Source: Verrucomicrobiales bacterium (GTDB lineage: Bacteria > Verrucomicrobiota > Verrucomicrobiia > Verrucomicrobiales > DEV007). From it: a stretch of 64,000 nucleotides of DNA. Below are positions 1 to 64,000 of this stretch, piece by piece. Both the position numbers and the translations under genes were made by a program. The DNA is taken from NCBI GenBank assembly GCA_029940475.1, contig JAPYUT010000009.1, positions 16,605 to 80,604 of the forward strand, given 5' to 3'. Under the pieces are notes generated by a model. That model saw only the letters and a list, made by a program, of their open reading frames with translations. It did not search any database and had not been told where the DNA came from. The stretch's first letter is position 1. Every line of letters starts with the position of its first letter.

Positions 1-553
1 GCTTGTATTCAGGATCATTGTCCGGGGCGATCTGGGTATTGTTGCGGGTCAGTGAGTTGGGATCCCAAAGAGAACCAGCACCATGGATAGTGCCGTAGAA
101 GCGGTCAAAGCCCCGTTGTTTCGGCCAGTTTTCCTTCGGGCCGTCGGGTGAAGTGTGCTTGGTAATATGCCATTTTCCCGCCATGTATGTGCCGTAGCCT
201 GCGGATTTCAGTGCCTCGGCAATGGTCAGGCATTGACGGTTAATTTCCCCCCGGTAACCGGGATGTCCACGGTCGTTCATCATCCAGCCAACGCCGGCCT
301 GGTGAGGGTAGAGTCCGCTCAGCAGCGATGCGCGTGTAGGGCAGCAGCGTGCCGTGTTATAGAACTGGGTGAAGCGCAGGCCGCCAGCTGCCAGTTGATC
401 GAGAACCGGCGTGTCAATCTCGCTGCCGTAGCACCCGAGGTCGGAGATGCCCATGTCATCGCCCATGATCAGGATGATATTTGGGCGGGCTGCAGCCGGA
501 AGATATAAGGTGGAGCAAAGGAGGAAAAGGGTGACGGCAAGCTTGAGTTTCAT
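1..553 (-). CDS. arylsulfatase (formylglycine-dependent), N-terminal 184 codons; gene continues past the left edge
   Basis: Absent from the ORF track because it runs off the window. Reverse translation from the ATG at 553..551 gives MKLKLAVTLFLLCSTLYLPAAARPNIILIMGDDMGISDLGCYGSEIDTPVLDQLAAGGLRFTQFYNTARCCPTRASLLSGLYPHQAG... This shows a signal peptide, a GDD metal site and the sulfatase C-x-P-x-R (CCPTR) formylglycine motif. Confidence 0.85.
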   Translation of the reverse strand, partial: MKLKLAVTLFLLCSTLYLPAAARPNIILIMGDDMGISDLGCYGSEIDTPVLDQLAAGGLRFTQFYNTARCCPTRASLLSGLYPHQAGVGWMMNDRGHPGYRGEINRQCLTIAEALKSAGYGTYMAGKWHITKHTSPDGPKENWPKQRGFDRFYGTIHGAGSLWDPNSLTRNNTQIAPDNDPEYK

Positions 554-681
554 TCTTCTGATTGGTTGAGAATTAAGTGGCCTGGTGAATTGATTATCGA
601 CATGGAAAAAGAAACCCGTGTGAGTTACAGGAGTGTTCCAAGCAGTCGTGGAATTTTATGAATGGCCGTTGAGTCCCCGAG

Positions 682-1347
682 CTATTCCTCTTTCAAGAGG
701 CCGAGTTTTTCCAGTTTGGGCCAGATTACCACGCGGCAATAAGGGGCGTTCTGGTTGGCTTCGAAATAATCCTGATGATAATTCTCAGCCAGGTAGAATG
801 CACTGGCTTTGGTTATTTCGGTGACAATCGGGTTTCTGAATTTTCCGGATTTATCTGTTTTAGCCTTGGAAGCTTCAGCTGCTTTCTTCTGTGCCTCGCT
901 GTGATAAAAGATAGCCGATCGGTATTGTGTTCCCTCATCTCTTCCCTGGCGGTTCAGGGTGGTCGGGTCATGCAATTCCCAGAAGACTTCAAGTAACTGC
1001 GGGAATGACAGTTTTGTCGGGTCGAATTTCACCCTGACGATCTCTGCGTGCCCGGTGGCGCCGGTGCATATCTGCCTGTAGGTGGGGTTGATGATGATGC
1101 CACCCATATAACCGGACTCGACAGCCTTGACTCCCTTGATGCGCTCAAGGACTGCCTCAATACACCAGAAGCAACCGGCACCGAGATCAACGGTTTCCAG
1201 CTTGGCGGTTTTCTCCTTGGAAATCTTTTTAGGTGTAACGGGTTCTACGGGTTTCACTTTTTTTTCTCCGATGATTGCCGGGCCGGCAATGACAAAAGCA
1301 GCGGTCGCGAGTGTGACAGCAGTAATTTTAGAGGCTTTTCGGATCAT
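682..1347 (-). CDS. msrA: peptide methionine (S)-S-oxide reductase MsrA with N-terminal hydrophobic anchor or signal
   Basis: 221-aa ORF. It has the active-site motif GAGCFWCIEAV (GCFWC) and the core WELHDPTTLNRQGRDEGTQYRS. An N-terminal extension of about 45 aa (hydrophobic then Lys-rich) suggests an exported or membrane-tethered form. Confidence 0.9.
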   Translation of the reverse strand: MIRKASKITAVTLATAAFVIAGPAIIGEKKVKPVEPVTPKKISKEKTAKLETVDLGAGCFWCIEAVLERIKGVKAVESGYMGGIIINPTYRQICTGATGHAEIVRVKFDPTKLSFPQLLEVFWELHDPTTLNRQGRDEGTQYRSAIFYHSEAQKKAAEASKAKTDKSGKFRNPIVTEITKASAFYLAENYHQDYFEANQNAPYCRVVIWPKLEKLGLLKEE

Positions 1348-1455
1348 GGTTCTGAGGTATGGGATCTAATATCCCAGCAGAGGCCCTGTAAGTCAATGCT
1401 ACCTGAGGTATCCATAATACTTGGCAAAATAGAGATTTAGTGCACCTAGTCTAGC

Positions 1456-3114
1456 GTGATGAAACGTTTCTTTCTATTAATGGTTATCGGGTATGGGATG
1501 GTATTTGCCGAAGCCGGGCAGAATGCCAGGAAAATGGCCAAGGCGATTGAGGGCCAAAAGTTGGGCTACTTGCTGCATGTTCCGGAGGGTAAGGCGCCTG
1601 CCGGGGGATGGCCCGTGCTCCTGTTTCTTCACGGTGCGGGAGAAAGAGGTGACGACCTGGACCGGGTAAAGGTACACGGTCCGCCAAAGCTGATTCAAAA
1701 AGTTGATGAGCTTAGAAATGCGGTTGTTATTTCCCCCCAGTGTCCGCAGGAGAGTTGGTGGATTGCGCGCACGCTCATGCAGCTTTTGCGTGAGGTGATT
1801 GACGGGCTGGGGGATGCTGTTGATACTAACCGGGTTTATGTCACGGGTCTCAGCATGGGTGGCTATGGCAGTTGGGATTTAATATCAAAATACCCTGATT
1901 TTTTTGCTGCGGCGGCACCGATCTGCGGAGGTGGAGATATCGGCAGGCTAAGCATTAACCTGGGTTCTAAAATAAAGCGGAGCTTCAGGATTGAAGACCT
2001 GAAGGAGGCCAGGAATCTTCCTGTCTGGGCGTTTCACGGGGCTAAGGACGGAGTGGTTCCGCAAAAGGAAAGTGAACTCCTGGTAGCCGCCCTCAAGGAT
2101 GCGGGAAGCACGCGGGTAAAGTTTACTTCCTATCCCGGCGTGGATCACAACTCCTGGACCCGTACGTATGCCAACCCGGAATTCTATAAGTGGATATTCG
2201 CGAAATCCAAGAGAGGGAGTGGCAGGCTCAGGATTTTCCTGCTTGCCGGCCAGTCCAATATGGAGGGGCAGGCAGTGGTCGACCTTGATCACGAAAAGTA
2301 CTATAACGGGGGCAAGGGCATCCTGACCACTGTCATGGCGAACCCTGCCAATGCCGCCCGTTACGCGCACCTCAGGGACGCCAAAGGCAACTGGAGGGTG
2401 CGCGATGACGTGTTTGTGCGGGCAGTGATACGTGATGGCCAGCGGGTATTACGTGGCGGGCTCTCGATCGGCTATACCGGGTATGGTGACAGGCATCATT
2501 TTGGTCCTGAGTTGCAGATCGGTCACCGGCTTGGCGACCGTTTCGAGCAACCCGTATTGCTGATCAAGACCGCCTGGGGAGGGAAAAGTCTGCACAGGGA
2601 TTTTCGTCCTCCCTCAGCCGGGGAAGAAACCGGGGAATATTACAAGAAGATGCTTGCTGATTATCACGAGGGTCTCAAGCGCATCGCGGAGGAGTTTCCG
2701 GAGTTGGCCGGGAGTGAGCCCGAATTATCGGGTTTTTTCTGGTTTCAGGGCTGGAATGATATGTTTGATGACAAGGCACGTGCCGGCTATGAGCAGAACC
2801 TGGTTCACCTGATCAGGGACCTGCGCAGGGATCTTGGCGCCCCTGACCTGCCGGTCGTGGTAGGGGAACTCGGTAACGGCGGCGAGGATGCGGGTAAATC
2901 CATGAAGATTATCCGCGCCGCACAGGCTGCCGCCTGCAGGCGGCCCGGGTTCGCGGGCAATGTCCGCTTTGTAAAGACCGCGTCCTTTGCCCGTCCTGCT
3001 AAGGAGTCTCCCAATGTCGGGCATGGGCATCACTGGTTCGGCAATGCCGAAAGCTACTTCCTGATTGGTGATGCGCTGGGGGTTGCGATGGTGGAATTGT
3101 TGAAAGCTAAGTGA
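1456..3114 (+). CDS. secreted two-domain carbohydrate esterase: alpha/beta-hydrolase esterase fused to a SASA (sialate O-acetylesterase-like, DUF303) domain
   Basis: 552 aa with a signal peptide. The N-terminal half has LLFLHGAGERGDD, the nucleophile elbow GLSMGGYG, and HGAKDGVV...DH. The C-terminal half has LLAGQSNMEGQ, KTAWGGKSL and FFWFQGWND, typical of SASA/SGNH esterases. The ATG at 1459 is an alternative start. Confidence 0.75.
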   Translation: MMKRFFLLMVIGYGMVFAEAGQNARKMAKAIEGQKLGYLLHVPEGKAPAGGWPVLLFLHGAGERGDDLDRVKVHGPPKLIQKVDELRNAVVISPQCPQESWWIARTLMQLLREVIDGLGDAVDTNRVYVTGLSMGGYGSWDLISKYPDFFAAAAPICGGGDIGRLSINLGSKIKRSFRIEDLKEARNLPVWAFHGAKDGVVPQKESELLVAALKDAGSTRVKFTSYPGVDHNSWTRTYANPEFYKWIFAKSKRGSGRLRIFLLAGQSNMEGQAVVDLDHEKYYNGGKGILTTVMANPANAARYAHLRDAKGNWRVRDDVFVRAVIRDGQRVLRGGLSIGYTGYGDRHHFGPELQIGHRLGDRFEQPVLLIKTAWGGKSLHRDFRPPSAGEETGEYYKKMLADYHEGLKRIAEEFPELAGSEPELSGFFWFQGWNDMFDDKARAGYEQNLVHLIRDLRRDLGAPDLPVVVGELGNGGEDAGKSMKIIRAAQAAACRRPGFAGNVRFVKTASFARPAKESPNVGHGHHWFGNAESYFLIGDALGVAMVELLKAK

Positions 3115-3160
3115 AACTGCTAGAGACGTTCTACCTTTGGTTGCGCCGTGAAGGTCAGGG

Positions 3161-3187
3161 TTAAGCCTGGAATTTGACCAGGCTTAA
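3161..3187. terminator. perfect 10-bp hairpin between convergent genes (candidate bidirectional terminator)
   Basis: TTAAGCCTGG-AATTTGA-CCAGGCTTAA. It overlaps the stop codon of the minus-strand gene at 3184. There is no clear U-tract on either side. Confidence 0.4.
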
Positions 3188-4716
3188 CGGGCAGTATTGA
3201 GCGTCCAGTGCTTGCCTGAGGTTCCCAGCCCGAGTGTATCTGGACCTGAGGCATACATGATCAACCGGTGTCCGTCACTATACCACCATGTCCTGTGTGC
3301 TGCTGCGGCGGCGGGGTTGCCGACGAAGATGCATTCGCCGCTTGGGCTGCCGGTGAATCCGGCACGCTTTGCCCTCATTGTGAAGGTGCGTGTCCCGGAG
3401 GTGCGGCCGGTGTGCGAGAAGTAACCGTTGGCTGCCATGTCTATCGAGTGATCACGGCATCCCCGGCTCAAGTCCTCGTCAAGTTGAAGTGGAGTAAGGT
3501 TGATGGCCACACGCCGGTCGTTGAGTAAAGTTGCAAAGCTTAGGTGAGCACTACTGGCCCAGTTGCAGCCGGCGTTATGCTTGGCTGCCGCGGCTCTTTC
3601 AAGGATCCTCTGCTCGGTGTGCTCAAGGCAATTCATGATCTTGACAAAACCGCCAGCACCGCCGGCCTTACGGACGGTTGCAACAAGGCCGGGTCTTTCT
3701 GCAGGCTCTTTGTCGTGACACCATGCTGTTTCGCGGTTGATTTCCATGAGGATATCCATGAGCGATTCAAGTGAAGAAAAATCGTGGCGTCGGGCCTGCT
3801 CGGCACGTGAAATGGTCTGGGAATAAAGCCGGGAAGCTTCTGCAAATTCATTGTCCATCTCTGCATGTCTTTGCCTATATCCCTGGGGTTCCTTTGTTTT
3901 CCAGTCGGTTTGCACCTTTGCCTTTGCTGCAATCATGATCTCATGCCGGTCATCGTAGGTCTCCTTGAAGTCGGTCAGTGCGTTCTCATCTACGGAGAGG
4001 TTGAACGCGATGTCACCGAGCTTGCCAAGGTGATGGTCCTTGGCCTTCGCAAGGAGTTGCAGGTAGATTGGCCTGGCCTTATTACCCAGCTTGCGCAAGG
4101 CCATGTAAGCTCCCTTGCGCTTGCTCTCCTGCGGTGATTTCAGGTAAGCCAGGGCACGGGTTTGCTTGTCCTCGCTGAGTTTAAAGGTTTTTTCCTTGAT
4201 CGGTGCAGTGTTTTCCACGGCGACATCTGCTGTCCCGGATGGCGGGAAAGGATCGGTCAAGGGTTCAAGCAGGAATACCGGTTCCGCGGGTTCTGTGCCT
4301 GTGGGGGGTTGTGGATTTGCCTTTTGGCTGGCTGTGGGTTTTTCCACCGTTCCCGGCGCAGGCTTCTTTGCGCTGTGATCTTCTTGCCATGTGAACAAGG
4401 CGACGAGGGCTACCATGATCAGAAATCCGCTGACGATGATCACCGGGTTTGCCCTGTTGCTGACATCCCTCCGGCTTAACTGGAACCGTGCCGTCGCTCT
4501 TGTCGGTTTTTTTCTCGCGGGGAATTGTAAGATGGAAGAGGGCTTTGCCTGTGCATCCTCGGCAGGGATCTCACCGCGCTCAAGGATTTCAAACTCTGCG
4601 TCAGATCGCTCAGGGACAATGAACTTTGACCTGCAGTTTGTGCAACGGCCTTTCTTTCCGATATGCGCATCACTCACCTCGATTGAGGTTGAGCAAACAG
4701 GGCAGGAGATACGCAT
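3184..4716 (-). CDS. membrane protein with N-terminal zinc ribbon and C-terminal CAP/SCP (YkwD-like) domain
   Basis: 510 aa. Features in order: CPVC...CTNC zinc ribbon (MJ0042-like) at the N-terminus; one TM (VIIVSGFLIMVALVALF); a Pro/Thr-rich linker; a helical middle region; and a C-terminal GYFSHTG...AAHRTWWYSDGHRLIMY resembling CAP/SCP domains. Confidence 0.6.
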   Translation of the reverse strand: MRISCPVCSTSIEVSDAHIGKKGRCTNCRSKFIVPERSDAEFEILERGEIPAEDAQAKPSSILQFPARKKPTRATARFQLSRRDVSNRANPVIIVSGFLIMVALVALFTWQEDHSAKKPAPGTVEKPTASQKANPQPPTGTEPAEPVFLLEPLTDPFPPSGTADVAVENTAPIKEKTFKLSEDKQTRALAYLKSPQESKRKGAYMALRKLGNKARPIYLQLLAKAKDHHLGKLGDIAFNLSVDENALTDFKETYDDRHEIMIAAKAKVQTDWKTKEPQGYRQRHAEMDNEFAEASRLYSQTISRAEQARRHDFSSLESLMDILMEINRETAWCHDKEPAERPGLVATVRKAGGAGGFVKIMNCLEHTEQRILERAAAAKHNAGCNWASSAHLSFATLLNDRRVAINLTPLQLDEDLSRGCRDHSIDMAANGYFSHTGRTSGTRTFTMRAKRAGFTGSPSGECIFVGNPAAAAAHRTWWYSDGHRLIMYASGPDTLGLGTSGKHWTLNTAR

Positions 4717-4869
4717 CTTTTGTTTCCTTACGCGACTCTGTCTAAGACGGCTAATACGTCCGCCAGGTTACAATTAGATGTTGATCAATGTGCCGCTAAC
4801 AGTCGTTTCCGCTGTCAGCGGAATTACTGGACTGCAATCATTGATGATTGCCTATAGGCACGATGCACA

Positions 4870-5271
4870 TCAGGATGTGCTTTTCTCTTCAGGAGCAGAT
4901 GCCGGTGACTCAGCGTTTTCTTTGCTGATGACTGTTCCGATACTGGCCTTCTCGAACTCGATCTTCACGTTATCGGCAACCTTCAAGGTTACGCTGTGAG
5001 CCTTGATGTTGGTGACTAGGCCGTGCATGCCGCCTGCGGTGATCACCTTGTCCCCCGACTTAAGGGCGTCTCTTTGGGCGTCCATTTTTTTCTGCTTCTG
5101 TCTCTGTGGGCGGATCAGCAGGAAGTAGAAGATCACAAAGATCAGGACCATCATTACCAATGGGCTTTGCAACAGGCCTGATGACGCGGGGGCATCTCCT
5201 CCGGCAGGGGCATCTCCTCCGGCAGGGGTCGCTTGAGCCAGGAAAAGGATAAGTGATTCAGTGATTTTCAT
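4870..5271 (-). CDS. yajC: preprotein translocase subunit YajC
   Basis: 133 aa. A single TM followed by LIRPQRQKQKK and GDKVITAGGMHGLVTNI. It lies downstream of tgt, the conserved tgt-yajC arrangement. Confidence 0.85.
   Translation of the reverse strand: MKITESLILFLAQATPAGGDAPAGGDAPASSGLLQSPLVMMVLIFVIFYFLLIRPQRQKQKKMDAQRDALKSGDKVITAGGMHGLVTNIKAHSVTLKVADNVKIEFEKASIGTVISKENAESPASAPEEKSTS
5189..5228 (-). repeat. tandem 18-bp direct repeat (2.2 copies) inside yajC encoding PAGGDA-PAGGDA
   Basis: GGGGCATCTCCTCCGGCA occurs at 5189..5206 and again at 5207..5224, followed by a partial GGGG. Confidence 0.9.
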
Positions 5272-5498
5272 ATGTCTGGTGTATTTTTTTCGGGAATTAT
5301 TTTTTTATATAATCGTGGCGTCGAGCGTGAAATCAACCCTCAAAAATATTTGAAATTAAGATATTTACCAACAGGAGTTTTTTACAGGAGGATGAACAAA
5401 AGGGGGAAAACGCTAAGTGCTTCTGACCGGGGTTTTGGATGGAGATGCCCACCTGGTGGCCTGGGGATTGCAAATTTGTGCCTGTTGACAATGAAGGC

Positions 5499-6662
5499 TC
5501 AATCCTGCGCAGGCGTTTCATCCTCTGCGGATCTTGACGGGTATTTCTCGTGCATTTCCCCGCGTAGTGCGGCAAATGTCCCGTTTTCAAGGGAGGCGCG
5601 CACCCTGGCAAGCAGGTTGAGATAGAAGTGCAGGTTGTGCAGTGTCGTGAGGCGTATCCCTAGGATCTCGCCGGACTTAACCAGGTGCCTTATATAACCC
5701 CGGGAGAAACCTTCTTCGCATGCGTGGCAGCGGCAGCCCTCCTCGATAGGTGACTTGTCCTGGGCGAATTTCCGGTTCTTGAGATTAATGGTCCCTGAAG
5801 CGGTGTATGCCGTTGCCGTGCGGGCGACCCGGGTCGGCAACACACAGTCGAACATGTCAATTCCGCGTGCAATCATCTCGATCATCTGGGGTGGGGTTCC
5901 CAACCCCATGGCATAGCGGGGTTTATCCCCCGGCAGATGGGGCAGGGAGTTTTCGATTGCCGCGATCATTTCCTTTTCAGGTTCGCCCACGCTGACGCCG
6001 CCAACGGCGTAACCGTCGAAGCCGAGCTTGACGAGTTCTCGTGCCGAGCGCTCCCTCAACTCAGGATATATGGAGCCCTGCACGATGCCGAAGTGGAGTT
6101 GCCTTGCAGCATTTCCTCCAGCATAGGGTTGGTTGCAGCTTATCCATTCCTTGCATCTTGCTGCCCAGCGCAGGGTCAGCTCACAGCTTTGCTGCGCATA
6201 ATCGTGTTCGCAGGGGTAGGGCGGGCACTCATCAAAAAGCATGGCAATGTCCGACCCGAGTGAGGCCTGGATCTGCATTGAAATTTCGGGACTGATGAAA
6301 GTGGGGGTACCATCGATATGATTCTGGAAATGGACGCCGTCTTCGCTGATTTTGCGCAGCTTGGCGAGCGACCATACCTGGAACCCACCGCTGTCAGTGA
6401 GGATGGCACGGTTCCAGTTCATGAATGCATGGAGACCCCCGAAGTGCTCGATGATTTGAGTGCCAGGTCTGACGGAGAGATGATAAGTGTTACCGAGGAT
6501 TATTTCACTGCCAAGATTGCGAAGTTCGTGCGGGCTGACTGCCTTGACACTCCCCTGGGTTCCCACCGGCATGAATACCGGGGTCTCGACGCTACCATGG
6601 GCCGTGGTGAGACGTCCGCGCCGGGCAGAGGAGGATGGATCCTTGTGAAGCAGTTCAAACAA
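5499..6662 (-). CDS. tgt: queuine tRNA-ribosyltransferase
   Basis: 387 aa. Motifs: ARRGRLTTAHGSVETPVFMPVGTQGSVK, LGNTYHL, DSGGFQ, and the zinc site CRCHACEEGFSRGYIRH. Confidence 0.95.
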   Translation of the reverse strand: MFELLHKDPSSSARRGRLTTAHGSVETPVFMPVGTQGSVKAVSPHELRNLGSEIILGNTYHLSVRPGTQIIEHFGGLHAFMNWNRAILTDSGGFQVWSLAKLRKISEDGVHFQNHIDGTPTFISPEISMQIQASLGSDIAMLFDECPPYPCEHDYAQQSCELTLRWAARCKEWISCNQPYAGGNAARQLHFGIVQGSIYPELRERSARELVKLGFDGYAVGGVSVGEPEKEMIAAIENSLPHLPGDKPRYAMGLGTPPQMIEMIARGIDMFDCVLPTRVARTATAYTASGTINLKNRKFAQDKSPIEEGCRCHACEEGFSRGYIRHLVKSGEILGIRLTTLHNLHFYLNLLARVRASLENGTFAALRGEMHEKYPSRSAEDETPAQD

Positions 6663-6813
6663 GGGTTGAAGGTAGCCTTAGCCGGATTCTCGGCAAGTAT
6701 TCGCTGAGTGAAGAGCGATTGCTGGTATTATATGCTGGAAAAATCTATCAGGGACAATGGGATTGGGTTATCCTGAGTGCCGGCCCTGTCAGCCTGGCCG
6801 CTTATTCCCGTCA

Positions 6814-8121
6814 ATGCACAAATTTCGGATAATTCTGCCTGTGATGCTGTTGTGGACTGTCACGGTGTTGGCAGCCTATTATTTTGGATTGTTGAGCAAT
6901 GTCAGCAGGGATCCGGTGGTGGCAACAGGACCGGGTGCACAATCAGCAGTCAATCCACCAGTTATTTTAACCCATGAGCCTGCAGATGTTCCACCTGTCC
7001 GGGCAGAACCGGACAGCGCGCACCGGATACTTGCAGCGGCGCGCGAGGATCTGCGTACCGGACTGCTCAGCCAGAAAGGGGTTCTCAGGGCATTTAACCG
7101 TATACAGAGCCTTGATGCGGTCACTGTTATTGATGCCGTCATGGAACTTGATGTAATGGATTCACGGCATCCTGATCATGGTGTATTGATGTTGGCGGTG
7201 ATGGGGCGATGGGCTGAGCTGGATGGTGATTCGGCGATGGAATATGCCGAGAGGAAACTTTCCGGGGACCTGCGTGCAGGAGTGATCGTGAACGTTGTGA
7301 GCTCGTGGGCTGAGAATGAACCCGGGCAAGCCATTAAATGGTATCACCGGCGTCATTTAACAGGGCAGCTGGTTTCCTGGCTGGGGACTTCGTCCTCAAA
7401 GCTGTTGACTCCGATTTATCTTGGCCTTGCGGGGGCTGATCCTGAGGCTGCATTCTCCTCTCTGGTTGCAATCGAGGATAGCGAGGGATTCCGGTGCGCA
7501 GTGGATGGCATGGCGGCTGCAATAGTGGTGCTCGGCAGAAGTGAGCAAATGTTGAGACGGACAGGGGAATTTTCCGGAGAGCGGCAGGCACTGGCGCGCG
7601 CGGCAGTGTTGAAACAGTGGGCCCGGGTTGCTCCCACCGATGCAGCGGCATGGGTGTTGCGCATGACAAAATCAGGGGAACGCTCAAGGTTGATCAGGCA
7701 GGTGGGAGAGGCCTGGATCATGCACGATCCGGAGAGGGCGGTGGAGTGGCTGCTGGAGCATACAGCCAAAACCATCCGTGCTGATGTCCTCAGGGAGTCA
7801 ATCGCGCTGTGGGCTCAGAGGCAGCCGAATAAGGCGGCGACGTGGCTTCGCCGCTTAAATCCAGAGCCTGATACCGACCAGGCGATTGCAGCCCTGGCCC
7901 GGCAGATTGTGCATCGTGACCCGGAGGGTGCATTTTCGTGGGCGTCAACAATCAATAACCGCGTGATGCGAGAACAAACTGTTGCTTCGGTATTCGCACA
8001 GTGGGCGATTCGCTATCCGCAGGCAGCATCAAAACGTTTGAATGAAGCGGATTTTCCGGCGGAGCAGATGTCAAAACTTCGCTTGTTGGTTGCGCCGAAC
8101 ATCCCATCTGTGTCCCCTTGA
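6814..8121 (+). CDS. membrane-anchored alpha-solenoid repeat protein, function unknown
   Basis: Start placed at MHKFRIILPVMLLWTVTVLAAYYF (TM anchor). At least 8 copies of a motif of roughly 35-40 aa, W-A-x-x-x-P-x-x-A-x-x-W: WAENEPGQAIKWY, WARVAPTDAAAWV, WIMHDPERAVEWL, WAQRQPNKAATWL, IVHRDPEGAFSWA, WAIRYPQAASKRL, and others. Confidence 0.5.
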   Translation: MHKFRIILPVMLLWTVTVLAAYYFGLLSNVSRDPVVATGPGAQSAVNPPVILTHEPADVPPVRAEPDSAHRILAAAREDLRTGLLSQKGVLRAFNRIQSLDAVTVIDAVMELDVMDSRHPDHGVLMLAVMGRWAELDGDSAMEYAERKLSGDLRAGVIVNVVSSWAENEPGQAIKWYHRRHLTGQLVSWLGTSSSKLLTPIYLGLAGADPEAAFSSLVAIEDSEGFRCAVDGMAAAIVVLGRSEQMLRRTGEFSGERQALARAAVLKQWARVAPTDAAAWVLRMTKSGERSRLIRQVGEAWIMHDPERAVEWLLEHTAKTIRADVLRESIALWAQRQPNKAATWLRRLNPEPDTDQAIAALARQIVHRDPEGAFSWASTINNRVMREQTVASVFAQWAIRYPQAASKRLNEADFPAEQMSKLRLLVAPNIPSVSP

Positions 8122-8344
8122 TGATCGGGATAAACTGTTCCTTTTAACAGGAACTTTGTCTGTAGACCCGGCAATCCTCCCCTCAGCAGAATATTGGTTC
8201 CGTATCCGGGATGATGGCAAGGGGACGTGGCAATGGTCATTTAATATGGGCAGGGGATTGCGAATATCTGGGTATAGGTAAGATCTGTTTTTTAGCGTAG
8301 ATAGGTGGTTAACAGGAAATTATTTATATCCCGGAGATACTTGA

Positions 8345-10525
8345 GTGACTTGGTTTTTAGAGCTATACTTTTATGCTCAACCCCCCCCTCCCCCAATGAG
8401 ATGCATTCTGATAACGTCTCTTTTGCGCAACGCAAAAGGGCAAGGCATTCTATACATAAGCGCTTGCGTTAATATTACAGTATCGAGCCCTGCTGATGCG
8501 GGTTCGGCTGCGAGAATCTGGAATGAGCAGAATCTGACTGCTATCCGGATGGATATTCCCCATCCCCCCGTGCATGCGCGCAACCTCTTTCATGTTTCAG
8601 TGGCGATGTGGGACGCATGGGCTGCTTATGATTCACTGGCAGTCGGATACATTCATAATGAAGTGGCTATTGCACCTGACCCCGGTGGCGATGGCGTGGA
8701 TGCCGCGGATATCGCAATTGCCCGGCAGGAGGCGATCAGCTTTGCTGCATTTCGGGTGCTCTCGGCACGCTACATGCACTCTGTGAATGCGCTGCAGACA
8801 GCGACTGATCTTTCGCAGCAGATGGTAGAGCTTGGTTACGATGAGTCCAATACATCAATTGTCGGCGATACACCGGCAACTCTGGGCAATCGCATTGCAG
8901 AATCGATTCTTGCCTTTTTTCTGGATGACGGGGCCAATGAGGCTGGAGAGTATGAGGATTTCACGTATTCGTCGGTGAATGATCCCGTGCCCCTTGACGA
9001 ACCGGCGTTCACTTTGGTGACTATCTTGGATGTGAATCGCTGGGCGCCATTGGCGTTCGGTGATTTTGCCCTGACACAGAATGGGATCCAGGCCGACCTG
9101 ATACAGACATATCTGGGATCCCAATGGTGGCGGGTTCGCTCTTTTGCCCTGTTGAGGAGGGAGACTCACGAGGAGGCTTACCTGGATCCGGGTGAACCGC
9201 CACAACTCGGGGGGATCGGGGATGCTCAATTCAAGGAGAATATCAATGCTGTCCTGCGTTACAGCAGCAGGCTGGATCCCGCGGATCCCACGACGATAAA
9301 CATTTCGCCACAGGTGTACGGCAACAATATCCTCGGTCAGCATGACGGCAGCGGCCACGGGGACAACCCGGTCACCGGCCAGCCGTATGCAGATAATATC
9401 GTCAAGCATGCGGATTACGGCAGGGTGATCGCCGAGTTCTGGGCTGACGGGCCGGATTCGGAAACGCCGCCGGGTCACTGGAATGTTGTTGCCAACGAGG
9501 TTACCGATCATGCCGACGTTGTTTTCAGGATTGGCGGTTCCGGTCCTGTTGTCGATGAACTTGAGTGGGACGTGAAGCGTTACATGGTAATCAATGGCGC
9601 GATGCACGATGCGGCAATAGCCGCCTGGACCTGCAAGCGTGTATACGACTATGGTCGTCCGATCGTCATGTGCCGCTATATGGGCTTACAAGGTCAGTCT
9701 TCTGATCCCAATTCCTTGGATCCGTTTATCCAGTCGACTTATAGTCCCGAAGGTTTAAAGCTTGAGCCGGGGTTGGTGGAAGTGATCACCCCGCAGTCGG
9801 CAATGCCGGGCGCGAGGCATGAACACCTGAACGAATACATAGGTTCGATTGCTGTTCGCACCTGGAAAGGGGAACCTGCTGATCCGGAGACAGAGGCAGG
9901 CGGGGTCGGCTGGATTCCTGCCATGAACTGGCTGCCCTACCAGCGTGACACTTTTGTTACGCCTGCGTTTGCCGCTTACGTGTCAGGCCATTCCTGTTTC
10001 TCACGTGCCGGGGCGGAGGTTCTCAGCCGCTTTACCGGCAGTCCTTATTTTCCGGGAGGACTTGCCGAGCACACCGAAGCGGCTGGATCGCTGGCATTTG
10101 AACTGGGACCGGACAGTGACGTGACCTTGCAGTGGGCGAGTTATTATGATGCGTCTGATGAGGCGGGTATCTCGCGTATCTACGGGGGAATTCATGTTTC
10201 CCCCGATGATCTCCCCGGGCGGGTCATGGGCTCAAAAGTGGGTATTGCCGCCTATGAGCTGGCCAGCAGATACTGGGACGGAAGCATTCTCAGGGAACCG
10301 GTGACAATGGAAGTCAGCTATGACCAGGCAACTTCAATCGTCAGCTTGAGCTGGCATCAGACGATCGGCTTGTTTTACAAGCTGGAATCATCCTCTGATT
10401 TCACCACGTGGACCGACCTTACGGGATTTGTCCGTGCAGAGGACTCTCAAGGTTCATTCGGTGAGGAGGTGGTGGCACCGGCGAGGAGTTACTTCCGTAT
10501 CGTTCGCAACTCGACCGGGCCCTAG
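8345..10525 (+). CDS. PAP2 / vanadium-haloperoxidase-superfamily protein with a C-terminal beta-sandwich-like module
   Basis: 726-aa ORF. The full tripartite acid-phosphatase/haloperoxidase motif is present: K-x6-RP (KRVYDYGRP), SGH (YVSGHS) and SR-x5-H-x3-D (SRIYGGIHVSPDD). The true start is uncertain: the ORF opens at a GTG and no clear signal peptide is visible. Confidence 0.65.
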   Translation: MTWFLELYFYAQPPPPPMRCILITSLLRNAKGQGILYISACVNITVSSPADAGSAARIWNEQNLTAIRMDIPHPPVHARNLFHVSVAMWDAWAAYDSLAVGYIHNEVAIAPDPGGDGVDAADIAIARQEAISFAAFRVLSARYMHSVNALQTATDLSQQMVELGYDESNTSIVGDTPATLGNRIAESILAFFLDDGANEAGEYEDFTYSSVNDPVPLDEPAFTLVTILDVNRWAPLAFGDFALTQNGIQADLIQTYLGSQWWRVRSFALLRRETHEEAYLDPGEPPQLGGIGDAQFKENINAVLRYSSRLDPADPTTINISPQVYGNNILGQHDGSGHGDNPVTGQPYADNIVKHADYGRVIAEFWADGPDSETPPGHWNVVANEVTDHADVVFRIGGSGPVVDELEWDVKRYMVINGAMHDAAIAAWTCKRVYDYGRPIVMCRYMGLQGQSSDPNSLDPFIQSTYSPEGLKLEPGLVEVITPQSAMPGARHEHLNEYIGSIAVRTWKGEPADPETEAGGVGWIPAMNWLPYQRDTFVTPAFAAYVSGHSCFSRAGAEVLSRFTGSPYFPGGLAEHTEAAGSLAFELGPDSDVTLQWASYYDASDEAGISRIYGGIHVSPDDLPGRVMGSKVGIAAYELASRYWDGSILREPVTMEVSYDQATSIVSLSWHQTIGLFYKLESSSDFTTWTDLTGFVRAEDSQGSFGEEVVAPARSYFRIVRNSTGP

Positions 10526-10529
10526 AGAA

Positions 10530-11288
10530 TCAGCATTTCTTCAGCACTGCCAACCAGTCCCAGGGAAAGGGTTCATGCATCCAGCGGGGCGGGTCGTGAA
10601 ATTCAGTGTTCCAAGGGTATTCAATTTTCCGGGTGACTTGTACCTCAAAATTGAATCGCTTGGCTGTCGTTGATATTTCCGTTTCAAGGTAGTGCTTGGT
10701 CAGCATTCCTGCGCAATCCAGGATTCCCCCGCGGGCGATGCTTATGCCATCGGGGTCTTTATTGCCGAAGCCGGATTGCAATGCCCTCCCGGGGGACTGT
10801 CCGTCACGCAGGTTCCATTCCACCAACCTGTGCCTGGTCAGCAAAGCCGATTCAAGTGAGGGAATGACAAGGGCCACATGCCCGCCAGGGAGGACCGCTT
10901 CCGCAAGGTTTTGCCACATCTTTTGCCGGGCGGCAAGAGAGGCGGTGATGATGACATTGACACAGAGGACAAAGTCGGAAGGCAACGAATCGGGAGGGGA
11001 CTTGCGCAAATCACATGCGCTGAAAGTGACATTCCCGAGGTTACCATGTTGGGTGTGTGCACTATCCAGCATGGCTCTGGAATAGTCGCAGGCATGGACT
11101 TTACCAAAGTTCCCGGCCAGTAGTGGCAGGAATTTACCCACTCCGCAACCCAGGTCGGTTGCTTGCCCCTGATTGGTGCCAAACCGTTTAATGAAGGCCT
11201 TAATCTTCCCCTCGCGGTCATTATCAAAAACACTCAGGACTTCGCCTTCGTAGTCACCTGCCGCTTTTTTCCAGTCACCGGGCTCCAT
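10530..11288 (-). CDS. class I SAM-dependent methyltransferase
   Basis: 252 aa. SAM-binding motif I is DLGCGVGKF, followed by VHACDYS and a later LPGGHVALVIPS segment. The start codon directly abuts the stop of the upstream hydrolase gene. Confidence 0.7.
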   Translation of the reverse strand: MEPGDWKKAAGDYEGEVLSVFDNDREGKIKAFIKRFGTNQGQATDLGCGVGKFLPLLAGNFGKVHACDYSRAMLDSAHTQHGNLGNVTFSACDLRKSPPDSLPSDFVLCVNVIITASLAARQKMWQNLAEAVLPGGHVALVIPSLESALLTRHRLVEWNLRDGQSPGRALQSGFGNKDPDGISIARGGILDCAGMLTKHYLETEISTTAKRFNFEVQVTRKIEYPWNTEFHDPPRWMHEPFPWDWLAVLKKC

Positions 11289-12152
11289 TTATTCTTTTTC
11301 CGCATCCTTGTCTTTTGGCAGATAGCCAAGTGATGCCAGGAAAAGGTCCATCTTGGCCACCGTGTCCCTGTAGGCCGAGCCGTCACCGCGACCAAAATTA
11401 AAGAAACCGTGCTTGGCCTCATTATAGGAGTGTAACTCACAGCGTGGCCCGGTCTTCTTCATTACCGCCTTGAAATCGGCCGCGTTCTTATGTGGCACCG
11501 TGGTGTCCGCCTTGCCGTGGAAGATGCAGGTCGGGGGAGTTTTTTTGGATATATGATGCAATGGCGAGATTTCCCTCCAGCGATCTCCCAGCTTATTGGT
11601 TCCGTATCCCTTGGGTGAAGTGTCACACACCGGGTTGAACAATACCATTGCTGCCGGCATTGAAGAGACCTGCTTGTTACCGGCTTCGAAGCCTGTAAGA
11701 GTGCCGGTGCAGGCTGCCACGTGTCCACCGGCGGAGCCGCCGCCGGCAATGATTTTTGCGGGATCTACTCCCAATTCAGCAGCATGTTCACGAACCCACC
11801 GGATTGCTGATTTTCCATCCTCAACACAGGAGAACGGATCAGTTTTATGACTCTTCTTTGTGCGATACTCGGCACTGATTGCAACCAATCCCTTCGAGGC
11901 AAGGTGATCACAGTGCGAATAGAATTGCCCGGGAGTTCCACCTACCCATCCTCCCCCAAAGAAGAACACAATGGCAGGACGCTTGTCACCCGGATCCCAG
12001 TCCTGTGGTTTATAAACGTGGAGCTGAAGATTGCCCCCTTCAACTTTCTTGAAGATCAGCTTTTCGTCAGGTGCCCGGGGTTTGGCAACGGCTGTTGAGG
12101 CGACCAGGAGGGCAGCCAGAACTGGAGTAAACCGGAAAAGGTTGTTTGGCAT
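11289..12152 (-). CDS. secreted alpha/beta-hydrolase (esterase/lipase-type)
   Basis: 287 aa with a signal peptide. Oxyanion-region motif FFFGGGWVGG, nucleophile motif GGSAGGH, and a C-terminal HGKADTTVP...KHGF. Confidence 0.75.
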   Translation of the reverse strand: MPNNLFRFTPVLAALLVASTAVAKPRAPDEKLIFKKVEGGNLQLHVYKPQDWDPGDKRPAIVFFFGGGWVGGTPGQFYSHCDHLASKGLVAISAEYRTKKSHKTDPFSCVEDGKSAIRWVREHAAELGVDPAKIIAGGGSAGGHVAACTGTLTGFEAGNKQVSSMPAAMVLFNPVCDTSPKGYGTNKLGDRWREISPLHHISKKTPPTCIFHGKADTTVPHKNAADFKAVMKKTGPRCELHSYNEAKHGFFNFGRGDGSAYRDTVAKMDLFLASLGYLPKDKDAEKE

Positions 12153-12209
12153 GCCCGACTTTGGACAGGGAATGATCTTTTTACAAGGATTCCGGCGGCG
12201 ACGTTGGCT

Positions 12210-13916
12210 TTACTTGGGGCGTCCGGTGTCAAAGATTTCAATAACCTCGTTTGTATCAAGAGCGCGTCCGAAAATGGCTAATTCATCGATGCGCCCGGTA
12301 AGGTTCCTGACAGGTCTTTTGCCGTTCGGGAGTTTGCCGGCGAAGTTTCCGATTTCCAAATCGCTAAAAGTGACACGGAGTACATTTTTTTCGTGGGGTG
12401 GGCTCTGTCCCCAGGCGCGGGCCTTGGAGATTTCCTTGCCATTGAGGAAGTGCTTAACTGAATTATTGATCGAGTCATAGATTGTCACCAGATGGTGCCA
12501 TTTGTTAATGGAATTGGCGGTGAACACGACAGGTGAATTATAATGGTGAACTTTGTTTTCATCATTAGCCCGAATAGAAAAACGGATTCTTCCATCACGC
12601 TGGATTGTCCAATCGAATGCGCCGATTTTTCTGCTATGGCTGGAGAGAAGTGAAACCAGGTGCTTTCGTGGTGGGGCATCAAACCGGATCCAGGTACTGA
12701 AAGTAAGCACCTGGTGGCTTCCCGTGGAGTTGATCCTGACACGGTCGCTTGCGCGACTGAACTCAAGGGAACCCTTGCTTGGCCAGCGTCCGTTGGTCCA
12801 GCGGCATCCGACAATTGCGCCGTGGGTGAACATTTTCTTGTAGACCGCCTGATTGACCAACTGGCGTTCTCGGGGTCCCTGATCTTCAAATGTGTAAAGG
12901 GCGAGGATATCTGCATCTGCACGCATTCGCTCAACGAGATGAGTCCATTTAGTGTGACGCAGCGTGGAATTCTCAAGTGAGTTGTGGGCAATGTCCTCAT
13001 AGGACACAAATGCCATTGAATTTGCCTCAATATTATGGGTGCGATTTGTCTGGATTTTCAGGGCCTCGCCGGATTGCAGATGCCGGATTGCCGTTGTCTT
13101 TTCGCGGCCGTTTTTCTGCGGGGGAGCGCCATGGACTGCAAGCTGCCCATTGAAGCAGTGGATTTCGGTCATGTGCCCGTCTTCCTCGATACTGACACCG
13201 AATTCACCGGCCGGGTGCGCTATATCAACATGTGATGTGTTCAGGGTAAATCCCTTTGCCTGTCCGGGAATGTGTGCACGTATTCTTCCCTCACCGAGTG
13301 TCCCGCTGTTCTCCGAGGTCAGGTCGAGGACCGAAGGCCCCTCCAGGATAACGCGGGCCCCGCTGTAGAATTCGATTTCCGCAATACCGGACTCGAGGCG
13401 TAATTCACCGAGGGGAAGGATTCCCCCGTTCTTTAACGGCTGAAGCTCTCCATTGCCGAAGCTGGCGTCGACTGTGCCCATGAGGATTGCAACACCATTA
13501 TCGATGGGGATCTCAGTGGCTTTAAGTTGGCTGCCAGTCAATGGGTTCTTCTTGCCGGAGAATAATGCAATTGAGCCCGCGAGAAACATCAGGCCGGCAG
13601 CAGCTGCAAACCAGGGCAGGGGTCTCCAACTCGGGTTGAGAATCTGTTTTGTGCTCTGTCCACGGAAGAACAGGGATGTCGTCTTGGAAAGATCCAGCGG
13701 AACTGTCTTGCGGCCGATTTCAATGGACGGCTTGCAACTGCATTCCAGATCAGTGTCTGCACACATCTGGCTGTAGTCCAAATAGAACTCGCAGGCCTCA
13801 GGATCACCTTTTAACAAGGCTTCAATACGTGCGGTATCCGCCCGTGAGGCGGTGCCGTCATGGAGGGCGGAAAGTAGCTTCTCAAGCTCCACGAATTTTG
13901 CCAGCTTACCGTTCAT
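12210..13916 (-). CDS. FecR-family anti-sigma factor with C-terminal LamG (concanavalin-like) domain
   Basis: 568 aa, directly downstream of the ECF sigma gene. Features in order: a helical N-terminal anti-sigma-like segment; a TM (WFAAAAGLMFLAGSIALF); a FecR-like region (GELRLESGIAEIEFYSGARVILEGPSVLDL); and a LamG-like C-terminus (LTFSTWIRFD, WHHLVTIYD, GRIDELAIFGRAL). Confidence 0.65.
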   Translation of the reverse strand: MNGKLAKFVELEKLLSALHDGTASRADTARIEALLKGDPEACEFYLDYSQMCADTDLECSCKPSIEIGRKTVPLDLSKTTSLFFRGQSTKQILNPSWRPLPWFAAAAGLMFLAGSIALFSGKKNPLTGSQLKATEIPIDNGVAILMGTVDASFGNGELQPLKNGGILPLGELRLESGIAEIEFYSGARVILEGPSVLDLTSENSGTLGEGRIRAHIPGQAKGFTLNTSHVDIAHPAGEFGVSIEEDGHMTEIHCFNGQLAVHGAPPQKNGREKTTAIRHLQSGEALKIQTNRTHNIEANSMAFVSYEDIAHNSLENSTLRHTKWTHLVERMRADADILALYTFEDQGPRERQLVNQAVYKKMFTHGAIVGCRWTNGRWPSKGSLEFSRASDRVRINSTGSHQVLTFSTWIRFDAPPRKHLVSLLSSHSRKIGAFDWTIQRDGRIRFSIRANDENKVHHYNSPVVFTANSINKWHHLVTIYDSINNSVKHFLNGKEISKARAWGQSPPHEKNVLRVTFSDLEIGNFAGKLPNGKRPVRNLTGRIDELAIFGRALDTNEVIEIFDTGRPK

Positions 13917-13958
13917 ACTGATTGTTCTTACCTCTTGATGTCGTGAATTGATGATTTC

Positions 13959-14486
13959 TCAACCTGGTTGTTCCGCAGCGAGTGTTTTTTCGATACAAAT
14001 CATCAAATTATGGCGGATTCGGTAGAGAGTTTGCGAGATCGCTCCGACTGTACGCTGCTGTTCAGCAGCGATCTGCTGCACCGATGCCCCTGGCTGGTAG
14101 CGCGCTTCTACCAGTTTACGATGATGCTCCGGGAGCTTCTGCAGGCAGTTGCGCAGTGCCCTGCTGCGGTCGAGAACTCCTTCTTCTGCGATACGGTGAT
14201 CATTGCGTTCGGCCAGGTAATCAAGGATATCATCATCAAAGACGATTTTTTCCCGGGCCATTTTCCGCCGGAAGGCCAGGACATGAAAATATGCAACCCT
14301 GCAGGCCCAGGCATTAAAATTGGTACCTTCCTCGAAATCGTCCGCTTTTTTCCAGAGCGTAATGTTTGTTTCCTGGAGGAGATCCCGGGCCCTGTTACGG
14401 TCGAGAAGCAAGGTCACAATGTAGCCATATACAGGACCCTGCGCTTCGGTGAGAAGCCGAACGAATTCTTCGGAATCGGATTCCAT
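13959..14486 (-). CDS. ECF-type RNA polymerase sigma-70 family factor
   Basis: 175 aa. Region 2 is LLQETNITLWKK...FNAWACRVAYFHVLAFRR. The region 4 helix-turn-helix is ASVQQIAAEQQRTVGAISQTLYRIRHNL. Confidence 0.85.
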   Translation of the reverse strand: MESDSEEFVRLLTEAQGPVYGYIVTLLLDRNRARDLLQETNITLWKKADDFEEGTNFNAWACRVAYFHVLAFRRKMAREKIVFDDDILDYLAERNDHRIAEEGVLDRSRALRNCLQKLPEHHRKLVEARYQPGASVQQIAAEQQRTVGAISQTLYRIRHNLMICIEKTLAAEQPG

Positions 14487-14706
14487 TGTCAGTAATGTTT
14501 AAAGGCCCAGCTGACAATAGTAGCATAACAGAGACCAGAGTAAACCGAACTCACAGCGACGGCACCACACTGGTTCATTCAGCGGGTCCCTGGTTTTTCC
14601 CGGGTGGGGTCTTCGTGTCAGTTACAATTCAGGGGCAATGATTGCCAGAGTCTAAGATGTCACGAGACATCAAGGGATGCAAAATACCCTTTTCGGGAGG
14701 AGTTGG

Positions 14707-15378
14707 CTATCGTCGCGGACGTCGCAACAGGGCAAGGTTTGTCTCTTTAATGATATCCCGTTTGCGCTTGCGCGCGGGCATTAATATCAAGAGTAAGCCG
14801 CTGAGGCCTGCAGAGATGATGAGGATTAGATCCATGTCTATTTTGCCATCCTCAATAAAGCCGCTATTGCTTTTGAAAGTCCCCTTGGGGTTCTTCAAGG
14901 CTCGGGTCTTGAGAAGATTCACCACTTCTTTCTTGCGGTCACTGATGAGCAGTCTTCCGCTGGCGGAAAGTGATCCACTGTTCATAATACTCTCACTAAG
15001 GAAAAAAACGGGACTGCTGAGAATGCTTGCCTGATGGATGTGCGACGTATCCAATCCAATGTCGTCGTTATGCCATATCATTCCGGTATTGCCACTGTTC
15101 AGAAAATCGGAACAGTCTTTGGTGATCTGAGTTGCGGTTGCTGCCGGCCAGGAAATAGGCACAAGATTGCTGCCATCTTCAATGGCATGTATAACGACTG
15201 GCAGAGCATGTTGCGGCCGGTTATCAGCATGGCCGACACTGCCGGAAACGGAGTTGTCGTCATGGATTTGAAGCCCCATCACAAACGCTGCTGCCTGACT
15301 GCCCTGCATAGAGAGTCCAAGAAGGACGCAGCAAGTGCCAGCCAAGGTATAGAAAACTTGTGATTTTAAAGTGCCCAA
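14707..15378 (-). CDS. hypothetical exported protein with C-terminal TM segment and basic tail
   Basis: 223-aa ORF opening at a TTG. It has a signal-like N-terminus (TLAGTCCVLLGLSMQGSQAAA) and a C-terminal LILIISAGLSGLLLILMPARKRKRD, which resembles a PEP-CTERM-type anchor without the PEP motif. No recognisable catalytic motif. Confidence 0.4.
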   Translation of the reverse strand: MGTLKSQVFYTLAGTCCVLLGLSMQGSQAAAFVMGLQIHDDNSVSGSVGHADNRPQHALPVVIHAIEDGSNLVPISWPAATATQITKDCSDFLNSGNTGMIWHNDDIGLDTSHIHQASILSSPVFFLSESIMNSGSLSASGRLLISDRKKEVVNLLKTRALKNPKGTFKSNSGFIEDGKIDMDLILIISAGLSGLLLILMPARKRKRDIIKETNLALLRRPRR

Positions 15379-15834
15379 ATCCCCAAAATTTGTTATTTAT
15401 TTATTTCAACGCATAGGCAGACATCAGGGCAAGCCTTAAAGTGCAAATTTGTTATGGAAATTATAACCAAATTATGATTTCAGTCGGATTTACTGTTGGC
15501 TGTGTGTTACCCGGCGATTTTGTTCCGTAAAATAAAAGCATCACCACGGATTTGATCCTGTATTTGTAAAAACGAAAAAATCCTACGCCTTGACCGGTTC
15601 AGTCATTTCCTGATCGTTCGTTCCTTAAGGGGCTTAAGCGGCAAGGTTGGAGAGGGAGGCACGGTGCAAGGGATTTGCTGTTGTTTCGTTCTGCAAGTTG
15701 TCACTCTGGAGGCAATCTGGCCGGGGTGTTACGGTCACCATGGTGTCGTCGCAATTTGAGAATGAGAAATGACCGTGGCAGGAATCCTGTTGCCGTATTT
15801 TCTTCGCCAACGCGGAGTGCGTGAATACACACCA

Positions 15835-16082
15835 TTTTGTGAAATGCCCGGAAAACTTTGTGAATATCCAGTTTCCGCGAGGATTATTTTCACAGGGATT
15901 CTCACCGAGGCTTCTCTAAAGCCATCCCTTTCCTTCCTTTATTCGTGGGGTTTGAGGGAAGAGGGGGGTGGCAAATTCGATGAATGAGTGTGGATCTGTC
16001 CTGATCCACCAGTCAGGGTTACTATCTCTGTTGGGTGAAGCATGAAAGAGATAAGCATTATGCCCGGTGGCATTTCACAAAA
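15835..16082. repeat. perfect 14-bp inverted repeat (TTTTGTGAAATGCC / GGCATTTCACAAAA) bracketing 220 bp of non-coding DNA
   Basis: Left arm 15835..15848, right arm 16069..16082. Related TTTGTGAA copies lie at 15857..15869 and, inverted, at 15881..15894. Confidence 0.8.
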
Positions 16083-16165
16083 AACTACTCGTAGGTGTGG
16101 CAGTTCCATTACAATAGCAACACCGGAAAGTTGCTTTCCGCGAAGTTAATGCCTTAAATCCATTC

Positions 16166-18835
16166 ATGAAAAACTTCCCGTGTGTTTTCGTCGCATTGGG
16201 TTTGCTGCTTGGGTTGCTTACTCAAGTTGCAACCCGGGCGGATGATGACTGGTGGTCGCGGCAGGCAATGGTCAAGCCTGAGGTTCCCCCGGCAAACGAG
16301 TGGTGTCGCAACGAGGTTGACCGTTTTATTCTGGACAAACTTCGCGAGAAAGCAATGAAGCCCTCTGCGCAAGCTGATTCCTTGGCCCTGGTTCGACGGG
16401 TCACCCATGACCTGACCGGCCTGCCACCCACGCCACGGGAAGTGGAGGAATTCCTGCAATCCTCCGGGCAAAACGCAGACAAGGCCTACGCGGAACTGGT
16501 GAGTCGCCTCCTCGAATCGCCCCGCTACGGTGAACGATTTGCCCGGCACTGGCTTGATGTGGCCAAGTATGCCGATACCTGCGGCTACGACAAGGATAAG
16601 CTGCGTCCCAACGCATGGCCTTACCGGGATTATGTCATTCGTTCCTTGAACGAGGACAAGCCTTACGCTCGCTTCGTGCAGGAGCAGGTCGCGGGAGATG
16701 CCCTCTTTCCCGGCAAACCCGATGGCATCCTCGGGCTTGGGTTTCTCGCCGCCGGGCCCTGGGACTTCATCGGCCATTCGGAGGTACCGGAAAGCAAGAT
16801 TGACGGCATGGTCGCACGCAATCTCGATCGCGATGACATGGTTTCCAACGTTCTCAATACCTTTTGCGCCGTCACCATCCAGTGCGCCCGCTGCCATGAG
16901 CACAAAGGCGACCCGTTCACGCAGGACCACTACTACAGCCTGCAATCGGTGTTCGCCGCAATTGACAAGGCCGACCGCAAGTACGGAAGCGATCCTGCCA
17001 CTGAAAAACGCAGGCTGGACCTGCAGGCCTCACTCACTGATCTGCGTAAAAACAAGGAGGGCATCGAGGCAATCATCCAGAAGGAAGGTGGTCCAGAACT
17101 GGCCAGGTTCGAATCGCAGATAAAGGTGTTGCAGGTAAAGACAAAGCCAGCCGGCAAACGTCCGGAGTTCGGTTACCACAGCAACGTCGAGAAATCTCCC
17201 GATCGTGCCAAGTGGGTACAGCTCGACCTTGGTGAACGCGTGGACATTGAAAAAATCGTGCTGCATGCCTGCCATGACGCTTTCAACAATATTGGCGCAG
17301 GGTTCGGGTTTCCCGTTCGCTTCAAGGTCATCGCATCCAACCACCGGGATTTCTCCCGCTCGCAAGTGTTGGCGGACGAGTCGGGCAAGGATTTCCCCAA
17401 CCCGGGTTTGATTCCTGTCGAGTATGCCGTTGATTCCTCCGCGCGATACCTTCGCGTCAATGCCACAAAATTGGCCAAGCGGGCCGCTAATGACTTCAAC
17501 TTTGCCCTGGCTGAGGTTCAGGTGCTGGATGACGCCGGCAAGAACCGTGCCTTTAAGGCAAAGGTTTCCTCGCTTGATTCCATTGAAGCCGCGCTTCGCT
17601 GGCGACGTTCCAACCTGACCGACGGCATCTGGGCCAGAGGAGCGGATCAGGATTCCGTTGAGAAAATCACCAGGTTAAAAAAGGGAAAAGACGCTCTTCT
17701 CGCCAAGCTTAACACCCCGCAACGAAAGGCTCGCCTAGAGGATCTGGGAAAGGCCATCAAGGAGAAGGCTGACAAAATTGCCAAGCTTCCCAAGGGCAAC
17801 ATGGTCTATGCGGCGGCCACTCATTTCAAGGCAGGGGGGAACTTCAAGCCCACCAACGGTAAGCCCCGTGCCATCCGTCTTTTGCACCGTGGAGAGGTCA
17901 CTCAACCACGGCAGGAGGTAAGGCCCGGAACACTGCCTATCTTCAAGGATGAGGCATGGCAATTTGACCTTGCCGAGAACCACAAGGAGTCCGCCCGCCG
18001 GGTTGCTCTCGCAAGGTGGCTCACCCGTGAGGATCACCCGCTCACCTGGCGCGTCATCGCCAATCGCGTCTGGCAGTGGCACTTCGGCGAGGGCATCGTT
18101 GCGTCTCCCAACGATTTCGGCGGTCTGGGGCAGGTTCCCAGCAATCCCGAACTCCTGGACTGGCTGGGCTTGTATTTTCGTGACAACGGCGGTTCCTTCA
18201 AGAAACTCCACAGGCTGCTCGTCATGAGCGCCACCTACCGACAGGCCTCGACCAATCACGTCGACTATGCAAAGGCTGACTCCGGCAATCGTTTCCTCTG
18301 GCGCATGAACCGCAGGAAACTTTCCGCCGAGGAAATTCGCGATGCAATACTCTCAGTCAGCGGCAAGCTTGACCTGCAGATGGGTGGTCCGGGTTATTAC
18401 CTCTTTGCCCTGGAAAAGACCGCCCACTCTCCGCACTACGAATACCACAAGTTCGATCCCGAGGATCCAAAAAGCCACCGCCGATCCATCTATCGGTTCA
18501 TCGTGCGCTCCCAGCCTAATCCCTTCATGACCACGCTTGACTGCGCTGACTCCTCCCAAAGTACACCCAAGCGTAACGAGACCCTCACCGCGCTGCAGGC
18601 ACTCTCACTGTTGAACAACAAGTTCAGCCTGGCCATGGCCCGCCACTTTGCCGCACGACTCGAAGAAGAGGCCAAGGAACAGGCCGGACAGGTGAGACGT
18701 GGCTACCAATTGGTCACCGGGCGTGTTCCTTCCGGGAAGGTGCAGGATCTGCTGGAGGGTTACGCCGGCAAGCACGGCACCATCAATCTCTGTCGCGTCC
18801 TTTTCAACTTGTCCGAATTCACCTACCTGGACTGA
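16166..18835 (+). CDS. DUF1549 (PSCyt2) / F5-8 type C discoidin / DUF1553 (PSD1) domain protein
   Basis: 889 aa with a signal peptide. The N-terminal region has RFILDKLREKAMKP...DLTGLPPTPREVEEF...ESPRYGERFARHWLDVAKYADT. The central discoidin-like segment has VQLDLGERVDIEKIVLHAC...RYLRVNATKL...FALAEVQVL. The C-terminal PSD1-like region has LARWLT...NPLTWRVIANRVWQWHFG...FDCADSSQSTPKRN. Confidence 0.85.
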   Translation: MKNFPCVFVALGLLLGLLTQVATRADDDWWSRQAMVKPEVPPANEWCRNEVDRFILDKLREKAMKPSAQADSLALVRRVTHDLTGLPPTPREVEEFLQSSGQNADKAYAELVSRLLESPRYGERFARHWLDVAKYADTCGYDKDKLRPNAWPYRDYVIRSLNEDKPYARFVQEQVAGDALFPGKPDGILGLGFLAAGPWDFIGHSEVPESKIDGMVARNLDRDDMVSNVLNTFCAVTIQCARCHEHKGDPFTQDHYYSLQSVFAAIDKADRKYGSDPATEKRRLDLQASLTDLRKNKEGIEAIIQKEGGPELARFESQIKVLQVKTKPAGKRPEFGYHSNVEKSPDRAKWVQLDLGERVDIEKIVLHACHDAFNNIGAGFGFPVRFKVIASNHRDFSRSQVLADESGKDFPNPGLIPVEYAVDSSARYLRVNATKLAKRAANDFNFALAEVQVLDDAGKNRAFKAKVSSLDSIEAALRWRRSNLTDGIWARGADQDSVEKITRLKKGKDALLAKLNTPQRKARLEDLGKAIKEKADKIAKLPKGNMVYAAATHFKAGGNFKPTNGKPRAIRLLHRGEVTQPRQEVRPGTLPIFKDEAWQFDLAENHKESARRVALARWLTREDHPLTWRVIANRVWQWHFGEGIVASPNDFGGLGQVPSNPELLDWLGLYFRDNGGSFKKLHRLLVMSATYRQASTNHVDYAKADSGNRFLWRMNRRKLSAEEIRDAILSVSGKLDLQMGGPGYYLFALEKTAHSPHYEYHKFDPEDPKSHRRSIYRFIVRSQPNPFMTTLDCADSSQSTPKRNETLTALQALSLLNNKFSLAMARHFAARLEEEAKEQAGQVRRGYQLVTGRVPSGKVQDLLEGYAGKHGTINLCRVLFNLSEFTYLD

Positions 18836-18837
18836 AG

Positions 18838-20289
18838 ATGATGACCAATTCCTCGCGTAGGGACTTTCTCAAGCAATCAAGTTTTGGTAGCATTGCTCTT
18901 GCCTCGATGCTGGCCAGGGATCCCCTCTGTGCCGCCACTCCCGCCATGTCCCAAGGCCTTCATCATCCGCCTCGGGCCAAAAGAGTGATCCAGCTTTTCA
19001 TGGCCGGGGCCGCGAGCCATCTCGACATGTTTGACTTCAAGCCAGAACTGATCAAGCGGCACGGCGAGAAGTCCGACTTTGGCGAGCACGTGGAGGCTTT
19101 CCAGAACGGGCTCGGACCGTGGATGAAGTCCCCCTTCGCCTTCAAGGCTTACGGCAGGTGCGGGAAACTCCTGAGCGACATCGTTGCTCCCCTCGGCGAG
19201 GTGGTCGATGACATCGCCTTCATCCACAACATGGTGGGCAAGACAGGCGTTCACAGCCAAGCCACCTATCTGCAGGCCACCGGCTTCCAGTTACCCGGGT
19301 TTCCCGGGGCAGGTTCATGGGTAAGTTATGGCCTGGGCTCGGAGAACGAGAACCTGCCCGCCTTTGTAGTCCTGCCGGATCACCGGGGTTACGCCTCCAA
19401 TGGTCCCAAGAACTGGGGTTCCGCTTTCCTCCCCACTCATACCCAGGGCACTACCATTTTCCCCCAGCGCGAGAATCCCATCGAGGATCTTCACCCTCAT
19501 GCCGACTACGTCACCGAGGCCAGTCACCGCGAAGGCATAGATTTGGTTAACCAGTTGAACCGTCGACACCGCCAATCCCGTCAGGGAGATGCGCGCCTCG
19601 ATGCCCGCATCCGCAGCTACGAGTTGGCTGCCCGCCTCCAGATCTCCGCCACCCGGGCACTTGATATTTCGAAGGAGCCGAACCATATCCTCAAGATGTA
19701 CGGACTCGACAGCTCCAAGACAAAATATCCAAAGAACATCAACCCCGAGGAGGAGACCGAATATTTCGGTCGCAAGTGCCTCATTGCCCGCCGGCTAATT
19801 GAGCGGGGTGTGCGCTTCGTCCAGATCTGGAGTGGCAACGACAATAGTTTCCCCCGCAGGAACTGGGACAGCCACGAGGACATGACCCGCGATCACCCAT
19901 CCCTTTCGCTTGGCATGTCACGGGCTACTGCGGGGCTGATCCAGGATCTGAAGCAACGCGGCCTGCTTGAGGACACCATCATTCACTGGACCACCGAGTT
20001 CGGTCGCATGCCCAGCAGTCAGGCAGGGAAGGGGAGGGATCACAACCCGTATGTATTCACCAACTGGTTCGCGGGCGGCGGCATTAAGGGCGGAGTCACC
20101 CATGGCCAGAGTGACCAGTGGGGATACAAACCTCTTGATCGTCAAAATCCCACCCAAGTCTACGACGTGTATGCCACCATGCTCCACCTCCTCGGCATCG
20201 ATCACGAGCGCCTGACGGTGCGACACAACAGCATCGACCGCCGCCTCACCGACGTCCACGGGCACGTGATCCCGGAGATCCTGGCGTAG
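18838..20289 (+). CDS. DUF1501 (sulfatase-like fold) protein with twin-arginine signal
   Basis: 483 aa. Tat-type SRRDFLKQSSFGS, and DUF1501 hallmarks (GAASHLDMFDFKPE, GRDHN, C-terminal DVHGHVIPEIL). It starts 3 nt after the DUF1553 gene, the usual paired arrangement. Confidence 0.85.
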   Translation: MMTNSSRRDFLKQSSFGSIALASMLARDPLCAATPAMSQGLHHPPRAKRVIQLFMAGAASHLDMFDFKPELIKRHGEKSDFGEHVEAFQNGLGPWMKSPFAFKAYGRCGKLLSDIVAPLGEVVDDIAFIHNMVGKTGVHSQATYLQATGFQLPGFPGAGSWVSYGLGSENENLPAFVVLPDHRGYASNGPKNWGSAFLPTHTQGTTIFPQRENPIEDLHPHADYVTEASHREGIDLVNQLNRRHRQSRQGDARLDARIRSYELAARLQISATRALDISKEPNHILKMYGLDSSKTKYPKNINPEEETEYFGRKCLIARRLIERGVRFVQIWSGNDNSFPRRNWDSHEDMTRDHPSLSLGMSRATAGLIQDLKQRGLLEDTIIHWTTEFGRMPSSQAGKGRDHNPYVFTNWFAGGGIKGGVTHGQSDQWGYKPLDRQNPTQVYDVYATMLHLLGIDHERLTVRHNSIDRRLTDVHGHVIPEILA

Positions 20290-20302
20290 AGGAGTTGTTT
20301 TT

Positions 20303-20686
20303 TTATTTCGTTGCTGCCAGGATCTTGCCGATGACCTCGTCCACTTTTTCCTTGCCGTAGGTATGGCCGTCGACCTTGGTCAGCAATTTACCGGCTTTAT
20401 CCTTCGCGATAATTCCGTGTGTAGCCAGCTTGGCTTTCTTGATTTCCTCGGCACTGTTGCCCTCACCAACTTTCACGGTATAAATGTCAATTTTTGAGCC
20501 GTGCTTCTTTTTCTGGTCATTCACGATGACTGTTATTTTTGAGCAAAGCACTCACCCATCGAAGTAGTAGTAAGTAAGTGAGGGTTTCTTGGAGTCGCCT
20601 GCGGTCGTTTTTTCCTCTGCCGCGTGGGAGAGTGCTAACAGCAGTAGCGCAAGCAGGCTGGCAGCCAGTGTCTTCGGTAATCTCAT
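20303..20686 (-). CDS. candidate exported thioredoxin-fold selenoprotein (in-frame TGA at 20554..20552 read as Sec)
   Basis: The ATG at 20686 opens MRLPKTLAASLLALLLLALSHAAEEKTTAGDSKKPSLTYYYFDG. This is followed by TGA and then, in frame, VLCSKITVIVNDQKK...GKILAATK, which is the 82-aa ORF of the track. The result is a signal peptide, a beta-strand and a U-x-x-C motif. A nested stem-loop follows the TGA. Confidence 0.55.
20501..20551 (-). promoter_or_regulatory. SECIS-like nested stem-loop immediately 3' of the in-frame UGA
   Basis: Minus-strand RNA: UGA-GUGCUU-(15 nt)-GUCAU-CGUGA-AUGAC-(9 nt)-AAGCAC. The outer 6-bp stem is perfect. The apical 5-bp stem has a 5-nt loop containing GU and begins 21 nt after the UGA. 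Confidence 0.35.
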
Positions 20687-20869
20687 GAAACACTTCTAGC
20701 GGGCGATGAAAGTGATTGCAACCCGGTAGCATGGACATCGCTTAGCAATTCAACTACAGCTGCCGTCGGGATCATTTTAAAATTCCCGGCAGGAGGTTCA
20801 GGGTCAATTGTGCGTGCAGGGAATAAGACTGTCCTTGTAACCGTGCGTCCGGAACTGCAGAATGCTGGC

Positions 20870-22291
20870 ATGATAAACAAAATCTGTGCTTATTTCCTTT
20901 TATTTGCTGCCTTGGGAAGTTCCGCCCCGGCTGAACTCCGCCTGCCCGCGGTTATCGGTTCAAATATGGTCATGCAGCGTGATGAACCGATTCCAATCTG
21001 GGGCTGGGCCAAGGCCGGTGATGAGGTGACGGTCAACCTTGGCAGTCAGGACAGGAAAACGAAAACCGGAGAGGACGGCAAGTGGGGGGTCAAGCTTGAT
21101 GCGTTGCCGGCCGGTGGTCCGCATGAAATTAAAATCACCGGCAGCGGCAGGGAGATTGTCCTAAGCAATGTCCTGGTGGGTGAGGTGTGGTTATGTTCAG
21201 GGCAGTCAAACATGGAGTGGTCGGTGCGTGCCTCGAACAATGCCGGCGAAGAAATGGCAAATGCCAAGTATCCCAGGATTCGTCTCTTCCATGTCCCCAA
21301 GCGCCCGGCAACAACGCCACAGGATGATGTCAGTGCAGCGTGGAAAGAATGCACGCCTCAGAGTGTTGTGAACTTTTCAGCTGTAGGCTATTTTTTCGGG
21401 CGTTATTTGCACGGTGAACTCAACGTGCCAATCGGGTTGATTGGGTCCGCGTGGGGCGGCACGCGTATCGAGCCGTGGACTCCCATTGCCGGGTTTGAAG
21501 CGGTTGAGGCGGTACGAAGCATCGGTGAGCAGATCAAGGGCCAGATTGCGCAGGGGCGGCAGCTTAATCACGGCAGCCCAACGGGGCTCTATAACGGGAT
21601 GATCGCCCCGCTTGTGCCTTTCCCGATGCGTGGTGCGATCTGGTATCAGGGGGAATCCAACAACGGTGAGGGCATGCTTTATCACGAGAAGATGAAGGCA
21701 CTCATTGCCGGTTGGCGAAAGGTCTTTGATAATCCGGAACTGGCATTTCATTTTGTCCAGCTGGCACCCTTCAGATACGGCAATGGCGAGAAAACCCTGC
21801 CTTATATCTGGGAGGCGCAGACGGCGACACTTGCCGTCCCGGGCACCGGAATGGCGGTGATCACCGATATCGGCAACGTTGGGGATATTCATCCGCGCAA
21901 TAAGCAGGATGTCGGCAAGAGGCTTGCCTTGTGGGCGATGGCCAAGAATTACGCTAAATCTGATTTGGTCTATTCCGGGCCGCTTTATAAAGCAATGCAA
22001 ATTGAGGATAATAAGGTTCGAATTCAATTTGCGCACGTCGGCGGCGGCTTGATTTCCAGGGATGGCAAACCCTTGAGTGATTTTTCCATTGCGGGGCCTG
22101 ATGGGAAATTTGTACCTGCTGAGGCTCAAATTGACGGCGCGACTGTGGTGGTCAGTGGACAGGGTGTTTCTGAGCCGAAAAATGTTCGTTTCGGCTGGCA
22201 TCACATGGTAAACCCGAACCTGTCCAACAAGGAGGGTTTGCCGGCGGGACCGTTCAAGACGGATGACTGGAAAGGGGTGAGTGGTGAGTGA
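20870..22291 (+). CDS. sialate O-acetylesterase family (SASA/DUF303) carbohydrate esterase
   Basis: Start placed at MINKICAYFLLFAALGSSAPA (signal peptide). Motifs: LRLPAVIGSNMVMQRDEPIPIWGWA, EVWLCSGQSNMEW, GSAWGGTRIEPW and IWYQGESN. Confidence 0.8.
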   Translation: MINKICAYFLLFAALGSSAPAELRLPAVIGSNMVMQRDEPIPIWGWAKAGDEVTVNLGSQDRKTKTGEDGKWGVKLDALPAGGPHEIKITGSGREIVLSNVLVGEVWLCSGQSNMEWSVRASNNAGEEMANAKYPRIRLFHVPKRPATTPQDDVSAAWKECTPQSVVNFSAVGYFFGRYLHGELNVPIGLIGSAWGGTRIEPWTPIAGFEAVEAVRSIGEQIKGQIAQGRQLNHGSPTGLYNGMIAPLVPFPMRGAIWYQGESNNGEGMLYHEKMKALIAGWRKVFDNPELAFHFVQLAPFRYGNGEKTLPYIWEAQTATLAVPGTGMAVITDIGNVGDIHPRNKQDVGKRLALWAMAKNYAKSDLVYSGPLYKAMQIEDNKVRIQFAHVGGGLISRDGKPLSDFSIAGPDGKFVPAEAQIDGATVVVSGQGVSEPKNVRFGWHHMVNPNLSNKEGLPAGPFKTDDWKGVSGE

Positions 22292-22443
22292 ATCGCAGGT
22301 AATCTGCCCGCAATGGCAAGTGATTGAATTTGCTTTCGGCGGGAATGTCATGCCAGCGTTGCCGCAGACAGGCAAATTTCCTTGCAAAATGAGGAGGTAA
22401 TTGTTACCAATGGAGTGTTGAACCAACGGTCTGCCATGTTTCC

Positions 22444-22935
22444 ATGTACCGAGTGCTGAGCTTCTCTGTTCTCCTCGTCACCTGGCTTGTTCTTTCCGGA
22501 CTGATTGACTGGTTCCATGTGTCATTGGGGATTATTTCCTGCGCACTGGTCACGTGGTGGTCTTCCGACATGCTGTTTTCTGATCGTTCAATTGCGCCGC
22601 GTGCCCGCCTGTCGCAGTTCTGTCGTATGCCGGGTTACCTGCTCTGGCTTCTCGGGCAGATTGTCCTGGCCAACCTGCACGTCCTCCGCCTCGCGTTTTC
22701 ACCGAGATTGCGGGAGGAGATTGAGCCGCAACTGGTGCGCTTTAGCAGTGGGCTTAGTACGGATTTCCAGAAGTTCGTCCTTGCACAGTCTATTACCCTT
22801 ACCCCGGGAACCGTAACCCTGAAGATCGAGGGCGATGAGTTCGTGGTCCACGCGATCAGTGATTCTGCAGCCCGGGGATTAACGGGCCCGATGACCGAAC
22901 GCGTCAGGCATGTTTTTTGTGACGGCGAGCAATGA
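22444..22935 (+). CDS. mrpE: Mrp/Mnh-type cation:proton antiporter subunit E
   Basis: 163 aa. Two N-terminal TMs and the MnhE signature SITLTPGTVTL...VVHAI. The stop overlaps the next start (ATGA). Confidence 0.8.
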   Translation: MYRVLSFSVLLVTWLVLSGLIDWFHVSLGIISCALVTWWSSDMLFSDRSIAPRARLSQFCRMPGYLLWLLGQIVLANLHVLRLAFSPRLREEIEPQLVRFSSGLSTDFQKFVLAQSITLTPGTVTLKIEGDEFVVHAISDSAARGLTGPMTERVRHVFCDGEQ

Positions 22936-23246
22936 ATGCCATGATGGAAACATTCTTTATCTATGCCGGCATTACCTTGCTTTTGATGATGGCTCCGGTG
23001 TTCTACCGTATTATGGTCGGCCCCACGGCAATTGATCGTATTGTTGCGGTGAATGTCATTGGTACCAAAACCGCAGTGTTACTGATCATTATCGGGACGC
23101 TGTTTGAGAATGTCGCGATGTTCGTGGACTTCGCGCTTGCCTATGCCCTGCTGAACTTCATCGGTTCGCTTGCGGCGGCACGTTACTTTAACAAGACCAG
23201 GCCGGCCTATGGTGCCGGTGCATCGGGGGAAGGGGAAATTAACTGA
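22932..23246 (+). CDS. mrpF: Mrp/Mnh-type antiporter subunit F
   Basis: 104 aa, 3 TMs, and the GPTAIDRIVAVNVIGTK motif typical of MrpF/PhaF. Confidence 0.8.
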   Translation: MNAMMETFFIYAGITLLLMMAPVFYRIMVGPTAIDRIVAVNVIGTKTAVLLIIIGTLFENVAMFVDFALAYALLNFIGSLAAARYFNKTRPAYGAGASGEGEIN

Positions 23247-23247
23247 G

Positions 23248-23658
23248 ATGGTGATTGATATTTTAAGTATTCTGCTGATTCTTGCCGGGTTGCTGTTTTT
23301 CCTTGGAGCGGTTGTGGGTATTGTCCGCTTCCCCGACTTTTATACCCGTATGCACGCAGCGGGGAAGGGTGACACGCTCTCGACCATGCTCATAACCGGG
23401 GCAATGGCGTTGCAGGTTTTTCATCATTTTGACTGGGCACATTGGACGGAGATCTTTGTGGTGGTGAAGATCATGGCTATTGGTATCCTCATCATGCTGA
23501 CCAGCCCGACCAGCACCCATGCCTTGATGCAGGCGGGATATGATGACGGCATTGAACCGGTTACCCGTCCCGCCAAGAAGGGCATTGCCAGCCTTGATGG
23601 GGGTGATGAGTTATTGCCGGTTCCAGGGGCAGAAATGCCGGAGGAGGCTGAAGAGTAA
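23248..23658 (+). CDS. mrpG: Mrp/Mnh-type antiporter subunit G
   Basis: Start placed at the ATG at 23248 (MVIDILSILLILAGLLFF). It carries the MnhG signature GIVRFPDFYTRMHAAGKGDTLS. The track's longer ORF (23170) overlaps mrpF out of frame. Confidence 0.8.
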   Translation: MVIDILSILLILAGLLFFLGAVVGIVRFPDFYTRMHAAGKGDTLSTMLITGAMALQVFHHFDWAHWTEIFVVVKIMAIGILIMLTSPTSTHALMQAGYDDGIEPVTRPAKKGIASLDGGDELLPVPGAEMPEEAEE

Positions 23659-23672
23659 GGAGCTGATATTCC

Positions 23673-23918
23673 ATGATTTGGCAATTTGATATCATCATCC
23701 TGATCCTCATGGTCGTTGCCGCGATCATTTCCCTGCGCGTGAAGGATTTGCTTGGTGCCACGATGGTGTTTGGCATCTACTCCTTTCTCATTTGCCTGCT
23801 TTGGGCGGAGATGGGTGCGGTTGATGTCGCCTTCACCGAGGCGGCGGTCGGGGCGGGTGTCTCGACAGTAATCATGACTGCCACCGTTTTTTCAACCACA
23901 AGGAGGTCTAGGGACTAG
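23673..23918 (+). CDS. small DUF4040/MbhD-like membrane subunit (equivalent to the C-terminal part of MrpA)
   Basis: 81 aa, 3 TMs, LRVKDLLGATMVFGIYSFLICLLWAEMGAVDVAFTEAAVGAG. Its position between G and B matches Mbh-type and cyanobacterial-type Mrp clusters. Confidence 0.65.
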   Translation: MIWQFDIIILILMVVAAIISLRVKDLLGATMVFGIYSFLICLLWAEMGAVDVAFTEAAVGAGVSTVIMTATVFSTTRRSRD

Positions 23919-23926
23919 AATCGGGC

Positions 23927-24679
23927 ATGAAATTTTTCGGCTTTATTGCGGTTGTCGTGGTCGGCACCCTGTTATTGGTGGCAACCGGTGATTTCCCGGG
24001 CTGGGGTAATCCTCACTCGCCTGCCAGTGAGGGCCAGGTTTCCGGATTCTATATCGAGCAGACGGTGAATGTGACAAAAGTTCCCAACATGGTTACCGCG
24101 GTGCTCGCTGATTTCAGGGGCTATGACACGATGTTTGAAACGGTCGTGATCTTTATTGCCGGGATAGGTATCATTGCCGTATTGCGCACGTTTGGTGATA
24201 CTGCCGGAAAGGCATCCGATTACCCGGAACCCGACGAGGGCAGCGACATTATTGTCCGCAGCACCTGCCATCTTATGGTGCCGTTGATTCAACTTTTTGC
24301 CCTTTATGTGGTGGCTCACGGCCATCACAGTCCCGGGGGAGGTTTCCAGGGGGGAGTGATGCTGGGGGCGAGCTACATTCTTTTGGCTCTGGCCTGCGGA
24401 CTGCCGGTCGCCAAGAGGCGCATGGGCGAACGCAAGGCTATTGTACTTGCGGCGACAGGTATCATCATCTATGCCGGCTGGGGAGTTGCCTGCCTGTTCT
24501 TCGGAGGCAATTTCCTTGATTACGCCAGCCTCGACCCCGTTCTTCCCGGGGATAAAGAGATGGCGCGCTCACACAGCATGCTGGTCGTTGAGATTGGGGT
24601 CGCTTTTACTGTCACGGCGATCATGTTCGCCATTTATTCGAACCTGGCCACCCGGGGGCGCCTTGAAAAAGGCCTGTAA
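23927..24679 (+). CDS. mrpB: Mrp/Mnh-type antiporter subunit B-like protein
   Basis: 250 aa. MnhB signature NMVTAVLADFRGYDTMFETVVIFIAGIGI, and multiple TMs. Confidence 0.75.
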   Translation: MKFFGFIAVVVVGTLLLVATGDFPGWGNPHSPASEGQVSGFYIEQTVNVTKVPNMVTAVLADFRGYDTMFETVVIFIAGIGIIAVLRTFGDTAGKASDYPEPDEGSDIIVRSTCHLMVPLIQLFALYVVAHGHHSPGGGFQGGVMLGASYILLALACGLPVAKRRMGERKAIVLAATGIIIYAGWGVACLFFGGNFLDYASLDPVLPGDKEMARSHSMLVVEIGVAFTVTAIMFAIYSNLATRGRLEKGL

Positions 24680-24682
24680 GGC

Positions 24683-25126
24683 ATGGAATTGTTAGCTGCA
24701 GGATTTATCGAGGACAATATTGTCCCCAAGTTCAATTACTGGATTTACGTGATCCTCATGATGATCGGGCTCTACGCCATGATCACCAAGAACAACCTGA
24801 TCAAGAAGTTGATCGGGATGGCGGTTTTCCAGACGGCGATCATCCTGTTCTATGTGTCAATCGGGGTCAAGGAGGAGAGTGGAATCCCGATACTGGGCCA
24901 CGGGCAGCACCATGAGATTGTCGAGGAGGGTAAGCCCAGCGGAGAAGTGATCACCAAGGATGAATTTGCCAATCCACTGCCCCACGTGCTGATGCTCACG
25001 GCCATTGTTGTCGGGGTCAGCACCCTTGGGCTTGCCCTGGCGATTTCCCAGCGGATTCATGGTTCCTTTGGCACCCTTGAGGAGGACGAGATACTGGATC
25101 AACTTCGACCCGGCGGGCATGACTGA
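24683..25126 (+). CDS. mrpC: Mrp/Mnh-type antiporter subunit C (NuoK-like)
   Basis: 147 aa. NuoK-like MMIGLYAMITKNNLIKKLIGMAVFQTAIILFYVSIG, with an inserted loop of about 40 aa before the last TM. Confidence 0.75.
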   Translation: MELLAAGFIEDNIVPKFNYWIYVILMMIGLYAMITKNNLIKKLIGMAVFQTAIILFYVSIGVKEESGIPILGHGQHHEIVEEGKPSGEVITKDEFANPLPHVLMLTAIVVGVSTLGLALAISQRIHGSFGTLEEDEILDQLRPGGHD

Positions 25127-26648
25127 GCATTATCCGGTAGTCATCCTTATGGCGCCCCTGTTTGGGGCACTGCTGGCGACTCTCCTCGGCAGGGGACGGC
25201 AGGTTGCGTGTTGGTGGACTGCCCTGATTGCCCTTGGTATTTCTGCGTTGTTTGCCGTTGGTAATATTTGCGCCGTTCTGGCCTCCGGGGAGGGTGAATT
25301 GCGCTACCGGATGGGCGGATGGCATGAAAGCTCCGGTTATGAGGTGGGCATTGAGTTGCGCGTTGACATGCTTGCCGCCCTTGTCGTTGCCGCGGTGACC
25401 CTCGTTGGTTTCGTTAACACGATTTTCGCCAAGACCCGTGTCACCGGGGAGATGAGGGAGAAGGTTTCCTTCTACTATGCGCTCAACCAGCTGCTCATCG
25501 TAGGGTTATGCGGGATCGTGATGACCAATGATGCATTCAATCTATATGTGCTCATTGAGATCACTTCACTGACGAGTTATGCGCTGATCGCGATGGGCAA
25601 CCGGCGCGCGGCACTCTCCAGCTTCAATTACATCATCATGGGAACCATTGGTGCCTCGTTTTACCTGCTGGGGGTTGGCTACCTCTACATCAAGACAGGC
25701 ACTCTCAATATTGATGACATCCGCGGTGTACTGCAGTCCGGCAATCTTTGGGGGCATGCCAGCATAACGATTGCGTTCATTCTCATCATGCTCGGGGTGT
25801 GGATTAAGATGGCCCTTTTCCCACTTCATGGCTGGTTGCCTAACGCTTATTGCTACGCGCCGAGCGCGGTGAGCAGTTTCATGGCGCCGCTGATGACCAA
25901 GGTCATGGTTTATGTGATGCTGCGCGTCATGCTCTGGTTGTTTGGCAGTGAATATGTTTATTCAAGCGGACATGTCTGGGGAGAATTGATCATCTGGATG
26001 TCGATAATCGCTATTGTCGCCGGTTCTTTTTTAGCCCTTGCAAGGACCGACATTAAAAAAATGCTGACTTACCTTATTGTCGCGGAGGTTGGCTACATGG
26101 TTGGCGGTGCCTGGCTGGTCAACGGTGCCGGGCTTGCGGGCAGCATGTATCATATTTTCTCGGATGCGGCGATGACCTTTTGCCTCTTCCTGGCAGCATC
26201 GATTGTCATTCTGCGCACCGGGGATCACCGCCTGACAGCCTTTAATGGTCTTTTTCGCAGGATGCCGCTCACCATGATCGGGTTCACGGTGGGAGCCCTG
26301 TCAATGATCGGGTTGCCGCCGACCTGCGGGTTTTTCAGCAAATGGTATCTCATCAGCGGCGGGATTGAGGCTGGGCACTGGGCTTATGTTGCCGCGCTAT
26401 TGTTCTCGAGCCTGGTCAACGCCGTCATCTTTTTCAGGATCTTTGAGCGTGCCTATTTCGGTAATCTCAAGGGGGTTGCTGATGAGCAATTTCCCGATGA
26501 CAGGGATTCCGCGCCGCCGCTTACGCTGGAAAGGGTGCCGTGCTCGATGCTGATCCCGCTTTTCCTTGCCGTCATGGCAGTCCTGCTTGTCGGTATCTAT
26601 AACAATACCCTTGTCAGTTGGCTCAAGGCCGCAATGCCGCCGCTATAG
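25119..26648 (+). CDS. mrpD: Mrp subunit D-like proton-translocating antiporter subunit (NuoM/N family), copy 1
   Basis: Start at MTEHYPVVILMAPLFGALLA, with ATGACTGA overlapping the mrpC stop. About 14 TMs. Proton_antipo_M-type core (LYVLIEITSLTSYALIA, FPLHGWLPNAY, TYLIVAEVGYM). Confidence 0.8.
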   Translation: MTEHYPVVILMAPLFGALLATLLGRGRQVACWWTALIALGISALFAVGNICAVLASGEGELRYRMGGWHESSGYEVGIELRVDMLAALVVAAVTLVGFVNTIFAKTRVTGEMREKVSFYYALNQLLIVGLCGIVMTNDAFNLYVLIEITSLTSYALIAMGNRRAALSSFNYIIMGTIGASFYLLGVGYLYIKTGTLNIDDIRGVLQSGNLWGHASITIAFILIMLGVWIKMALFPLHGWLPNAYCYAPSAVSSFMAPLMTKVMVYVMLRVMLWLFGSEYVYSSGHVWGELIIWMSIIAIVAGSFLALARTDIKKMLTYLIVAEVGYMVGGAWLVNGAGLAGSMYHIFSDAAMTFCLFLAASIVILRTGDHRLTAFNGLFRRMPLTMIGFTVGALSMIGLPPTCGFFSKWYLISGGIEAGHWAYVAALLFSSLVNAVIFFRIFERAYFGNLKGVADEQFPDDRDSAPPLTLERVPCSMLIPLFLAVMAVLLVGIYNNTLVSWLKAAMPPL

Positions 26649-28130
26649 ATGATCGAAGAATCTTACCTGCCCCTGCTGGCCTGGATGGTGTCGCTGCTTG
26701 CGGTGCCAGCCATCCTGCTGATGCGTAGAAGCCCCAATGTTCGTGAGGGCACGACATTCGTTGCCGCGTTCGTCAAGTTCGCTCTTGTGTTGGCGATGCT
26801 GCCTGCGGTTATGGCAGGTGGAGTGCTGCGTTTTAGCTTTGGCGAGATTCTTCCGGGCATTCCCCTTGAGTTCCGGGTAGATGGACTCGGGATGCTTTTT
26901 GCCCTGGTGGCTTCTTCCCTCTGGATACTGACGACTCTCTATTCCGTTGGTTATATGCGGGGTCTCAAGGAGCATGACCAGACAAGGTTCTTTGCATGTT
27001 TCGCGGTTTCAATCTCGGCCACGATCGGCGTTGCCTTCGCCGGCAACCTTTTCACTCTCTATCTCTTCTACGAGATGTTGTCGCTCTCGACCTACCCGCT
27101 GGTGACTCATCACGGTGACAAGGAGGCGCGCAGCGGCGGTCGCACCTACCTGAGCCATCTTCTCGGGACCTCGGTTGCCTTTGTGCTGCCGGCAATGATC
27201 TATTGCTGGGTCAAGTCCGGCGGTGACATGAGCTTCACTGACGGGGGCTTCCTTGCAGGGAAGATCGGTCCTGGGGATGGGCTCATTGTGCTCCTCGCAT
27301 TCACCCTTGGATTTGCAAAATCCGGCCTGATGCCGTTCCATTCCTGGCTGCCCAATGCGATGGTTGCGCCAACGCCGGTCTCCGCTTTGCTGCATGCCGT
27401 GGCGGTCGTCAAGGTGGGTGTATTCTGTATTTTGCGGGTATTTACCGGCGTGTTTGGCATCGATACACTCAAGGATCTGGATATCACCACCGCGGTCACC
27501 TATATAGCCGGCTTCACCGTGATCACCTCTTCGCTTATTGCGCTGACCCAGGATAACCTGAAACGCAGGCTGGCTTTTTCGACAATAGGCCAGCTGGCAT
27601 ATATCATTCTTGGCGTGTCGTTGCTCTCCGCTCATGGCATCACCGGCTCGGCGATGCATATTGCAATGCATGCTTTCGGGAAAATCACCCTGTTCTTTTG
27701 CGCGGGTGCTATTTTCATGGCGACCGGGAAGAAATACGTCAGCCAGATGGTTGGCATCGGCCGGCAGATGCCGGTGACCATGACCGCTTTCCTGCTCGGT
27801 TCCCTGAGTATTATCGGTCTGCCGCCCTTTGGTGGCGCCTGGAGCAAGTGGTATCTGTTTCTTGGTGCTCTTGATGCCGGGCAGCTAATGATAGCGGCGA
27901 TCCTGATCATCAGTTCCCTGTTGAACATCGCTTATTTACTTCCCGTGGCGGTTAACGCCTTGTTCCGTCAACCTCCCGGGGGCAGCGACGATATCGCAGC
28001 CGTGGGGATCAGGGAAGCTCCCGCAGCCTGCGTGATCCCGTTGAGCATAACGGCGGTGGCCGGATTTATTCTGTTTCTTTTTCCCGACCTGGTCTTCGAC
28101 CTGGCACAACTCCTGATTAGCAATGGCTGA
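26649..28130 (+). CDS. mrpD: Mrp subunit D-like antiporter subunit (NuoM/N family), copy 2
   Basis: 493 aa. Motifs: LYLFYEMLSLSTYPLV, MPFHSWLPNAMVAPTPVSALLHAVAVVKVG and FSTIGQLAYIILG. Confidence 0.8.
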   Translation: MIEESYLPLLAWMVSLLAVPAILLMRRSPNVREGTTFVAAFVKFALVLAMLPAVMAGGVLRFSFGEILPGIPLEFRVDGLGMLFALVASSLWILTTLYSVGYMRGLKEHDQTRFFACFAVSISATIGVAFAGNLFTLYLFYEMLSLSTYPLVTHHGDKEARSGGRTYLSHLLGTSVAFVLPAMIYCWVKSGGDMSFTDGGFLAGKIGPGDGLIVLLAFTLGFAKSGLMPFHSWLPNAMVAPTPVSALLHAVAVVKVGVFCILRVFTGVFGIDTLKDLDITTAVTYIAGFTVITSSLIALTQDNLKRRLAFSTIGQLAYIILGVSLLSAHGITGSAMHIAMHAFGKITLFFCAGAIFMATGKKYVSQMVGIGRQMPVTMTAFLLGSLSIIGLPPFGGAWSKWYLFLGALDAGQLMIAAILIISSLLNIAYLLPVAVNALFRQPPGGSDDIAAVGIREAPAACVIPLSITAVAGFILFLFPDLVFDLAQLLISNG

Positions 28131-28464
28131 CATTGTCTCTCCGCCGAAAGACAACGATCCTGACCGTGAAGGGATCATCCTGCTGGAAGACGATGGCAGG
28201 AAACACCTGTGGGATAATCCTGCCAATGTGAAGCGTTTCCTTAAGGGCTTCTTTATCATTTGCGTGTTGCTCTTCTTGTTGGATGGGCTGTTCCTGGCAC
28301 ACCTGGTCCACAAGCACTTGAGCTTTGAGTCAGACACTTTCCCCCTTGAAGGCTGGCTTGGCTTTTTCAGCATTTACGGGTTTATTGCCTGTGCATTAAT
28401 TGTCTTGCTCGCCAAGCAATTGCGCAAGGTAGTGATGCGATCGGAGGACTATTATGATAAGTAG
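28123..28464 (+). CDS. small two-TM membrane protein embedded in the mrp cluster, function unknown
   Basis: 113 aa. An acidic N-terminus, then FFIICVLLFLLDGLFLAHLV and WLGFFSIYGFIACALIVLLA. It overlaps both neighbours (8 nt and 11 nt), which implies translational coupling. Confidence 0.5.
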   Translation: MADIVSPPKDNDPDREGIILLEDDGRKHLWDNPANVKRFLKGFFIICVLLFLLDGLFLAHLVHKHLSFESDTFPLEGWLGFFSIYGFIACALIVLLAKQLRKVVMRSEDYYDK

Positions 28465-30247
28465 TCCGCATCCGGTAATCATTATTTTTGTCGGCGCCCT
28501 CCTGGTGGGGGTTTTGCGCGGCCGACTGAAGAATATCGTCTCGGTGCTTACCCCTGTATTGGGACTGGCCAACCTGCTGGCGATTTCAAGCGGGATGGAG
28601 GTGTCCGGGGATGACACTTGGCGCTTATCGGTGATGGATTTGGATCTGGTCGTGGCAAGATTCGACAAGCTGAGCCTGGTATTCGCCTATCTTTTTCATA
28701 TAGCGGCAATCATCACGTCCATTTATTCGCTGCATGTTCGTGACAATATGCAGCGGGTGACCGGCTTGTTGTATGCCGGGAGTGCGATTGGTGCGGTTCT
28801 CGCCGGGGACCTGATTACACTCTTTGTGTTCTGGGAATTGTTGGCGGTGACCTCGGTATTCCAGATCTGGGCGCGACGCACCGGGAAAGCCACGAGTTCG
28901 GGTATCCGCTACCTGCTGCTGCACGTGAGCTCGGGATTGCTGTTGCTGCTGGGTGCTGCGATCCTTTACAGGGAAACCGATTCTCTGGCTTTCGATGAAA
29001 TCGGCCTTCAGGGACTGGGAGGCTGGCTGATTTTCCTTGCCCTGGGTATCAAGTGCGGATTCCCCCTGTTGCACACCTGGCTTACCGACAGCTATCCGGA
29101 GGCAACCTCGGTCGGGGCGGTTTACCTGTGCTGCTTTACCACCAAGACTGCGGTTTATGCCATGGCTCGAGGGTTTCCCGGCGCCGAGCCTCTACTTTAT
29201 ATAGGGGTAGCGATGGCGGTGTTCCCGATCTTTTACGCGGTGATTGAGAACGACTTGCGCCGGACGCTCGCCTTCAGCATGATCAACCAGATCGGCTTTA
29301 TGCTGGTGGGTATTGGCCTTGGCACAGCGTGGGGTATTAATGGCGCGGTTGCCCATGCCTTTAACGATGTGTTTTTCAAGGGCTTGCTGTTCATGGCAAT
29401 GGGCGCGGTGCTTTATCGCACCGGCACGATGAATGCCTCGCAGCTTGGCGGTCTTTATAAGAGCATGCCGTGGACGACGGGGTTTTCAATCGTGGGTGCG
29501 GCTGCTATTTCCGGGTTTCCTTTACTGTGCGGTTTTGTAAGCAAGAGCATGATCATGGCCAGTACGGCCAAGGAGGGACACCTGGTGATCTGGTTACTCC
29601 TGCTCTTCGCTGCTGCGGGCGTGCTTAAACATGCCGGGATCAAGATCCCGTTTTTCGCATTCTTTGCGCATGACTCGGGGATTCGCACCAGGGAGGCGCC
29701 GGCGAATATGCTTGTGGCAATGGCTATGTCAGCGGTGATGTGCATTGGAATTGGCTGTTTCCCGCACTTGCTTTACCGACTTTTGCCGGAACCCTGGGAT
29801 GTGGCTTATAATCCCTACGATACAACGCATATCATTACCCAGTTCCAGTTGCTGTTCTTTGCCGGTGCAGCCTTCACTTTCCTGTTGCTGCGCAATATCT
29901 ATCCACCTGAATTACGCTCGACCAACCTTGACTTTGACTGGACCTGGAGGAAGGGCGGCAGACTTTTTTACAGGGCAAGCGACGTTATATTCAATACCGC
30001 CAATGAGAAGATCCACCGGGGGGTTGTTGGCGTGTTTATCGGCAGGTTGAATCATTTAAGCAAAGCGGCACCCTCGCGATTACTGGTGTTTGTAATGACG
30101 CCGTTGTGGAAGGCGCAGGGTTTTGTCGATGAGGCGCTGGTTGAGAAACAGCGTGCGTTCTACGAAGATGCCAGGCTTGGCGCGTTCCCGATCGGCAAGG
30201 CCGCAATTATTGCAGTGATTCTTCTTGGCTTACTGTATATTTTATAG
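28454..30247 (+). CDS. MrpA/NuoL-like antiporter subunit with C-terminal extension (third antiporter-like subunit)
   Basis: 597 aa. Proton_antipo_M core (LFVFWELLAVTSVFQIW, FPLLHTWLTDSYPEA, FSMINQIGFMLVG). An extra tail of about 110 aa has a long amphipathic segment and a final TM (AAIIAVILLGLLYIL), as in the NuoL/MrpA lateral helix. Confidence 0.75.
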   Translation: MISSPHPVIIIFVGALLVGVLRGRLKNIVSVLTPVLGLANLLAISSGMEVSGDDTWRLSVMDLDLVVARFDKLSLVFAYLFHIAAIITSIYSLHVRDNMQRVTGLLYAGSAIGAVLAGDLITLFVFWELLAVTSVFQIWARRTGKATSSGIRYLLLHVSSGLLLLLGAAILYRETDSLAFDEIGLQGLGGWLIFLALGIKCGFPLLHTWLTDSYPEATSVGAVYLCCFTTKTAVYAMARGFPGAEPLLYIGVAMAVFPIFYAVIENDLRRTLAFSMINQIGFMLVGIGLGTAWGINGAVAHAFNDVFFKGLLFMAMGAVLYRTGTMNASQLGGLYKSMPWTTGFSIVGAAAISGFPLLCGFVSKSMIMASTAKEGHLVIWLLLLFAAAGVLKHAGIKIPFFAFFAHDSGIRTREAPANMLVAMAMSAVMCIGIGCFPHLLYRLLPEPWDVAYNPYDTTHIITQFQLLFFAGAAFTFLLLRNIYPPELRSTNLDFDWTWRKGGRLFYRASDVIFNTANEKIHRGVVGVFIGRLNHLSKAAPSRLLVFVMTPLWKAQGFVDEALVEKQRAFYEDARLGAFPIGKAAIIAVILLGLLYIL

Positions 30248-30339
30248 TGGATGCGCCGATTTTTCCCCTTGTTCCCGATGGCTTTCTATTTTTCCCCCGA
30301 ATTTTGCCAAGTGTTGGCCGTTAACTGTCGATTGTTCAC

Positions 30340-31260
30340 GTGATGAGGACTGCGCCGATGGATTCAGCGGATCTTTGTGCTTCGGTTATTGCGGTTCCTC
30401 CGCTTTGCCGGAAAGTTGACCGGGCGATTGATATCGGGGAAAACCGCAAGCTTATCTCGCATCTTGAGAATGGAGGGGTTCGCACCTTGCTTTACGGTGG
30501 CAATGCCAATCTCTACAACATGGCCGTTTCCGAATATGCACAGCTATTGGAAATACTTGAGGCTGAGACAGGGGAAGAGACAATTGTTATTCCTTCAGTC
30601 GGTCCATTTTTCGGGAATATTACCGATCAGGCTGAGATACTGAAGCATTCCTCATTCCCGGCGGTGATGGTATTACCGGTAATGTTCCCCGCCAAACCGG
30701 AGGGCGTTGCGAGTGCGGTGAGGCACTTTGTCGAAAAATCGGGGATCAGGGTGGTGCTCTATATCAAGGATGAAGCCTATATTTCCCCGGAATTGGCGGG
30801 CGCACTGGTGAAGGATGGTGTTATTTCGTGGGTTAAGTACGCAATTGTCAGGGAGACCCCCCTGCGGGATGACTACCTCAGGGCGCTTCTCGACCAGGTT
30901 GATCCGGCCATGGTGGTCAGCGGCATAGGCGAACAACCGGCGATTGTCCACTTGCGGGATTTTGGTCTTGGCAGTTTCACGTCGGGGTGCGTATGCATTG
31001 CACCCTCAGAGTCGATGAGAATGCTGGCCGCGATCAAGGAGGGTGATTTTGATGGAGCGGAGAAAATTCGGGTAAAGTTTGCAGATCTGGAGAATTTACG
31101 CAACGCCCACGGTCCGATCCCGGTGCTTCACCATGCGGTAGGCCTGGCCGGCATTGCCGACACAGGAACGCAGTTGCCACTGATGGCGGATCTGGATAAG
31201 GAGGTGATGGAGCCTATAAGGAAGGCCGCCGGGGCACTGATGAAGTGTGCGGGCTTGTGA
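30340..31260 (+). CDS. dihydrodipicolinate synthase-family (class I aldolase-like) protein
   Basis: 306 aa. The overall pattern of a DapA/NAL-family TIM barrel is visible: VIAVPPL...IDIGENRKLISHLENGGVRTLLYGGNANLYNMAVSEYAQLLE...VKYAIV. The canonical GTTGE motif is degenerate, so the specific activity is unknown. Confidence 0.5.
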   Translation: MMRTAPMDSADLCASVIAVPPLCRKVDRAIDIGENRKLISHLENGGVRTLLYGGNANLYNMAVSEYAQLLEILEAETGEETIVIPSVGPFFGNITDQAEILKHSSFPAVMVLPVMFPAKPEGVASAVRHFVEKSGIRVVLYIKDEAYISPELAGALVKDGVISWVKYAIVRETPLRDDYLRALLDQVDPAMVVSGIGEQPAIVHLRDFGLGSFTSGCVCIAPSESMRMLAAIKEGDFDGAEKIRVKFADLENLRNAHGPIPVLHHAVGLAGIADTGTQLPLMADLDKEVMEPIRKAAGALMKCAGL

Positions 31261-31272
31261 TGGGAGGGCGTC

Positions 31273-32010
31273 TTACCGCAGATACTTGAAGCTTCCCGCC
31301 GGTGCGATGCGGCCAAGGATCTCTCCCTTGATCCGGTTGTCATCAGTGCCTGGTTCCAGCGGCAGGCTGTCCACATGCCCGTCGGCAAAGAGGAAATTAG
31401 CGCGTTTGTGATGGCGGAAGTGGATCGTCTGGTACATTTCATTGATGATGTAGAATTCCTCAAGCATTGGGTTGTCCGGGCTTGCGGGAGACTGGAAGGT
31501 GTTGACCTGGGCGCAGTCACCAAACACGACAACCGAGCCGGGATGATCTATGGCGCTGCTGTGAATACAGTTTTTTCCTGAAGGTCCGCCACCGAGCAAC
31601 CAGTTGTAGCCATAGCCCCAGCTGGCACCATTGAATTTGGGTTTCCAGCTGACCGACCGGTAATTGAAGCAGGGGCAACTCTCGATTTGCCCAATGCTCC
31701 GGATGTATGGATAGAGTGGCCCGGCGGTTGCGTCGAGATCGCGTTCCCCCTCGGCACGGATATCTCCTGACTCAAGGCCGAAATACCAAATTTTCCCTTT
31801 TTCCGTGTTTTGTGCGTAGGGGAAATAGCGGTTGTTGTGATCGTTTAGGTAAAGTTGCGTGGCAATCCCGAGTTGTGACAGGCCGGCGACACACTTGGCA
31901 TTATAAGCGGAGCTTTTTACCGAGGAAAAAACCGCGGATGAGACCAGGGCAAGGATCGCAATGATTGTCATCGTGAGCATAAGCTCAACCAGTGTGAATG
32001 CTTGCTTCAC
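31273..32010 (-). CDS. prepilin-type N-terminal cleavage/methylation protein with H-X9-DG (DUF1559) domain
   Basis: 245 aa. N-terminal FTLVELMLTMTIIAILA and C-terminal HHKRANFLFADGHVDSL (H-X9-DG). Confidence 0.8.
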   Translation of the reverse strand: MKQAFTLVELMLTMTIIAILALVSSAVFSSVKSSAYNAKCVAGLSQLGIATQLYLNDHNNRYFPYAQNTEKGKIWYFGLESGDIRAEGERDLDATAGPLYPYIRSIGQIESCPCFNYRSVSWKPKFNGASWGYGYNWLLGGGPSGKNCIHSSAIDHPGSVVVFGDCAQVNTFQSPASPDNPMLEEFYIINEMYQTIHFRHHKRANFLFADGHVDSLPLEPGTDDNRIKGEILGRIAPAGSFKYLR

Positions 32011-33035
32011 GGGTAATTTAGATTGAACCGCAAGAAATATTCAGTGGTTTCCACTTTGCGGATCTCATGTCCGGGACCGAGAAAAATCAGTGCATGGGGA
32101 ACCCGTTTCCAGGTTTCAAGATTCGATGAGGCTTCCGCAAAAACGGTAATGTCTGTGTGGTGCCGGTAGGTAATGCTGAGGACTCCATTTTCAAATACGG
32201 GCGCCGGTATTCCATCGGGAAAGGCAGTTCTGATCAGGTTAATTCCAGATGTTTTGACATGGATTGAATGAACTTTGAGATCAGCGCTTCCTGGCTGATT
32301 GTGTTGCCAGAGCAACAGCGCGAAGGCATCGAAACGGAAAGGGAATTCTTCAGTGAGAATCAGTTGAATAGTGGACGGGTCATGATCGGGATTTGCACCG
32401 AACTTATTAATGGGGAGTCCACCGTTGTCATCGGAGAGACGAAGGGTAATTGTCCGGGTGGAGGCTTCATAACTGAGTGCAGTGGTAAGCCTGGTGTTTG
32501 CAGGTAGTGGCCCAATTTCCCCAAAATCGTTAATCAGGCTGGTGGCACCGCCCGGGAACTTCAGCGAGTTGGATGTGAGCGCGTTGCCGCTGCCGTTATC
32601 CTGGCTGATGAAGGTTGGCGTGTAGGTTGGATAGGAAGCGCCCGGAAAATAATCAACAGTCAGACATTCCCAGGAATTGCCCGGGGCGATGGTTCGTTGG
32701 GCTCCGGTGTTGACGGCATTGATCAGCCCGAAGGAAAGCTGGCAGAAGTTGAAGTCGTCGAAGTTGATTGATGACAGGGTAAATTCAACGGTGGCTGTAA
32801 AGCTGTCAGTTTCCCTTAACGTTCGCCTTAGCGGCCAGGCAATCCTGGCATGCGGCTGCAACAGGTCATATGACGCAGTGAGGGTTTTTGCAGAGGAATT
32901 GAAAGAAAAGCGTGAAGAATCCCCGCTTACCAATGCGCGTGATGTGGTTGGGTCTGATTCGAAGCGTTCGTCGAGCAATGTTTCCCCGCCGGAAAGCGTG
33001 ACGGATGCCCATAAAACTGTAAAAGGTATTTTCAA
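32007..33035 (-). CDS. hypothetical secreted protein with the shared C-terminal S-S-N-L-x-x-W ... F-L-R-F module
   Basis: 342 aa. 4-nt ATGA-type overlaps with both neighbours. Beta-rich composition. The C-terminus is LSITYRHHTDITVFAEASSNLETWKRV...TEYFLRFNLNYP. Confidence 0.5.
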   Translation of the reverse strand: MKIPFTVLWASVTLSGGETLLDERFESDPTTSRALVSGDSSRFSFNSSAKTLTASYDLLQPHARIAWPLRRTLRETDSFTATVEFTLSSINFDDFNFCQLSFGLINAVNTGAQRTIAPGNSWECLTVDYFPGASYPTYTPTFISQDNGSGNALTSNSLKFPGGATSLINDFGEIGPLPANTRLTTALSYEASTRTITLRLSDDNGGLPINKFGANPDHDPSTIQLILTEEFPFRFDAFALLLWQHNQPGSADLKVHSIHVKTSGINLIRTAFPDGIPAPVFENGVLSITYRHHTDITVFAEASSNLETWKRVPHALIFLGPGHEIRKVETTEYFLRFNLNYP

Positions 33036-33961
33036 CGGTATCGCCGGGTTAACAGGCCGAGTAATGTGAACAGCAAAACGGATACAGCCGGTTCAGGAAT
33101 GACAGACCCTCCAACGGCGTTGGCAGCGACAGAAACGGCATCCAGTTCAAAATTAAGCATTGTGTCAGGATCTCCATCGTCGGCCAGTGACAGGCGAACC
33201 CAACCGGCCTGTGCAAGTTCTGTGGCGTCAAGGTCGATCCATGTTCCCCCGGCAGAGTTGCCCAGCAACCCTTTGATTGTGTCCCAGTTCTTTCCCGCGT
33301 AGTCAGCGAGCGTGTTGTCATGAGGCAGCCCGAAATCAGCGGCAGTGAGGCCGGCAGGATCGCCCTGGTAGGCGGATGTTGCATTGATGAAAGCGCTTGA
33401 GGGTTGATCAAATCGAGTCAGTCCGAGGTTGATCCAGTTTACCCCGTCGGCACTGACCTCAAGGACAGCGCTGTCAATGCCAAAAGTGGCACCGGGCAAT
33501 TCCAGGTCGGTGCCGGCGATGCCTTCCGGCCAGGATGTATCGCTGATACCGGCGTTGGTAAAGATACCTATTTCCGGTGTTCCCGTTGTGGTAACTGCAA
33601 AGTTGGCCAGCTGCAGTGTGATTGATCCTCCTTCACCAAATTGAACAATTTGCCCTGCTTCAAAATGAGGACTGAAGGGACTGATAATACTTGCAAATTG
33701 TGTTCCGGCTCCGGCTACAGGATCAGGTTGTCCCAAGGCTGCCGCTGGATTTCCGGGATTGCTAAGGAGGCCCGGCTCATAAGCGATGAGCTCACTGGCA
33801 AAGGTGGTCGCCGAAACATTATTGCAGGGCATCATGGCTCCCAGGGCAAGCATGACAAACCCGATTGTTTGCGGGGCATTATATAGCATTACGGATAGTT
33901 CTTTTATGCGAAGAAATTTCTCGTAACCGCCCCGTGCAAGTATTCGGACTTCTGGCTTCAA
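33032..33961 (-). CDS. PEP-CTERM sorting-domain protein
   Basis: The C-terminus VIPEPAVSVLLFTLLGLLTRRYR contains a PEP motif, a TM and an Arg-rich tail. The likely true start is MLYNAPQTIGFVMLALGAMMP at 33889. Confidence 0.7.
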   Translation of the reverse strand: MKPEVRILARGGYEKFLRIKELSVMLYNAPQTIGFVMLALGAMMPCNNVSATTFASELIAYEPGLLSNPGNPAAALGQPDPVAGAGTQFASIISPFSPHFEAGQIVQFGEGGSITLQLANFAVTTTGTPEIGIFTNAGISDTSWPEGIAGTDLELPGATFGIDSAVLEVSADGVNWINLGLTRFDQPSSAFINATSAYQGDPAGLTAADFGLPHDNTLADYAGKNWDTIKGLLGNSAGGTWIDLDATELAQAGWVRLSLADDGDPDTMLNFELDAVSVAANAVGGSVIPEPAVSVLLFTLLGLLTRRYR

Positions 33962-34186
33962 GTCTCCTTCCCGCCTTCACCCCGCCTAACGGCAGGATTG
34001 GCATGCCGGGAATTTGTATCCAGATACCGCAGCGCAAACTGTCCCGGGTTCTAACCGGGTTCCATGCACCGAGCTGGTATGTAGGAAAAACCGTTACTCA
34101 GAACATATCAGAGAGCAACCGGAATATGGGACTTGGAACTTTAATCTCATGTGGGACTATATTGGCAATGCCCCATCATTATGGAG

Positions 34187-34633
34187 TTATGTAATTTGCT
34201 GCTCGTCGCGATAGCTCTGCAGGGCATCCTTCATGCGGGAAAGCATATAATAGATGCTCTGGCTGCGTGTAAGTACAAGTGGGGAGCCGACAATTTTAAT
34301 GATGAAGTCCTCCGGTAAGCCAAGGATTTCCTCAACATCGCAGTTGTCCAGACCGCGGCAGAGGATCGTGGTCATCGCCCTGGTGAGGGTTTGCACATTG
34401 GGGCCAAGTGAGATCTTGAATCTCGCCCTGCGGCCCTCGATGCGCAGGAAAACACCAACAGTGTCGATACACTGCTCGTCTTTACGCACATCCTGCAGAT
34501 GAAATTGCTCATCTTTTGCGGGTCTCCATTTTTCTGCTCCAAGGGCAAAGCTGACAAGATTCTCACGCCGCTCCTCCTCGGAGAGCGATTCGAATATCGC
34601 GATGATTGCGCCAAGTTTTCCGGGATAGGGCAT
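34187..34633 (-). CDS. sufE: SufE-like cysteine desulfuration (sulfur acceptor) protein
   Basis: 148 aa. SufE/Fe-S-metabolism-associated pattern: EERRENLVSFA...VRKDEQCIDTVGVFLRIEG...GLDNCDVEEILGL. Confidence 0.7.
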   Translation of the reverse strand: MPYPGKLGAIIAIFESLSEEERRENLVSFALGAEKWRPAKDEQFHLQDVRKDEQCIDTVGVFLRIEGRRARFKISLGPNVQTLTRAMTTILCRGLDNCDVEEILGLPEDFIIKIVGSPLVLTRSQSIYYMLSRMKDALQSYRDEQQIT

Positions 34634-34779
34634 CTGCGGCGATGATTGCCAAGTATGTGGCTGAGTTGAGTTTTATATGGCCAGTGTATTGCCAATTCCT
34701 TTTCGAATTCGAAGAATCATCAATAATACCGGAATCTGTAAATTCGGCAACCCTGGGCAATTCGTGCTAGGGTCGGTTC

Positions 34780-35187
34780 ATGGCGACTGAGCCTCCACTC
34801 CCCGAAGAGCTGATGTTGCGAATGCAACACCTGAAGGTGATTGAGGGTGACTTGACCGAGCGCTTTATTCGCGGTTCCGGGCCCGGTGGCCAAAAGATCA
34901 ACAAGACATCCTCCTGCGTGCAGCTGCGGCATGTGCCCAGTGGCATTGAGATAAAGTGTCAACACAGCCGTTCCCTCGCGGCGAATCGCGTGAAGGCACG
35001 AAGCCTGGTTTGCGACATCCTGGAAGAACGTGAGATTAAGCGGCGCGCAGCGCGCCGGGCTGAGGCTGCAAAGCGTCGCCGCCAGAAACGACAGCCATCA
35101 AGGAGACAGAAAAAAATCAATGTCGCCAACAAGCGTCGCCACGGAATCAAGAAGCGATTGCGTGGGCGACCCGGGACTGAAGAATAA
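34780..35187 (+). CDS. arfB: GGQ-domain peptidyl-tRNA hydrolase (ArfB/YaeJ-like ribosome rescue factor)
   Basis: 135 aa. RF-1 domain motif RGSGPGGQKINKTSSCVQLRH, followed by a long Arg/Lys-rich C-terminal tail. Confidence 0.7.
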   Translation: MATEPPLPEELMLRMQHLKVIEGDLTERFIRGSGPGGQKINKTSSCVQLRHVPSGIEIKCQHSRSLAANRVKARSLVCDILEEREIKRRAARRAEAAKRRRQKRQPSRRQKKINVANKRRHGIKKRLRGRPGTEE

Positions 35188-35214
35188 GGCTCAGGGCGTC
35201 ACTTTTCCCGGCAA

Positions 35215-36579
35215 CTATCTGGTGACCAGCTTGACAAATTCCTTCCTGGCTTTCTTTGAAACCAGCGCATAGAGATTGTCTCCTGCGGAGATTATATCTT
35301 CACTTGAGGGCACCCTTGTGTGGTTTTCATGGATGTGCGCGACCAGCGAACAGTTGTCAATTTTAATGTCCTTGACGGTTGCTCCGTCTGCCTTGGAATT
35401 CTCGCGAACAGTGACCTCGATAAGTTCACCTTCCGGCCAATCCTTAATGACGTGGTATTTGTCGGAGGTGATGAAGCGCATTAGTTCCTGCTGCACCACT
35501 GCGCGCAGGCTGACGGAATCGATGCCCAGTTGCTCGTGTGCCTCGCTGAGCGCATCCGCATGATCGGTGTGGTGGGTGAGGGTAAGGCATTGTTTGGCCT
35601 TAAGTTTCTTGGCATGCAGGCAACTCACCAGGTTGTCGATATCGTTCCGGGTGGTGGCAATGAAGAAGTCGACTTCCACCTCGCCGATTTGTTCTTCCTG
35701 GAGGTTTTTAAGCAAGGTGGCGTCAGCATTGATGATGCTGATGCTGTCATCCACTTCACCTTCAATTTTTTCAGCATGTGCCTGGTCACGTTCGAACACC
35801 CTCACCTTGTAGTTCCAGGCCTCTATTTTTTTTGCCAAGGCGAAACCGTAACTGCCGCCGCCGACTATAACGATTCTTGGTTTCCAGTCTTTCATGTTGC
35901 CGCCATGCAGTTTATTGGCGGTTTCCGAGAGTGTTTGCGGGTTGCCGCAGAGAATGACGCGGTCCCCTTCCTGCAGACAATCATCAGGCCCGGCAGGAAA
36001 CCTATGCTCGCCGGTATCGCGGAGGATGGAGAGGACACGCACCCGTTCAGGCAGTGCGATGTCCCGCAGGGATCGATTTCGGACATCACTCCCCCTGGTA
36101 ACGATGACTTGTTGCACCTCAATTTTTCCCTGCCCGATTTCCTCGACTTCGGTTGGCACGGGATTATGGATGCTTTTTGAAAGCTGCGTGGCGCACAACT
36201 GCTCGGAGCTGAACATGTGATCGACGGAGAAAAGTTGATCAAGCCTTAACGGGAACTCATTGCGGCGAAGAGTCTCGGAAACGCGACAAATGGTCGTCTT
36301 GGCACCGCCTTCATTGGCTACTTTGCAGGCGGTGAGGTTGGCGTGGTCATCGCTGGTGAGCGCGAAGAAAAGATCACATTGGCTTATATTAGCCTCGTCA
36401 ATAAGCAGGTTGGGATGAGTGCCGTTGCCGGCGATGACGGTGTCAACCTCATCATTAGCTTCGATTTCCCTGGCGAGTTTGCGGTTTTGTTCAATGACAG
36501 TGACATCGTGAGCCTTGCTTGACAGGCTGAGGGCGAAGTGACGCCCGATTTCGCCGGCACCGACTATAATGATACGCAT
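35215..36579 (-). CDS. trkA: Trk potassium uptake system NAD-binding subunit TrkA
   Basis: 454 aa. Two RCK/TrkA-N Rossmann repeats (MRIIIVGAGEIGRHFA and IVIVGGGSYGFALA), each followed by a TrkA-C-like segment. Confidence 0.85.
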   Translation of the reverse strand: MRIIIVGAGEIGRHFALSLSSKAHDVTVIEQNRKLAREIEANDEVDTVIAGNGTHPNLLIDEANISQCDLFFALTSDDHANLTACKVANEGGAKTTICRVSETLRRNEFPLRLDQLFSVDHMFSSEQLCATQLSKSIHNPVPTEVEEIGQGKIEVQQVIVTRGSDVRNRSLRDIALPERVRVLSILRDTGEHRFPAGPDDCLQEGDRVILCGNPQTLSETANKLHGGNMKDWKPRIVIVGGGSYGFALAKKIEAWNYKVRVFERDQAHAEKIEGEVDDSISIINADATLLKNLQEEQIGEVEVDFFIATTRNDIDNLVSCLHAKKLKAKQCLTLTHHTDHADALSEAHEQLGIDSVSLRAVVQQELMRFITSDKYHVIKDWPEGELIEVTVRENSKADGATVKDIKIDNCSLVAHIHENHTRVPSSEDIISAGDNLYALVSKKARKEFVKLVTR

Positions 36580-36603
36580 CTTGGATGATTCAGGGTTGAG
36601 TGT

Positions 36604-37203
36604 TCAGGTGCAATGATTCTGCATTTGAGGCCGAATGTCGAATTTATCAGCAAGGTGGCTGGCAAGTTCATCCATCGGCAGGCCGACGACATTGGTATAT
36701 GATCCGCTGGTCTTGGCGATGATTTTTTCACCGTGTTCCTGCGCGGCATAGCCGCCGGCCTTGTCAAGGGGGTCGATGAGCGCCAGGTAGGAGCGTAATG
36801 CTTCAGGATTAAGCGTCCTGAAGGTCACGTCGGTAATGACATGGAAAGAATACCGGGTTGCAGGATTTCCCTGTATCAGGGCAACCCCGGTGCACACCTG
36901 GTGTGTTTTTCCAAGCAACCGCGTGAGTATGGCTTCGGCATGGGACAGGCTATCAGGTTTTCCCAACGGTTCAGACCCGAGGAAGACCAGGGTATCCGCC
37001 CCGATAACAACCGCATCCGGGTTGCTGCTGCTGATCGACTTTGCTTTTAGCATCGCGTTGTTTCCGGTTAACTGCTGCGGCGAGAGGGAGGGGTCATTGG
37101 ATTCTTGCGCATCAGGAAGGGCAACGCGGAAATTGTAACCCGCCTGCGCCATGAGTTCGTGGCGGCGTGGAGAAGCGGAAGCCAGCAGCAATTGTGGTTG
37201 CAT
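36604..37203 (-). CDS. maf: Maf-like nucleoside triphosphate pyrophosphatase
   Basis: Start placed at [18 protein letters not shown]. Also has GADTLV, GKP and GAYAAQE-like GGYAAQEHG. The track's longer ORF adds 13 residues. Confidence 0.85.
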
Positions 37204-37309
37204 CAGGGACAGGTCACCCGCCTTGAGCGCGATGCAATACATATCAACATATCGTGATTTGTTGATATATTACCTTGAAGGCACGTTTTTAAGGGTTATT
37301 CTCCCTAGA

Positions 37310-40300
37310 ATGGCCAAAGAAAGCTGCCAATCCGAGTTGCAAAAGCTGCTGGGTGAGCGCATCGCGATCCTTGACGGGGCGATGGGCACGACGATTCGTG
37401 GCTATGGGCTCAATGAGCAGGCAGCACGTGGAGAGCGTTTCAGGGACAGCATCAAGGATTTGCTCAATAACGGGGATATCCTGTCGCTGACGCAGCCGGA
37501 GATTATCGGCGACATCCACAAGCGTTTTTATCAGGCCGGGGCTGACATTGCGGAGACGAACACTTTTTCAGCGACCACTGTTTCACAAAGCGACATTTTT
37601 CTCCCCCACGAAGAGGGCAAGCGGAGAGATCAGGAATACTTCCAGCGGGTGATCGAGGATCCGAAGCTCAACGACCTGGTCTGGGAGATGAACGTCGAGT
37701 CGGCAAAACTTTGTCGCACGATGGCTGAACGCGTCGGTGAGGACTCAGGGGTGAAACGCTACGTCGCGGGCGCCATTGGACCGATGACGGTGGCGCTCCA
37801 CCAGATGGTGGACGCTAGTGACCCTGAGTTCCGGATGGTGACTTTCGATCAGGTGAAGTCGGCCTACATGCACCAGATTCGCGCGCTTATCGAAGGTGGC
37901 GTCGATATTTTAATGGTGGAGACGATCTTTGATGCACTGAACGCAAAAGCCGCATGCGTCGCGATCCGGGAAGTGTTCGCAGAGGACGGTGTCGATTTCC
38001 CAATCATCATTTCGGCGGCGGTTGGCTTGGGTGGCGAGACGATGACTTCGGCTTTGAAGGTTGAGGCCCTCGCTAGCACCTTCGCACATGTGAACCCGCT
38101 GGCGATCGGCATGAACTGCTCGATCGGGCCAGATCTGATGCGTCCGTTTTTGTCGGAACTCTCGGCGGGTTCGAACACTTTCGTTTCGGCTTATCCCAAC
38201 GCTGGACTGCCAAACCCACTGGCTCCAACAGGCTTTGATTTGTTGCCCGAGCACATGGCAGAGCACACGAAGGACTTCGCGGAGTCCGGGCTAGTGAACT
38301 TGATTGGTGGTTGTTGTGGAAACACTCCGGAGCACATCGCAGCGATCGCTGAGGAGGCGAAGAAGCACCCGCCGCGGCCGTTGCCGACGGTTGAGCCGCT
38401 GATGCGCTTGAGCGGATCGGACGCATACGACCACACGGCGGACAAGAATTTCCTCATGATCGGTGAGCGGACGAACGTCGCAGGTTCGCCGCGCTTTGCG
38501 AGGATGATCAAGGAGGGACGCCTTGAGGACGCAGTGAGTGTTGCGCGGCAACAGGTCGAGAACGGCGCGAACGTGATCGATATCTGTATGGATGAGGGCC
38601 TCATCGATGGCGTCGACATGATGACGCGCTTCCTGAAGATTCTCCAGACCGAGCCGGAGGTGAACAAAGTACCGTTCATGGTCGACTCCTCGAAGTGGGA
38701 AGTGATCGAAGCTGGCCTGAAGTGCCTGCAGGGCAAAGGTATCGTAAACTCGATCTCACTCAAAGAAGGTGAGGATGCGTTCCGCGAGCGGGCGAAGACC
38801 ATCATGCGTTACGGTGCGGCAGTGGTCGTAATGGCCTTCGACGAAGAGGGGCAAGCGGCAACCTTGGATGACAAGATTCGTATTTGCGAACGTGCTTACA
38901 ACATCCTCGTCAAGGAAGTTGGTTTCAATCCGAACGACATCATCTTCGATCCGAACATCCTCACCGTTGCAACGGGCATGGAGGCGCACAATAACTACGC
39001 GGTCGACTTCATCGAGGCGACACGTTGGATTAAAAAGAACCTGCCGGGCGCGAAAGTGAGCGGTGGTGTTTCGAATATCTCGTTCGGTTTCCGTGGCAAC
39101 AACCCAGTGCGCGAGGCGATGCACTCAGCCTTCCTGTATCACGCGATTGAGGCCGGCATGGACATGGGCATCGTTAACGCCGGGATGCTTGAGGTCTATG
39201 AAGAGATTCCCAAGGAGTTGTTAGTGAAGGTCGAGGACGTGCTCCTCAACCGCAATCCTGAGGCGACTGAGGCGCTCGTCGACTACGCAGAGCAGTTCAA
39301 AGGCAAGGCTGGCAAGAAGATCGAAGTCGATCTCAGCTGGCGCGAGCAGTCGGTGGAGAAACGGCTAGAGCATGCACTCCTGCGTGGCATTACCGATTTT
39401 ATTGACGAGGACAGCGAGGAGGCACGCGTTAAATACGGCAAGCCGATCAAGGTCATCGAGGGGCCGCTGATGGATGGCATGGGCATCGTTGGAGACTTGT
39501 TCGGCGAGGGCAAGATGTTCCTGCCGCAGGTGGTGAAGTCGGCAAGGGTGATGAAGAAATCAGTGGCTTATCTTGAGCCGTTCATGGAGGACGATCAGCA
39601 GCAGGCTGACCGTGCGGGCAGGATAATCATGGCGACGGTCAAGGGCGATGTGCACGACATTGGCAAGAATATCGTCGGGGTGGTGCTGGCATGTAACAAC
39701 TACGAAGTCATTGACCTTGGTGTCATGGTCCCGTGTGGGAAGATTCTTGCGAAGGCGAGGGAGGTTGACGCCGATATCATCGGTCTGAGTGGCCTGATTA
39801 CACCCAGCCTTGATGAGATGATGAACGTGGCTGCAGAGATGGAGCGCGAAGGTTTCACCGTGCCCCTTTTAATTGGAGGTGCTACGACAAGTGCTGCGCA
39901 CACGGCAATAAAGATTGCCCCGAATTATGGCAACCCGGTAGTGCATGTGCTGGATGCGAGCCGCAGCGTGCCGGTGGTAACCTCGTTGTTGAGTAATGAA
40001 GGTCGGGATGCCTTCGTGGCCGGTAATGAGCAAAGGCACGTTGATCAGCGGGAGAAGTTTGATAACAAAACCGCAAAGAAGAAGATGATTGCGCTTAAGC
40101 AGGCGCAGCAGGGGCGTTTCACCTGTGACTGGGAATCCATCGATATTGCGGTTCCCGAAGGTGCAGATGAGGGTGTGTCCTCACCGCGACTGGAGGATAT
40201 CGTTGCTTTCATCGATTGGTCGCCGTTTTTTCACACCTGGGAGTTACGCGGGCGATATCCTGATATATTCGATGATCCGAAGATGGGTGAGGAGGCACGC

Positions 40301-41047
40301 AAGCTTCATGATGATGCTCTTGCGATGCTGCAGGTGATCATTACCGGGAAGAAATTTATTGCACGGGGAGCTTGGGGATTATTCCCTGCCAATGCCCGTG
40401 ACGATGACATCGAGGTTTACACTGACGAATCCCGGTCGGAAGTACGCTGCGTGTTCCATACACTGCGCCAGCAGATGGCCAAGAAGGGCAAGCCCAACTA
40501 CGCGCTGGCCGACTTTATAGCACCATTGGGAAGCGGCCGGGCAGATTATCTTGGTGGATTTGTGGTGGCAATTCAAGGTGCCGACCGCTTGTCTGCAGAG
40601 TTTGAGAAAAACCACGACGATTATTCGAGTATCATGGCCAAGGCCCTTGCCGACCGCCTTGCGGAGGCCTTTGCCGAGAAACTGCACCATGAGGTGCGTG
40701 TTGCCTGGGGATACGAGACACCAGGTGAATACAGCAGCAAGGAATATATTCGTGAGTGTTATCGCGGCATACGGCCTGCCGGCGGTTATCCCGCGCAACC
40801 TGACCACACTGAGAAACGCACCCTGTTCGACTTGTTGCAGGCTGAGAAGAATACCGGCGCACGCCTGACTGAAAGCATGGCAATGCATCCCGGGGCAGCA
40901 GTCAGCGGCCTTTATTTTTCCCATCCTGAATCACGTTACTTTGGCGTGGGGCAGATCGGCCGCGATCAGGTCGAGGACTATGCAGGAAGAAAGGGGACCA
41001 CTGTTGCCGATGCGGAAAAGTGGCTTGGTCCATGGCTGGGGTATTGA
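37310..41047 (+). CDS. metH: cobalamin-dependent methionine synthase
   Basis: Start at [27 protein letters not shown]. All MetH modules are recognisable: the Hcy-binding module (GGCCGTTPEHI-like [11 protein letters not shown]), the pterin-binding module, the B12-binding module ([20 protein letters not shown]) and the AdoMet activation domain. The track ORF's 53-codon N-terminal extension overlaps maf. Confidence 0.95.
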
Positions 41048-41216
41048 ACCCGACACGGGACGTCGAGTATCTTTCCAGAGGAATAACAAGATAATGGTTG
41101 AGGCACGGCAGGCTGTTGCCGGGGGAACCGGCAACCTTGGCACAGCGGTTTGATCAGGATTCCTGCCTGTTTATAATTTGTTGCCACTCATCGGTGATAT
41201 ATGCACAGTTGGAATC

Positions 41217-41747
41217 ATGGGCAGGCATTTAAAAATCACTATTTCCGGAGTGTTTATCGTTGGCTTATTCTCCGGGTGCCAGACGACAAAGCCAGAGGGG
41301 GAACCTGCCAACTCGCCGGCACACCAGGCCCGCCTGCAGGCTATTCTTGCCGAGGACCCCGGGGATTTTTACATTGGGCGCCGCTACCATGTTGAGCGCA
41401 CACGCTACTGGGGATACCTCCGTCGTCCACGCAACGGGTGGCAAACGGCAAAACTTGTGATAATGAATGAGTCTCGCAAGCCGGTTCCTGACAGTCCGCT
41501 CGGGCGATCGGACGGGGAAACAGGACCGGTTCAACCGGACCACAATTTTGAATACAGGATTTACGGTCACTATTCGGGAAAGGATGCGTATGACCCGAAT
41601 TCAAACATGGTGCTCCCGGAGTTCATCCTTGAAGATTATGAATTAATTGATTCTGAGCCCGGTTGGTTATTTGATCCGCGGGAGATCCATCCTTCCCGGC
41701 GGTTGCAACCCGGTCCGGAGGGTAGCGAGAGGGAAACAGCACCATAG
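41217..41747 (+). CDS. hypothetical lipoprotein
   Basis: Start at MGRHLKITISGVFIVGLFSGCQT (lipobox LFSGC). No recognisable domain. Confidence 0.5.
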   Translation: MGRHLKITISGVFIVGLFSGCQTTKPEGEPANSPAHQARLQAILAEDPGDFYIGRRYHVERTRYWGYLRRPRNGWQTAKLVIMNESRKPVPDSPLGRSDGETGPVQPDHNFEYRIYGHYSGKDAYDPNSNMVLPEFILEDYELIDSEPGWLFDPREIHPSRRLQPGPEGSERETAP

Positions 41748-41886
41748 AGGGAGCTCTTTCTGTTCAACCACCGGAAGAGTGGACCGGGATTTGCAATGGA
41801 CATTGCCTTGACCGTGTTGAGTTGCGGGGCGATAGTTAATCAACCTCTCCCCTCACTTTTTTCCCCTTAATTCCCCAACGATTGCC

Positions 41887-44800
41887 ATGATTCGCCTCCA
41901 TCGTGTATGCCGCCGATATTATTATATTTTTGCTTTAATTGCTTTTGGATTACCATGTTTTTCCGAGCGTAGTGTTGCTGAGGTCATTATCACTGAGGTT
42001 CATTACAATCCGAATGGTGCTGATGAACAGAAGGAGTTCATCGAACTGAAGAACGTAGGTAATGAGACGGCAAACTTGTCGGGATGGCAGTTTACCAATG
42101 GCGTTTCATTTACCTTCCCAAACGCTACTGTCCTGGAACCCGGGGAGTTCTTTGTTGTCGTTGCCAATCCGGGTGCGTTTGCCCTTCATTATCCGGGCGT
42201 GGCAATTGGCGGACAGTTTATTGATGAAGACAACGGGGTGGCGGGCCAGGCGGGACTCTCCAACAAAGGTGAACGCCTGACGCTTAAAGACGGGCCCGAT
42301 GAGACCGGCAGCACCATTTTTTCCCTGCGTTATCATGATGGCAACAACGGGGATATTCCCGCACCCCCCATCGTCCCGGATTCCGATGCCCTTGAGCGTG
42401 CGCGTTGGCCAAGCGAGGCTGATGGGGAAGATCGCTCACTCGTCTCACTTGCCCCTAATGGAAATCCCGATGAGGAAGACTATCGGAACTGGCGTCCGAG
42501 CATTAACCTTAACGGTTCACCGGGAGCTGATGAGCCATTGCCCTCCCCGCTGCAGCTGATCTATATCAACGAGGTGCGCACACGTGACGGGGTGCTTGAT
42601 AATGATGCGGTTGAACTCTACAACCCCGGAGCGGGTGATGTCGATATTGGAGGATGGTTTGTCAGCGACAACCTTGATCAGCCCATGAAAAATCCGGCCA
42701 TCACGTCAAATACGATTGTGCCGGCCGGAGGATACAGAGTTCTTGAGAATGGGGTGAGCGGGTTCATTCTCAGCGTAAGTTCGAAAGGTGAGCGGGTGTT
42801 CCTTTACTCTGCCCAAGGCGGGATACTTACGGGTTGGGTGCATGGATTTCATCTGGAGGCCTCGGAGGATGGCAAGAATTTCGCACGGTTTGTTGATGCC
42901 TCCGGGAAGGAGCATCTGATCCCAGATGATCCCAGCATGGGGGCGGGCAACGGCACTCCGGATCTTCCCGTGTTGAGTATTATCGAGATCATGCATACTC
43001 CCGGGTATGGATCCGTTGCAGAGTATATCAAGATCAGCAATTCAAGTGTCTCCACAGTAGCGCTTTACGATCCGCTTGCGCCTTCGGATAACCTGAATGT
43101 TGGCGGGTTTGGCATTACACTGCCGGGGGTTCAGCCGACCCTGGCCCCTGGAGAGGAGGCCTTTGTCACCAATATTTCCGAGGTGGCGTTCCGGGCTGCC
43201 TATGATGTTGATCCCGGAGCAAGGGTGTTTGCTGATACGCAAGGTGGTGGATTGAGTGGTGGAGGGGAACTGATAGAGCTGCGGATGCCCGTTACCATTG
43301 GAGGATTGCAGCGCAATGACCCCGGACATCCGCGTTACTATTACACGGTTGATGAAGTGCATTACGATGATGATTCTCCATGGCCGAGTGAAGCAGATGG
43401 ATCGGGTTACAGTCTGCAGAAGGTGGATCTCGACGAATCGGGTTTCGATTCACTGAATTGGGATGCCAGTGCTGATCGTGGCGGCTCTGCTTTCGGTGGA
43501 GGGGTTATTTATGTCAATGAGGTGCTGGCGCATACTGACATCCCCCAGACTGATGTGATTGAACTCTATAACCCGGGGACCAGCCCGGTCGACATAGGAG
43601 GCTGGTACCTCACTGATGATCCGCTTGTTGCTCCCACGAAATATGTGATCGCAGCGGGAACAAGCATTCCCGCCGGTGGTTACTGGGCAGTGAATGAGGA
43701 CAATGATGCAAACTCAGGCAGCGCGCCAGCCGGTTACTTCGGCAGTGCTTTCTCTGTCAGTTCGCGCGGTGATGAGATATTCCTGTTTTCCGGTGACGGG
43801 CTTGGAGGGTTCACCGGCTACGCGCATCAGGCGAAGTTCAAGGCTACGGCAAATGGCGTGTCGATTATTCGACATGTGAATTCCGTGGGTGAGGAGAAGT
43901 TCACGGCCCAGTCGGGGAATCCATCGCTGGAGATTAACCGATTTGTGGTGTTTCCGGATGGACTTGCGAACACTACACCGCGTGTTGAGCGGGCGGTGAT
44001 CAGTGAGATTTTATATGATCCGGGTCCGGGGGGCATTGAGTTTGTGGAAATTGCAAATATCAGCGGCGTGACTCTTGCCCTTTACGATGATACTCCGATA
44101 GCACTTGGAGGCGATCCCGGTAATAACTGGGAACTGGATGGAGTGGATTTTGTGTTTCCCGGTAATCAGCCCACGCTTGCCCCAGACGAACGGGTGGTAA
44201 TCATTCCTCAGGGGGTTTCTGTAGCTGCATTCCGCAACCAGTACAATGTTCCGGCAAGCGTCAGTGTTTTTGGTGATGCTGAGGGTTATATCGGTGCACT
44301 TAACAACGGCGGGGAAGAACTTGCCCTGCTCCGGCCGGATAAGCCTGATCAGGTGCCCGGGCAGGGAATCATTGTGCCCAAGATTGAGGTCGATGTTGTC
44401 AGGTATGACGATGATGCGCCATGGTCATCAGGAGAGGGCAAGAGCATTGAGCGTATCGATGAATCTGCGTTTGGTGATGATCCGGTTAACTGGCAGGTGA
44501 GCTTTTCGGGCAGTGGCACCCCGGGGAACCCGAACAGCAGTGTTGCAGGTTATCAGTCTTGGGCGGCAGGCGAATTTACAGAACAGGAACTTGCCGGCGG
44601 GGCTGCCGGTCCGGGTGAAGATTTCAACGGCGATGGATATGACAACCTGTTGGCATATGGTTTTGGTTTTAGTCCAAGGCTGGCTGTTGAAGGCATTAAC
44701 CTTCCTCAAGTGGCAATATCCGGAAGTGGGGAGAATAAGATGCTGGTAATCCGCTTTCGCAGCAGGATTGATGCCCCGGACCTGACTTATAGGGTGCAAA

Positions 44801-44958
44801 AATCAAGTAATCTGGCATCCTGGGCGGATGTGGATAATTCTCAGGGCGAGGTGGTTGATAACGGTGATGGAACCGAGACGATAACTCACGCCGACCCCGC
44901 GGCTGTGGCTAATGAAACGGCTTTTTTGAGAGTTGTCCTGGAGTTGGCTGCCCCTTAG
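41887..44958 (+). CDS. large secreted protein with five lamin-tail domains (LTD) and the shared C-terminal module
   Basis: 1023 aa with a signal peptide. The five LTD cores are VIITEVHYNPNG..EFIELKNVG..LSGWQF; LIYINEVRT..AVELYNPG..VDIGGWFVSD; LSIIEIMHTPG..EYIKISN; VIYVNEVLA..VIELYNPG..VDIGGWYLTDD; and AVISEILYDPGPGGIEFVEIAN. Confidence 0.75.
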   Translation: MIRLHRVCRRYYYIFALIAFGLPCFSERSVAEVIITEVHYNPNGADEQKEFIELKNVGNETANLSGWQFTNGVSFTFPNATVLEPGEFFVVVANPGAFALHYPGVAIGGQFIDEDNGVAGQAGLSNKGERLTLKDGPDETGSTIFSLRYHDGNNGDIPAPPIVPDSDALERARWPSEADGEDRSLVSLAPNGNPDEEDYRNWRPSINLNGSPGADEPLPSPLQLIYINEVRTRDGVLDNDAVELYNPGAGDVDIGGWFVSDNLDQPMKNPAITSNTIVPAGGYRVLENGVSGFILSVSSKGERVFLYSAQGGILTGWVHGFHLEASEDGKNFARFVDASGKEHLIPDDPSMGAGNGTPDLPVLSIIEIMHTPGYGSVAEYIKISNSSVSTVALYDPLAPSDNLNVGGFGITLPGVQPTLAPGEEAFVTNISEVAFRAAYDVDPGARVFADTQGGGLSGGGELIELRMPVTIGGLQRNDPGHPRYYYTVDEVHYDDDSPWPSEADGSGYSLQKVDLDESGFDSLNWDASADRGGSAFGGGVIYVNEVLAHTDIPQTDVIELYNPGTSPVDIGGWYLTDDPLVAPTKYVIAAGTSIPAGGYWAVNEDNDANSGSAPAGYFGSAFSVSSRGDEIFLFSGDGLGGFTGYAHQAKFKATANGVSIIRHVNSVGEEKFTAQSGNPSLEINRFVVFPDGLANTTPRVERAVISEILYDPGPGGIEFVEIANISGVTLALYDDTPIALGGDPGNNWELDGVDFVFPGNQPTLAPDERVVIIPQGVSVAAFRNQYNVPASVSVFGDAEGYIGALNNGGEELALLRPDKPDQVPGQGIIVPKIEVDVVRYDDDAPWSSGEGKSIERIDESAFGDDPVNWQVSFSGSGTPGNPNSSVAGYQSWAAGEFTEQELAGGAAGPGEDFNGDGYDNLLAYGFGFSPRLAVEGINLPQVAISGSGENKMLVIRFRSRIDAPDLTYRVQKSSNLASWADVDNSQGEVVDNGDGTETITHADPAAVANETAFLRVVLELAAP

Positions 44959-45215
44959 TGCCGCATAGGATTTGCCTTGTCATCAACGGGGTGAGGGGTG
45001 TGTGTGACCAAAGGCACCCCGCCCCGGTGGCTTCAAGCGCAGGCGACAGGTTATGCACGGTGGCCAGGCAGGGGAATATTATTTAGCAAATCTTTGATAT
45101 TCATATATTTTGACAATCAATTATGATTCTATAGAATCGATAGAGCAGGTATAATGACCAATCTCTACATGATATGCGGAGTGATTGTTTTATGAGTTAA
45201 TTTCAATGATGACTG

Positions 45216-47060
45216 ATGTCGTTCTCTTTCAAGCAGTTGTTTAAAAAAGACGAACAGAGTTCCGGAGTCGAGAGAACGCGGTTGCAATTTGGCCAGCCGC
45301 AGGCGGAGGCTTTGCCTTCGACTGAGCGCACACCTCCGGCTGAGGATTCGGATGGATTGAGTGCGGAAGGGGTGTTCACAGCACCTTCTTCGCGAATTGC
45401 CGAGGAACTGCCACCCAGTAAATCCCTGGATTTACCTGAGGTTAAGAGTCCGTTTCAAATTGCAGAGTCAGCTTCTGGCAATCACGAATTTTCCGGGGAA
45501 GCTTTTCCGGAACCGGTCTCCTCGAGTGATCCCGCCTCCTCCCCGGAGAAGGAATTCGTGCAGGGAGAGGGTGAGGTTGTGAAGGAGGCCGTCACCGGCT
45601 TATTTAACTCAGTGCCACCATGTGCAGATCTATCTGCGCCTGCTGGTTTTTATGAGTCGGTGATGGAAACGGATGCGGATACACCGGGAGTGAATCCCGA
45701 TCCGTTATCTCCCGGGCTCTGTTCTTCAGATGAATCATCGGTGATGGAGGGTGGCTTGCCCGCCGTTCAACGGGATCTCGCAACATCCACCATTCCCGGG
45801 GACTCCGAGGCAGCTTCAAGCGTTACTGAACCGTCCTGGGTGGCTGATTCTGAAGCGACCCAGAGCGTTCCATCACCATTCAGGGTTGATGCATTCGATG
45901 TCAGCACAGCGGAGCATACGGTACCAGTTCGGGAGCTTGCCGGCGAGATCACTCCCCCTTTTACCGGAGAAGAGAGTTTCCAGTCCGGGGAAGCCCCTTT
46001 TCCCGTTACAGGATCAATGTCAAATAATCTTCAAGCGGAGGATGCCGGATTTACTGGATCCTTTGGGGACGATGCTGCTTCTGGACAAGGCGCAGCGTTT
46101 TCTTCCCGGGTCCCGGATGAACCTCCAGGTTTTCTACCGCGTCCAACGGACGTTGTGCGACCTCCTGAACTTGGCGGGCAAGAACATATCCCTGCCTTCC
46201 TTGAAAAGCCGGGTTCCCTACAGGATGAAGGTGCAGTAAACCGGAATCAAGTTTCCGGTTTTCCGGAGACGGGCGCAGCGGCCTTCCCTGAAAACGGGGA
46301 ATTCAGTAGTGGCGAGCAATCCGATGAAGGGCAATTTCCAGGTATTGATCCCGCAATGCCCAATATCCCGGAATTCTCTTCTCCTGAACATCAAGGTATA
46401 CAGGAGCCTCGCCCGGATTCCTTGGAGCCGGAACAACTGCCTGTGCCGACTGAGTTATCCTCAATGGTTGACGGGGAAAAGGAACTTTCAGTCGCGGGGC
46501 CTTGGCCGTTTGAGGACGAGTTTGTCCAGTCCAAGGCGCATACGAAGCAACCGGAACCCCTGGAATCTCTCTCGCCACTCTCGTCCACATTGTCGGGCAG
46601 CCCGAGTTCCTTTGATCCAGTCGGTGCATCCAAGGTGGTGCAGGATGAGTTTCCGCCTATCGGTGATTGCAATGTCGGTAGCAGTACCGGGCAGGCTACC
46701 CTGCGTGCCTTCTTGATGACTGATGGGGACATCGATGAAGACATGGTGGCCAGGCACTGTGCGGAGCTTGAAGGCATTCATCAATGCGTTGTCTATACTG
46801 CTGATGGCAGGGTAAAGTCATCGTCGATGCCCAACGGGACACTTGAAATTGATGGCACTGGGATTTTGGAGAGCGTTCGCACCCTTGCTTCAGCTTTTGC
46901 GGCAGGCTCGGAAGGTCCAGTGACACTGCGTAGCCCCGAGGGGCTTGTCAGTTTTTTTTCATGCGGGGATGCCTGCCTTGGTGTTTTGCATTCTGAAGAG
47001 GCTTTAAAATCAGGCGTCCAGGAACGACTCTGGTTGATTACCTGTGCACTGAGCGCTTAA
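45216..47060 (+). CDS. acidic Pro/Ser/Glu-rich protein with C-terminal Roadblock/LC7 (MglB-like)-looking domain
   Basis: 614 aa. About 480 aa are low-complexity acidic sequence. The last ~125 aa (ATLRAFLMTDGDIDEDMVARHCAELEGIHQCVVYTADGRVKSS...GILESVRTLASAFAAGSEGPVTLRSPEGLVSFFSCGDACLGVLHSEE) have an alpha-beta-beta-alpha-beta-beta pattern like Roadblock domains. Confidence 0.5.
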   Translation: MSFSFKQLFKKDEQSSGVERTRLQFGQPQAEALPSTERTPPAEDSDGLSAEGVFTAPSSRIAEELPPSKSLDLPEVKSPFQIAESASGNHEFSGEAFPEPVSSSDPASSPEKEFVQGEGEVVKEAVTGLFNSVPPCADLSAPAGFYESVMETDADTPGVNPDPLSPGLCSSDESSVMEGGLPAVQRDLATSTIPGDSEAASSVTEPSWVADSEATQSVPSPFRVDAFDVSTAEHTVPVRELAGEITPPFTGEESFQSGEAPFPVTGSMSNNLQAEDAGFTGSFGDDAASGQGAAFSSRVPDEPPGFLPRPTDVVRPPELGGQEHIPAFLEKPGSLQDEGAVNRNQVSGFPETGAAAFPENGEFSSGEQSDEGQFPGIDPAMPNIPEFSSPEHQGIQEPRPDSLEPEQLPVPTELSSMVDGEKELSVAGPWPFEDEFVQSKAHTKQPEPLESLSPLSSTLSGSPSSFDPVGASKVVQDEFPPIGDCNVGSSTGQATLRAFLMTDGDIDEDMVARHCAELEGIHQCVVYTADGRVKSSSMPNGTLEIDGTGILESVRTLASAFAAGSEGPVTLRSPEGLVSFFSCGDACLGVLHSEEALKSGVQERLWLITCALSA

Positions 47061-47169
47061 AGTAAATATACTGATACCAGCAATTGGCTAAGGAGGAGAC
47101 TTTACGCATTGTGTAATTCGTGCCAATTTACCCGTACTGTAGCCTTTTTAAAGGAGTTGCCCATTAAAC

Positions 47170-47883
47170 ATGATTGAGATGATTAGCAAGGGCGGGCCGC
47201 TAATGTGGTTGTTGCTCGCCTGTTCCATACTGGTTCTGGGGATTTTTGCGGAGCGCCTGTTCCTGTTTCATCGATCTGCTATCGATGTCGGAGAGTTTCT
47301 GCAGGGACTGGCAAACCTTATCCAGAAGAAAAATTATGCTGAAGCCCTGCACGAATGTGCAGGGACGCCGGGACCGGTTGCCAGGGTGATTCATTCTGCA
47401 GTGATCCGCCATGAGGCTCCACGGGCAGAACTAAAGGAGATTGTCCAGGAATCCGGGCAACTGGAGGTGCCCAAACTTGAACGTTATCTGTCAGTAATGA
47501 TGACAATTGTTTATATAGCGCCTCTCATTGGCCTGTTAGGCACCGTGATAGGACTGGTTGATACCTTTGTGCTGTTTAATGCCCTGAGCGGACAGGCGAC
47601 CATTGCCGACCTCTCGAAAGGCGTCTACCAGAGCCTGATCACTTCTGCGGCCGGACTGGCAGTGGCTATCCCCGCTTTTATTCTCTATTCGTATCTTATT
47701 ACCTATGCCAAGACTCTCATGCATGACATGGAGAGAGGGGGTATTGAGGTAGTTAACATTATTGAGGATGCCCGCAAAAATTCCGACATTCTATTGTTTT
47801 CCGATCGACAGGCTGCCAATGAATCCTCTGTTGAGGGGGATGCCGATGAAAAAGGCAGGATGTCCCGGAGTGATGTTACATAA
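47170..47883 (+). CDS. exbB: MotA/TolQ/ExbB family proton channel
   Basis: 237 aa, 3 TMs, family signature IAPLIGLLGTVIGLV..F...........L..GVYQSLITSAAGLAVAIPA. Confidence 0.85.
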   Translation: MIEMISKGGPLMWLLLACSILVLGIFAERLFLFHRSAIDVGEFLQGLANLIQKKNYAEALHECAGTPGPVARVIHSAVIRHEAPRAELKEIVQESGQLEVPKLERYLSVMMTIVYIAPLIGLLGTVIGLVDTFVLFNALSGQATIADLSKGVYQSLITSAAGLAVAIPAFILYSYLITYAKTLMHDMERGGIEVVNIIEDARKNSDILLFSDRQAANESSVEGDADEKGRMSRSDVT

Positions 47884-47886
47884 TTG

Positions 47887-48300
47887 ATGAAGCTTGAGAG
47901 TACGCTGCGGTCACGCCGCGAGTTTTTGCATTTTGCATCGCTGCTGGATATTCTCTTCTTGGTGTTGTTATTCTTTCTTCTCAGTTCCAATGCGGTTGTG
48001 CGATCGGGCATAGCGGTGATAGTTCCGCAGTCGCGCTCTGCACTGCAGGCGGCAGCGAGTGCCGACATCATCACGCTGTCAGGTGGCACTCCTTCCCAGA
48101 TTTTCTTTAATGACCGGCTGGTGACAACTAAGGAGTTAGAGCATGAGTTGGCAGACGGATCCGGTTCCGAGGGGAATAAGCAGGTGGTTCTTCGTGCTGA
48201 TCAAGCTGCTCCTTACGGGCAGGTGATCAAGATAAGCAACATTGTGGTCGGCAGCGGCTACTCACTCATTCTTGCTACCCGACCGGAGATAAACCAATGA
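47887..48300 (+). CDS. exbD: ExbD/TolR family protein
   Basis: About 137 aa. N-terminal FASLLDILFLVLLFFLL TM (the family's conserved Asp is present), then VVLRADQAAPYGQVIKISNIV. Confidence 0.8.
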   Translation: MKLESTLRSRREFLHFASLLDILFLVLLFFLLSSNAVVRSGIAVIVPQSRSALQAAASADIITLSGGTPSQIFFNDRLVTTKELEHELADGSGSEGNKQVVLRADQAAPYGQVIKISNIVVGSGYSLILATRPEINQ

Positions 48301-49049
48301 GTGAAGCGTTCGTTGATGTCCGCGAGGCGCGCGGTGGTCTGACATTTGACTGGAAACGCAGTGGCCGTCGACCTTTCTGGCTGTTATTTTTCATTTTGTT
48401 GTCGATTGTGGGGCATGCAGCCTGTTTTTACCTTTTCCGGGTTGTCTATCCGCCCCAGAAGAGAGAACTGGTTAGTGCGGTGGAGGTGACCATCTTGGAT
48501 CCTTCTGACCCTGCGACACGCAGGGTGCTTGCTCGGATTGATGACCGGGTTGTGGCTCTTGATTCTCGTGGCATCCCGGAGTCATTAGCGGCAATTACGG
48601 GAAGTGGGACCAGGTTCAGGCCTTTTTTTGAAGGCTACCAACCGGAACTCCGGGAATTACCGCGATTTGAATTGGAATCCAGGATTCCCTTTTTCCCGTC
48701 AGGCAATTTGTTTCTTCCGCCGATTGATTCAGCGAACAGGGAGCTGCCATCAAAAGTGCCTGCAGCTCCATTTAAACCGGTGGCCAGTATCCGTTGGGAG
48801 GCCAGTAACCGGCAGGTGTTACGTGATTTTGAATGGACGCCTGTGGCTGCAGTTCAGCGTCCTGTCGAGAATGATGAGTCTCTTTTCTACATAGGGATTG
48901 ATCGTTTTGGAAAAGTGGTCCATGCCCTTCCTGAGAAAAGTGCCGGGGCCTTGATGGATGCCGCCCTGTTGATCTCCCTGCGCCAGATGCGTTTTTCCCC
49001 GGTAAAATACCGGGTGATTGATTGGGCATGGGTTACAGTTCGCTGGTAG
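48297..49049 (+). CDS. TonB-like energy-transducer candidate (divergent, no Pro-rich spacer)
   Basis: 250 aa. It overlaps the exbD stop by 4 nt. N-terminal TM FWLLFFILLSIVGHAACFYLF. The C-terminal FYIGIDRFGKVVHALPEKSAGALMDAALLISLRQMRFSP fits the TonB-C pattern G-x-V...SG...LD-x-AAL...F-x-P. Confidence 0.5.
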   Translation: MSEAFVDVREARGGLTFDWKRSGRRPFWLLFFILLSIVGHAACFYLFRVVYPPQKRELVSAVEVTILDPSDPATRRVLARIDDRVVALDSRGIPESLAAITGSGTRFRPFFEGYQPELRELPRFELESRIPFFPSGNLFLPPIDSANRELPSKVPAAPFKPVASIRWEASNRQVLRDFEWTPVAAVQRPVENDESLFYIGIDRFGKVVHALPEKSAGALMDAALLISLRQMRFSPVKYRVIDWAWVTVRW

Positions 49050-49070
49050 GCATATCCCCGTCAATTTCTC

Positions 49071-49310
49071 ATGTTTGAAATATCACTCCCATACATCATA
49101 GTCGCTTACCTGGCGGTCATCCTGTCTGTCCTGTTTGGTGTTTGGGTTACCGGGGACTGGAGTCGTAAGCGTCGCGAGAAACAGGATCGGAAATTTCGAT
49201 TGGTTTGTAATATTTGTGGAGTGCCATATGAGGATCGCAGTCGCGACCCGATTCCCCCCTGTCCTAATTGCGAGGCACTGAATGAGCGCATAGGGCTTCG
49301 GGATCTGTAG
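49071..49310 (+). CDS. small membrane-anchored zinc-ribbon protein
   Basis: 79 aa. One TM (YIIVAYLAVILSVLFGVWV), a basic stretch, then CNIC-x15-CPNC. Confidence 0.45.
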   Translation: MFEISLPYIIVAYLAVILSVLFGVWVTGDWSRKRREKQDRKFRLVCNICGVPYEDRSRDPIPPCPNCEALNERIGLRDL

Positions 49311-49410
49311 TTTTCATAGAATTTTCAGGCAAAGAGAATTGGAGTTATGAAAAGCTGACTTGCCTAGTGCCCCTAGCCGTGGGAATAAGAGTCTTTCCTA
49401 GTAGTCATCG

Positions 49411-50658
49411 ATGAGTGAACGAAGAGTAGTGATCACAGGGATCGGGGTTCTCAGCCCGGTGGGGCACAATCTTGCGCAGTTTTGGGGATCCCTGATAGAG
49501 GGCAAGAGCGGAATTGACAGGATCTCCGGCATTGACCCGACTGCCTTTGCCTGCCGGATCGGCGGGGAGATACATGATTTTGACCCCAAGCTTTTTTACA
49601 AGAATCCCAAAGACGCACGGCGCACTGATCGTTATGGCCAGCTTGCGATGGCTGCAGCAAAGATGGCCTATGAGGACAGCGGGGTGGAAGGGAGTAATTT
49701 TGACCCCTTCCGGTTTGGATGCATGATCGGGAGCGGGATAGGAGGCTTAATTACCCTTGAGAAGCAGCATCAGGTTTATATCAACAAGGGGCCCGGGAGA
49801 GTTTCTCCTTTTACCATACCAATGATGATTGGCAATATTGCAAGCGGGCTGGTGTCAGTGGAATACGGGCTTTGCGGGCCCAACATGTCAATTGTCACCG
49901 CATGCGCCACGGCCAATAATAATATTGGGGAGGCTTGGAGAATGATAAAGTTCGGCGATGCCGACATATTTCTTGCCGGTGGGGCAGAGGCTTCAATATC
50001 AGCCATGGGGCTTGCCGGGTTTGCCTCGATGAAGGCTTTGAGTACACGCAATGATGAGCCCGAGAAAGCCTCACGGCCATTTGACAAGGATCGCGACGGG
50101 TTTGTGATGGGGGAAGGGGCCGGGATCGTGGTTATTGAGGAACTCGAACATGCCAAAGCCCGGGGTGCGGAGATTTATTGTGAGCTGGCCGGTTACGGTG
50201 TTTCCGCCGATGCGCACCACATGACTTCACCCCATCCTGACGGGGTGGGGGCAGGGCGGTGCATGGATATGGCAATGAGGCATGCCGGTGTTAATCCGTC
50301 CGATGTCGATTATGTCAATGCTCACGGCACCTCGACCTTCCTCGGGGATATCTGTGAGACCAAGGCAATCAAGAATTCCTTCGGCGATCATGCCAAGAAT
50401 GGCCTGCTCGTGAGTTCTACAAAGTCCATGACCGGGCATTTACTTGGAGCTGCCGGCGGCGTGGAACTCGCTGCCTGCGTGCAGGCGATCAGGACAGGGG
50501 TTGTGCCCCCGACCATCAACCTTGATCAACCTGATGAGGAATGTGACCTTGACTACGTTGCCCACCAATCACGGGAAAAGAAGATCAGGGTGGCCTTGAG
50601 TAACAGCTTCGGGTTTGGTGGGCATAATGCCACCTTAGTCGTCAAGAGCATGGCTTAA
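49411..50658 (+). CDS. fabF: 3-oxoacyl-ACP synthase II
   Basis: 415 aa. RVVITGIGVLSPVG, active-site TACATANN, the HMTSP and NAHGTST histidines, and SNSFGFGGHNATLV. Confidence 0.95.
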   Translation: MSERRVVITGIGVLSPVGHNLAQFWGSLIEGKSGIDRISGIDPTAFACRIGGEIHDFDPKLFYKNPKDARRTDRYGQLAMAAAKMAYEDSGVEGSNFDPFRFGCMIGSGIGGLITLEKQHQVYINKGPGRVSPFTIPMMIGNIASGLVSVEYGLCGPNMSIVTACATANNNIGEAWRMIKFGDADIFLAGGAEASISAMGLAGFASMKALSTRNDEPEKASRPFDKDRDGFVMGEGAGIVVIEELEHAKARGAEIYCELAGYGVSADAHHMTSPHPDGVGAGRCMDMAMRHAGVNPSDVDYVNAHGTSTFLGDICETKAIKNSFGDHAKNGLLVSSTKSMTGHLLGAAGGVELAACVQAIRTGVVPPTINLDQPDEECDLDYVAHQSREKKIRVALSNSFGFGGHNATLVVKSMA

Positions 50659-50705
50659 AAACCCGTTCTTGTGTGTTTGCGGAAAAGCTCTCCACCCGGA
50701 TTTCT

Positions 50706-51254
50706 TTAGTAGGAGAGGATGGTTTCAACCCGGTTGGCACCGAGCCTTTCCCTGCCGTTGAGGAATGTGAGCTCGATAAAGAAAGAAACGGCAATGACTT
50801 TACCGCCGATGCTACTGATCAGTTTCAGTGCAGCTGCCGCAGTTCCCCCGGTCGCCAGCAGGTCGTCGATTACCAGGACTTTTTCGTCCTTTAAGACCGC
50901 ATCCTTGTGGATTTCGATTTCTGCTTCACCATATTCAAGCGAGTAGGATTCGATTTCAGTAGCCCAGGGGAGTTTCCCTTTCTTGCGGATCGGGACAAAT
51001 CCGGCCCCAAGCAGGTTGGCAACGGCGGCACCAAAGATGAATCCCCGCGCATCGATTCCCACGACCTTGTCGACGATTGTCCCGTGCACAGTTTCTGCGA
51101 GTCCCCTCACTGCCATTGCAAACAGTTCACCGTCGCCGAGGACTGGTGTAATGTCCTTGAAGAGGATTCCCGGCTCTGGAAAATCGGGAACATCGCGGAT
51201 AGCGGCAGAAAGGCGCTGAAGTTCTTCGCTTTGCATGGTTGCCAACGGTTCCAA
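50706..51254 (-). CDS. apt: adenine phosphoribosyltransferase
   Basis: 182 aa. DFPEPGILFKDITP, and the PRPP loop VLVIDDLLATGGTA. Confidence 0.9.
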   Translation of the reverse strand: MEPLATMQSEELQRLSAAIRDVPDFPEPGILFKDITPVLGDGELFAMAVRGLAETVHGTIVDKVVGIDARGFIFGAAVANLLGAGFVPIRKKGKLPWATEIESYSLEYGEAEIEIHKDAVLKDEKVLVIDDLLATGGTAAAALKLISSIGGKVIAVSFFIELTFLNGRERLGANRVETILSY

Positions 51255-51317
51255 AGCAGTTGAGCGAGGTCAAATGCAAGTGTTGCCATTTTTTTGCATT
51301 AATGGGGCAGACGGCCT

Positions 51318-52127
51318 ATGGTGCGCTTTCTATTGGCTATGGATCGCCTCTACCTCGGCTTGGCAACACTGTTTTTTGCGGGTGGTTTTATCTACGCGCT
51401 TACCTGCCTGCGTGCGGGAACCTACCGGCATTCAACCTGGAATTTTGCCGCCATGTTATCAGGGATGGTGTTGCAGACGCTTTTCCTCTATGAGCGGGGC
51501 CAGGTTCATGGCCGCTGCCCGGTTACAAATGTGGTTGAGATCCTGGTGTTTGTTGCCTGGTCAATGGTCCTGATTTACCTGCTTGTCGGCCGCAATTACC
51601 GACTGTCCCTGATGGGTGTATTTACTTCGCCCCTGGTGTTCCTGACCTGTGTCATTGCATTGGCATTTCCGTTGGACCTGGAGTCCGCCATTGCAGTTGC
51701 TCAGGCAAAAGGCAGGGTGGATGCCTGGGTGGAATTCCACGTTGGGATCTCGCTGCTTGCTTACGGGGCATTCGGCATGTCCTTCATCGCCGGGCTGATG
51801 TTCCTGATACAGGAACGACAGGTGAAAAAAGGCAACCTCAAGACCCTGTTCTACAACCTGCCACCGATGCAGAATCTTTGCTCGGCGATATTCCGCTTGC
51901 TTGTTGTTGGGACAATCCTGCTTACTGCCGGCATTGCATCGGCACATGTCATCTCGGTAGCGGGTGACCAGCACCCCATATGGCCGCTGTATCTGATCTG
52001 GGTGGTTTATTCAGGGCTTTGCTCTGTAACGTTTTTCCGTGGTTTGAGTCCGCGGCGATTGGCCATTGGAGCAACAGGTGCTTTTCTTTTTCCATTGTTG
52101 AGTTTGTGGTTCATCGCTGCCAATTAA
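51318..52127 (+). CDS. cytochrome c assembly (CcsA-family, HemX-like) membrane protein
   Basis: 269 aa, about 8 TMs, directly upstream of hemA as in hemAXCDBL-type clusters. It has a CcsA-like Trp/aromatic-rich loop region. Confidence 0.65.
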   Translation: MVRFLLAMDRLYLGLATLFFAGGFIYALTCLRAGTYRHSTWNFAAMLSGMVLQTLFLYERGQVHGRCPVTNVVEILVFVAWSMVLIYLLVGRNYRLSLMGVFTSPLVFLTCVIALAFPLDLESAIAVAQAKGRVDAWVEFHVGISLLAYGAFGMSFIAGLMFLIQERQVKKGNLKTLFYNLPPMQNLCSAIFRLLVVGTILLTAGIASAHVISVAGDQHPIWPLYLIWVVYSGLCSVTFFRGLSPRRLAIGATGAFLFPLLSLWFIAAN

Positions 52128-52146
52128 AGAAGCGAAATTGCTGGCA

Positions 52147-53193
52147 ATGGAATTATTCTCCTTAGGCTTAAATCATGAAGCTGCACCGGTTGCAGTTCGG
52201 GAGAAACTTGCCGTCTCCAAGGGCGATCTGGGGAGAAATTGCACATCCATTGTTGCCCTTGAAGGGGTTCATGAGGCCGTGGTGCTCTCAACATGCAACC
52301 GGCTGGAGGTTTATGTGAGTGCTCAAGCGGATTGCTTCGCCGGGCTTGAGCGGTATATCAACGAAATGGATGAGTTACGCGACACGGGTGGACTGCCGTT
52401 CTATAAATATCGTGGAGCATCGGTGGCCCGGCATCTTTTCAGGGTTGCCAGCGGCCTTGATTCAATGGTTCTAGGTGAGACTGAAATACTTGGGCAGTTA
52501 AAACAGTCATATGCAGCTGCCCATGGCTCGGGGAATACCGGCAAGAGGCTTAATAAGCTGTTCCAGAATGCCTTTAAGGTGGCTAAGTATGTCCGCACAA
52601 ATTCCTCAATAACCCGTGGTGCTACCTCAGTTGGGGCGGCAGGTGTCGATCTTGCCGAAAAGATTTTCGGGGATCTTTCCCGTTGCATGGTGATGGTTTT
52701 CGGTGCCGGGGAGATGGGCAGGATGGTAGCCAGAACACTTGCGGGTCGCGGGGTGAAGGGAGTGATGGTTTCCAATCGCTCTTACGACAAGGCGGTGGAA
52801 CTGGCCGGTGAAATGGAGGGCAGGGCCATGCGCCTTGACGAAGGCGTGGAACAACTGGCACTGGCTGATATCGTGATTACCTCAACATCAGCGCCTCATC
52901 CGGTTCTGGGCAAGGCGGACGTGGCCAAGGCATTGCGCAAACGACGGGGGCGGCCTCTCTTTATGATTGATATTGCGGTTCCGCGGGATGTCGAAGAGGA
53001 GGCCGGAAACCTTGCGGGTGTTTATCTTTATGATATCGACGCGTTGCAGGGTATTGCTGCAGCAGCCAGGGTCAGGAGGGAAGAGCAGATCACCCATTGT
53101 GAGGTATTAATCGATGAGCAGATGAGAAAGTTCGGCATGAATAATTCCTCGGGAGGTGACGCGATGTCGACTGAGCCGATACCCACCGGATGA
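52147..53193 (+). CDS. hemA: glutamyl-tRNA reductase
   Basis: Start at MELFSLGLNHEAAPVAVREKL. Catalytic STCNRLEVY, GLDSMVLGETEILGQ and NADPH site VMVFGAGEMG. The C-terminal region is shorter than in E. coli HemA. Confidence 0.9.
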   Translation: MELFSLGLNHEAAPVAVREKLAVSKGDLGRNCTSIVALEGVHEAVVLSTCNRLEVYVSAQADCFAGLERYINEMDELRDTGGLPFYKYRGASVARHLFRVASGLDSMVLGETEILGQLKQSYAAAHGSGNTGKRLNKLFQNAFKVAKYVRTNSSITRGATSVGAAGVDLAEKIFGDLSRCMVMVFGAGEMGRMVARTLAGRGVKGVMVSNRSYDKAVELAGEMEGRAMRLDEGVEQLALADIVITSTSAPHPVLGKADVAKALRKRRGRPLFMIDIAVPRDVEEEAGNLAGVYLYDIDALQGIAAAARVRREEQITHCEVLIDEQMRKFGMNNSSGGDAMSTEPIPTG

Positions 53194-54161
53194 AAAATAT
53201 CATTGTAGGAACAAGAGGCAGTGAACTTGCCCTTGCACAAACCCGGATGACACTGGACCTCCTGCGGGACTCAGGATTTGATGGTGAGCTTGAAGAGCGT
53301 ATCATCCAGACCAGTGGCGACCTGCGACAGGATATAAAGCTTTCCGAGTTTTCCAAAGGAGATAGCCCGGTTGTGGACAAGGGGATTTTTACCAAGGAAC
53401 TTGAAGATGCGTTGCTGAGCGGAGAAATTGATGCCGCTGTGCACAGCCTCAAGGACCTTCCCTCGCAATTGGCTGAAGAATTCAAATTGGCAGCTGTGTT
53501 GCCGCGAGCACCGGTGGAGGATATCCTTCTGGTCAAGGGGCCTGCCTGTTCTTTGTCTGAGTTTCCCCCGGGAGCAGTGATTGCAACGAGCAGTGTGCGG
53601 CGTGGCCGTACCGTGGCCTGGAAGCGACCTGACCTGGAACTGTGCGATATGCGGGGAAATGTGCCAACCAGGCTTCGCAAGCTTGCCGGTGGCCGGGCGG
53701 GGGATGCGACGATCCTGGCCCGGGCCGGTCTTGAGAGGCTGGGATTTTATCGGGAAGGTCGCAATGAAATTGAGATTGAAGGCTGTCGTTTGGGTTGTCA
53801 GGTGTTGCCGGTGAGTGATTTCATTCCTGCGGGGGGGCAGGGAGCAGTGGGGATTGAGACGCTCTCAGGGTCTCCTGTGGCGGACAAATTCCAGAGAATT
53901 AATGATGCGGAAACTTCTTTGAGGGTTTCCGCAGAGCGGAAATTTCTTTATTTACTTGGGGCTGGATGTGATACCCCGGTTGGAGTTTGTGCCAATCTGG
54001 ATCCAGCGAGTGGTGAAATCAGTTTGCAGGCAGTGGTTTTTGATGAATCTGATTCTGCAGCTCCGCCGAAAACAGGCAGGGTTTCTGGTCCTTGCGGGAA
54101 TGAGGAAGAAATGGCGCGGGAGTTATTGCAGAAAATGGGTATCGGTATTGACTTGCGATGA
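53190..54161 (+). CDS. hemC: hydroxymethylbilane synthase (porphobilinogen deaminase)
   Basis: 323 aa. IIVGTRGSELALAQT, IDAAVHSLKDLP, RGNVPTRLRKL, and the cofactor Cys in GAGCDTPVG. Confidence 0.95.
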   Translation: MKNIIVGTRGSELALAQTRMTLDLLRDSGFDGELEERIIQTSGDLRQDIKLSEFSKGDSPVVDKGIFTKELEDALLSGEIDAAVHSLKDLPSQLAEEFKLAAVLPRAPVEDILLVKGPACSLSEFPPGAVIATSSVRRGRTVAWKRPDLELCDMRGNVPTRLRKLAGGRAGDATILARAGLERLGFYREGRNEIEIEGCRLGCQVLPVSDFIPAGGQGAVGIETLSGSPVADKFQRINDAETSLRVSAERKFLYLLGAGCDTPVGVCANLDPASGEISLQAVVFDESDSAAPPKTGRVSGPCGNEEEMARELLQKMGIGIDLR

Positions 54162-55690
54162 GTGAACAGCACACAGAAAAACCCGGCATTTGTTATCTGG
54201 TGGGCGCGGGTCCTGGTGATCCGGGTTTACTCACCCTGCGTGCGAAGCAGTGCCTGGAGATGGCGGATGTCGTTGTTTACGATTATCTTTGCAATGCGGA
54301 GATCCTTAATCATGCCCCGGAGTCAGCCGAGCGTATTTATGCGGGGAAGAAGGCTGCCGACCATGCAATTGCGCAGGATCAGCTGAACGATTTACTGGTA
54401 AATCTTTCAGGACAGGGGAAGACAGTAGTTCGCCTTAAAGGTGGAGATCCTTTTGTGTTTGGGCGCGGTGGAGAAGAGGCCCAGGAGTTGCATAATGCCG
54501 GGGTTCCCTTCGAAATCGTGCCCGGGATCAGTTCATCCATTGCAGGCCCTGCATATGCGGGGATTCCGGTGACACATCGTGACCATTGCTCACAGCTTAC
54601 CATCTTTACCGGGCACGAGAATCCCGCCAAGGGCAAGAGCGTGATCGATTATGCGAAAATTGGCAGTGCGGCAGGAACCAAGGTGATGTTGATGGGCGTG
54701 GGACAACTGGAAAATGTTTCGGCCAAGATGCTTGAAGGCGGAGCGGATCCGGGGATGCCTGTGGCTCTTGTGCGGTGGGCCACTACAGGCAGTCAGCAGA
54801 CCTTGATCGGGAAACTTGGTGACATATCCTCCCGTGCACAACGTGCAGGATTCAGTGCCCCGGCGGTTGCTGTATTTGGTGGTGTCGTTGACTTGCGCGA
54901 GGAGCTTAACTGGTTTGAGGGTCGTCCGTTGTTCGGGAAGAAGGTTGTTGTCACCAGAACCCGCTCCCAGGCCGGTGCACTGAGTGTCCGGTTAAGGAAT
55001 CTCGGGGCCGATGTTAATGAACTCCCGACAATCCGGATCGAGCAACCGGAAGACATCAAGGGTTTTGGAAGGCTTGTGCAGGATGCGCACAAATATGCAT
55101 GGATTATTTTCACCAGCCCCAATGGGGTGGATGCCTTTTTTGATCTTTTCTTCAAGCTCTATAATGACGTGCGTTCAATTGGGGGGGCGCGTATTGCAGC
55201 GATTGGACCGGGGACAGCAAATAAGATCAAGGAGAAACACCTGGCAGTGGATTTGCTGCCGGATGAATATGTGGCTGAGAGCCTGCTTAAGCAAATCCTG
55301 GAAGAGGAGAGTATTCAAAATGAGATGTTCCTGCTGGTTCGCCCCAATGACGCCCGTGATGTGATTGCCAGGGGACTCTCGGAGGCCGGGGCCATTGTCG
55401 ATGAGGCCATCGCATACCGGACCGTCGCCGAGATCGGTGACCCTACCGGCGCGGTTGCGAGATTTGAAGCAGACGGTGCGGATGTTATCACATTCACCAG
55501 TTCAAGTACAGTTGAGCATTTTCTCGATATGGAGTTGCCCCTTTCTGAGAATTTACTCATTGCCAGCATTGGTCCGGTCACCTCCGGGGCACTCAGATCT
55601 GCCGGGCTGGAGGTGGACATTGAGGCAATAGAGTCAAATATCCCGGGATTGGTCGCGGCGATTGAACAGTATTTCGCTGAACTGGGTTGA
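54158..55690 (+). CDS. cobA: bifunctional uroporphyrinogen-III C-methyltransferase / uroporphyrinogen-III synthase
   Basis: 510 aa. The N-terminal half has YLVGAGPGDPGLLTLRA, VVRLKGGDPFVFGRGGEE and VPGISS. The C-terminal ~250 aa is a HemD-type domain (VVVTRTRSQAGALS...IIFTSPNGV...ITFTSSSTV). Confidence 0.9.
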   Translation: MSEQHTEKPGICYLVGAGPGDPGLLTLRAKQCLEMADVVVYDYLCNAEILNHAPESAERIYAGKKAADHAIAQDQLNDLLVNLSGQGKTVVRLKGGDPFVFGRGGEEAQELHNAGVPFEIVPGISSSIAGPAYAGIPVTHRDHCSQLTIFTGHENPAKGKSVIDYAKIGSAAGTKVMLMGVGQLENVSAKMLEGGADPGMPVALVRWATTGSQQTLIGKLGDISSRAQRAGFSAPAVAVFGGVVDLREELNWFEGRPLFGKKVVVTRTRSQAGALSVRLRNLGADVNELPTIRIEQPEDIKGFGRLVQDAHKYAWIIFTSPNGVDAFFDLFFKLYNDVRSIGGARIAAIGPGTANKIKEKHLAVDLLPDEYVAESLLKQILEEESIQNEMFLLVRPNDARDVIARGLSEAGAIVDEAIAYRTVAEIGDPTGAVARFEADGADVITFTSSSTVEHFLDMELPLSENLLIASIGPVTSGALRSAGLEVDIEAIESNIPGLVAAIEQYFAELG

Positions 55691-55734
55691 GAAGTGCCCC
55701 CTTGCCTGGGGGATGGGGTCCGGGCCTGCAACAC

Positions 55735-55773
55735 AGGGAAAAAAGAAAGACACCGCCCCGGGGGGTGGTGTCT
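55735..55773 (-). terminator. rho-independent terminator candidate for rpsU (also closes the convergent hem operon)
   Basis: The hairpin AGACACC-GCCCC/GGGGG-GGTGTCT (55748..55773) is followed on the minus strand by CUUUCUUUUUUCCC. Confidence 0.5.
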
Positions 55774-55814
55774 TCGGGGAATCTCTTTTGGGTAAGCTTA
55801 CTAAGCTGAAGCGC

Positions 55815-56102
55815 TCATTCCGCCGGATTCTCTGCGGGGGTGGCGGTGGTTGTTTCAGCCTGCGGATCCTGATCAGTGGATTTTCTTGAGTTATCACGCC
55901 GGAACACCTGGAGGTTGGTCCGAAAACGCATGCGGGTTTTTTTTGCCGCGGTACGCTGTTTACGGCGATAGCGCTGGATTGGGGTTTCAAAGGCGCGCAA
56001 CCGGCGCATTTCATCCATGATCCCCTCTGCCTCAAGCTTGTTCTTAAGCCGTTTGAGGGCGCGGTCGACGGATTCGCCTTTTTTGATTTCTACTTCGGGC
56101 AT
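55815..56102 (-). CDS. rpsU: 30S ribosomal protein S21 (with ~30-aa C-terminal extension)
   Basis: MPEVEIKKGESVDRALKRLKNKLEAEGIMDEMRRLRAFETPIQRYRRKQR matches the S21 family pattern. Confidence 0.9.
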   Translation of the reverse strand: MPEVEIKKGESVDRALKRLKNKLEAEGIMDEMRRLRAFETPIQRYRRKQRTAAKKTRMRFRTNLQVFRRDNSRKSTDQDPQAETTTATPAENPAE

Positions 56103-56188
56103 ATTCTTTTGTTTTTTCTTTGGATCCGTTCTCGGAGCGGAAAGGGCGTGAATTTAGAGGTATAGGTCTTATCCGTCAAGCTCGCGTT

Positions 56189-59041
56189 CTAGCTGCCGGT
56201 CGCGGCAGGTGGTGCAGTCTCCTGGTCGGCATCCAGCACTTCGCGGCGCAGGTTGGTCTTGCTCTTCACGGCCCACCAGTAGACAATCGGGGAGGCAACG
56301 AAGATTGAAGAGTAGGTGCCAATGATAACTCCGATAATGATCGCGAAGGAGAAGTCGCTCAATGCCGGGCCACCGAAGGCAAACAGGCAGCTTACCGTGA
56401 GCAGCGTGGTTAAACTTGTCAGCAAGGTCCTGGAGAGTGTCGTGTTAATGGCAAAGTTCATGATGTTCTTCACGTTACCGCGCTTGCTGCGCAGGCCTTC
56501 CCGGATCCGGTCAAAGACCACGATGGTGTCGTTGATTGAGTAACCCGCGATGGTCAGGAAGGCGCCGACCAGGATCAGGTTGAGCTCGCGACCGCTGAGG
56601 ACGGTAATGCCGATGGCAATCACAAGGTCGTGGGCGAGGGCGATGATGGCACCGAGGGCAAAAGAGAACTCAAAACGGAACGTCACGTAGATGAAGATGG
56701 CGATCAGTCCTGCAACCAGGGCGATCAGCGAGTTTGTGAGCATTTTTCCGGCAACGACGGAGGAGACTTCCTGTGTCTGGATGTCCCCCTTGGCGAGGCC
56801 TGCTGCGGCAATTAATGCCTTGGCTTCATTTCCCTTACCTTTGTCGATGCGCACAGAGAATATTGTTCCCGTGCCGCCAACGGGAGTGAGGGTTTGAATG
56901 GTTGACTCTTTTTCCGAATTTATTCCGGTAATGGCATCCTGTACTGATTGACTTGTTGTGTCCTCCGCGGCCTCGAAGCGAATCTGGTCGCCGCCTGAGA
57001 ACTCGATGCCGAGCATCTTTGTGCCATTCATGCTCATTACGCCGATTGCCGTGATGATAAGGGCAAAGGAAATGAATCTGCTGGTTTTGGCTGCACTGAG
57101 GAAATCAAAGGTTCTCTGTCCCAGACCCTTCATGAACTTGAGGCTGCGCAGGGTTTCGGCTGTAGTCAGCCAGTTAAAGCACACGCGTGTCACCAGCAGG
57201 GCGGAGAAGAGTGACACCAGGATACCGATGGTCAGGGTCACCGCGAATCCCTTGATGGCGCCCTCCGCCAGCCAGAGCAGGACCAGTGCCGTGAGCAAGG
57301 TGGTTATTTGCGCGTCAAAAATGGCCGAGAACGCTTTCTCATAGGCGGCCTTAATTGCGGTCCCGAGACTTTTCCCTGTCGCCATCTCCTCACGGAGTCG
57401 CTCGTAGATCAGCACGTTGGCATCGATGGCGATGCCGATGGTGAGAATGACCCCGGCAATCCCGGCGAGTGTGAAGTCGGCCTGGAAGATTGCCAGTATT
57501 CCAAAGAGAAGGATAACGTTCACGCTCAGGCCCAGCAGGGCGATGATGCCCGCAAAACGGTAGAAGAGCAGCATGAACAGTGCCGTCAGAGCAAGACCCC
57601 ATGTGCCTGCCCGAAGGCCCTGGGTTACTGCCGACTTGGCGAGTGTCGGCGGGAAATATTCCTCGTAGAGCACCTCCGGTTTTGAGCGCAGCGGGTTTTT
57701 CATTGAGGTTGCCAGCGTTATCGCTTCAGTCTTGCTGAAGTCACCGGTGATGCGTGCAGTACCGCCCGGGATTGCCTCGTTGAATCCGGGGGCGGAGATA
57801 ATTTCATCATCCAGGACAATGGCCATGCTGCGGCCGTTGTTGACATTCTTGCTGCTCATCTCGTAGAGGGCGTCTTTTCCCTGGCCCTTCATGCTGACCA
57901 TGATGCTCCATTTGCCGGCCTCGTTGTAGGTCCATGCATCGCTGACGTCTTCCCCTTTAATTCCAGGCTGTTTCTCAAGCAGCATCTTGTCCCGTGCGTT
58001 GCCCATGTCCTTGCGGAAAGGAAGCACGATTGAGTCCAGGACCAATGGAGTTTCCCCTGCCTGGATCTTGCTGACAACCTCCGGGTTGTCTTTTTCTATA
58101 TGGGAGAGGTGGAAGTTGAGCACGGCAGCCTGGGTCAGGATGGTGCGCAATTGCCCAAGGCGTTGATCATCGATTTTTTGTCCTTCACTGTTCGGCACAT
58201 CGACGATAATCTGGTCGTCTCCCTGCTTGGCAATCTTGACATCACTGGTGCCGAGTGCATTCAGGCGGGTGTTCAGGACATCGACAGCCTGATCCTGGTC
58301 CTCAGGCCTGAGTTCAGCCTCGATTCCGGGCTCGAGCTTAAGCGTGAAGCGGGCACCGCCGGCAAGGTCCATGCCGCGCTTGATTTTCTCTTCGGGTGGC
58401 AGGACAGAGTAAACGCAGAAACCCACGATACCGAGGGTGAGAAGGGTTCCAATCCAACGCTGCTTGTGATCCGAATCGGTGCCGAAATACCAGATGAACA
58501 TGGCGAGAAGCGACAGGGCGATGAGGAAAGGAATAAGGGGATGCAGCCCGGATAATACTTTCTTGAAGCTGTCCTGTTGCTCGAGGGGAATCGCTTCGCG
58601 TTCTTTTGCCACTATCTTTGCCACCATGCTCAAGCGGTCATCTGTGGAAAGCCTGGAAATGAGGACCTGGTCTATCCGCTGGCCCTTTGAATAGGTAAGG
58701 ACAACTTCCTGGTTCTCTACCAGGCTTCCTGCTTCAGTGCCCTTCTCTGGCACTTGCCATGTCCCGGAATTAAGATCCTGGTTCTCCACGGTTCCTTCAA
58801 CAAAGGTGCCGTCTCCCCGCAGGATGATACGCCTGGATGAGCCGGCTTCGGTAACCGACTTGTCGGCAGTCAACTCATAGATCCCGACATACGCTGACAT
58901 CTCGGCAGAAGCCTCTTTTGAGCGCAGGTCGTCCCCTGCATTTTTGCTGCAGCCAAAGGAGAACAACAGGATTAATCCGAGAACAGTCCACTTCATATCA
59001 ATTAAGGGGCGCAAATCTACAGGTGTTCGCTGGAAAAACAA
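56189..59041 (-). CDS. secDF: fused protein translocase subunit SecDF with N-terminal lipoprotein-like extension
   Basis: 950 aa. SecD P1 region (GMDLAGGARFTLKL...), SecD TM bundle (GIAGVILTIGIAIDANVLIYERLREE), SecF part (GIEFSGGDQIRF...) and a second DxxVVxFDRIRE motif (INDTIVVFDRIREG). The likely start is MKWTVLGLILLFSFGCS at 58996. Confidence 0.9.
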   Translation of the reverse strand: MFFQRTPVDLRPLIDMKWTVLGLILLFSFGCSKNAGDDLRSKEASAEMSAYVGIYELTADKSVTEAGSSRRIILRGDGTFVEGTVENQDLNSGTWQVPEKGTEAGSLVENQEVVLTYSKGQRIDQVLISRLSTDDRLSMVAKIVAKEREAIPLEQQDSFKKVLSGLHPLIPFLIALSLLAMFIWYFGTDSDHKQRWIGTLLTLGIVGFCVYSVLPPEEKIKRGMDLAGGARFTLKLEPGIEAELRPEDQDQAVDVLNTRLNALGTSDVKIAKQGDDQIIVDVPNSEGQKIDDQRLGQLRTILTQAAVLNFHLSHIEKDNPEVVSKIQAGETPLVLDSIVLPFRKDMGNARDKMLLEKQPGIKGEDVSDAWTYNEAGKWSIMVSMKGQGKDALYEMSSKNVNNGRSMAIVLDDEIISAPGFNEAIPGGTARITGDFSKTEAITLATSMKNPLRSKPEVLYEEYFPPTLAKSAVTQGLRAGTWGLALTALFMLLFYRFAGIIALLGLSVNVILLFGILAIFQADFTLAGIAGVILTIGIAIDANVLIYERLREEMATGKSLGTAIKAAYEKAFSAIFDAQITTLLTALVLLWLAEGAIKGFAVTLTIGILVSLFSALLVTRVCFNWLTTAETLRSLKFMKGLGQRTFDFLSAAKTSRFISFALIITAIGVMSMNGTKMLGIEFSGGDQIRFEAAEDTTSQSVQDAITGINSEKESTIQTLTPVGGTGTIFSVRIDKGKGNEAKALIAAAGLAKGDIQTQEVSSVVAGKMLTNSLIALVAGLIAIFIYVTFRFEFSFALGAIIALAHDLVIAIGITVLSGRELNLILVGAFLTIAGYSINDTIVVFDRIREGLRSKRGNVKNIMNFAINTTLSRTLLTSLTTLLTVSCLFAFGGPALSDFSFAIIIGVIIGTYSSIFVASPIVYWWAVKSKTNLRREVLDADQETAPPAATGS

Positions 59042-59143
59042 CCTTCCTCTCGTGGAGTTTGGGAGATAAAAAAGGCGGCATTATATCCACATATGTAGTT
59101 TATTATAAGTGAAATATGAATTACCTACATGAAGAGAGTGGCG

Positions 59144-60127
59144 TTATGGGCAATCGGCAGTCGTTGGTTTTGTGTTATTCGGCACAAGTTCTTCGGAACA
59201 CCAGCCTTCACCATTTTCCAGTATGCGGCAGGGTTGAGCGAGGCCTTGGCAGGCAGTGATGAATTCTCCGGGGTCCGCCGTGTTGAACTCGAACATGTCA
59301 AAATGGTGAGCAACCGCGATACGCGCACCAATTGCCTTTGCCAGTGCGGCAGCCTCGATGCCGTTGAGGTTCCCCGCAACACGGCGGTTTGGATCGTTGC
59401 CGTTGATGGGGACGAGGGCGAGATCTATCCGGTGCTCGCGTAATTCACTGACGATGGTCTCGTGCCATAGCGTATCGCCGGAATGGTAGATGCTCCAGGG
59501 ACCGAAATTGACAACGAATCCCATGAATTTTGGCTGTCCCAGTTCATCACGTTCAATTTCGTTGTGTGCCGCGTTGATACCATGAAAAGTAAATTGGTCG
59601 AGAGTGACGGGTTGCTTGTCATTAAGCCCGATCATTTCAAGGTTCGGTATCTGCAGGCGTTGCGCGGCAAATTCGAGGTTGGCGGCAGGTAAGACGATCT
59701 TGAGTCGCGGGTTTGCCTGGGCGAGAGCCTGCAGGGTTTCAGCATCCAGGTGGTCGGTGTGATTGTGGGAGGATGTAGTGATGTTTATAAAATCGAGGTG
59801 CAACGGGTCGATTACACGCTCGGTGATGCGGATATGCGGTTTATCGCTGTCTGCATACTTCGCGGTGAGCGAATCAGAAAGATAGGGATCAAAAAGCAGA
59901 CAGGACGAACGCCACTTGATGAGGAATCCGCTTTGCCCGAGCCACCACAGGTGGAAGTGCTCATCGCCCCGGTCGGCAGCCTTGATTGCCGCAAGCAGGG
60001 CATTGTCCTTGCAAAACGCCGTTTTCAAAATTCCACTCAAAGGCTTGATCTCACTTTTTCGGCGGCGGCACACATGTTGACGAGTTTGCGCCTTGCTGCC
60101 CATCGGGCGGTTTGGCTGAGACCGCAA
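59144..60127 (-). CDS. MBL-fold metallo-hydrolase
   Basis: HLWWLGQSGFLIKW, and the metal motif SSHNHTDHLD (HxHxDH). The start is uncertain. ATG 60127 and ATG 60103 both overlap the upstream gene. A TTG at 60030 lies 7 nt after that gene's stop. Confidence 0.7.
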   Translation of the reverse strand: MRSQPNRPMGSKAQTRQHVCRRRKSEIKPLSGILKTAFCKDNALLAAIKAADRGDEHFHLWWLGQSGFLIKWRSSCLLFDPYLSDSLTAKYADSDKPHIRITERVIDPLHLDFINITTSSHNHTDHLDAETLQALAQANPRLKIVLPAANLEFAAQRLQIPNLEMIGLNDKQPVTLDQFTFHGINAAHNEIERDELGQPKFMGFVVNFGPWSIYHSGDTLWHETIVSELREHRIDLALVPINGNDPNRRVAGNLNGIEAAALAKAIGARIAVAHHFDMFEFNTADPGEFITACQGLAQPCRILENGEGWCSEELVPNNTKPTTADCP

Positions 60128-61065
60128 TCAGGAGCGAGAATCAACCGATCGGCTGGTGCATGCTGCAGGCATTGGCGAATACGCTCGGTCAGGATCTCAA
60201 CGGGCTCAATAAGGTAACTTTTCACATCGATGATGCCGACAGCCACGTCCATTTTCCCGGCGATTGGAGTAATTGCCTCAAGCTCGCAGTATTCGCGTCC
60301 GGCCATTTCCAGGTGCATTTCATCAACCTTGAGCTCAAGAAATTCCGGGAACAACGGCGCGTAGCGCCGGTAACCCACGGCATGTCCCCTGTAATTGCCG
60401 AAACAGAGGTGGGTTGAGAGTCGCGTCTTACCGTGGACCGGTTCGACCGTGCGATTAAAGATGTTCACGAAACGGGAAGTGTCCTCCTTGTAGCCGTAAC
60501 AACTCATTGACGGTTCATCGACACAGATTTCCCGGCAGCCTGCAGCGACCAGGTCCTCGAGTTCCTTGGCAATGATAGGCAACAGTGCCTCGGTGATGGC
60601 GTAACGGTCGGGGTAATCGGAATTTGGCAGCAACCGGCCGCTCATCGTGAACGGACCGGGAACGCTCATCTTGAGGCCGGGACCCGGAGGGGCGAGTCTC
60701 TTGAGTCGTTCGAATTCTTCCACCGTACCGAGTCCCCGGTCGGCTTTCAACTCCCCGATAATCTGGTGCTTGCCGCGCTGGTCGTGAGCCGGGGGGCCAA
60801 AACGCCGCGGAGATAACGGTTCCATGGCAAGCCCGTCGAGATGACCATAGAAAGACAGGTTAAAGTCAAAACGTGTCTGCTCACCGTCGCTGATCACATT
60901 GAGCCCGGCGTGCATTTGATCCGCGATGGCGCAGGTGACCGCATCCTCCTGCATCTCGGCAATATCAGCACTGCCGAATTTACTGAGGTTGCCACTGGCA
61001 AATTCAAGCCAGCTTGGAAACGGGTAGCTACCGATTACTGTAGTGCCGAGAGGATGCTCACGCAT
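60037..61065 (-). CDS. cobalamin-independent methionine synthase (MetE) catalytic-domain-like protein
   Basis: 342 aa, single MetE C-terminal-type domain. GSYPFPSWL, GLNVISDGEQ, HLCFGNY and C-terminal LILAPDCGL, which are Zn/homocysteine-binding His/Cys positions. Confidence 0.7.
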   Translation of the reverse strand: MREHPLGTTVIGSYPFPSWLEFASGNLSKFGSADIAEMQEDAVTCAIADQMHAGLNVISDGEQTRFDFNLSFYGHLDGLAMEPLSPRRFGPPAHDQRGKHQIIGELKADRGLGTVEEFERLKRLAPPGPGLKMSVPGPFTMSGRLLPNSDYPDRYAITEALLPIIAKELEDLVAAGCREICVDEPSMSCYGYKEDTSRFVNIFNRTVEPVHGKTRLSTHLCFGNYRGHAVGYRRYAPLFPEFLELKVDEMHLEMAGREYCELEAITPIAGKMDVAVGIIDVKSYLIEPVEILTERIRQCLQHAPADRLILAPDCGLSQTARWAARRKLVNMCAAAEKVRSSL

Positions 61066-61145
61066 AGGGGGTAGAGTTCCCCCATTGGATGACGGCTGTA
61101 AACCTGATTTAAGCGTTACAGCGGATTAAGTTGCCCGTTTAGGGC

Positions 61146-61343
61146 TCAATCAGCCAACTCGTTATAGAATTCCGGCTCTGAAGTATTTCTCCCCGAGAAC
61201 ACGGTTTCAGCCAGTCTCAGGTATCCCTGATCCTGCGGGGAAAGCGGTAACTCTGCAAATTGTTGCAGACGTTTACGAATGCGCATCCTCCTCAGGTGGG
61301 CACGGAGTTTTGGGCTTGCCAACAGAATAGCCGATTTCATCAC
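61146..61343 (-). CDS. small hypothetical protein
   Basis: 65-aa ORF upstream of and co-oriented with the MetE-like gene. Basic helical sequence with no recognisable motif. Coding status unproven. Confidence 0.3.
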   Translation of the reverse strand: MMKSAILLASPKLRAHLRRMRIRKRLQQFAELPLSPQDQGYLRLAETVFSGRNTSEPEFYNELAD

Positions 61344-61510
61344 AGATCATTATTTGCTTAGTGTATGTTATAGTCAAGTACTTCTTAGTATTTAATAGAT
61401 ATTAAATTGTTTTCGATCTGCTGTATAAATTTGTTAAGATTCAGGGTTTACCGCTGCTGTTTTTTTGTGCGCCATACGCAGCCTGTGCTAAGATGCCCAC
61501 CCGCAAAACC

Positions 61511-62935
61511 ATGGGACAGAATCTCTTTGAAAAAGTCTGGGACGCGCATGCTGTGCGCAGCCTCACAAATGGTCAAACCCAGTTGTTGATCGGGACGCAC
61601 CTGATCCATGAGGTTACTTCACCTCAGGCATTTGGAATGTTGCGTGATCTTGGGCTCAAGGTGAAATATCCTTCGCGCACTTTCGCCACAGTGGATCATA
61701 TCGTGCCCACTGATCAGAGGGTTGAACCCTTCAGTGATCCTCTGGCGGACGCGATGATCAGGGAGTTGCGCAAGAATACTGATGAATTCGGGGTTACTTA
61801 TTTTGACCTTGCCACCGGCAAGCAGGGAATTGTGCATGTGGTGGGTCCCGAGCAGGGAATTACCCAGCCCGGTACCACGATAGCATGCGGGGATTCGCAC
61901 ACTGCCACCCACGGGGCCTTTGGCGCGATTGCGTTCGGTATCGGCACGACACAGGTGCGTGACGTCCTGGCAACCCAGACGATAGCACTCGGCAAGCTCA
62001 AGGTTCGCCGCATCAATGTTGAGGGAGCCTTGTCCCCCGGCGTTTATGCCAAGGATGTGATCATGCATATCATTGCCAAACTCGGGGCCAAGGGAGGTAT
62101 CGGCTATGCCTATGAGTATGGCGGGTCGCTGCTTGAGAGCTTTTCCATGGAGGAGCGCATGACGGTCTGTAATATGTCTATTGAGGGCGGTGCACGTTGC
62201 GGATACGTCAACCCGGACGATAAGACCTTTGAATACCTCAGGGGGCGTCCGTATTCGCCGGACGGGGTTGATTGGGATAACGCGGTTGAGGGGTGGAGAT
62301 CGATTGCTTCCGATGACGATTGTAACTATGATGATATCGTAAATATCCGTGCTGAGGAAATTGCTCCAACGGTTACCTGGGGAGTGAGCCCCGACCAGGC
62401 TTTTTCCATCAACGGTATCCTGCCTGACCCGGGGACGGCAGCCAGTGAGGCAGAACGACTTTCCATTGATGAGGCACTTGACTACATGCAGCTGGAACCT
62501 GGAGCCGCCATCAAGGGCACCAAGGTTGACGTTGCTTTCCTGGGCAGTTGTACCAACGGGCGCCTGTCGGATTTCCGTGAAGTTGCCAAGTATATAAAGG
62601 GTCATAAGGTGGCGGCCGGGGTAATGGCGATTGCTGTCCCCGGTTCACAGATCGTCGACGTTCTGGCCCGCAAAGAGGGACTGCATGAGGTGTTCATTGA
62701 GGCCGGCTTTGAATGGCGTGGGGCGGGTTGCTCAATGTGCCTGGCAATGAACCCGGACAAGCTTGTCGGAGACCAGCTTTGTGCCAGCTCCTCAAACCGG
62801 AATTTCAAGGGTCGCCAGGGCAGTCCAAGCGGACGCACCGTGCTCATGAGCCCGGTGATGGTTGCCGCTGCTGCCGTGAGTGGAGTAATAAGCGACGCGA
62901 GGGAGGTTTTTCAGGTAGAACAGGCTTCAACTTAA
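61511..62935 (+). CDS. leuC: 3-isopropylmalate dehydratase large subunit
   Basis: Start at [15 protein letters not shown]. Also [12 protein letters not shown], and the Fe-S cluster cysteines in GDSHT...GSCTNGR...CSMCLAMN. Confidence 0.95.
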
Positions 62936-62949
62936 CAAAGAATAGCGCC

Positions 62950-63558
62950 ATGCCACTGGAGAGAATTGCCCAAGTCAGCGGATCCGCTGTGTATGTTCCC
63001 GGGAATGACATCGATACCGACCGCATTATCCCGGCCCGGTTCATGAAGTGTGTTACTTTCGACGGGCTTGGTGAGTATCTCTTCCATGATGTGCGCAAGA
63101 ATGAAGAGGGTATTGACAGGGATCACCCGCTTAACGATGTGCGATTTTCGGGGGCTTCGATCCTGATCACAAATGCCAATTTCGGTTGCGGGAGTTCGCG
63201 CGAACACGCACCCCAGGCCCTCTACCGCTTCGGGTTCCGGGCAGTGATTGCTGAAAGTTTTGCAGATATTTTCTTTGGCAACTGCACGACGCTTGGCATG
63301 CCCTGCGCAGTGGCAGCAGCCGGGGATGTGTCGGCGCTGGCAGCCGCTGTTGAAGAGACCCCGGCGGCCCCGATAACCATTGATGTCGAGGGCAGGCGTG
63401 TTTCGGGGGCGGGTCTCGATTTTTCCGTGAACATTCCACCGGCGGCGCATGATGCCCTGATTTCCGGCCAGTGGGACCCGATTGCAGAATTGCAGGAAGG
63501 CAATGCGGCAGTGGCGGATCGTATATCCGAATTGGGGTATCTTGCACAGGGGCAGTAA
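62950..63558 (+). CDS. leuD: 3-isopropylmalate dehydratase small subunit
   Basis: Start at MPLERIAQVSGSAVYVPGNDIDTDRIIPARF. Also NFGCGSSREHAPQAL. The track's longer ORF (62713) is an out-of-context extension overlapping leuC. Confidence 0.95.
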   Translation: MPLERIAQVSGSAVYVPGNDIDTDRIIPARFMKCVTFDGLGEYLFHDVRKNEEGIDRDHPLNDVRFSGASILITNANFGCGSSREHAPQALYRFGFRAVIAESFADIFFGNCTTLGMPCAVAAAGDVSALAAAVEETPAAPITIDVEGRRVSGAGLDFSVNIPPAAHDALISGQWDPIAELQEGNAAVADRISELGYLAQGQ

Positions 63559-63568
63559 CTGGGGGCTT

Positions 63569-64000
63569 ATGCATTATCTTATTACCGGGGGTTGCGGGTT
63601 TATCGGCTCGCATTTTGTGCGCTTGCTGCTTGCAGAGGATGCGCAGTGTGAGGTTTCCAACGTTGACCTGCTGACCTACGCAGGTCGTGAAGAGAACCTT
63701 GAGGATGTCATTGCAGTGCACGCGGATCGTTATCATTTTTTCAAGAAGGACATTGCTGACGGGGCAGTGATGCGGGGGGTCTTCGAGTGTGGAAAGTTCG
63801 ACGCGATCATTAATTTCGCGGCAGAGTCACACGTTGACCGAAGCATCAGTGATCCGGACCGCTTCGTGCAGACCAACGTGGTCGGCACAGCAAACCTGGT
63901 TGGCCTGGCGCGGGAATTTAACGTGGCGCGGTTTATTCAGGTTTCCACTGATGAGGTATACGGTTCGCTGCAGGCGGAGGATGAATCATTTACCGAGACC
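63569..64000 (+). CDS. rfbB: dTDP-glucose 4,6-dehydratase, N-terminal 144 codons; continues past the right edge
   Basis: Absent from the track because it runs off the window. The ATG at 63569 gives MHYLITGGCGFIGSHFVRLLL...NVDLLTYAGREENL...IINFAAESHVDRSI...FIQVSTDEVYGS. Confidence 0.9.
   Translation, partial: MHYLITGGCGFIGSHFVRLLLAEDAQCEVSNVDLLTYAGREENLEDVIAVHADRYHFFKKDIADGAVMRGVFECGKFDAIINFAAESHVDRSISDPDRFVQTNVVGTANLVGLAREFNVARFIQVSTDEVYGSLQAEDESFTET

What the first reader, a model, noticed from the sequence alone, without database searches (positions are those of the whole stretch)
20303..20686. Candidate exported thioredoxin-fold selenoprotein: an in-frame UGA in a U-x-x-C motif joins a signal peptide to the 82-aa ORF
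Seen in sequence: on the minus strand an ATG at 20686 opens MRLPKTLAASLLALLLLALSHAAEEKTTAGDSKKPSLTYYYFDG. This is followed by TGA (20554..20552). The same frame then continues with VLCSKITVIVNDQKKKHGSKIDIYTVKVGEGNSAEEIKKAKLATHGIIAKDKAGKLLTKVDGHTYGKEKVDEVIGKILAATK. The track's 82-aa ORF starts at the GTG that directly abuts this TGA. Read through, the product has 127 codons. It has a cleavable signal peptide (SHA/AE), a hydrophobic strand LTYYYF, DG-U-VL-C at the start of a helix, and then an alternating strand/helix pattern. Established knowledge: thioredoxin-fold oxidoreductases carry their CxxC motif at exactly this strand-to-helix junction. Most bacterial selenoproteins are redox proteins in which Sec replaces one Cys of such a motif. 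Inference: the TGA is decoded as selenocysteine. Without recoding, the locus would yield a 44-aa signal peptide with no cargo. It would also yield an 82-aa protein lacking a signal peptide, the first strand and half of the redox motif.
Basis: partly seen in the sequence, partly recalled or inferred. Interest (0 to 1): 0.8.

Follow-up and report, generated by a model that had tools for sequence, protein, structure and literature searches.

The report
Exported thioredoxin-fold selenoprotein, mis-called as truncated ORF
The in-frame TGA is almost certainly read as selenocysteine, so this is one secreted 127-residue thioredoxin-like selenoprotein; it belongs to an uncatalogued, almost exclusively selenium-using branch of the thioredoxin family found in marine Verrucomicrobia.

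Summary
On the minus strand there is an ATG at 20686, an in-frame TGA at 20554..20552 and a TAA at 20305..20303.

The selenoprotein reading is well supported.
- All 46 related copies from 37 Verrucomicrobiales genomes plus metagenome contigs, and 5 distant members, have TGA at this codon. Only one homologue has Cys (CxxC).
- TGA is otherwise the commonest stop codon in the window.
- A hairpin lies 21 nt after the UGA (GUCAU-CGUGA-AUGAC). Its synonymous sites are frozen, and distant members show compensatory stem changes. It fits three of the four published bacterial SECIS criteria outright. The Cys homologue lacks it.
- AlphaFold and Foldseek give a thioredoxin fold. U aligns with Trx Cys32.
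- Every member has a signal peptide or lipobox.

The family has no Pfam or NCBIfam model. Profile comparison (E 1e-19) and a shared SECIS core place it as a divergent offshoot of PF00085-type Sec-thioredoxins. It has lost the cis-Pro and gained two invariant histidines beside the U-x-x-C site. Some members are tandem two-Sec proteins. The gene repeatedly sits next to PSCyt/PSD–DUF1501 pairs.

Not shown: selA/B/C/D in this genome (none in about 1.27 Mb held), and the biochemical function.

Verdict: a real feature, a new variant of a known kind, of moderate interest.

The parts
20303..20686 (-). Complete selenoprotein gene: 127 codons (44 + UGA/Sec45 + 82) plus the TAA stop
   Evidence: sequence, translation, ORFs. 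(homologues read through the same TGA).
20621..20686 (-). Signal peptide, residues 1-22 (MRLPKTLAASLLALLLLALSHA, predicted SPase I cut SHA/AE)
   Evidence: Read from the sequence: charged n-region, hydrophobic core, small residues at -3 and -1; every family member has an equivalent N-terminal signal, with a lipobox in several distant members and in the Cys homologue. No dedicated predictor was available.
20552..20554 (-). UGA codon 45, read as selenocysteine (first position of U-V-L-C)
   Evidence: TGA in 46/46 copies. TGA in 5 distant members. TGC in the single Cys homologue; aligns with Cys32 of E. coli thioredoxin. TGA is otherwise the commonest stop (17 of 37 long ORFs).
20543..20545 (-). 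Cys48, the resolving Cys of the U-x-x-C motif
   Evidence: Invariant in all members. Aligns with Trx Cys35.
20516..20530 (-). SECIS apical hairpin GUCAU-[CGUGA]-AUGAC. The stem starts 21 nt after the UGA and the loop 26 nt after it.
   Evidence: codons +8..+11 are invariant at synonymous sites (H = 0-0.17 bits against 0.5-1.8 elsewhere); compensatory changes in 4 of 7 pairs, 87% of cells paired against at most 42% when slid, 0/500 shuffles reach the observed covariation; pairs 25-39 and 26-38 are paired 25/25 in family sequences against 18/37 and 23/37 in chance hits; fits the published bSECIS loop, stem and spacing rules.
20498..20551 (-). Possible extended SECIS: a lower stem pairing codons +1..+3 with roughly +15..+18 around a large internal loop
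   Evidence: this architecture is the MFE in about 24 of 33 sequences (window -10.5 kcal/mol). The register shifts between clades and the z-scores are weak (mean -0.74). Suggestive only.
20417..20419 (-). His90 of the invariant H-G at the start of strand beta3, where thioredoxins have Ile75-cisPro76
   Evidence: Invariant across the wide family. Position mapped by hhalign.
20363..20365 (-). His108 of the invariant G-H after strand beta4 (Trx Gly92-Ala93 position)
16166..20289 (+). Convergent neighbour pair: PSCyt2/PSD1 (DUF1549/DUF1553) protein 16166..18835 and DUF1501 protein 18838..20289. Candidate functional partners.
   Evidence: Pfam; this pair subfamily lies next to the selenoprotein gene in at least 4 different arrangements, and all 15 PSCyt2/PSD1 hits in 575 kb of flanks belong to the adjacent pair.

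Best explanation
One gene (20686..20303, minus strand) encodes a 127-residue precursor of a secreted thioredoxin-fold selenoprotein.

How the UGA is read. UGA45 is decoded as selenocysteine. A small hairpin in the coding sequence 21 nt downstream (GUCAU-CGUGA-AUGAC, loop carrying G-U) acts as the bacterial SECIS that recruits SelB with Sec-tRNA(Sec). This RNA requirement in turn fixes the peptide V-I-V-N-D.

What the protein is. The signal peptide is cleaved and the mature ~105-residue domain works outside the cytoplasm. Its redox or ligand centre is a selenol/thiol pair, Sec45-x-x-Cys48, at the N-terminus of helix 1. It is flanked by two invariant histidines (His90 in place of the thioredoxin cis-Pro, and His108).

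Where it comes from. The family is a divergent, almost exclusively Sec-using offshoot of PF00085-type Sec-thioredoxins, with which it shares the SECIS core and spacing.

What is shown:
- the conserved in-frame TGA;
- coding on both sides of it;
- an RNA-level constraint with covariation;
- the thioredoxin fold and the alignment of the motif;
- the signal peptides.

What is inferred:
- actual Sec insertion;
- export;
- oxidoreductase or metal-handling chemistry;
- any functional tie to the neighbouring PSCyt/PSD-DUF1501 proteins.
For: TGA conservation: 46/46 core copies from 37 Verrucomicrobiales genomes plus metagenome contigs, and 5 distant members. About 31-37 further members appear in the metagenome scan, but that scan required TGA in its search pattern.

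The 'W' in the full-length database proteins is a TGA in the DNA.

The upstream codons use synonymous alternatives freely, so that region is coding.

TGA is a normal stop in this window, ending 17 of 37 long ORFs.

SECIS: frozen synonymous sites, compensatory pairs, and absence from the Cys homologue L043. It matches the bSECIS rules for loop size, G in the first two loop positions followed by U, and 26-nt spacing (PMC13188914).

The same 11-nt core at the same spacing occurs in about 50 U-x-x-C proteins whose representatives pass Pfam PF00085.

Fold: AF2 pLDDT about 90 for the mature domain, with beta-alpha-beta-alpha-beta-beta-alpha topology. Foldseek gives 214 PDB hits at E <= 1e-3, the top ones being thioredoxins. 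hhalign against TrxA gives E 2.9e-5 with U<->C32 and C<->C35. hhalign against the Sec-thioredoxin group gives E 1.1e-19.

Signal peptides are present in all members.

The Sec trait is documented in Rubritalea marina and marine Verrucomicrobia SAGs.
Against: No selA, selB, selD or tRNA-Sec was found in the window, in the 575 kb of genome flanks, or in the 657 kb of metagenome loci. The machinery is therefore unproven for this genome.

The window's apical hairpin alone is weak (-3.3 kcal/mol). The published -7.5 kcal/mol criterion is reached only if the uncertain lower stem is counted (-10.5), and that fold is not better than shuffles (z -0.5).

No Rfam model matches.

There is no protein-level evidence. 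The AF2 model used W as a placeholder for U, and atomic distances could not be read out.
Confidence: 0.87

Rival explanations
1. SelB-independent programmed read-through: UGA45 is decoded at low efficiency by a near-cognate tRNA (Trp, Cys or Arg), and the conserved hairpin acts as a read-through stimulator. This would yield a short peptide plus a full-length protein without selenium.
For: No Sec machinery was found in the sequence held. The window's hairpin is small and weak. The conserved TGA and hairpin would fit this model too.
Against: The codon sits exactly at the nucleophilic Cys32 position of a thioredoxin CxxC, and it is Cys in the only non-TGA homologue. The hairpin meets the SECIS-specific rules for G-U in the loop and 16-37 nt spacing. 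It is shared with PF00085-type U-x-x-C proteins. The Sec trait exists in the lineage.
Confidence: 0.05
2. Two separate products: a 44-aa secreted or leader peptide ending at the TGA, and an independent 82-aa cytoplasmic protein starting at the GTG. This is how current gene callers annotate the locus.
For: A GTG abuts the TGA in the window. Databases hold many 72-86-aa calls of this kind.
Against: In about half of the homologues the codon after the TGA is CCN (Pro), and callers choose different internal starts, so no start codon is conserved. The 82-aa piece lacks strand beta1 and half of the redox motif of a confidently predicted thioredoxin fold. The upstream part always supplies a signal peptide plus beta1 in the same frame. 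The Cys homologue is one continuous ORF. Tandem forms have two such junctions in one frame.
Confidence: 0.03
3. Genome-wide reassignment of UGA to Trp or Gly (code 4 or 25), as the database 'W' translations imply.
For: ENA and NCBI calls show W at the position. Code 4 exists in two Verrucomicrobiota ciliate endosymbionts (PMC13462651).
Against: TGA terminates 17 of 37 long ORFs in this window. The known code-4 Verrucomicrobiota are tiny endosymbiont genomes, not free-living marine taxa. A local RNA element would be unnecessary under a global reassignment.
Confidence: 0.01
4. Pseudogene or sequencing/assembly error that created a premature stop.
For: It is a single in-frame stop inside an otherwise intact ORF.
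Against: The identical codon occurs in more than 50 independent assemblies, with purifying selection on both sides.
Confidence: 0.01

Closest known systems
Sec-containing thioredoxins / 'Trx-like' selenoproteins (Pfam PF00085, U-x-x-C; listed in PMC13188914 and as Trx-like families in the GOS survey PMC2398784)
   Same: Thioredoxin fold, with U-x-x-C at the beta1-alpha1 junction and U at the Cys32 position. Profile-profile E 1.1e-19 to a set of such proteins. Same SECIS core CAUCGUGAAUG at the same 26-nt spacing.
   Different: The window protein does not reach PF00085 or any NCBIfam thioredoxin model. The cis-Pro is deleted and replaced by an invariant His-Gly, and a second invariant Gly-His follows beta4. 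The motif is Y-Y-Y-F-D-G-U rather than W-C-G-P-C. Cys forms are almost absent (1 of 60 representatives). All members are exported.
Bacterial SECIS element (bSECISearch consensus; E. coli fdhF type)
   Same: Stem-loop within the coding sequence just downstream of the UGA. 5-nt apical loop with G at position 2 followed by U, 5-8 bp upper stem, 26 nt between UGA and loop.
   Different: In the core clade it is very short and weak (-3.3 to -5.3 kcal/mol). Eleven nucleotides are invariant across distant lineages, whereas bSECIS elements are generally described as dissimilar in sequence (PMC13188914).
Thioredoxin-like selenoprotein SaoT (NF040730), TsoX (NF045809) and GOS_C (NF045500): small catalogued Trx-like U-x-x-C selenoproteins
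   Same: Small Trx-like selenoproteins with U-x-x-C. There are weak sub-threshold hits to SaoT and TsoX.
   Different: Scores are far below the cut-offs (24.8 against 65 bits, and 18.8 against 52). There is no hit at all to GOS_C, to the HUIPC-motif model or to the VPGUxxT model. The signature and genomic context are different.
Sco/SenC-type thioredoxin-fold copper chaperones (CxxxC plus His). Named from my own knowledge, as an analogy only.
   Same: Exported thioredoxin-fold protein in which the di-Cys motif is combined with conserved histidine(s) near the active site.
   Different: The motif spacing differs (CxxxC against UxxC), as do the His positions. There is no sequence relationship, and metal binding was not tested here.

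Membership tests
Bacterial selenoprotein (SelB/SECIS-dependent UGA recoding) | In-frame UGA conserved in orthologues, with coding conservation on both sides | tested here: met
   46/46 core copies and 5/5 distant members have TGA. The upstream codons vary synonymously.
Bacterial selenoprotein (SelB/SECIS-dependent UGA recoding) | Cys-containing homologue aligning Cys with the UGA | tested here: met
   P0108/L043 has AIPG-C-VV-C with a TGC codon and is translated under the standard code. It is the only one among 60 representatives. At superfamily level, U aligns with thioredoxin Cys32.
Bacterial selenoprotein (SelB/SECIS-dependent UGA recoding) | bSECIS: 3-9 nt apical loop, 4-16 bp upper stem, G in the first two loop positions, 16-37 nt from the UGA (PMC13188914) | tested here: met
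   Loop CGUGA, stem 5-8 bp, spacing 26 nt. Covariation supports the stem.
Bacterial selenoprotein (SelB/SECIS-dependent UGA recoding) | bSECIS minimum free energy <= -7.5 kcal/mol | tested here: inconclusive
   The window hairpin alone gives -3.3, and distant members reach -13.9. The 60-nt fold with a lower stem gives -10.5, but z is only -0.5.
Bacterial selenoprotein (SelB/SECIS-dependent UGA recoding) | Genome encodes selA, selB, selC (tRNA-Sec) and selD | not testable with these tools
The trait is documented for Rubritalea marina and two Verrucomicrobia SAGs.
Bacterial selenoprotein (SelB/SECIS-dependent UGA recoding) | Selenium actually incorporated (75Se labelling or mass spectrometry) | not testable with these tools
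   Experimental.
Thioredoxin family (Pfam PF00085) | Significant match to the PF00085 profile | tested here: not met
   No Pfam hit for the precursor or the mature domain. The sister U-x-x-C proteins score 28-54 bits against a cut-off of 23.5.
Thioredoxin family (Pfam PF00085) | Thioredoxin fold with C/U-x-x-C at the N-terminus of helix 1 | tested here: met
   AF2 topology, Foldseek matches to thioredoxins at TM about 0.7, and hhalign with U<->C32 and C<->C35.
Thioredoxin family (Pfam PF00085) | Conserved cis-Pro loop facing the active site | tested here: not met
   An invariant His-Gly occupies Ile75-Pro76. The Pro column is a gap against the Sec-thioredoxin profile.
Catalogued small Trx-like selenoproteins (SaoT NF040730, TsoX NF045809, GOS_C NF045500, HUIPC NF047660, VPGUxxT NF041383) | Score at or above the NCBIfam cut-off | tested here: not met
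   Best hits are SaoT at 24.8 bits (cut-off 65) and TsoX at 18.8 bits (cut-off 52). The others give no hit.

The most novel reading that the evidence does not exclude
The invariant Sec-x-x-Cys plus His90 plus His108 cluster may not be a generic disulfide reductase site. It could be a dedicated selenolate/thiolate/imidazole centre, either metal-binding (for example Cu, Zn or Hg) or a specialised catalytic site. On this reading it matures or services the enigmatic exported PSCyt/PSD-DUF1501 (and DUF1552) gene pairs of Planctomycetes-Verrucomicrobia. That would give the first functional handle on those pairs, and an example of a thioredoxin-fold family that has become almost obligately selenium-dependent.
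Probability: 0.15. Interest if true: 0.7.

Novelty: new variant of a known kind. Interest (0 to 1): 0.5.

Why it matters
The gene is mis-annotated wherever I could see it: as a 72-86-aa fragment, as two ORFs, or with a spurious Trp. Correcting this adds a selenoprotein to the proteomes of abundant marine Verrucomicrobiales.

The family is useful for three reasons.

(1) It is nearly Cys-free (1 Cys form among 60 representatives). That is the kind of family that Cys/Sec-pair pipelines tend to discard (PMC12013277).

(2) It shows clearly how a SECIS hairpin dictates protein sequence. V-I-V-N-D, T-I-V-N-G and P-I-V-N-G co-vary so as to keep the stem. The same 11-nt core is shared with many Sec-thioredoxins from soil, freshwater and sea, which gives a simple nucleotide signature for finding more of them.

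(3) The loss of the cis-Pro, the gain of two histidines, and the recurrent adjacency to PSCyt/PSD-DUF1501 pairs suggest a specialised extracytoplasmic function that can be tested.

Tried and rejected
- A PDB sequence search gave only repeat-noise WD40 hits.
- Rfam found nothing relevant at the gathering or E-value threshold.
- A single-sequence fold of the post-UGA region was unremarkable. RNAalifold on the core clade shows an invariant hairpin with no covariation, so covariation had to come from distant members.
- The lower stem recurs, but its register shifts and it is not significant. I did not claim it.
- phmmer with E. coli SelD, SelA and SelB sequences recalled from memory found nothing in about 1.27 Mb. 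ARAGORN found no tRNA-Sec.
- A scan for other in-frame TGA redox motifs in the window and the flanks gave only wrong-frame noise. Window 63675..63998 and 40869..41747, and L012:15983, were rejected.
- The search for related loci on the divergent alignment failed because no conserved stretch was available.
- An exact-product look-up for the window's 82-aa ORF found no record.
- The family motif is absent from the held GOS and Sargasso supplements, although one GOS file is truncated. The BSepDB supplements are not held.
- Sigma-70 promoter and terminator scans around the gene were uninformative.
- A literature search on DUF1501/DUF1549/DUF1553 function found nothing useful.

Full report
OBSERVATION

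The minus strand reads ATG (20686) followed by 44 codons, MRLPKTLAASLLALLLLALSHAAEEKTTAGDSKKPSLTYYYFDG. TGA follows at 20554..20552. The frame then continues with GTG CTT TGC... for 82 codons to TAA at 20305..20303. The mechanical ORF list shows the two pieces as 20552..20686 (44 aa) and 20303..20551 (82 aa, GTG start). The description is exact.

IS THE TGA MEANINGFUL?

A search with U replaced by C found 62 relatives, none with a Pfam domain. Most are 72-86-aa calls that begin just after the TGA position. A few full-length ones show W at that column.

Fetching their DNA showed that the W is a TGA that gene callers had translated under an alternative code. A Rubritalea-type contig encodes a signal peptide followed by two tandem modules, each with ...PSLTYYYIDQ-TGA-PMC....

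A scan of one genome per species returned 37 loci, all from marine Verrucomicrobiales MAGs or SAGs: Akkermansiaceae, Verrucomicrobiaceae, Roseibacillus and Rubritalea. Across all the loci and the window, 46 of 46 occurrences of the motif have TGA. None has TGT, TGC or TGG.

TGA is nevertheless the commonest ordinary stop in the window, ending 17 of 37 long ORFs. That rules out a reassigned code. The known UGA-to-Trp Verrucomicrobiota are two tiny ciliate endosymbionts (PMC13462651).

The ten codons upstream of the TGA keep their amino acids while using synonymous codons freely, so that region is translated in this frame. In about half of the aligned sequences the codon after the TGA is CCN. 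It cannot be a start codon, which argues against an independent downstream gene.

THE RECODING SIGNAL

Codons +8 to +11 after the TGA (GTC ATC GTG AAT) are invariant at the nucleotide level in 41 unique sequences. Their synonymous entropy is 0-0.17 bits, against 0.5-1.8 bits for every other conserved codon. They form the hairpin GUCAU-[CGUGA]-AUGAY. Because the hairpin is invariant within the core clade, covariation there is uninformative.

An exhaustive profile search of 1.84 billion representatives found only 60 proteins at E <= 1e-3. These include distant members at about 25% identity. Five of them were examined at the DNA level. All five have the TGA and keep CAU-CGUGA-AUG, but they change the lower stem in a compensatory way: GU/AC becomes AC/GU, CC/GG, AAAC/GUUU or CGAGG/CCUCG.

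On a combined alignment, 4 of the 7 pairs have double changes. 87% of cells are paired, against at most 42% when the partner is slid, and 0 of 500 shuffles reach the observed covariation.

The amino acids at +8 and +12 co-vary accordingly (V/D, T/G, P/G). So the RNA constrains the peptide.

The only Cys-containing homologue is P0108/L043, with AIPG-C-VV-C, a TGC codon and a continuous ORF. It lacks the hairpin.

The element meets the published bSECIS criteria for loop size, stem length, G within the first two loop positions followed by U, and 16-37 nt spacing; here the spacing is 26 nt (PMC13188914). The energy criterion is met only in distant members, or in the window if an uncertain lower stem is counted. 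No Rfam family matches.

THE PROTEIN

AlphaFold2 was run on the full-length homologue P0001, which is 60% identical to the window protein and carries W as a placeholder for U, with a 49-sequence alignment. The mature domain has pLDDT of about 90. The order of elements is beta1 (36-41), U45, alpha1 (46-62), beta2, alpha2, beta3, beta4, alpha3.

Foldseek finds 214 PDB chains at E <= 1e-3. The top hits are thioredoxins, with TM about 0.7 on the target and rmsd about 2.2 A over about 92 columns.

It aligns U with Cys32 and C with Cys35. The invariant His-Gly aligns with Ile75-cisPro76, and the invariant Gly-His aligns with Gly92-Ala93. In thioredoxin these two loops flank the active-site disulfide (my own knowledge). 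I therefore infer that Sec45, Cys48, His90 and His108 lie together. I could not measure distances, because model coordinates are not exposed.

Every member has an N-terminal signal peptide. Several distant members and the Cys homologue have a lipobox (lipobox motifs in P0108 and L047 read). The family is therefore extracytoplasmic.

Neither Pfam nor NCBIfam recognises the family. The best NCBIfam hits are SaoT at 24.8 bits against a cut-off of 65, and TsoX at 18.8 against 52. A PDB sequence search is uninformative.

PLACE AMONG KNOWN FAMILIES

A metagenome scan used the signature TGA-N6-TGY-N14-CATCGTGAATG. These break down as follows:
- about 31-37 members of the His-Gly...Gly-His family;
- about 50 other U-x-x-C proteins reading P-I-V-N-G, with a Pro at the cis-Pro position (VPT, QPTF, TPTF, SPEF);
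- about 30-39 chance matches.

Five representatives of the second group pass Pfam PF00085 (28-54 bits against a cut-off of 23.5), while the window's mature domain gets no hit.

Stem pairs 25-39 and 26-38 are paired in 25/25 and 25/25 family sequences, in 45/46 and 43/46 Sec-thioredoxins, and in only 18/37 and 23/37 chance matches.

Profile-profile comparison of the two groups gives 99.2% probability and E 1.1e-19 over 90 columns. The cis-Pro column is gapped in the window's family.

The window's protein therefore belongs to a divergent branch of the thioredoxin-family selenoproteins. That kind is listed in the 2026 review (PMC13188914) and in the GOS survey (PMC2398784). The branch differs in four ways:
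- it has lost the cis-Pro;
- it has two invariant histidines;
- it is exported;
- it is almost never found with Cys. The ratio is 1 in 60 representatives, and the Cys form is a singleton.

The family motif is absent from the held GOS and Sargasso supplements, although one file is truncated.

[quoted passage not shown] This family does have Cys relatives, but only one close one, which may explain why it is not catalogued.

SEC MACHINERY

I found no tRNA-Sec, SelA, SelB or SelD in the window, in 575 kb of genome flanks or in 657 kb of metagenome loci. No other convincing selenoprotein gene turned up in those flanks either. Whole genomes cannot be reached with these tools, and the window's exact product is not on record.

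Independent support comes from Table S2 of Peng et al. [quoted passage not shown] It lists Rubritalea marina DSM 17716 and two marine Verrucomicrobia SAGs. Rubritalea is one of the genera that carry this family.

CONTEXT

In the window the gene is monocistronic. It converges on a PSCyt2/PSD1 (DUF1549/DUF1553) gene plus a DUF1501 gene (16166..20289), and it diverges from a SASA esterase gene, which is followed by an Mrp antiporter operon.

The same subfamily of the PSCyt2/PSD1-DUF1501 pair lies beside the selenoprotein gene in several arrangements:
- convergent in the window's clade;
- directly upstream and co-directional in an Akkermansiaceae clade and in the distant member L047;
- divergent in Roseibacillus.

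These pairs score E about 1e-80 to 1e-90 against the window's pair, compared with about 1e-25 for other DUF1501 paralogues. All 15 PSCyt2/PSD1 hits in the 575 kb of flanks belong to the adjacent pair.

In L009 the gene instead follows the other Planctomycete-type pair, a PSCyt3/PSD2-5 protein plus DUF1552. In another clade it follows a beta-propeller/ankyrin protein plus an amidohydrolase. About half of the loci show no such pair. I found nothing useful in the literature on what these pairs do. The link is suggestive and is not proof of function.

VERDICT

The chemistry remains inferred; it could be disulfide or selenenylsulfide exchange, or a Sec/Cys/His/His ligand site. So does the partnership with the PSCyt/PSD-DUF1501 proteins.

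It is a new variant (an unmodelled subfamily) of a known kind. Interest is moderate. Thioredoxin-fold selenoproteins are numerous, but this one is almost exclusively selenium-using, lacks a hallmark residue of its fold, and illustrates RNA-imposed protein conservation clearly.

Noticed in passing
window 33940..34063 (-): A cobalamin riboswitch aptamer (RF00174, 50.2 bits, E 1.4e-9) lies immediately upstream of three minus-strand ORFs (33032..33961, 32007..33035, 31273..32010). These look like an operon and were not annotated here.
   Followed up: no
P0001, P0002, P0004-P0006, P0011, P0066, P0111 (loci L001, L002, L046): Public gene calls on short contigs translate the selenocysteine TGA as Trp, apparently by choosing genetic code 4. 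This creates spurious 'W-x-x-C' full-length proteins in the databases.
   Followed up: yes
L003:424-1134, L004, L005, L040 (TGAs at 10109 and 10415): Rubritalea-type members are tandem two-module proteins. They have two in-frame TGAs and two copies of the SECIS hairpin in one ORF of about 233 residues.
   Followed up: partly
L052-L168 (for example L053, L062, L071, L079): About 50 PF00085-type U-x-x-C thioredoxins from soil, freshwater and marine metagenomes share the same 11-nt SECIS core CAUCGUGAAUG at the same distance from the UGA, encoded as P-I-V-N-G. One subgroup (…EFFAVTU-VDC…SPEF…DPLC) has extra conserved Cys and His residues.
   Followed up: partly
L009:6530-9940 (+); L062:1154-4090 (-): In L009 the selenoprotein gene follows the other Planctomycete-specific pair (PSD3/PSD5/PSD4/PSCyt3/PSD2 protein plus DUF1552 HXXSHH). 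In L062 a cis-Pro-type Sec-thioredoxin lies 2.5 kb from a PSCyt2/PSD1 gene. Trx-like selenoproteins may be recurrent companions of PSCyt/PSD systems.
   Followed up: partly
P0085 (82 aa): This homologue has a signal peptide joined directly to the C-terminal half (…HGIIANNKDGKLVQIVNGHAYGK…) and no U-x-x-C region. It may be a truncated paralogue or a mis-assembly.
   Followed up: no
L111 (TGA at 1752): This is the only family member in which the second invariant His is Gln (…EGQTYGK…). It is otherwise nearly identical to L080 and L134, so it may be a sequencing error or a natural variant of the proposed site.
   Followed up: no
window 22444..28130 (+): A multisubunit Mrp/Mnh-type cation/proton antiporter operon (MnhE, MnhG, MnhB/MbhE and Proton_antipo_M subunits) lies just beyond the divergent SASA esterase gene. 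MnhE is also adjacent in L006-L008 and L021.
   Followed up: partly
window 12210..15378 (-): An ECF-type sigma-70 factor (13959..14486) is flanked by a 223-aa ORF with no Pfam hit (14707..15378) and a Laminin_G_3 protein (12210..13916). The sigma factor and the 223-aa ORF are conserved next to the PSCyt2/PSD1 gene in L007.
   Followed up: no
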